Shown: in pieces, positions 1 to 25,222 of the stretch
Numbering within the stretch: position 1 is the stretch's first letter
How the letters are laid out: every line of letters starts with the position of its first letter
From: a virus
Taxonomy: Duplodnaviria; Caudoviricetes
Direction: 5' to 3' (one strand)
DNA length: 25,222 nt
IMG/VR virus record: IMGVR_UViG_3300048848_000236
Coordinates: 1-25,222 of that record
The notes under the pieces: generated by a model
Seen by the model: the letters and a program-made list of their open reading frames with translations, nothing else
Told to the model about the DNA's origin: nothing
The model's database searches: none
Program-made: the position numbers and the translations under genes

Positions 1-46
1 ATGTCGCAGGATGTTGCGCTGAAGCGCGGGAATGCGGTGGCACCGG

Positions 47-95
47 TGGGGGCATTGCCAGCCGGTTGGGGGCATTCTAGAATCTTGGGGGTGCT
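47..95 (+). repeat. TGGGGGCATT direct repeats, putative integrase arm-type binding sites
   Basis: Exact copies at 47-56 and 67-76, variant TGGGGGTGCT at 86-95 (19-20 bp period), and GGGGGCACT at 648-656 just before the integrase ATG. Confidence 0.55.
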
Positions 96-666
96 GACCG
101 ACCAGATCATTGAAGCGACATCCGCGCGGCCGAAAGCCTACAAGCTCGCCGACTCGGGCGGGCTCTACATCTACATCACGCCGACGGGGTACAAATCGTG
201 GCGGTTGAAGTACCGCACCTCGGGGCGTGAGCGTCGGCTTGTACTCGGGCCTTATCCTGTGGTCAGCATCGCCGAGGCAAGGCACATGGCCCAGGTAGCG
301 CGGGATGAGGTTAGAGCTCGCCGGGACCCTCGCGGCTGCTCGCGCGACATACCGCTGCATCCCGGTACCCTCGCCCGCCTCGAAGATATCCCGGTCAGGG
401 AAGGCGACCCTGACCGGGTCTACTTCATCCAGGCAGGATCGGGTCCAATCAAGATCGGTGTGTCGCGCAACCCGGCTGCTCGCCGCCGCGCTCTGCAACT
501 TGGCCATCCCGAGCCGCTGCGCCTGCTGGGGCAGATGGCAGGCAGCTACGCAGCGGAGCTGATCATCCAGAGGATGTTCGCAGAACAGCGCATCTCCGGT
601 GAATGGTACACTCCGAGCGACCGGCTGCTCGAGTTCATCTCGGAGAAGGGGGCACTGAGATGCTAA
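91..666 (+). CDS. Integrase arm-DNA-binding domain (DUF4102-like) fused to a GIY-YIG (T5orf172/Mug113-like) nuclease domain
   Basis: N-half (LTD..YKLADSGGLY..GYKSWRLKYR..LGPYP.VS) parallels the downstream integrase N-terminus. C-half has VYFIQ..PIKIG.S..P..R...LQ.G.P..L and GEW. GTG 91 chosen by alignment with the integrase start. Confidence 0.8.
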   Translation: MLTDQIIEATSARPKAYKLADSGGLYIYITPTGYKSWRLKYRTSGRERRLVLGPYPVVSIAEARHMAQVARDEVRARRDPRGCSRDIPLHPGTLARLEDIPVREGDPDRVYFIQAGSGPIKIGVSRNPAARRRALQLGHPEPLRLLGQMAGSYAAELIIQRMFAEQRISGEWYTPSDRLLEFISEKGALRC

Positions 667-1973
667 CCGATGCACAGGCGCGGAAGGCGAAGCCGGCCGA
701 GAAGGATTACAAGCTCGCCGATTCGGGCGGGCTCTACCTGTTCGTGACCACCAAGGGCTTCAAGTCCTGGCGCCTCAAATACCGCTTCGCCGACAAGGAG
801 AAGCGGTTGGTGTTCGGGCCCTACCCGGAGGTGTCGCTGATCGAGGCGCGGGATAGGAGGGACGAGGCTCGCCGGAAGCTGCGCGACCATATCGACCCGG
901 CGATCGAGCGTGTGAAGAGCCGGGCCGCCAGCGCGGCGCGTGCGGAGACGACGTTCGAGAAGGTCGCCCGTGCCTGGCACGAGGCGCAGACGCCGCGCTG
1001 GTCGCCTGACTATGCTGCGCTCGTCCTGCGCGCGCTGGAGCGCGACGTGCTGCCGCACTTCGGCCGGCTGCCACTGAAGGACATCGACGCACCGCTGGTG
1101 CTCTCCACCCTCCGCAAGATCGAGGGCAGGGGATCGATTGAGACGGCCAAGCGGGTACGTCAGCACGTTTCGGCCGTGTTCGTCTACGGGATCTCCGAGG
1201 GCGTCGCCGAGGCCGATCCGGCCTCTCTCGTCGGCAAGGCGCTGAAGCCCATAGGTAAGAAGGGCCGGCAGCCCTCGATCGTGGACGGGTGCCGAACGCC
1301 GGAGGAGGGGCTCAAGAAGGTTCGCCAACTGCTCGCCGACATTGAGGCATCGTCGGCCGGGCCATCGACGAAGCTCGCCTCACGCCTGCTAGCCCTAACC
1401 GCGGCACGTCCGGGTATCGTCCGGACCGCGCGCTGGGTCGAGTTCGAGGGCATCGAGTGGGACAAGCCGGATGCCCCCGCCCCGGGGGCACTCTGGCGGA
1501 TCCCCGCTGCCCGCATGAAGCAGGAGCTGGACCGGAAGGGCGAGGAGGCGTTCGAGCACATCATCCCGCTGCCGCAGCAGGCGGTCGACGTCCTACGCGC
1601 CACTCGCCGGTTGACGAGCCGGATCGAGTTGCTGTTCCCGAGCATCCGCAGCACGCACCAGCCCATGTCCGAGAACGCGATCGGCTACATGTACAACCGA
1701 ATCGGCTACCACGGCCGGCACGTCCCGCACGGCTGGCGAAGCGCCTTCAGCACGATCATGAACGAGCGGGCGCGAGAGCACGGCACCGTCGACGATCGGG
1801 CTGTCGTCGATCTTATGCTCGCGCACGTCCCGCAGGGGCTGTCCGGGTCGGAGGCGGCCTACAACCGAGCCTCCCACATGCCGCGCAGGCGAGAGCTGGC
1901 GCAGGAGTGGGCGGAGCTGATTACGGTCGGGTTGGTGCCGGCGAGCGCGCTAGTGGGTGAGAGCCGGCGATAA
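660..1973 (+). CDS. int: P4-like tyrosine integrase
   Basis: Arm domain MLTDAQARKAKPAEKDYKLADSGGL; catalytic R (TAARPG), HGWR, LAH and AAYNR. Confidence 0.97.
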   Translation: MLTDAQARKAKPAEKDYKLADSGGLYLFVTTKGFKSWRLKYRFADKEKRLVFGPYPEVSLIEARDRRDEARRKLRDHIDPAIERVKSRAASAARAETTFEKVARAWHEAQTPRWSPDYAALVLRALERDVLPHFGRLPLKDIDAPLVLSTLRKIEGRGSIETAKRVRQHVSAVFVYGISEGVAEADPASLVGKALKPIGKKGRQPSIVDGCRTPEEGLKKVRQLLADIEASSAGPSTKLASRLLALTAARPGIVRTARWVEFEGIEWDKPDAPAPGALWRIPAARMKQELDRKGEEAFEHIIPLPQQAVDVLRATRRLTSRIELLFPSIRSTHQPMSENAIGYMYNRIGYHGRHVPHGWRSAFSTIMNERAREHGTVDDRAVVDLMLAHVPQGLSGSEAAYNRASHMPRRRELAQEWAELITVGLVPASALVGESRR

Positions 1974-2145
1974 CGCAACTTCTCTTTTACGATAATAGAA
2001 ATCTCAACATAAAATAGATCTTCACCAGATCAGGATGGTGCTAAGTCTAGTGATGGTTATCAAGTAGTAACCAAAGTATTTGGTACTCCTAGCGGAACCG
2101 CCCTCCCGCATTTTTGTTGGAGCGAGTATCGGGAGGGGAAACTCG

Positions 2146-2334
2146 ATGACGTACTCTGAGCTTGTGTACTTCGAAGGCGCGCATTTTGCGCACATCGTGG
2201 CGCGCGCAGAGCATCGCCGGCTGCAGACCATCCGAAGGGACACGGCATCGGCGTACTTCAGACATCGCCCTTGCGCGATTGATGCTCGCCTCTTCCATCC
2301 CGCCAATCGACAGCTTCCCCTTCACGTAGGGTAG
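2146..2334 (+). CDS. Small hypothetical protein (62 aa)
   Basis: ATG preceded by a GGGAGGGG RBS; MTYSELVYFEG... Confidence 0.5.
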   Translation: MTYSELVYFEGAHFAHIVARAEHRRLQTIRRDTASAYFRHRPCAIDARLFHPANRQLPLHVG

Positions 2335-2458
2335 CAGCGGCACTCCTCTTCGCAATCTAGCCAGCGGCAATCGTCTACGCGTCGCTTACCAGATGGTCTG
2401 AGCCTAGCTTAACAGGTATCTGGGCATGGGCCCCGTCCGGGTTGGGCGGGGTCACACG

Positions 2459-3025
2459 ATGCACTGGAATAGATTACTGCTGTTCGCGGGCGCGCTCGTC
2501 GGGGCGACGGCAGCGCCGGCGGAGCGGATGATCGGGGCGGGCGGGGAATGCGTTCCCTTCGCCCGCAAGATGTCGGGCATAGCCATCTACGGCGATGCCT
2601 GGACCTGGTGGGGACAGGCGGCCCGTACCTACGAGCGCGGCACGAACCCTCGTATTGGAGCGGTGCTCGCGTTCAAGCCGCACGGCGCGATGACCTTGGG
2701 GCATGTGGCCGTCGTCAGCCAGTTGGTGGCACCGGGTGTGATCATGGTTACGCACGCGAACTGGTCGCGGATCGGCGGCGTTCGAGGTCAGGCAGAGCGG
2801 GACGTTACCGTCGTGGATGCGTCCGGCCGGGGCGACTGGAGCGTCGTCCGTGTCTGGTACGACGGCGAGGCAGGGCTTGGCGCCACGCGATACCCAGTTC
2901 ATGGCTTTATCTACCCACAGGCAGGCAGGCAGGCTCCGCGGGTTGAGCGGACGGCTATGCCCTCTCCCGAGCTGAGCGGATCGTCACCGGACTTCATCGG
3001 CGCGCTGATCGACGCGACCCGCTGA
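2459..3025 (+). CDS. Secreted CHAP-domain cysteine amidase/peptidase
   Basis: Signal peptide (LLLFAGALVGATAAPA), ECVPFAR catalytic Cys, GDAWTWW, GAVLAF, GHVAVV catalytic His, HANW. Confidence 0.9.
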   Translation: MHWNRLLLFAGALVGATAAPAERMIGAGGECVPFARKMSGIAIYGDAWTWWGQAARTYERGTNPRIGAVLAFKPHGAMTLGHVAVVSQLVAPGVIMVTHANWSRIGGVRGQAERDVTVVDASGRGDWSVVRVWYDGEAGLGATRYPVHGFIYPQAGRQAPRVERTAMPSPELSGSSPDFIGALIDATR

Positions 3026-3051
3026 GGCCAGCCAGCGCGGCAATCGATTTC

Positions 3052-3127
3052 CGCGGATCGGCCACCCACGGGTTGATATCGCCCGCGTACCCGACACGCA
3101 GCGCTGGCCGCGACGGAATGTTTGGGC
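3052..3127 (-). pseudogene. Frameshifted remnant of the alpA 3' end
   Basis: Reads QTFRRGQRCV//YAGDINPWVADPR versus QTVRLGERCVGWYEADINAWVADPR in alpA (4532-4729); the DNA similarity is visible directly. Confidence 0.85.
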
Positions 3128-3166
3128 AAGCCTTCTTACTCCGGTGATCAGGCGTCGTGCAGGTAG

Positions 3167-3241
3167 CGGCGGTGCGAGCTGGCGCAGGACTGGGCAGAGC
3201 TGATCACCGACGGGCTGATGCCGGGGGCTAGCCTGATTGGA
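3167..3241 (+). pseudogene. Remnant of the integrase 3' end
   Basis: Reads RRCELAQDWAELITDGLMPGASLIG versus RRRELAQEWAELITVGLVPASALVG at the end of int. Confidence 0.85.
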
Positions 3242-3311
3242 CTCGTTCACCGCTCATTGACGTAGAGCCACGGTGGTTGGAATCGCTCGGGCTCACAGGT
3301 ACTTGGGGTTC

Positions 3312-4202
3312 ATGCCTGAGAACGTCATGCTGCCTAGCCGCTTCACGATCGAGTCGCTCTACCCGTTCGTTCGCTCGATCGTCCGCGCAGACGGCTATCC
3401 GGCGAGCGACCGGTTCACGTTTGACTTCCGCTATCTAACATTCATCAACGGCCAAGGTCTTACTGTGTTCATGAACACGATGGACTGGCTGCACCACCTC
3501 GGGGTGCCGTGCTACTACGTGAACCATGACACAAACCTGTCAGACGGCCTTCGATATTTGGACTCGTGTGGGTTCTTTGAACGCTATTTGGGCGCGAAGA
3601 TTAACCCCTTTGCAACTGTGCGCTCTACCACGCTTCCATGCACCAGGGTTCCGATTGTTGATGGACATGAATGGCTGGAGTTCCGATTCGAACCCTGGAT
3701 GGCTGCGACATTGGGGGTGGATGGTCGGGCTCTCTATAGCTTGAGAGCTTGCGTGAAGGAGATTTTCAACAACATCAGAGATCATTCAACCCGCGATATC
3801 GGGTGTATCCATTTGCAGCATTACCCACGGCTACGAACGGTGAACATCACCGTGTCGGATTTCGGCCGTGGAATACCGAATACGATACGAGAGAAGTTCG
3901 GGCCCATGGCGGATGCGATAGCGATCCTGAAAGCCACCGAAGAGGGCGTGACAGCTCAGACAACACGACGAAATCGTGGAGTGGGGCTAAATTATCTCAC
4001 TGAGACGGTCGTAGCGAACGGAGGCGCCGTAACGATTTACTCATTTGGTGGTGCTCTCTTATGCACCGGTGATTCGGCTGGAAAGCCTCAGCGCCACCCT
4101 TGGGCAGGCAACGGGAGCTACCCTGGGACGTTAGTGGACATTATGCTGAAGATCGATACATTCGTTGGGGACGAGCTCGTACGGGAGAATCTAGAATGGT
4201 GA
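3312..4202 (+). CDS. STAS-like domain + GHKL/HATPase (anti-sigma-factor kinase-like) protein
   Basis: N-terminal FDF..L.FI...GL and YL...GFF; N-box EIFNNIRDHS, G1 box VSDFGRGIP, G2 box NRGVGL, GTLV; lower GC than its flanks. Confidence 0.85.
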   Translation: MPENVMLPSRFTIESLYPFVRSIVRADGYPASDRFTFDFRYLTFINGQGLTVFMNTMDWLHHLGVPCYYVNHDTNLSDGLRYLDSCGFFERYLGAKINPFATVRSTTLPCTRVPIVDGHEWLEFRFEPWMAATLGVDGRALYSLRACVKEIFNNIRDHSTRDIGCIHLQHYPRLRTVNITVSDFGRGIPNTIREKFGPMADAIAILKATEEGVTAQTTRRNRGVGLNYLTETVVANGGAVTIYSFGGALLCTGDSAGKPQRHPWAGNGSYPGTLVDIMLKIDTFVGDELVRENLEW

Positions 4203-4489
4203 TCACCGCTCTTGATCATGTCCCACACTGCTACAGCGCTGAAGATGGGGAGAAGCTGGCGTCCGTTCTTCGCCGTCAGCTTGCTTGCTCGCAACAGGTT
4301 ATCCTGTCCCTAGCGGGCGTCGCGGATGTACCTTCCTCATTCGTCAATGCCGCGTTTGTGGGCCTTCTGGACGAGTTTCCCTATCCCGTTATCCGCTCGA
4401 AGTTGAAGGTTATCGACAGCAATCCGCAGATCAACGGCATGATCCGGCGCTGCTTCGATAACGCACTGAAAATTGTCGAGGCAGCCTGA
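4196..4489 (+). CDS. STAS-like (DUF4325-type) protein
   Basis: DGEKL...VILSLAGVADVPSSFVNAAFVGL, with a candidate phosphoacceptor Ser; overlaps the kinase stop. Confidence 0.8.
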   Translation: MVITALDHVPHCYSAEDGEKLASVLRRQLACSQQVILSLAGVADVPSSFVNAAFVGLLDEFPYPVIRSKLKVIDSNPQINGMIRRCFDNALKIVEAA

Positions 4490-4531
4490 GCATCTGTTTG
4501 GGAGCAGCCGCAGCTCTTCAAGGGCTGGATC

Positions 4532-4729
4532 TCATCGCGGATCCGCCACCCACGCGTTGATATCGGCCTCGTACCAGCCGACGCAGCGCTCCCCGAGGCG
4601 AACGGTCTGAGGAAACGTGCCCGCCTCCATCTTCCGATAGATGGTCGCCCGATGCAGGTTGCCGCATCGACGGCGAACGTCCGGGAGGCGCAGGATATTG
4701 TCGTGCGCGCGAGCGACTATCGTGCTCAT
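4532..4729 (-). CDS. alpA: AlpA-family regulator / excisionase
   Basis: ILRLPDVRRRCG.L.RATIYRKM.AGTFP..VRLG.R.VGW...DI.AW; convergent with int. Confidence 0.93.
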   Translation of the reverse strand: MSTIVARAHDNILRLPDVRRRCGNLHRATIYRKMEAGTFPQTVRLGERCVGWYEADINAWVADPR

Positions 4730-5142
4730 GATCCGCATCTCCGTAGACGACCTTGAGGATCGTACGCCGGCCACCGAGCGCCCGCCCCTGACCGGATGAT
4801 TTCGCAGCTGAGCGACTTGCCGCTGGGCAGCGTGCACCAGCCGGCTGTTCGATCGCCGAGCGCGTTTCCATGCGAGACGCACTGCAGCCGCTTGTTGAGC
4901 ACCAGCGCCAGGGTGAGCGCCCGAGCCCGCTTTGGATCTCGGATGCCGCAGGGCTGATTGGACCGACAGGTGCCGTTTGCTTCCACGGCGCCGACACCCT
5001 GCACGCGGATTTTGATCCGCCGTCCGTCGTCCATGCGGCAGTAGATCGGGCCGTCAGCATCGTAGGCGCCGGTCACCTTGCAGGCGAACGGCTGTCCCGC
5101 AGGCACGACATAGGCGGCAGCGAGAATGAGCAGCCCGATCAT
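4726..5142 (-). CDS. Secreted thermonuclease (SNase-like) family protein
   Basis: Hydrophobic N-terminus; DADG, IRVQGVGA.E, RT.GWC, LSCEIIRSG.G.RW; ATGA coupling at both ends. Confidence 0.72.
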   Translation of the reverse strand: MIGLLILAAAYVVPAGQPFACKVTGAYDADGPIYCRMDDGRRIKIRVQGVGAVEANGTCRSNQPCGIRDPKRARALTLALVLNKRLQCVSHGNALGDRTAGWCTLPSGKSLSCEIIRSGAGARWPAYDPQGRLRRCGS

Positions 5143-5774
5143 AACTGCACCCAATCGCAATCACTTGCGTTCACAGCAGTGGCATGCACACCGTCAACGA
5201 TCTCCAGGACTTGCTCGTAGAGATGCTCAGCGGCGGCGCTGGCGGGAAACGAGAACGATGGCGCGAGCTTATCGGCGACGTGGAGCTTCTGCCGCCCGCC
5301 ACGAACTCTCGATCGAACTGGCGAGTGAAGCCAATGGGCACGAACGCTGAGGTAGACATCATCGATATGGCTGCGGGCATTGCCCGGCAGGAGCACCCTC
5401 ACGTGCGCCCGTAGGGTGCATTTGGGTCGGGATGCGCTGCTGCACGCAGCCTTGCGCCCTACCGCGCGGAGGAGCAGCATCCGGGCAGGCAAACCAGCGG
5501 GACAGAGCGACATGGAGAGGGAAGCCCGATCAGCCGAAGAGATTCGGCTTGAGCTCGATCGAATGGTCAGGAGCTTCGCGCTCGACGGAGAAGCAAAAGA
5601 CATCGAGTTCCAGCGGCCGACTCTGTGCTTTCGTGCCGATGGTGGCGACCACCATAATTGGGACGTGGACGTCTTCTGCTCCGAAAGCTCAGACGATATT
5701 GCCCGGCGTGCGGTGGAGGCTGTGTCTGACAAGTGGGACATGGCCGACGAGTAAGGTTCGCTTTCGTCCGTCAT
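5139..5774 (-). CDS. Putative bridge ORF (211 aa), antisense to two cargo genes
   Basis: Starts at an ATGA overlap (5771-5774) and stops at an ATGA overlap with the nuclease start (5139-5142); no recognisable domain. Confidence 0.45.
   Translation of the reverse strand: MTDESEPYSSAMSHLSDTASTARRAISSELSEQKTSTSQLWWSPPSARKHRVGRWNSMSFASPSSAKLLTIRSSSSRISSADRASLSMSLCPAGLPARMLLLRAVGRKAACSSASRPKCTLRAHVRVLLPGNARSHIDDVYLSVRAHWLHSPVRSRVRGGRQKLHVADKLAPSFSFPASAAAEHLYEQVLEIVDGVHATAVNASDCDWVQL
5184..5414 (+). CDS. Small counter-oriented hypothetical protein (76 aa)
   Basis: Protein-like amphipathic sequence; shares NWxV-x9-DI-x3-A with 5512-5754. Confidence 0.7.
   Translation: MHTVNDLQDLLVEMLSGGAGGKRERWRELIGDVELLPPATNSRSNWRVKPMGTNAEVDIIDMAAGIARQEHPHVRP
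5512..5754 (+). CDS. Small counter-oriented acidic hypothetical protein (80 aa)
   Basis: MEREARSAEEI...NWDV; possible promoter TTGCGC-17-CAGCAT at 5452-5480. Confidence 0.7.
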   Translation: MEREARSAEEIRLELDRMVRSFALDGEAKDIEFQRPTLCFRADGGDHHNWDVDVFCSESSDDIARRAVEAVSDKWDMADE

Positions 5775-6058
5775 GCCGCCTGCCGCTCCGCCGCCGGCTT
5801 GAGCTTCACGTGCCCACGCTCCTGCAAGATCAGGAACGTCGACTCCGGAAAGATCCCGAGCAGCCGACGAGCCTCTGCCTCCGCGTCTTCGAAGCTCGGG
5901 TGGCGGAAGCGCGGGGCTCCAGCGCTGCCGGGCCGGCGCATCCCTTGCCCCGCTTTGCGGTAGAGCAGCCAATTGCCGCGGAACGCCTTCGTCTCCGGCG
6001 AGAGCCCGGCAGTGGGTCGATCGTTCATCGCGCTTCCTTCCAAGAGGTTGAGGCTCAT
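5771..6058 (-). CDS. Phage hypothetical protein
   Basis: RFRHPSFEDAEAEARRL...F.IL; ATGA-coupled at 6058, with an alternative start at 6028 preceded by GGAAGGAAG. Confidence 0.75.
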   Translation of the reverse strand: MSLNLLEGSAMNDRPTAGLSPETKAFRGNWLLYRKAGQGMRRPGSAGAPRFRHPSFEDAEAEARRLLGIFPESTFLILQERGHVKLKPAAERQAA

Positions 6059-6336
6059 GCTGCAGCCATCCTGAGCGGGACGACGGTGCTGATGCGCTCG
6101 CCACCGTCGGGATCTGAGCCGGCAACGTCCGGCGCCCAGGCTCCGCAGAAGCGGCTCTCGTGCGTCTGAGGCCACTCGGCGGCGAAACGGACACCCGGCA
6201 GCGGCACCGGTGGGTTGACCTGACACGATCCTAGGTCGGGCCGCTGGGCGGCATCGCGAGTGGCGGCCGCGATTACCGGCATCTGCCGACACCACCAGGC
6301 GCAGGTCTCGCAGCGGCGGGGGCGAAGCTCGATCAT
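6055..6336 (-). CDS. Cys-rich putative metal-binding phage protein
   Basis: CETCAWW...GSCQVNPP...WP......CGAW; ATGA coupling at both ends. Confidence 0.8.
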   Translation of the reverse strand: MIELRPRRCETCAWWCRQMPVIAAATRDAAQRPDLGSCQVNPPVPLPGVRFAAEWPQTHESRFCGAWAPDVAGSDPDGGERISTVVPLRMAAA

Positions 6337-6893
6337 AGCGACACCGCCGCTGATGCTGCGAGTGCCCAGGTGCCGGCGTTCGGTTCGGCACGACGCGGCG
6401 ATCGCCTAGGACGCCGCAGCGGAGACCGGCGGAGCTCTGCCCGGCGCGACTGATCAAGCTGCTTGCGCGCCTCCCGCTCTTCCGGGGTCAAGTACCGGAC
6501 GTATTTCTCGGCGTGGCATCGGGACGTGCCCAGCGCCTCGTTGATGTCACACCACCGTACACCGGCTTTGATCATCTCGAGCGCAGCTGCACGCCGCTGC
6601 AGGAGTGTCGCTGCTCGCTCCGGCGAATGGCCGGGCATTCCGTCGGCCCTCTTGCCTTTGTCGTAGGCATCGGCGCAGCCATACTGGTGATAGCGATCCC
6701 GCCCGCACCCGCACTTGGGATGGGTTCCCGCCAGCTTCATCAGGAGCAAGAACGGCGCAGCTTCGACGCGCACGCGATCTGGGCGAAGATCGAGCAGCAG
6801 GGCGATGTCGCGGAAGCTCTCAGCGACCGGTAGTAGCTCGACCAGCATTTCGAGCTTGTCAGGCGGCAGATGCCCTGGGCGGTTCGCACTCAT
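6333..6893 (-). CDS. Hypothetical protein with a CGCGR..H...C motif and an HTH-like segment
   Basis: CGCGRDRYHQYGC; LEMIKAGVRWCDINEALG; coupled at both ends. Confidence 0.75.
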   Translation of the reverse strand: MSANRPGHLPPDKLEMLVELLPVAESFRDIALLLDLRPDRVRVEAAPFLLLMKLAGTHPKCGCGRDRYHQYGCADAYDKGKRADGMPGHSPERAATLLQRRAAALEMIKAGVRWCDINEALGTSRCHAEKYVRYLTPEEREARKQLDQSRRAELRRSPLRRPRRSPRRAEPNAGTWALAASAAVSL

Positions 6894-8146
6894 TTTACGA
6901 TCCTCAGCGCTGGAGTGGAGTTCGGCTCATCCTCGTCCGGCGTGAGCATCAAGCTCTTCATCTCAGGCGCCCCGACGTTGGGGAGCGGGACAAGGCCCTT
7001 CGCGCTTCCGCCACGTGCTTGGGTGAGTACGTCGCCAATCCTGACCTTGAGCGGCCTTCGCGAGATAGCTGGTCCGAGCCCAAGGAACTCGCCCCGGGCG
7101 AGATCCCGGATCTGCTCGGCTTGCTGCGGCTTCAAGCCAAGCAAGTCGCCCGCGCGGGCGATATCGATGTCGAGGAATGTCCGACCCATGAGGAAGTTGG
7201 ACGCCTCGGCGGCAACGTTCTTGTGGAGCTTCGCCAGCCGCTGCGTGGCCATTACCCCGGCCAGCCCGCGCTTGCGGCCGCGGCACATCAGATTGGTCAT
7301 AGCGAGCAGCGAGGCCTTCCGCACTTCGCGATCCTCACCGTTGTCCGCAGACGGCGCGAACAGCTGCGCCTCGTCGACAAACACGAGGGCAGGGTACCAG
7401 TGTTCGCGAGGCGCATCGAACAAGCCCTCGAGGAAGGCCGCCGTACGATCCATCTGCTGTTCGGCGTCGAGCTCTTCCAAGTTGAGAACGACGGAGCCTC
7501 GATGCTGCCGCACCCGAGCGCCGATGGCGGCCATCTTGTCGCGGTCGTAAGCATCGGCATCGATAACGGTGTGCCCGAAGGTTTCGGCAAGGCTGACAAA
7601 GTCACCTTCGGGATCGATGATCACCTGCTGGATGATGCCGGTGCTCTCCTCGATGACCTTTCGCAGCAAATGGCTTTTGCCGCTCCCGCTGTTCCCCTGA
7701 ACGAGCAGCCGGGTGGTCAGGAGCTCCTCAAGGTCGATCAGAATCTTCCGTCCGGCAGCATCGGTTCCGATCTCGAGAGCATTGTCGCCGGCCGGCTGGA
7801 CGCTCGGCTCGCTAAAAGCAGCAGCCGGCGGAGCTACTGCCTGCGGCCGCGTCGCCGGCGCCGCAGCGACAATCTCTCGAGCCGTAGAACCTGGGGATGG
7901 TAGCGCGGACCCTAATGCGACTGGCTTGGCGCGGCGGACCGGCTCGCGCGCGGCCGCTACCATTGCCTCCGGCTGGGCCGAAGAGTTCTCTCGTAGACCG
8001 ACCTCGCGGCGCCAATGGACGATGTTGTTGACCGAGACGCCGAGGCCGAGGCCGATCTCCGTATCGCTCTGACCGGCATCATAGAGCGCCTGAGCGAGTG
8101 CCTTCTGGATGTCGCCGAAGAAGGTGCGGGGCTGGTGATACATCAC
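6890..8146 (-). CDS. N-terminal HTH fused to a HerA/FtsK-superfamily (DUF87-like) ATPase
   Basis: Walker A GNSGSGKS, IIDPEGDF, Walker B VFVDEAQ, RGRKRGL, ATQR; N-terminal LYDAGQSDTEIG..LGVS...I.HWR. Confidence 0.9.
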   Translation of the reverse strand: MMYHQPRTFFGDIQKALAQALYDAGQSDTEIGLGLGVSVNNIVHWRREVGLRENSSAQPEAMVAAAREPVRRAKPVALGSALPSPGSTAREIVAAAPATRPQAVAPPAAAFSEPSVQPAGDNALEIGTDAAGRKILIDLEELLTTRLLVQGNSGSGKSHLLRKVIEESTGIIQQVIIDPEGDFVSLAETFGHTVIDADAYDRDKMAAIGARVRQHRGSVVLNLEELDAEQQMDRTAAFLEGLFDAPREHWYPALVFVDEAQLFAPSADNGEDREVRKASLLAMTNLMCRGRKRGLAGVMATQRLAKLHKNVAAEASNFLMGRTFLDIDIARAGDLLGLKPQQAEQIRDLARGEFLGLGPAISRRPLKVRIGDVLTQARGGSAKGLVPLPNVGAPEMKSLMLTPDEDEPNSTPALRIVK

Positions 8147-9291
8147 TGCGCCTCCGCTTCCGCATATGCAGCCTTCAGAGCGGTAAGCATCTGATCGTTG
8201 CGCTCCCAGCCGTTCGCCGCGCCAGCCACGGCGGCCTTCCAGCCGGTCATGCCGCTATCGGCGAGCACCGCGCACATCAGCTCGGGATCGATGGGATCAC
8301 CCGCTTTGATGCGCTCCGCAATCAGCGTTCCGAGGCTGTCGAAGATCGACGATGCGCTTGAAAGGATCTGCCCCTCGAAAGCTCGAGCGATGAGCGTCAG
8401 CGCCGTGAGCGCCACCTCCCGGCCGTGGACGCGCATCACCCGCATGATTGCGCCGATGAAGATCACCTCGCCCTGCTTGAGCATCTGCCAAGCCTGATTG
8501 CGGCCGACGCGCAGCCCGGCCTCAGCGACCACCTCGTTGACCGCGATCGCGTTCTCGTCGCCCGCGACAATCGCCGCATGGAAGTCGTCCAGCCGCTGCA
8601 TCGGCCGGCGCGCCCGGTTGGCCTGGACGAAGAGCTCGGCTTCGGCCTCCGGTCCTTGGAAGTCATAGGTAGCGCAAGGGATGAAGGGAATGTCGTCTCG
8701 CAGGCGTGCTCCCTCAACGCGATGTTGGCCGTCAATGACGAAGAGACCCTCGGCCCGGCGGGAGACGATCAAGGGGACACAGAGGCGCCAATCCCAGTCG
8801 ATGGCGATCTTGCGAATGAGCTTCTGGGAGGCGCCATTCTCGATGGAGCGCTGGTAAGTGTCGTCCACCTTGAGGTCGGCTGGCGCATGCCACTCGATTA
8901 CGGGCGGCTTCCCGATCACCGGCCGGGTGCGAACCGGTTCGCGTGCGGCGGGCTTCGAAACCGACGCTACGGCGACGGCCGGGCGCGGTGCCTGCTGTTT
9001 CTGGACTGCGGCTGCAATCACCGGATGGCTGCTGCCGGCGGCGGCAAGCTTCTCCTGCACCTGCCTGGGCGGGCAGGCGAACACCCGGGCATCAAACTCG
9101 AAGATGGCAAAGCCACGTTCAACGCGGACGAGACCATCTCCAGCCTCGATCTCGAAGCTGCCATCGTCGGCGAGCTCGCAGGTCGTCATTCGCTCGACAA
9201 TCCAGTCGGGCGGCTCCTTGCCCGGAGCACAGATCCATATGCGTGACGGGGCGGAACTGGTGGGAGGAGTAGCAAATGCGGTCGCCATCAC
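8143..9291 (-). CDS. ParB/Srx-like (DUF6551-type) protein
   Basis: LKVDDTYQR, IAIDWDW, FVIDGQHR, EAELF..AN; AGGAGG RBS before GTG 9291 / ATG 9288. Confidence 0.85.
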   Translation of the reverse strand: MMATAFATPPTSSAPSRIWICAPGKEPPDWIVERMTTCELADDGSFEIEAGDGLVRVERGFAIFEFDARVFACPPRQVQEKLAAAGSSHPVIAAAVQKQQAPRPAVAVASVSKPAAREPVRTRPVIGKPPVIEWHAPADLKVDDTYQRSIENGASQKLIRKIAIDWDWRLCVPLIVSRRAEGLFVIDGQHRVEGARLRDDIPFIPCATYDFQGPEAEAELFVQANRARRPMQRLDDFHAAIVAGDENAIAVNEVVAEAGLRVGRNQAWQMLKQGEVIFIGAIMRVMRVHGREVALTALTLIARAFEGQILSSASSIFDSLGTLIAERIKAGDPIDPELMCAVLADSGMTGWKAAVAGAANGWERNDQMLTALKAAYAEAEAQ

Positions 9292-9368
9292 GGCCTCCTG
9301 CTTGAGGAAGCAGGATCAGACCGGAGCGATATGGCCGCTCCACGAGACGTCGCATGGTGCGCCGGCAT
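9288..9368 (-). CDS. Putative 26-aa leader ORF of the leftward operon
   Basis: AGGA-CC-ATG at 9368; its stop overlaps the ParB start (GTGA). Confidence 0.35.
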   Translation of the reverse strand: MPAHHATSRGAAISLRSDPASSSRRP

Positions 9369-9418
9369 GGTCCTGCGTCATCAGCGTCTGCGGCCCGGAG
9401 GCGCTCAGCTGATGAGCA

Positions 9419-9461
9419 ATCATGCTATAATCGCATAAGTTGGTCAATCCGCTTTTCGGAT
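9419..9461 (-). promoter_or_regulatory. PL-like promoter with two operator-like palindromes
   Basis: Minus strand TTGACC (9447-9442), 17 bp, CATGAT (9424-9419); ATGCT-N5-CGCAT at 9422-9436 and ATCCG-N5-CGGAT at 9447-9461. Confidence 0.6.
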
Positions 9462-10097
9462 CACCGATGCTTGAGGAGGTGTCCGCTCATCGGCTACATG
9501 CTCGAGAAGCACATCCGTTCGCCGAAGGATGGCTTCCACTCGCCCAATGATGGCAGGTGCGGCACGACCTAAGGGAATGACTTTAGGTTCAACCTCGCCG
9601 GAGACGCTGAGTAGTCTCGCAGGCCCATCTGCGTAGCGAAAAAACTCCGGGGTTTTACCCTTCTCTACAGCGAGATAAAGATCCCCGCTAAACAGATCAG
9701 TCTCTTCTGGATCAACTACGACCCAGTTAGACCCGCGAAGGAAATTATGCGGATCCATGTTGTTGTACTCAACAGCAAACATGCTGTCACCGCCAATCTC
9801 TAAAGGTAGCTCGAAAGCCTGAAAGTCCGACTTACCGACCTCTTTCTCCCATTCCGCGGCTCGTTCTAGCGCGATGAATGGCACTGGCTTGTTGGCGTTT
9901 ATAGCGAACCCTAACGCATCCGAGATCAGGTTCCACTCGTGTACCTTGATCTGCCGGGCGCCTCTAAGAATGTTCGAAACTGCCGATTGATGCAGGCCTA
10001 TGATATCGGCCAGCTCACGCTGGCTCATGCCAATCTCCTGCATCCGAGTGCGAAGGATCTCCAACTGGGTGCTGACATGCTCGACCATGATCCGCAT
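9444..10097 (-). CDS. CI-like repressor: XRE HTH + degenerate S24-like C-terminal domain
   Basis: MSQRELADIIGLHQSAVSNILRGAR; C-terminal VVVDP, GDLY, PARL, IIGRV; divergent from cro. Start may be 10088. Confidence 0.9.
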   Translation of the reverse strand: MRIMVEHVSTQLEILRTRMQEIGMSQRELADIIGLHQSAVSNILRGARQIKVHEWNLISDALGFAINANKPVPFIALERAAEWEKEVGKSDFQAFELPLEIGGDSMFAVEYNNMDPHNFLRGSNWVVVDPEETDLFSGDLYLAVEKGKTPEFFRYADGPARLLSVSGEVEPKVIPLGRAAPAIIGRVEAILRRTDVLLEHVADERTPPQASVIRKAD

Positions 10098-10112
10098 TTG
10101 CCAGATTTGTCC

Positions 10113-10141
10113 TTGCTAGTCTCATACGGAAATCGGATAAT
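10113..10141 (+). promoter_or_regulatory. PR-like promoter with operator
   Basis: TTGCTA (10113-18), 17 bp, GATAAT (10136-41); ATACG-N5-CGGAT at 10124-10138. Confidence 0.65.
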
Positions 10142-10164
10142 GCGGCTGAAGCGAGGAGGATGTC

Positions 10165-10404
10165 GTGTCGGTCGCAATTTCGATCCTTGAAGCACTCGGC
10201 GGCGTCACCACGGTCGCGCGGCTTACCGGAACGCCGATGCAGACAGTGCACTCTTGGAAGCAGAAGGACTCGATCCCCCAGTGGCGGCGGAGAGCACTTC
10301 TCGAACTAGCAATCCGCGCGCGTCATCAGATGGATGCCGACCAGCTCTCATACCTAGCAGGCGGCCGGAAGCCGCGTGGGCGGAACGGCTCGCAGCCAGC
10401 ATGA
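10165..10404 (+). CDS. Cro-like HTH regulator
   Basis: LEALGG.T.VARLTG....TVHSWK....IP.WR; GAGGAGGA RBS; divergent from the CI-like gene. Confidence 0.88.
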   Translation: MSVAISILEALGGVTTVARLTGTPMQTVHSWKQKDSIPQWRRRALLELAIRARHQMDADQLSYLAGGRKPRGRNGSQPA

Positions 10405-10922
10405 GCATGCTCTCCCGCCTGGGCCGGCTGCTCCGCGTGCGACGCGAGCGGATGTTCGTGGATCTGCCGCGGCGAGATCACGGATGGCCACCTGTCGAAA
10501 TTGTCGGAAAGCCGGACCGAACGGAGTTTCCGGCTGGCGCTGTTATTTGGAGCGGCCTTTCCGTGACCGACGACGGCCTCCCAGGTTCAACCGTGCGGAT
10601 TGTGCACAGTGAGTTCGATCCCGCCGCAGTCGTGCAGCCATTTGTCGACCTCCCGGATGGTACGCGGATTACCCGAGCCGGCAATCGTGTTGCGGCCAAG
10701 GACGGTAGAGGGTTCGAAGAGCTCGAAGCTCCCGCCGTCGTAGCGCAGCTTGCAGTTTTCGAAGGTGCAGCCCCGGAACGAGTTCCCGCCGAGGTCGACC
10801 GCCTCCTCTTTGAAGTGCCGATCGACGAAGTCCACCATTCACCCTCTTCAGTCGCTGTTCGCACCACGACTGTAGCCGAAGGGGAGGGGCCGACAAGCCT
10901 CTCCCCCGAGGGCGGACGATGA
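10401..10922 (+). CDS. Putative bridge ORF A
   Basis: ATGA overlaps at both ends; antisense to 10587-10838. Confidence 0.45.
   Translation: MSMLSRLGRLLRVRRERMFVDLPRRDHGWPPVEIVGKPDRTEFPAGAVIWSGLSVTDDGLPGSTVRIVHSEFDPAAVVQPFVDLPDGTRITRAGNRVAAKDGRGFEELEAPAVVAQLAVFEGAAPERVPAEVDRLLFEVPIDEVHHSPSSVAVRTTTVAEGEGPTSLSPEGGR
10587..10838 (-). CDS. Counter-oriented 83-aa protein with pentapeptide/beta-helix-like repeats
   Basis: HFKEEAVDLGGNSFRGCTFENCKLRYDGG; GAAGAGGG RBS; promoter TTGTCG-16-TACAGT (10896-10869). Confidence 0.75.
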   Translation of the reverse strand: MVDFVDRHFKEEAVDLGGNSFRGCTFENCKLRYDGGSFELFEPSTVLGRNTIAGSGNPRTIREVDKWLHDCGGIELTVHNPHG

Positions 10923-10975
10923 GCATGCTCTCCCGTCGGGGCTGGCTGCCCGAAATACAGGGCGCCGCGCGATGA
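10919..10975 (+). CDS. Putative bridge mini-ORF B (18 aa)
   Basis: MSMLSRRGWLPEIQGAAR; ATGA overlaps at both ends. Confidence 0.4.
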   Translation: MSMLSRRGWLPEIQGAAR

Positions 10976-11352
10976 TTGCCTACAGCCTCGCCTTGAGCTT
11001 ATCGAACATGCGGTGGAACTCCGCGACCGTCGCGGTCTCATCGCTTCCTGTCGAAAGCAGATCGCTGATATTGCGCTCCATCGCGCCCTTGATGTGGTCG
11101 ATGTCTGCCGCGTCGAGGGCGCCTTTCGATTTGAGCACCTCGAGGAGCGCCCAAAAGCCGCTCTTGGTGATTTGGTCCGCCATCCATCTTTTCCTTCGTG
11201 TTGACTTCGACCCCAGCAGGATACGCCGGACCCGGGCGTGCGCAAGCGCTCCCCGCGAGGGTGACATTGGTGCTCGCGAGAAGTTCGATCCGCGTCGCGC
11301 CCGACAGCCGGCTACCCGAGTTTTCGCCGGAGATCCGCGAAGTGCTTCGTGA
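10972..11352 (+). CDS. Putative bridge ORF C
   Basis: ATGA start and GTGA end; antisense to 10980-11183. Confidence 0.4.
   Translation: MIAYSLALSLSNMRWNSATVAVSSLPVESRSLILRSIAPLMWSMSAASRAPFDLSTSRSAQKPLLVIWSAIHLFLRVDFDPSRIRRTRACASAPREGDIGAREKFDPRRARQPATRVFAGDPRSAS
10980..11183 (-). CDS. Counter-oriented small helical protein (67 aa)
   Basis: MADQITKSGFWALLEVLKSKGALDAADID; GAAGGA RBS; promoter TTGCGC-16-TATCCT (11245-11218). Confidence 0.75.
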   Translation of the reverse strand: MADQITKSGFWALLEVLKSKGALDAADIDHIKGAMERNISDLLSTGSDETATVAEFHRMFDKLKARL

Positions 11353-11569
11353 GCGAAGCAGTGAGCTGCGCCTGGATGTCGGGCCTGGCACCGGAATCCT
11401 CGATCGACCGCAGCATGAACTCGCTGATCCGGTCGATGGCCTTCGCATCGAGTACACCAGCTGCAGCCATCTCGTTACAAAGGGCGACGGTCCCCATGAT
11501 GGCAGTCGATGCCAGCCCGGCGAGCCCAGCGATGGCAACGTTTCGTTCGCTTTCGTCGGGATCGTCCAA
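11312..11569 (-). CDS. Counter-oriented small helical protein (85 aa)
   Basis: TTG start after GGAGGGGAAGG; ALCNEMAAAGVLDAKAIDRI resembles 10980-11183. Confidence 0.7.
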   Translation of the reverse strand: MDDPDESERNVAIAGLAGLASTAIMGTVALCNEMAAAGVLDAKAIDRISEFMLRSIEDSGARPDIQAQLTASLTKHFADLRRKLG

Positions 11570-11651
11570 CGTCCTTCCCCTCCGCGCTGCTGTGGCGGGC
11601 ATTGTGTTACGCCTAAGCGGCCCAAGCACAAGCACGTCCGGTCAGACGTGA
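11349..11651 (+). CDS. Putative bridge ORF D
   Basis: GTGA overlaps at both ends; antisense to 11312-11569. Confidence 0.4.
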   Translation: MSEAVSCAWMSGLAPESSIDRSMNSLIRSMAFASSTPAAAISLQRATVPMMAVDASPASPAMATFRSLSSGSSNVLPLRAAVAGIVLRLSGPSTSTSGQT

Positions 11652-12232
11652 GACCGCAGCTGCTGCTACGCTTCCTCGGCTTCGAGCTCGATGCAGTCGG
11701 CCAAGGACAGGAGTTCCTGCGCCGCCTTTGCGTCGAGGGCCACGTGCCGCTCAGCGGAAGCTCGCTGAAGCTGCACTGCGATATCGGCCACGCTCGCCCG
11801 GGTGATGGTGCCGCCGCGGTGGAGCCCGCGAACAATCGCCTGGAGAGCCAGGCGTGTGGTGTTGTCCAATCTAACCTCCGAGATTCCCCGACCCGCATCG
11901 TAGCGGGACCCTCGAGCTCGTCTACCGATCCCCGCCGAATTGAAGCGATCTCCAGTAAGCGCTGGTTGTTGGCCCGCTCAGTCATTGCTCGGCACCGACT
12001 CCCGGATCGCATCAAGCATGGTGACCGCTTGATGATAGGGCCTCTCGCTCAGCACGGCGTCAGTCCCATCTTCGATCTGGTCGAGGAAGTAGTGGACGAG
12101 ACAGTTCGGGATCCGGGCTGCTCGCATCGTGTCAGCCAATGCCCCCACAATAATGCCCCACATGGCCATCGTCATCTCGCCGCGTCGGCGCGCTCGCTTG
12201 TCTTTTCCCATGCTGCGGTAGGTAGCCGGTGA
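11648..12232 (+). CDS. Putative bridge ORF E
   Basis: GTGA start; its stop overlaps the cII-like GTG; antisense to two small genes. Confidence 0.4.
   Translation: MRPQLLLRFLGFELDAVGQGQEFLRRLCVEGHVPLSGSSLKLHCDIGHARPGDGAAAVEPANNRLESQACGVVQSNLRDSPTRIVAGPSSSSTDPRRIEAISSKRWLLARSVIARHRLPDRIKHGDRLMIGPLAQHGVSPIFDLVEEVVDETVRDPGCSHRVSQCPHNNAPHGHRHLAASARSLVFSHAAVGSR
11666..11869 (-). CDS. Counter-oriented small helical protein (67 aa)
   Basis: TTG start after GGAGGT; promoter TAGACG-16-TACGAT (11924-11897). Confidence 0.72.
   Translation of the reverse strand: MDNTTRLALQAIVRGLHRGGTITRASVADIAVQLQRASAERHVALDAKAAQELLSLADCIELEAEEA
11978..12211 (-). CDS. Counter-oriented small protein (65-77 aa)
   Basis: Protein-like WGIIVGALADTMRAARIPN...FLDQIE; start uncertain (12211 or 12175). 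Confidence 0.6.
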   Translation of the reverse strand: MGKDKRARRRGEMTMAMWGIIVGALADTMRAARIPNCLVHYFLDQIEDGTDAVLSERPYHQAVTMLDAIRESVPSND

Positions 12233-12696
12233 GCGCGCCGCACATCCACGGCACGCGCCGTACCTTTTCCGCGTCGAAAGCGGTCGAGGCGCAGGGCAAC
12301 GTGCTCAGCGACATCAAGTCGGACGACGAGATCACCTTCAAGGATATGGGGCGTGTGCTCGGCAAGTCCGAGGATCGGGCCGCGATCTACGCCTCCGGTC
12401 TGTCCGCTATCGATCTGCCGACCTTTCTTGCCGGCTGCCACGAGTGGAAGGGCCGGTTCGCGGATCCGCTGCTGTCGCTCGTGGGAGGACGATGGGCCGA
12501 CGCCGGGGCGATCTGCACCGGCGACGAGAAGGCAGCGCTAACGCTCGCGAACCTTCTGCCAGCTGTGATCGCGATTGAAGCCGATGGCTTGACCGAGACG
12601 ACCGAGCTGGCACCGCACGAAACCCTGATCCGCCGCGTCCACGCGCTCACGTCGATGTGGCTGGAGATGATCGCCCAGGACCGGGCCAGCCGATGA
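12229..12696 (+). CDS. CII-like phage regulator (positional call)
   Basis: HTH-like TFKDMGRVLGKSEDRAAIY; lies between cro and the replication genes. Confidence 0.7.
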   Translation: MSAPHIHGTRRTFSASKAVEAQGNVLSDIKSDDEITFKDMGRVLGKSEDRAAIYASGLSAIDLPTFLAGCHEWKGRFADPLLSLVGGRWADAGAICTGDEKAALTLANLLPAVIAIEADGLTETTELAPHETLIRRVHALTSMWLEMIAQDRASR

Positions 12697-14093
12697 ACTT
12701 GGCTGTGCCAATCCGGATCCCGACCGACGTTCCAGCTTCCCTGATGAGCGTTGACAGCGAAGCCGTAATTCTCGCCGCGCTCCTGCGCGACAACACGCGA
12801 GTGGACTCGGTAGCCGACATCCTGGCCGTAGAGGACTTCTCCGAAGACCTGTTCGGCCGCCTCTACTCGACGATCATCGATCTAGTGGCGCAGCGCCGTG
12901 CTGCGAACGCGATGATCGTGGCAGCGCTCTTCCAGGGTGATGCAGCATTCGAATCCGTCGGCGGCCGCGGGTTCCTGATCGACATGGGCGGGAGCTTGGT
13001 GTCGCTGCTCGATGTAACCGGGATCGCGCGGCACCTGCGCGACCTTGCCGTCCGTCGGCGACTGGTCGCACGCATGGCGGAGACCTCGGCGGCGCTTGCC
13101 GACCTCAACCGGCCCATCGACGTGATTATCGCTGAGTACGACGCGGCGGCGAGTGGAGCGGTCGAGCGAACCGACCCTAACCCTTTCAGGGCCGGCGCCG
13201 ACTGCGTCGACGAAGTGGTCGCGAGCTTCGATCGTCCTGTGGTGGGGGTATCCAGTGGCGGTGGCGTTACCGGGATCGACCGCCTGATCGGGGTGATCCG
13301 ACCCGGGTGGCTAGGGATCGTCGCCGGACGCCCCGGGATGGGCAAGACAGCCGCGTTGGTCAGCTACCTGCGCGGGACCGCGGGGCGGGGACACACCTCG
13401 CTGTTCGCGAGCCTGGAAATGACCTGGGAAACGCTCAGCATGCGTCTTGTGGCGGATCACTGCCACGCGATCGGGCAGCCGGTCCCCTTTGACGCAATGA
13501 TGGGTGGCAGGCTCTCCCACGAGCACAAACGCATCATCTGCCGGGCCCGGGACGACATCGCCGCTCTGCCGTTCAAGATCATCGACAAGCGTTGCCACAC
13601 GCTGGGCCAGCTTCGCCGGGCGGTCCGTCGCCGCAAGCGCGAGCTGGCTGTGGCCGGCCGCAAGCTCGAGCTCGTCGTCGTCGACTACCTTCAGCTGCTC
13701 ATGCCCGATCGTCCCGCGAAGTCCGAGTACGACGCGGTGTCCGAGGTGAGCAGGGAGCTGAAGCTGCTCGCGGGTGACGAAGAGGTGGCGGTGATCGCAC
13801 TCTCGCAGCTGAGCCGAAACGTCGAGCAGCGAGCGGACCACCGGCCAGTCCTCGCTGACCTGCGCAGCAGCGGCCAGATCGAGCAGGACGCCGACTTCGT
13901 CGTCTTCCTTCTAAGCGAGGAATACTACCTGCGGAAGGCAGAGCCCGAGGCAGACACCGCCGAGCACGACGCTTGGCGAAGTAAACTCCACAAGGTTGAG
14001 AGCTCGCTCGAGTTCATCTGCGCCAAGCATCGGCACGGCCGCGAGGGTAACTTCTACGGGCGGTTCTACCGCGATTTTCAGGCCGTCCGATGA
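12693..14093 (+). CDS. dnaB: DnaB-like replicative helicase
   Basis: GRPGMGKT, SLEM, VVDYLQL, LSQLSR, DLRSSGQIEQDAD, KHRHG. Confidence 0.96.
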   Translation: MNLAVPIRIPTDVPASLMSVDSEAVILAALLRDNTRVDSVADILAVEDFSEDLFGRLYSTIIDLVAQRRAANAMIVAALFQGDAAFESVGGRGFLIDMGGSLVSLLDVTGIARHLRDLAVRRRLVARMAETSAALADLNRPIDVIIAEYDAAASGAVERTDPNPFRAGADCVDEVVASFDRPVVGVSSGGGVTGIDRLIGVIRPGWLGIVAGRPGMGKTAALVSYLRGTAGRGHTSLFASLEMTWETLSMRLVADHCHAIGQPVPFDAMMGGRLSHEHKRIICRARDDIAALPFKIIDKRCHTLGQLRRAVRRRKRELAVAGRKLELVVVDYLQLLMPDRPAKSEYDAVSEVSRELKLLAGDEEVAVIALSQLSRNVEQRADHRPVLADLRSSGQIEQDADFVVFLLSEEYYLRKAEPEADTAEHDAWRSKLHKVESSLEFICAKHRHGREGNFYGRFYRDFQAVR

Positions 14094-14125
14094 AACGACG
14101 GCACACCCTAGGAGCGACACGATGA
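14090..14125 (+). CDS. Putative 11-aa bridge mini-ORF
   Basis: MKRRHTLGATR; ATGA overlaps with both the dnaB stop and the initiator start. Confidence 0.35.
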   Translation: MKRRHTLGATR

Positions 14126-14907
14126 GCGGCTGGTACCGGATGCACCGCGGCTGGATGGATCACCCTGTATTCGGCGGAGAGGAGTTCAGCCGGCGCGACG
14201 CCTTCCAGTGGCTGATCCAGGAAGCCGCTTTCAAACCGACCCGAGTGCACGTTCCGGGCGGCAGTCTAGAGCTTCAACGGGGGCAGCTGGGCTACTCTCT
14301 CAGGTACCTTGCGAGGGCCTGGAAGTGGTCAGAACCGAGGGTGCGTCGGTTTCTAAAAGCGACGCAGGAGGCGAAAATTATCGACGCATCCACCGACGCG
14401 GGACAGACGGTCATAACGATTTGTAATTACGACAAATATCAGCTCACGCAGGAGGTCACCGACGCAGCGTCCGACGCCGATGTGACGCAGCTGCGAAGCG
14501 TCAGCGACGCAAAGAAGAAAGAAGGAAAAGAAAAGAAAGAAGAAGAGGGGGCGCGCGGGCGCGCCAGCGACGGCAAGGCTTACGGTTTCGAAGGGACAGT
14601 CGTGCGCCTCACGGCAGCCCATCTCGATCGATGGCGCCAGACCTACCACGGCATCCCGGACATGATCGCCGAGCTGACCAGCATCGACGCATGGTTCGCC
14701 GGGCAGGACGAAGCGGCGAAGAAGGATTGGTTTCAGCGAACGAACCGAATGCTCAACCGCGCTCACCAGCGGGCGGTCGCCGAGAAGCCAGCGGCGCCAG
14801 CAAGCAACCTCGTCCACTTCGATGCTGCGATCCGGCGCATGGAGCGCTTCGAACAGCAGGAGCGGGAGCGTCAAGAACGCGAGCGAACGGCCGGTGAGCG
14901 GGCGTGA
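14122..14907 (+). CDS. Phage replication initiator (O-like, winged HTH)
   Basis: GWYRMHRGWMDHPVF, RGQ...S.RYLARAW.WS...VRRFL, ITICNYDKYQ; AGGAG RBS. Confidence 0.88.
   Translation: MSGWYRMHRGWMDHPVFGGEEFSRRDAFQWLIQEAAFKPTRVHVPGGSLELQRGQLGYSLRYLARAWKWSEPRVRRFLKATQEAKIIDASTDAGQTVITICNYDKYQLTQEVTDAASDADVTQLRSVSDAKKKEGKEKKEEEGARGRASDGKAYGFEGTVVRLTAAHLDRWRQTYHGIPDMIAELTSIDAWFAGQDEAAKKDWFQRTNRMLNRAHQRAVAEKPAAPASNLVHFDAAIRRMERFEQQERERQERERTAGERA
14361..14545 (+). repeat. Iteron-like GACGC repeats plus an A-rich tract: putative phage origin
   Basis: GACGC at 14361, 14383, 14395, 14461, 14473, 14484 and 14506, followed by a purine/A-rich run. Confidence 0.55.
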
Positions 14908-15506
14908 TCAACGCTTATCCTGGGGCACCAGTGGAACCGGCGGCATCGGCGCAAACGGTAGCTCATTCCCGGAGCTGCTCAACCCACATCAGCGCTCGAT
15001 GGATCGTCAACCATGGTCCGGCGGCGAGGATGGCCATCCCCGCTGCGACGGCGACGATCAGGGCTGGCGCGTGCGAACTTCCGCGCTTCGGATGCTCAAC
15101 CGTCCCGGGACGTCCGGGCCCCGGCAGATCGTCAGGTGATAGTTCTCGGAGGAACTCGCACCCGTACCCGTCGGGGTTTTGGCGAACGACACGGGCGGCG
15201 CTCTGCGGAACACCGATGATCCGGATCTGCAGGACCGACCCGAGCGCCAGCACCGCCCGGGTTTCCACCAGGCAACCAGTTGTCGAAAGGTCTTTCACAA
15301 CGATGTCGTACGTGTGGGCTTCCGAACCGCGGATCGTCCCGCCCGCCTCGATCGACGTTCGGGGTGCACGTAGGAGCTCCTCAGCTCCCTCTGTCACCAG
15401 CTTGGCGGCAATGCCCATGTGTCCGTCCCTGATCCGTGAGCATGCGCCGTACAGCTTCGTCCTTAACAGGGCCTACATCTGGCACAGCAGGGTGACGGCT
15501 TCGTGA
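14904..15506 (+). CDS. Putative bridge ORF F
   Basis: GTGA overlaps at both ends; antisense to the PilZ gene. Confidence 0.4.
   Translation: MINAYPGAPVEPAASAQTVAHSRSCSTHISARWIVNHGPAARMAIPAATATIRAGACELPRFGCSTVPGRPGPGRSSGDSSRRNSHPYPSGFWRTTRAALCGTPMIRICRTDPSASTARVSTRQPVVERSFTTMSYVWASEPRIVPPASIDVRGARRSSSAPSVTSLAAMPMCPSLIREHAPYSFVLNRAYIWHSRVTAS
14963..15418 (-). CDS. PilZ-domain protein with a C-terminal hydrophobic/TM segment
   Basis: LRAPR, DLSTTG (DxSxxG), ARVVR...YGCEF; ALIVAVAAGMAILAAGPWL. Confidence 0.85.
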   Translation of the reverse strand: MGIAAKLVTEGAEELLRAPRTSIEAGGTIRGSEAHTYDIVVKDLSTTGCLVETRAVLALGSVLQIRIIGVPQSAARVVRQNPDGYGCEFLRELSPDDLPGPGRPGTVEHPKRGSSHAPALIVAVAAGMAILAAGPWLTIHRALMWVEQLRE

Positions 15507-15577
15507 AGCGGTTTGGTATCGGGACGACAGACCTGCGCGCCTCCATTTGGCGCTGCAGCCCGGCAGAGCAGGCATGA
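15503..15577 (+). CDS. Putative bridge mini-ORF G (24 aa)
   Basis: GTG 15503 to TGA 15577; ATGA overlap with the nusG-like start. Confidence 0.35.
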   Translation: MKRFGIGTTDLRASIWRCSPAEQA

Positions 15578-16248
15578 TGACGAAGGACATCAAAGCACGA
15601 GACGGCTGGTGCATTCTCAGGACCAGCGGCCAGAAAACGCTGCCGCTTGTCCGGTCGCTGAGGAGTGCCGGCTTCGATGTCTGGACGCCGGTGCGCACCT
15701 TGAAGCGTCCGGCACCCGGACACCGCCGCCGGCTGCACCTCGGCTTGCGCAAGGTGATGGTCGAGGTCGATACCGCGATCGTGCCGAGCATCGTGTTCGC
15801 CCGCGCGCACCATCTCGACGATCTCGCCCGCGCCGCTGCCGATCCGTTCAGCCAGCATCCGGCCTTCTCGATCTTTCATTGGGGCAGCCGCGTCCCGCTG
15901 ATCGATGACAGCCAGATCGCTGGGCTTCGTGCTGCCGAGGACGAGGCGACCGCGGCGATCAACGTGGAGCGCGATGCTGAAAGCAAGAAGGCGGCGCGGG
16001 AGGAGCGGGCCAGCCGCCTTGGGTCCGAGCGCGCGCGGCGCAAGGCGTTGCGCCAAGAGCGGAAGACGTTCGAGCCCGGCGTCGACGTGACGATCGACGA
16101 CATGCCGGCGCTGGCAGGCATGGTCGGCCAGGTGGTGAGAGGGCAGGGCGCCTCCGCGCAGATCCGGTTCGGTGGCGTGCTGACGATGACGGTCGAGGCT
16201 TGGCGTGTGCGCCCGATCCACGACACTTTGTCTGCCCTGGCAGGGTAA
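15574..16248 (+). CDS. Phage NusG/RfaH-family late antiterminator
   Basis: WCILRT...L...L..AGFDVWTP, P..VFA, KOW-like FEPG.DV.I....LAGMVGQV; sits at the Q position. Confidence 0.85.
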   Translation: MMTKDIKARDGWCILRTSGQKTLPLVRSLRSAGFDVWTPVRTLKRPAPGHRRRLHLGLRKVMVEVDTAIVPSIVFARAHHLDDLARAAADPFSQHPAFSIFHWGSRVPLIDDSQIAGLRAAEDEATAAINVERDAESKKAAREERASRLGSERARRKALRQERKTFEPGVDVTIDDMPALAGMVGQVVRGQGASAQIRFGGVLTMTVEAWRVRPIHDTLSALAG

Positions 16249-16360
16249 CACTTTCACGAGGGAACCAGGCGGATGCTGCCCATGCTGGTGGTTTTTGTTC
16301 TGGCCGAATCGCGCTAACTGATGGATATGCTTCGTGAAATTGTAAGGCGTAATTCCACCG

Positions 16361-16744
16361 ATGGTATCCGAGCACACACCCGCCTCAGCCGAGGCAGGGC
16401 TGTACCCGATCGTTGACCGCATTGCGGCGATTTGGAAGACCGAGCAGGAACGCGCCAGAGTACCACGCGATATCCGTGCAACTGGACTGAGGATCGTCAG
16501 GGTAAGCGACTTGATGGTTCAAGCGCCGACGAGCCGTCTCGAGAGCGTCCGCGACGCGGGATCAGGGCTACGCTATTCAGTCTGGCTAGTCGGCGAAACG
16601 ATTGCCCGCTCGGGAGGCATCGATGCAGCGCGTTCGCTGTACACACTATTCGAAGAGCGAAATGGACCGCTCGCGTCGGCTTGGCTGAACACCGCTTGGA
16701 CCGGCGTCAGCGACGGAACTGAGGTCTGGTCGGATGACCATTGA
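16361..16744 (+). CDS. Hypothetical cargo protein (127 aa)
   Basis: VGE.IA..GG...LN.AW.GV.....W pattern; inserted between nusG and a nusG remnant. Confidence 0.7.
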   Translation: MVSEHTPASAEAGLYPIVDRIAAIWKTEQERARVPRDIRATGLRIVRVSDLMVQAPTSRLESVRDAGSGLRYSVWLVGETIARSGGIDAARSLYTLFEERNGPLASAWLNTAWTGVSDGTEVWSDDH

Positions 16745-16750
16745 GCACGG

Positions 16751-16861
16751 GGCAACCAAGTCCTGATCAAGTTCGACGGCATGCTGAGCATGCAAGTCGA
16801 GACTTGGCAGGTTCGTCTAGCCATCGTATATCACCTTCAGCCTTTAGGTGCCGCTGCTTGA
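16751..16861 (+). pseudogene. Remnant of the nusG-like 3' end
   Basis: IKFDGMLSMQVETWQVRL versus IRFGGVLTMTVEAWRVRP in 15574-16248. Confidence 0.8.
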
Positions 16862-16972
16862 GCAGCTGAAGGGGAAAGACGATGTGGCGCTTCGTGCGCT
16901 TCCGCATCCCCGCTTCACCGGACGGAGCATGCGCTCCGGCCGAAGTCTAAGACATGCCTGAACGGCGGGTGG

Positions 16973-17224
16973 TTAGCCCGGGCGCTTGGACTGGGTCTGC
17001 CTTTCGTATCCCCATCCATGCGTTTCGATCATCTCCTCTTCCTCGACGATCTGGCTGATGAGGTTTTCAAGTTGCGCACGGCCGCGCATCTCTTCGAGGA
17101 TCGCCCGACGCTCATTTCGGCTAATGCCGATAACGTTGTTCTTCATACCCGAAACGTTATCCTGCGGCTCGGCAAATGCTGGTGCTGAAATTAACCCCAA
17201 GGTAGCAAGTATAAACCGTTTCAT
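16973..17224 (-). CDS. Small secreted protein (83 aa)
   Basis: Signal peptide MKRFILATLGLISAPAFA; GGAG RBS. Confidence 0.75.
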   Translation of the reverse strand: MKRFILATLGLISAPAFAEPQDNVSGMKNNVIGISRNERRAILEEMRGRAQLENLISQIVEEEEMIETHGWGYERQTQSKRPG

Positions 17225-17725
17225 AATAGGCGACTCCAGATATTCTTAGCACTTCTATTCAGTTGAAGTGCCGAACTAGTGGAGTGAACTTTTGATCCGG
17301 TGAAACGGGGTTATCGCTGCGTTAACCCACCACTATGGTGCTGGGATAGAACAGGAAGCGACGGCCCGGCCACTAAGTAGAATGGCTCGGTTGACTTCAA
17401 AGATATGTGAAGGATCGGGCGTTTGCCAAACAGGTCAATGGCGAGCCTCAACTGGGGGTTCGCCGAGTTGCCGATTTATGTTAGAAGGTGCGTCGTCCGT
17501 TACCTTCGACCCGTACGGACGACGCCTCCCCACCGGGTGAGACCCTGATGTCCCGGCTGCCTCGCGGCGCTGGGACATCTTGCTTACCAGCTTCTAAACG
17601 ATTCGGTGTCGAAACTACGCCGATGCGGTGCCAAGTTGGGACGGAAGGTGGCGGCCGAGGAATCGGAAGATGGGCTGCCTAGTCGCGATCCTCACCATCT
17701 CTCCACGGATCGGGAAAGGCGGGTA

Positions 17726-18088
17726 GTGGGCCGCCTCAAGACGGCACCTGGCCTGCTGGCCGGCCTGCCTCCCGCACTGGCCTTCCTGCCTGTTGATCCG
17801 GCTGGCGCGGAGCGGCAGCGCAACGCCTTCAACCCGCTGCGCGCCCTGTACCGCACCGCCCGCTGGGCGAAGCTGCGCTGGGAGACACTGACCCGCGATC
17901 TCTTCACCTGCCAGATGTGCGGGCTTGGCCCGCAGGCGGACACGTCGAAGCTGGTGGCGGACCACCGCCGCCCTCACCGCGGTGACCTGGCGCTGTTCTG
18001 GGATCCTGAGAACCTGGAGACGCTCTGCGCCTCGCCCTGCCACTCGAAGCACAAGCAGAAGCTTGAGCAAGCCGCGGAGATGCGGTGA
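17726..18088 (+). CDS. Terminase-associated HNH endonuclease
   Basis: CQMCG, VADHRRPHRGD..LFWD..NL..LC...CH...K; GTG start after GGAAAGG. Confidence 0.92.
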   Translation: MGRLKTAPGLLAGLPPALAFLPVDPAGAERQRNAFNPLRALYRTARWAKLRWETLTRDLFTCQMCGLGPQADTSKLVADHRRPHRGDLALFWDPENLETLCASPCHSKHKQKLEQAAEMR

Positions 18089-18252
18089 TGTTCATGTGGG
18101 ACACGCCCGAGGCCATCCACGCGTTTCTCTATGGTGACGGCACTGGCGCGGTCCGCGGCCTCCTGCCGGGGCCGCCCACGCCGCTGCCACCCGACACGAT
18201 GACACGCCAGCGCAGGCGCCACGCCGAGCGTGAGCGAGCGAAAGGACGATGA
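18088..18252 (+). CDS. Hypothetical protein (54 aa)
   Basis: MFMWDTPE...MTRQRRRHAERERAKGR; coupled to both neighbours; absent from the ORF track. Confidence 0.6.
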   Translation: MFMWDTPEAIHAFLYGDGTGAVRGLLPGPPTPLPPDTMTRQRRRHAERERAKGR

Positions 18253-18449
18253 GCATGGCCAGCGAACCGACCCGCACGGAACGCCCGCGCGAGAACCTGC
18301 CCGAAGCCATACAGAACATGGTTACAGCGTGGCAGGGGCTCGCTGAAGCCGCGTCGCACATCGCACACGCGAAGCGCACGATCTTCCTGGCGTATGTCGC
18401 CGAGGGCTTCAGCGAGAGCCAGGCGCTCGAACTGGTGAAGTCCTTCTGA
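18249..18449 (+). CDS. Hypothetical phage protein (66 aa)
   Basis: AYVAEGFSESQALELVK; AAAGGA RBS; coupled. Confidence 0.75.
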   Translation: MSMASEPTRTERPRENLPEAIQNMVTAWQGLAEAASHIAHAKRTIFLAYVAEGFSESQALELVKSF

Positions 18450-18685
18450 TGGCCCGGCTTCCCTCGACGATGTCCGTGCCCGTGTCCGTGGCGACCAAGA
18501 CCGTGACGATGACGATCAAGGTCAGCGGGGTTCGCCGTTTCGCGATCCGCTCCAACCTCGCCCTCCTGATCATCAAGTTCGCGACGCTCGTCAGCCCGAT
18601 CGTGACCCGCATCGACATCGCTTCCGCCGATCCTGTCGACTTGTACGACGGGTCGGAGCGCAACCTGCGCGACGTTCTCGGCTGA
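18449..18685 (+). CDS. Hypothetical protein (78 aa)
   Basis: TGATG coupling; phage-like codon usage. Confidence 0.65.
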   Translation: MARLPSTMSVPVSVATKTVTMTIKVSGVRRFAIRSNLALLIIKFATLVSPIVTRIDIASADPVDLYDGSERNLRDVLG

Positions 18686-18689
18686 ACAG

Positions 18690-18795
18690 AGAGGGGGGGG
18701 CGGGGTCAAAGTTCGGCGACCGCCGCCCTCCTGAACCGCCCCCGTTCCCACGCAGAGATAATTTTCTGGTGGGCGGTCGGGGGTGCGAACTTAGG
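18690..18795. other. Putative cos/packaging-initiation region
   Basis: Non-coding G-run (GGGGGGGGCGGGGTCAAA) and ACCGCCCCC...CACGCAGAGATAATTTT between the HNH cluster and TerS, the usual cos position in HK97-like phages. Confidence 0.5.
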
Positions 18796-18812
18796 CCGAA
18801 AGGCGTTACTTG

Positions 18813-19367
18813 ATGGCTACCCGCAAGACGACTGTCGACTGGCAGCGCATCCAGCTTGAATACTGTTCAGGCGAAGACAGCATTCGCGAAATAGCCGATC
18901 GGCACGAGATTTCGGACACGGCTATTCGGAAGCGGGCGAAGGCGGAAGAGTGGGTCCGCAAGGTTCGCAGTGCGAACCCGCGCGAACCTGACCGATCGCC
19001 GCCGCCGCCAATCGACCCGGAGACGCCGGTCGATTCCGCGACGATCGCCGATGGCGGTCGGGGCCTTGCCTACCGGATGCTCGACGAGCTGAACGTGACG
19101 ACCAGCCGGCGCGGCGAGCTGGAAGACCTGATCGTCGCCGCTACCGATGGTGACGACGACAACGCCCAGCGCAACGCGATGATGAAGGCGGTCAGCCTGC
19201 CAGAGCGGGCGAACACGCTGAAGACGATCGCTCTGGCGCTGAAGACGCTGAACGAGGCCTCGGCACCGCAGGGCAAGAAGGCTCAGGCGCAGGAGCGAGC
19301 GAACCAGGTCCAAGGCGCTTCTCGCCTTCAGGGCACCGGCCCGCCTCGGCTGGCGGCTGTGAAGTAG
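18813..19367 (+). CDS. Terminase small subunit-like protein
   Basis: N-terminal HTH (DW..I..EY......IREIA.RH.IS..AIRKRAK...W), C-terminal GKK; immediately upstream of TerL. Confidence 0.75.
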   Translation: MATRKTTVDWQRIQLEYCSGEDSIREIADRHEISDTAIRKRAKAEEWVRKVRSANPREPDRSPPPPIDPETPVDSATIADGGRGLAYRMLDELNVTTSRRGELEDLIVAATDGDDDNAQRNAMMKAVSLPERANTLKTIALALKTLNEASAPQGKKAQAQERANQVQGASRLQGTGPPRLAAVK

Positions 19368-19368
19368 G

Positions 19369-21072
19369 GTGCCAACCTGGACGACGGCGTGCCCGGACTG
19401 GAAGGAGCGGATCCGGGGCCGTCGTTCGCTGATCCCGTTCGATCCGTTGTTTCCCGACGCGGCCGAAGCGAAGATGGCCCTGTTCACGTCGCTGCGGCTG
19501 ATGGACGTCACCGGGCAGCCGACGATCGGCGAGGCGTGTGACCCTTGGCTGCTGAACTTCGCGGCCACTGTGTTCGGCGCCTACGATCCGGATCACGGCG
19601 AGCAGCTCATCAAGGAGTTCCTGCTCCTTGTCTCGAAGAAGAACACGAAATCGACCATCGCCGCCGGGCTGATGGTGACCGAACTGGCGCTCGGCTGGCG
19701 GCACGAAGACGAGAACCTGATCCTCGCGCCGACGAAAGAGGTTGCGGACAACAGCTTCAAGCCGGCCGCGGCGATGATCCGCGCCGACGAGGAACTGAAC
19801 GACCTCCTCCACATCCAGGACCACTACCGGCTCATCACGCACCGGACGACCAAGGCGACCCTGAAGGTGGTCGCAGCGGACAGCGCGACCGTGTCGGGCA
19901 AGAAGGCCAGTCGGGTTCTGGTCGACGAGCTATGGCTGTTCGGCAAGGTCGCCACCGCCGACGCTATGTTCCAGGAAGCGACCGGCGGGCAGGCCTCGCG
20001 GCCGGAGGGGTACACCCTCTGGCTCACCACCCAGTCGGACAAGCCGCCGCAGGGCGTCTTCAAGACCAAGCTCGCCGAGTACCGCCAGATCCGCGACGGT
20101 GAGATCGACGCGCCGACCAAGCTGCCGGTTCTCTACGAGTTCCCGCCAGAGATGATGAAGGCCGGCGAGCATCTCGACCCGGCCAACTTCTACATCACCA
20201 ACCCGAACCTCGGCCGATCGGTAGGGCAGAGCTGGCTGGAGACGAAGTTCGCCGAGGCGCAGCGCGCCGAGATGTCCGAGCGCCAGGTCTTCTATGCCAA
20301 GCATCTGAATGTCGAGATGGGCGTCGGCCTGCTGCACGATGCGTGGGCAGGTGCTGTCCATTGGCAGAAGGCCGCGGCGGCACCGGACGTGTGGGACGGC
20401 TCGCTTGAGCAGTTCATCGAACTGGTCGAGGTAGCGGTCGGCGGTGTTGACGGCGGCGGCCTGGACGATCTTCTCGGGCTGACGCTCATCGGCCGGCTTC
20501 GCGGCGATCCGCGCATCTGGCTGACATGGTCGCACGCCTGGGCTCAGCTGGACGTGTGGGAGCGCCGCAAGGACATCATCTCCGCGCTGGAAGGCTTCAT
20601 CGCCGACGGCGATCTGACCAAGTGCGAGGATCCTACCGACGACATCATCGGCTTGGCCAATATTCTGGAGCGGGTGCTCAACGCCGGGCTGTTCCCCGAC
20701 AAATACGCGATCGGCCTCGACCCTATCGGAGTTGCTGCGATCCTCGACGAGCTTGTCGCCCGCGGGTTCGAGCAGGAGCAGCTCAGCGCCGTGGCGCAGG
20801 GCTTCCGTTTAAACGGCGCGGTCCTCGGCAGCGAACGCAAGCTGAAGGACGGCACCCTTCGCCATGCCAGACAGAACCTCATGACCTGGTGCGTCGGCAA
20901 CGCGAAGACCGAGAAGCGAGGTAACGCCGTGCTGATCACGAAGCAGATCGCCGGCTCGGCGAAGATTGATCCCCTTGTCGCGCTGTTCAATGCCGTGACG
21001 CTGATGACCCGCAACCCGGAAGCGGGCGGCGCATCCCTCGGCGACTTCCTCGCCAACGCGGTCACCGCCTGA
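19369..21072 (+). CDS. terL: Terminase large subunit
   Basis: Walker A-like VSKKNTKST, Walker B VLVDELW, nuclease GVDGGGLDDL, KIDP. Confidence 0.96.
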   Translation: MPTWTTACPDWKERIRGRRSLIPFDPLFPDAAEAKMALFTSLRLMDVTGQPTIGEACDPWLLNFAATVFGAYDPDHGEQLIKEFLLLVSKKNTKSTIAAGLMVTELALGWRHEDENLILAPTKEVADNSFKPAAAMIRADEELNDLLHIQDHYRLITHRTTKATLKVVAADSATVSGKKASRVLVDELWLFGKVATADAMFQEATGGQASRPEGYTLWLTTQSDKPPQGVFKTKLAEYRQIRDGEIDAPTKLPVLYEFPPEMMKAGEHLDPANFYITNPNLGRSVGQSWLETKFAEAQRAEMSERQVFYAKHLNVEMGVGLLHDAWAGAVHWQKAAAAPDVWDGSLEQFIELVEVAVGGVDGGGLDDLLGLTLIGRLRGDPRIWLTWSHAWAQLDVWERRKDIISALEGFIADGDLTKCEDPTDDIIGLANILERVLNAGLFPDKYAIGLDPIGVAAILDELVARGFEQEQLSAVAQGFRLNGAVLGSERKLKDGTLRHARQNLMTWCVGNAKTEKRGNAVLITKQIAGSAKIDPLVALFNAVTLMTRNPEAGGASLGDFLANAVTA

Positions 21073-22319
21073 TGGCATGGTGGGACTTCTGGCGAGAGCG
21101 CCCGATCGGGGTAAAGCCCGTCGATGATGGCTTCTGGGCTGCAATCGCCGGCGCAGACAATTTCGCGGGCGAACCCGTCGACGCACATGGCGCGATGCAG
21201 CTGTCGGCGTTCTGGGCCGGCACGCTGCTCATCTCGGAGACGATTGCCACGCTGCCGCTCGGCGTGTTCGAGCGCGACTCCAATGGCGACAAGCAGACTG
21301 TCTCCAGCCACTCGCTTTACGGTTTGCTGCACGACAGCCCGAACGCCGATCAGACGGCCGTCGAGTTCTGGGAGGGCCGGGTCCTCGGCCTGTGCACGTC
21401 GGGTAACGGGTTTGCTGAGAAGACCTTCGCTGGGGACGGACGCCTGATCTCATTGGAGCGGATGCCAGCTGACACATCGGTGTCGCGCTCCAATACCGGG
21501 GCGCTCCAATACCGCTTCTTCGATCGCGGGAAGCAGGAAACCCTTCCGGAATCGAAGGTCTTTCACATCCGCGGGTTCGGCGACGGTGACGTCGGCATGT
21601 CTCCGGTCAGCTACGCGCGCCAGACGCTTGGACTGACAAAGGCCACCGACAAACAGGCGGGCCAAATCTTTTCCAAGGGCATGCGCGGCAAGGGCTTCTT
21701 CGTAATGCCGAACGGCTCCAAGCCGCTGACGGAAGATCAGCGTGGGGACGCCAAGCGGAACCTCATCGAGGCGAATAGCGGTCCGAATGCTCCCTGGGCG
21801 GGCATCCTGGAAGGCGGCGTCGACTTCAAATCGGTGGCGATGTCCGCGCGTGACGCCGAGATGATCATGAACCGGCGTTTCAATGTGGAGGACATCTGCC
21901 GCTGGCTCAGGCTGCCGCCGATCCTGATCGGCCACGCCTCCGAAGGGCAGACCATGTGGGGCTCGGGTGTCGAGCAGATCGTGCTCGCCTGGCTGACGCT
22001 GGGGCTGCGACCCTACCTCACCCGGATCGAGCAGGCGGTGAAGAAGCGGGTGCTCACCCCCGCTGATCGCGCCCGCGGCCTCTTCGTCGAGTTCTCGGTC
22101 GAGGGCCTTTTGCGCGCCGACAGTGCCGGCCGCGCCGAGCTGCTGTCGAAGATGATGCAGAATGCCGCGCTGAAGCCGAACGAGTGGCGTCGCAAGGAAA
22201 ACCTGCCGCCCGAAGATGGTGGCGACCAGCTCTTCATCAACTCCACCCTCATCCCGCTTTCGATGGCCGGTCAGCCCCGCGGCCCGGCGCCTATCTCACC
22301 ACCGGAGGACTTGCAGTGA
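21072..22319 (+). CDS. HK97-family portal protein
   Basis: ISETIATLPL, PN..QT..EFW, GN.FA, FHIRGF, ILEGG, GVEQ, NEWR..ENLPP..GGD. Confidence 0.96.
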   Translation: MAWWDFWRERPIGVKPVDDGFWAAIAGADNFAGEPVDAHGAMQLSAFWAGTLLISETIATLPLGVFERDSNGDKQTVSSHSLYGLLHDSPNADQTAVEFWEGRVLGLCTSGNGFAEKTFAGDGRLISLERMPADTSVSRSNTGALQYRFFDRGKQETLPESKVFHIRGFGDGDVGMSPVSYARQTLGLTKATDKQAGQIFSKGMRGKGFFVMPNGSKPLTEDQRGDAKRNLIEANSGPNAPWAGILEGGVDFKSVAMSARDAEMIMNRRFNVEDICRWLRLPPILIGHASEGQTMWGSGVEQIVLAWLTLGLRPYLTRIEQAVKKRVLTPADRARGLFVEFSVEGLLRADSAGRAELLSKMMQNAALKPNEWRRKENLPPEDGGDQLFINSTLIPLSMAGQPRGPAPISPPEDLQ

Positions 22320-23152
22320 CGATCCGCACCCTCCCGAAGATCGAGATCGGCGTTATCGCTGCCTCGGCAATAGAACTTTCCGCCCAGGCCCTGGCGCGCT
22401 GGGACGAGACGATCAGTGCTGCGGCGCCGAAGTCGGACAACACAATCTCGATCCTCGGCCCGATCGGCGAAGACATCTTCGGTGAAGGCGTGACGGTGAA
22501 GCGCATCACCGCCGCGTTGCGCGCGATCGGCGACCAGGATGTGATCGCCAACATCAATTCGCCCGGCGGCAACATGTTCGAAGGTCTCGCCATCTTCAAC
22601 GCGCTGCGCGAGCATCCGCGAAAGGTGACGGTTCGCGTGCTGGGCATCGCCGCCTCGGCCGCCTCGCTGATCGCGATGGCCGGTGACACGATCGAGGTCG
22701 CGAAGGCCGGGTTCATCATGATCCACAACGCGAACGTGCCGGATGCAGGCAATCGCCACGACAAGCGCGAGATCGCCGACAAGCTTGAGCAATTCGATGC
22801 CGCCATGGCCGGGCTGTACGCTGATCGGACTGGTCTGCCGCGCGCGAAGATCGCGGCCATGATGGACGACGAGACCTTCCTGGCCGGCGAGGATGCGGTG
22901 ACCGCGAAGTTCGCCGACGCGCTCCTTTCGTCCGATGCCGTCACGCACGAACCCAAGGCCGAGATGACCGCGCTACGCCGCCTAGACGATGCGCTTGCTC
23001 GCGGCGATCGACTTCCGCGCGCCGAGCGGCGCGCACTCATTTCCGAAATCACCGGCACGCCGCGCGCTGTCGATGAACCCGCCACGCCGGGCGCTGGCGA
23101 CACCGTAGGGCTGAGCATCGCGCTCGCCCGCCTCAAGCTCATGCGAGCGTAG
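22316..23152 (+). CDS. ClpP-like (S14) head maturation protease
   Basis: INSPGG, GIAASAAS.IAMAGD, MIHN; GGAGGA RBS and GTGA coupling. Confidence 0.94.
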   Translation: MTIRTLPKIEIGVIAASAIELSAQALARWDETISAAAPKSDNTISILGPIGEDIFGEGVTVKRITAALRAIGDQDVIANINSPGGNMFEGLAIFNALREHPRKVTVRVLGIAASAASLIAMAGDTIEVAKAGFIMIHNANVPDAGNRHDKREIADKLEQFDAAMAGLYADRTGLPRAKIAAMMDDETFLAGEDAVTAKFADALLSSDAVTHEPKAEMTALRRLDDALARGDRLPRAERRALISEITGTPRAVDEPATPGAGDTVGLSIALARLKLMRA

Positions 23153-23172
23153 CGCCAGAAAGGGCGAACATC

Positions 23173-24390
23173 ATGGCAGACAAGGATACCGCCGACCTCC
23201 TGAAGGAGGTTTCGGCCGAACTCGTGAAGGTCAGCGACAAGCTGACCACCCAAGCCGAAGCGGCGATGACCGAAGTCAAGAACGCCGGCAAGCTGTCGAC
23301 GGAGACCAAGGCCGAGGTCGACAAGCTCATCGCCAGCCAGGCCGGGCTGGTCGGTACGGTCGACGCGATGAAGGCGCAGCTCGGTGAAATCGAGCAGCGC
23401 TCGGTGCGTCGCGGCGGCGTCGGCGCGGATAAGGTCCGCTCGGTGGGCGCGCAGCTCGTCGAGCACGAGACGATCAAGGGCCTCTCGTCCAACAAGCTGC
23501 AGCCTGGTCAGACCTTCAACATCCCCGTTCAGAACGCTCTGCTCAGCTCCGGCGTCGCCGAGGGTGTGGTCGAGCCGCAGCGCCTGCCGGGCGTCGATCG
23601 CATGCCGGCGCAGCGCCTGTTCATCACCGACCTGATCGCGCCGGGTCGGACCACGTCGCCGGCGATCTTCTGGGTGCAGCAGACCGGCTTCGTCAACAAC
23701 GCCGCGGTCGTGCCCGAAGGCGTGAAGAAGCCGGAGTCCGTGATCACGTTCGCGACCAAGATCACGCCCGTCGTGACGATCGCGCACCTGTTCAAGGCGT
23801 CCAAGCAGATCCTCGACGACTTCGCCCAGCTGCAGAGCACGGTCGATGCGGAGATGCGCTACGGGCTCGCCTACTCCAAGGAGCAGGAGATCCTGTTTGG
23901 TGCCGGCGGCTCGACGAACATTGAGGGCATCGTTCCCCAAGCGTCAGCTTTCGCACCGGCCTTTGCTCCGGCAGCGCGCACTCCGATCGACGACATCCGG
24001 CTGGCGATCCTCCAGGCGCAGCTCGCGCGGCTGCCGTCCACCGGCATCGTCCTGCACCACATGGACTGGGCGAAGATCGAGCTCACCAAGGATGCGAACG
24101 GCGTCTACATCCTCGCCAATCCGCTGCGGCTCGCCGGCCCGACCCTGTGGGGTCTGCCGGTTGTCGCGACGGAGGTGCCGGAGTTCGAGGGCGAGTTCCT
24201 GGTCGGCGCCTTCAACAGCGGTGCGCAGTTCTTCCAGCGTGAAGACGCCAACGTGGTGATCGCGACGACCAACACGGACGACTTCGAGAAGAACATGATC
24301 ACCGTGCGCTGCGAGGAGCGCGGTGCGCTCGCGGTCAAGCGGCCGGAGGCGTTCGTGACGGGACCGTTCGGCGCGCCGGTCGTCCCTTAA
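23173..24390 (+). CDS. HK97-fold major capsid protein
   Basis: Coiled-coil delta domain, V.EG..KPES, SKQILDD, LWGLPVV, F.KN...R.EER...V.RP.AF. Confidence 0.96.
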   Translation: MADKDTADLLKEVSAELVKVSDKLTTQAEAAMTEVKNAGKLSTETKAEVDKLIASQAGLVGTVDAMKAQLGEIEQRSVRRGGVGADKVRSVGAQLVEHETIKGLSSNKLQPGQTFNIPVQNALLSSGVAEGVVEPQRLPGVDRMPAQRLFITDLIAPGRTTSPAIFWVQQTGFVNNAAVVPEGVKKPESVITFATKITPVVTIAHLFKASKQILDDFAQLQSTVDAEMRYGLAYSKEQEILFGAGGSTNIEGIVPQASAFAPAFAPAARTPIDDIRLAILQAQLARLPSTGIVLHHMDWAKIELTKDANGVYILANPLRLAGPTLWGLPVVATEVPEFEGEFLVGAFNSGAQFFQREDANVVIATTNTDDFEKNMITVRCEERGALAVKRPEAFVTGPFGAPVVP

Positions 24391-24407
24391 CCTGTCACCC
24401 CGTGACT

Positions 24408-24433
24408 GAGGCCGCCTACCCATGGGCGGCCTC
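24408..24433 (+). other. GC-rich stem-loop after the capsid gene
   Basis: GAGGCCGCCTA-CCCA-TGGGCGGCCTC with no clear U-tract; possibly mRNA-stabilising. Confidence 0.5.
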
Positions 24434-24450
24434 CATTCTGGAGAAGCAAC

Positions 24451-24699
24451 ATGGACATCAAGCCCAACCGACCGATCCGGGTCGGCACGAAGATGATGCG
24501 AACCGAGGGGGTGGAGGTGAAGCTCCCCACCATCGAGGAATATGCCGGCGAGCTTCAGGCCCTCACCGACAAGGCGGTCGCCGTGACCGGTCAGGTCAAG
24601 GTCGTTCCCGAGAGCCTCGCCCCGGTCGCCGCGCCGGACCCGGAAGGCACTGTCGTAGTGCCCACGGGTGGGCGTCGTGCAGCCACGCGCAACACCTGA
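24451..24699 (+). CDS. Hypothetical protein (82 aa) after the capsid gene
   Basis: GGAGAAG RBS; phage-like codon usage. Confidence 0.75.
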   Translation: MDIKPNRPIRVGTKMMRTEGVEVKLPTIEEYAGELQALTDKAVAVTGQVKVVPESLAPVAAPDPEGTVVVPTGGRRAATRNT

Positions 24700-24721
24700 G
24701 CCGCTCCTCCTGCGCAACCTC

Positions 24722-24750
24722 GGCCGCACCTCCGGGTGCGGCCCTTTCTT
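24722..24750 (+). terminator. Intrinsic terminator-like hairpin
   Basis: GGCCGCACC-TCCG-GGTGCGGCC followed by CTTTCTT. Confidence 0.7.
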
Positions 24751-24763
24751 CCGGGAGGTGCTG

Positions 24764-25222
24764 ATGCGCGTCACCGTCATCACGCCACCGGCGCCTGTCG
24801 TTACCTTTGAGGAAGCCGTCGCCCGACTGAAGCTGGGCGGCGGTGAGGCGGAACGGGCGAACGTCGAGGGCATGATCGCCGCGGCGACCGGCAGTCTCGA
24901 CGGCCCTGGCGGCTGGCTCGGCCGCTCGATCGGAGTGCAGACCCTTGAGGCTCGCACCGACCACTTCGACTGTGGCTCGCTTCGTCTGCCCTATCCCGAA
25001 ATCATCAGCGTCACCTCGGTCAAGCACATCGATGCAGCCGGCGTGGAGCAGACCGTCGCCTCCGATCGCTACGAGTTGCTGGGCGCTTCGCTCGTCCCCA
25101 CGCTCGGAGCCACGTGGCCGACGCCGCGTTGGCAGCGCGAGGCGGTTCGGATCCGCTACCAGGCCGGGTACGTCCCGGGCGCGCCGCAACTGGCTGTCGT
25201 CAAAACCTCGATCCTGCTGATG
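24764..25222 (+). CDS. Head-tail connector (gp6-like), truncated by the window edge
   Basis: MRVTVITPPAPVVTFEEA...I.AA...LDGP.GWLGRS...QT...LP...AVRIRY.AGY; GGGAGG RBS; open to the end of the window. Confidence 0.88.
   Translation, partial: MRVTVITPPAPVVTFEEAVARLKLGGGEAERANVEGMIAAATGSLDGPGGWLGRSIGVQTLEARTDHFDCGSLRLPYPEIISVTSVKHIDAAGVEQTVASDRYELLGASLVPTLGATWPTPRWQREAVRIRYQAGYVPGAPQLAVVKTSILLM

Follow-up and report, generated by a model that had tools for sequence, protein, structure and literature searches.

How does a temperate phage transcribe an early operon to its end when that operon holds real genes on the opposite strand? The question is raised by the window analysed here, a whole stretch of 25,222 nt from a temperate phage of the Sphingomonas type, of which dozens of relatives were compared. 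Its rightward operon lies beyond a divergent cI-like repressor (9444–10097, minus strand; PHROG repressor families, best E 7.7e-10) and a candidate pR-like promoter from a consensus scan (TTGCTA-17-GATAAT, 10113–10141, plus strand). Read from the GTG at 10165, with each frame followed to its first stop, the plus strand resolves into 13 ORFs (10165–16248) of 79, 173, 18, 126, 100, 194, 155, 466, 11, 261, 200, 24 and 224 aa in order, tied by 12 ATGA or GTGA junctions at 10401, 10919, 10972, 11349, 11648, 12229, 12693, 14090, 14122, 14904, 15503 and 15574 and closed by a TAA at 16248. All 12 positions, claimed in a first-pass annotation to leave no untranslated base, were reproduced, and every one has the tight stop-start overlap of a termination-reinitiation coupled operon; as background, RTGA makes up a share of 0.31 of the window's stop triplets on the plus strand and 0.30 on the minus strand.

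Five of the 13 links are genuine genes: a cro-like gene (10165–10404; NF046037 carph-isopro domain, E 2.7e-12; PHROG DNA-binding matches; strong SD), a conserved gene of 155 aa named for the CII position, its CII function being putative (12229–12696; phrog_16695, E 1.4e-28; a Phage_CP76 lead, on 12% of one cluster), a DnaB-like helicase (12693–14093; phrog_19, E 2.2e-71), a replication initiator or helicase-loader-like gene (14122–14907; phrog_2514, E 4.5e-19) and, at the Q position and the chain end, an antiterminator-like gene (15574–16248; phrog_6386, E 4.5e-11; a UpxY-family match at E 0.0008 falls well short of the cutoff). The eight others had been described as without protein features, and this holds: the six of at least 24 aa have zero matches in PHROGs or Pfam and the five long ones zero in NCBIfam (the remaining two, of 18 and 11 codons, being below a scannable length), and a codon model trained on the relatives' long ORFs gives all eight 0.03 or less per codon. 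The four large core genes score 0.12–0.18 and the six minus-strand genes 0.06–0.25; cro itself scores merely 0.016.

That the five long links, here called bridges, lie over these six protein-like backward genes was also confirmed. Bridge 1 (10401–10922, 173 codons) runs in register over the variable cargo gene c1 (10587–10838, minus strand, 83 aa; 0.18 per codon; phrog_26297, E 0.0011) and has no homologue among proteins of 95–303 aa; a 31-nt direct repeat begins at its junction (10401–10431) and recurs with 90% identity at 10919–10949, where it opens the 18-codon link (10919–10975). Bridge 3 (10972–11352, 126 codons, -0.10 per codon) covers the variable c2 (10980–11183, minus strand, 67 aa, 0.25 per codon) and bridge 4 (11349–11651, 100 codons) covers c3 (11312–11569, minus strand; 85 aa if begun at a TTG that has an SD, 97 aa if begun at an ATG upstream; with relatives in L004 and L044), both in shifted frames. 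Bridge 5 (11648–12232, 194 codons) lies in register over c4 (11666–11869, minus strand, 67 aa; relatives in L001, L016 and L031) and c5. The 11-codon link (14090–14125), replaced by a 67-codon ORF in L001, has no cargo beneath it. Bridge 7 (14904–15506, 200 codons, -0.15 per codon) crosses c6, a PilZ-domain protein of 151 aa (14963–15418, minus strand; PF07238, E 9.6e-10, above cutoff), in a shifted frame that is likewise open in L001, L002, L005 and L023, the in-register frame opposite this gene containing 3 stops; a 24-codon link (15503–15577) spans the PilZ upstream region. The chain exceeds chance, a point on which the annotation had made its proposal depend: with the six cargo proteins fixed and synonymous codons redrawn, the strict chain persisted in 2 of 4000 trials, and in 0 of 4000 when the spacers were shuffled too; with loose restarts allowed, the counts were 109 and 13 of 4000 respectively.

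Bridging in relatives and in both early operons

With restarts accepted within -8 to +11 of a stop, 47 of 50 clusters have a bridged cro-to-CII slot, where a null that fixes the cargo proteins and both ends predicts 13.0, and in 26 the chain is strictly NTGA (5.7 expected); the slots are linked by common ancestry via the c5 family. When only the synonymous codons of the cargo are redrawn, the expectations for these 50 are 29.9 bridged and 14.6 strict. All six held-out metagenome loci with cro in range are bridged; in one of them, a single frame of 516 codons spans several backward ORFs. In L001, the nearest relative (92% CII identity), c1 is missing, a different gene replaces c1 to c3, and the chain runs unbroken to the antiterminator. 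The prediction that different cargo in the same slot would still lie under a closed sense chain is thus borne out. Two other statements of the first-pass annotation stand in part. Strict NTGA chaining describes about half of the relatives, the remainder using other tight overlaps (155 junctions on the cheapest paths include 124 overlaps of 4 nt and 9 of 1 nt). The bridges were also said not to be just the usual shadow frame, which fits the mixed registers of the window; across relatives, however, the in-register frame is the usual bridge, being unbroken opposite 96 of the 105 early backward genes (74 expected from composition alone), so that the shifted frames of the window are the exception.

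Bridging extends from the CII-position gene to the terminal regulator (14 of 17 intervals, 2.3 expected) and ends there, with 1 of 23 intervals bridged beyond it (0.6 expected); the terminal-regulator families f13, f29, f33, f90 and f105, which have no informative family match, were assigned by position. The leftward operon, from a ParB-like gene to an AlpA-like gene plus a 5-codon tail (4518–9291, minus strand; frame walk and family matches), has its own chain of eight RTGA junctions, from 9291 down to 4535, which had been overlooked. Within it a bridge of 211 codons (5774–5139, minus strand, -0.10 per codon) lies over two plus-strand genes, and 10 of 13 leftward-operon intervals are bridged (1.3 expected). 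The walk fails in 3 of 50 slots, 3 of 17 CII-to-terminal-regulator intervals and 3 of 13 leftward intervals, and an unavoidable gap above 20 nt (maximum 74) occurs between cro and the terminal regulator in 5 of 38 loci.

The cargo of the cro-CII slot is of two kinds. One gene, c5 (11978–12211, minus strand, 77 aa), had been counted as swappable and is not: its family, called in 34 of the 50 slot clusters, occupies a fixed place with a single exception, and its look-alikes are annotated as 'hypothetical' only. The variable genes, on the other hand, are preceded by a promoter-hairpin cassette resembling the PeSL of T4-type phages and found only in this slot. In the window it precedes c1 (10833–10915, minus strand) and c2 (11182–11264, minus strand), as judged by motif alignment and model matches; before c1 the order is a hairpin with TTG in its loop, 16 nt, a -10-like TACAGT, a second hairpin and an SD. 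In 15 of 16 aligned copies a TTG/TGG box and a -10-like box are 16 nt apart. Measured on a structure drawn from these same sequences, 78.8% of cells are paired (61.9 when shuffled) and two-sided changes number 38 (14.2 when shuffled). The cassette model gave 24 matches at E<=0.05 in 63 sources, 8 of them new, all on the minus strand just upstream of the CII-position gene. Variable cargo likely enters and leaves by recombination at this common cassette, and new cargo would be kept only where the sense relay closes.

Why ribosomes would be kept on the early transcripts

Rho polarity arises on untranslated RNA and Rho suppresses antisense transcription (PMC12360218), translational coupling requires overlaps or very short gaps (PMC10666635), and translation of the eta frame of satellite phage P4 blocks termination (PMC10111431). 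The reading that we prefer, with a probability of about 0.6, is that operon-strand frames are kept open and tied stop-to-start so that ribosomes stay behind RNA polymerase and exclude Rho; from the sequences, protection against Rho appears the likeliest reason for the chain. By analogy with lambda, a single pR-like transcript would run from cro to the antiterminator-position gene. The early operons hold real opposite-strand genes, and selection keeps one operon-strand frame open across each; ribosomes would terminate and reinitiate at every overlap, and by covering the C-rich antisense stretch they would prevent Rho from loading. On the operon strand C exceeds G in the slot of 45 of 49 loci, compared with 35 of 171 core genes. 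Internal bridge starts show a stronger SD pairing than other NTGA sites of the slots (-4.4 against -1.8 kcal/mol, P 4e-4), a difference inflated by some internal links that are probably real small genes. Such a relay would replace antitermination of the N type. No scanned ORF matched an N family in PHROGs, Pfam or NCBIfam, in which a short diverged N could be missed, and a boxA-like motif gave 10 scattered matches in 51 loci. Bridging would become needless past the terminal regulator, where a fresh promoter or antitermination by a protein would take over. The wider proposal, on which we are evenly divided, is that in N-less temperate phages an unbroken ribosome relay constitutes early antitermination, the opposite strand being a cassette-swapped gene slot filtered for stop-free, re-coupled sense frames.

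The relay might instead be selected for translation itself, downstream genes depending on handed-on ribosomes, or for RNA stability, ribosome cover keeping cargo transcripts from annealing to the early mRNA and RNase III or E from cutting it. Every sequence test fits this explanation equally well, the junctions being the tight overlaps that reinitiation needs, and narnavirus reverse ORFs are likewise proposed to shield RNA with ribosomes (PMC8316113). Several junctions of the window have a weak SD (-2.5 to -4.4), which favours dependence on handed-on ribosomes. Nevertheless, the CII-position gene has an SD of its own in 85% of the loci with a strict chain and so need not depend on the relay, and bridging stops at the antiterminator-position gene, as a termination problem predicts. 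We regard this explanation as unlikely, though the strongest of the competitors.

A regulatory switch, in which cargo transcripts or the c5 unit pair with early-mRNA junctions, block reinitiation, trigger Rho and favour lysogeny, seems distinctly improbable. It would account for c5 standing head-to-head with the CII-position gene, 17 nt from its start, in almost every one of 34 clusters, in the region where lambda pRE lies, and for junction 11349 falling inside c3; there is also the precedent of P4, in which the CI RNA acts with eta (PMC10111431). However, unrelated variable cargo and the leftward operon are bridged as well, and no Rfam antisense family such as C4 was found in the window or six relatives.

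If protection by a ribosome relay is real, much early mRNA would be translated into dispensable polypeptides, many prophage 'hypothetical proteins' would be bridges, and antisense transcripts could act on the junctions to shut off the lytic operon. The relay suggests how lambdoid phages that lack a recognisable N traverse early operons of 4–8 kb full of foreign genes, and transcription-translation coupling in alphaproteobacteria becomes directly testable with one silent stop. The bridging pattern also provides a sequence-only route to mapping operon ends and a design rule for inserting genes into engineered temperate phages, and it warns that gene callers will choose the wrong strand in bridged regions.

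Frame continuity and the products of the bridges

The annotation had held that selection acts on reading-frame continuity and not on the bridge proteins, and dN/dS on both strands agrees. In five early cargo families it is 0.07–0.25 on the cargo strand and 1.1–2.6 in the in-register frame (c5: 0.25 on its own strand, 1.08 in the bridge frame); the cargo proteins are under purifying selection and the in-register bridges are not, while a low dN/dS in a shifted frame is an echo of the cargo, by which constraint on shifted bridges cannot be judged. Bridge 5 is 66% identical to its L001 counterpart in amino acids, c4 93% and c5 86%. A reading of the bridges as true overlapping genes whose products function, as in Pseudomonas phage Fc02, where gene 10 and the opposite olg1 each exclude phages when expressed (PMC9936078), is accordingly very improbable. 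The first 22 codons of bridge 1, common to L001, do differ mostly at synonymous sites (5 of 7 differences, read by eye) and possibly form a real peptide stub. But the links, from a few to 516 codons long, change in frame and length between close relatives, their codon scores are negative or near zero, and they have no family or homologue. Nor was evidence found for the suggestion that they are a source of de novo genes.

Against an expectation matched to the GC3 of each gene, early backward genes contain 14 in-register stops (TTA, CTA or TCA) where 71.6 are expected, whereas backward genes of these loci that lie outside early operons contain 102 (108.2 expected). With one value per protein family, the figures are 9.6 against 34.2 for early cargo (40 families, P about 1e-6) and 91.5 against 91.7 for the controls (52 families), as the proposed depletion requires. 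Among 30 A/T-ending codons, none is more depleted than TTA (ratio 0.12), CTA (0.16) and TCA (0.26). Early cargo also has fewer ATA (0.36), TCT, TAT and GAT codons, and expression or composition may accordingly explain some of the codon signal. Open frames over control genes slightly exceed expectation (30 of 62, 23.9 expected). Here, selection for translation without selection for product would be seen in DNA phages, with the backward genes outside early operons as an internal control. An unselected by-product of high GC3, with in-register antisense frames often open and ATGA starts common, is scarcely credible: composition alone opens such frames over about 70% of these short genes, and pseudo-ambigrammatic viruses do stem from extreme GC3 (PMC13262655), but the GC3-matched expectation fits the controls and fails for early cargo, the junction chains lie about 4- to 8-fold above fixed-end nulls, and cargo GC3 is mostly 0.6–0.9, not extreme.

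Relation to known systems

A literature search found no description of such bridged backward genes. The order of the operon (cI / cro - CII position - replication - Q position) and its many 4-nt overlaps are those of the lambda pR operon. In the annotation of lambda (J02459), however, 118 nt with rutA, nutR and rutB separate cro from cII, no backward genes are annotated there, and the phage relies on N. The smallest unavoidable gap is 58 nt in lambda and a median of 2.5 nt here over the whole operon. Phage morons resemble the present cargo in being variable accessory genes that sit between conserved genes and have a promoter of their own, a putative one in the cargo; the moron concept is not known to include a selected open frame on the operon strand.

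Temperate phage Fc02 also has an antisense overlap right after a cro/ner-like gene, and its lysogeny-strand gene has its own promoter (PMC9936078); it is a single pair, both products having exclusion activity, for which the available passages describe no chain or stop-avoidance rule. The PeSL of T4-type phages, as portrayed in PMC2839356 and PMC4122927, is a repeat of ~80–100 nt with sigma70-like boxes before variable small ORFans, in which a polyG/polyC stem overlaps the promoter and an SD is included. The cassettes share repeated promoter-like boxes, a stem-loop, an SD and the variable small ORFans downstream. The T4-type PeSL, though, belongs to hyperplastic regions of lytic phages, whereas the layout here is lambdoid and temperate, with integrase-like and repressor genes, and the cassettes point against an early operon, lie under a predicted translated frame and have a second hairpin; their promoter, terminator and recombination activities are putative. 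As in ambigrammatic narnaviruses, TTA, CTA and TCA are avoided beyond GC3 expectation, the opposite-strand frame is stop-free, and translation and not its product is proposed to matter; those are eukaryotic RNA viruses with one genome-long reverse ORF and no operon, stop-start junctions or Rho (PMC8316113), whereas the open frames here are limited to backward genes inside early operons.

A mechanistic precedent concerns coupled ORFs over otherwise untranslated stretches, such as P4 eta (orf199)/kil (Forti et al., 1999, as summarised in PMC10111431) and P1 icd, and this feature is present here. No antisense immunity RNA of that type (CI, C4) was found in the window or six relatives, where Rfam gave one tRNA only. 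According to that summary, P4 has a single conserved gene, eta, that lies over an immunity RNA and works as a switch; in the present phages the frames are numerous, unrelated and indifferent to their protein product, and they cover backward protein genes in two operons and are rebuilt for each cargo.

Chain and coding strand in the window

The window, a virus record of 25,222 nt, has a lambdoid layout, with integrase-like genes, a leftward operon, a cI-like repressor (9444-10097), cro-like, replication and antiterminator-like genes, and then terminase-, portal- and head-like ORFs, these late genes being identified from translations alone. The first integrase-like gene (1-666, plus strand) combines an Arm DNA-binding domain with a MUG113/T5orf172-like domain, and the second, in tandem (603-1973, plus), appears by eye to be a full tyrosine integrase whose N-terminus is similar to that of the first. 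They are followed by a CHAP-domain gene and then a low-GC HATPase-like gene with a small partner (2426-4489, plus), likely morons. At the head of the leftward operon (6890-9291, minus) are two genes, one ParB-like/DUF6551 and one for a HerA-like ATPase, which occupy the position held by N in lambda.

Translation from 10165, restarted solely at a TGA preceded by A or G, recovered all 12 junctions of the rightward chain proposed by the first-pass annotation and ended at the TAA at 16248. About 30% of the stop triplets in the window have this RTGA form. Such a strict chain is rare by chance, surviving in 2 of 4000 trials when only the synonymous codons of the six fixed backward (minus-strand) proteins were redrawn and in 0 of 4000 when spacers were shuffled in addition. 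The leftward operon carries a chain of its own, with 8 junctions from 9291 to 4535 and a 211-codon frame that crosses two plus-strand genes.

Five links of the rightward chain are genes: cro-like (NF046037), a conserved gene at the CII position (phrog_16695), DnaB, a replication initiator and an antiterminator-like gene, whose product had no match in a solved-structure search. The other eight, claimed to lack protein features, gave no family match where long enough to scan and scored at most 0.03 per codon under a codon model trained on long ORFs of relatives; the six backward genes, one encoding a PilZ-domain protein, scored 0.06-0.25. Additionally, five early cargo families had a dN/dS of 0.07-0.25 when read on their own strand and of 1.1-2.6 in the in-register frame of the operon strand, a pattern shared by the CII-position gene (0.18 versus 1.81 on its meaningless antisense frame). 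The proposal that the bridges, the featureless links that cross backward genes, may be a source of de novo genes was set aside, with evidence in neither direction.

Cargo exchange between cro and the CII position

The window's relatives were located in Sphingomonas genomes, and 64 loci were gathered by protein search with the CII-position protein. Starting from 17 chain-start ORFs chosen by eye, an iterative HMM search detected a Cro-like gene in 61 of the 65 sequences, window included; these formed 51 slot clusters, 50 with a real slot (the cro-to-CII interval). Left out were L001, L051, L057 and L058 (no cro match), L061, which has no slot, ten slots that were duplicates, backward genes under the coding-score cut-offs, and loci in which no terminal regulator or AlpA-like gene was called. 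A check outside the counts showed L002 and L005 to be bridged by a 423-codon frame. An assembly artefact was rejected since the same design recurs in dozens of independent assemblies.

A strict walk (ATGA, GTGA or TTGA only) reached the CII-position start in 26 of 50 clusters, and a loose walk, in which a restart may lie up to 8 nt ahead of the first stop base or up to 11 nt behind it, did so in 47; a null that fixes the cargo proteins and both ends predicts 5.7 and 13.0. When synonymous codons alone were redrawn, the expectations were 14.6 (strict) and 29.9 (loose) of 50. The three slots that failed the loose walk required gaps of 9-13 nt, and 4-nt overlaps made up 124 of the 155 junctions on the cheapest paths. 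A held-out set comprised eight further metagenome loci, seven of them examined and six with cro in range (L066, without cro in range, and L073, a partial match, were dropped); all six were bridged, four strictly and one by a single 516-codon frame. In L001, the nearest relative, c1-c3 (the first three backward genes) are swapped for an unrelated 79-aa gene and the chain is still unbroken to its antiterminator. The expectation that different cargo would leave the chain closed is thus borne out, while the stricter claim of NTGA coupling holds for the 26 clusters, the remainder of the 47 being bridged only with looser restarts.

The slot cargo comprises 18 families, 17 of them called in one to four clusters each. 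The Cro-like gene (10169-10404 in the window) belongs to several unrelated families across loci, with the CII-position gene and c5 constant: exchange of the immunity module takes place directly upstream of the slot. Among 50,697 GenBank phage records the CII-position gene had no relative, so that no cultured model phage was found there, and an atlas look-up gave a weak CII lead only. The backward gene c5 (11978-12211, minus; 77 aa) is kept in the window and 33 other slot clusters, starting 17 nt from the CII-position start; the description of all six backward genes as swappable cargo was therefore abandoned. Its promoter must sit in or beside the first codons of the CII-position gene, the position that pRE occupies in lambda. 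Atlas look-ups assigned c5 neither a function nor a family; it is a candidate for a role in lysogeny establishment or in exclusion.

A 31-nt direct repeat (10401-10431 and 10919-10949), each copy beginning with a coupling ATGA, flanks the c1 cassette; L001 has a single copy, and the repeat may mark duplication at insertion. A 19-nt pattern from the repeat in bridge 1 matched the L001 contig alone. Additionally, an element of some 83 nt, present twice in the window (10833-10915 and 11182-11264), lies in front of the variable slot cargo, on the cargo strand. It comprises, in order, a GC-rich stem whose loop contains TTG or TGG, an interval of 16 nt, a TATCGT-like box, another stem and a Shine-Dalgarno sequence. 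A model from 16 copies gave 24 matches at E<=0.05 in 884 kb, 8 of them new; every match lay on the minus strand, shortly before the CII-position gene. The fold with two hairpins is hand-drawn (78.8% of cells paired versus 61.9% shuffled; two-sided changes 38 versus 14.2); RNAalifold on the alignment recovered 5 pairs of the first stem and nothing more, and a comparison with Rfam found no relevant family. Judging from its sequence, the element would act as a promoter, and it is similar to the PeSL elements described for T4-type phages (PMC2839356; PMC4122927). The last T of alphaproteobacterial -10 boxes is often missing (PMC8407463), a pattern that the weaker boxes before c3 and c6 may fit.

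Early and control backward genes

Beyond the slot, backward genes were taken before the terminal regulator (Q position) and in the leftward operon, with controls taken from after the regulator and from past the leftward operon. An opposite frame free of stops lay over 52/55, 25/25 and 24/25 early backward genes (expected 41.1, 14.4 and 18.5) and over 23/39 and 7/23 controls (expected 18.6 and 5.3). The predicted depletion of stops was found in early cargo, with 14 in register against 71.6 expected (controls 102 against 108.2); counted once per family, the values were 9.6 against 34.2 and 91.5 against 91.7. TTA, CTA and TCA, the opposite-strand stops, are the three most depleted A/T-ending codons in early cargo, and ATA, TCT, TAT and GAT are likewise lower, less strongly. 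The strongest single cases are 250-aa backward cargo genes of L006 (6776-7525, minus; phrog_9226) and L031 (about 5665-6430, minus), with zero in-register opposite stops against 4.0 and 2.4 expected. Shifted-frame bridges over the PilZ gene (14963-15418 in the window) occur in five loci. In L040, a two-gene backward pair between the CII-position gene and primase (about 8490-9110, minus), toxin-antitoxin-like by eye, is bridged via two 1-nt overlaps.

Of the 17 intervals before the regulator, junction walks closed 14; in the leftward operon they closed 10 of 13, and after the regulator 1 of 23. Between cro and the regulator, a distance of 4.1-7.7 kb, the longest gap that must stay untranslated had a median of 2.5 nt, compared with 58 nt for lambda cro-cII; it did not exceed 8 nt in 26 of 38 loci and was above 20 nt in five. 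Past the regulator the median was 36 nt, with 1 of 26 at most 8 nt. Apart from the NusG-like family, regulators were assigned by position only; in L006, L008, L017, L020 and others the NusG-like gene that closes the early operon is replaced by unclassified families (f13, f29, f33, f90, f105) that may be unrecognised late regulators.

The design is real and selected. The in-register dN/dS, the shortage of stops and the chain rebuilt over other cargo agree with the first-pass proposal that selection acts on frame continuity and not on the bridge protein. That continuity is under selection is assigned a probability of about 0.9.

Mechanism and known systems

The mechanism is inferred. Reinitiation requires overlaps or very short gaps (PMC10666635; cf. 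PMC6728339), and uncoupled RNA exposes rut sites and leads to polarity, Rho also suppressing antisense transcription (PMC12360218). The operon strand has C>G over the slot in 45 of 49 loci (core genes, 35 of 171), so a backward gene there would likely be a Rho target. Internal bridge starts show stronger Shine-Dalgarno pairing than other nearby NTGA sites, though some are the starts of real small genes. Family scans and a motif search recognised no N-like gene or conserved boxA; this falls short of demonstrating their absence, and a short diverged N protein could escape such scans. On these sequence grounds, continuity is probably selected for Rho avoidance. That it serves ribosome hand-on or RNA protection is rather unlikely, and that the bridges form an antisense switch is improbable. 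Functional bridge proteins are more doubtful still: in the first 22 codons of bridge 1, with no cargo beneath, 5 of the 7 differences from L001 are synonymous, and this stretch may represent the stub of a genuine small gene, but the in-register ratios of the five early families speak against such proteins. Composition alone, GC3 included, can practically be discarded because the control genes sit at expectation per family.

Selection for frame continuity has partial parallels. In P4 eta, coupled translation prevents termination (PMC10111431); the relay would work alike, yet is not a member of that system. Early cargo matches the codon signature of ambigrammatic narnaviruses (PMC8316113), but the relay phages are not members. 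The published antisense pair Fc02 gene 10/olg1 lies in the same position, and its products are active on both strands. Literature searches, read by title or abstract start and mostly outside subscription papers, turned up no account of relay frames kept by selection over backward genes in phages. The present analysis adds a Sphingomonas lineage, a calibrated early-versus-outside control, a held-out set, shifted-frame PilZ bridges and a slot-specific cassette.
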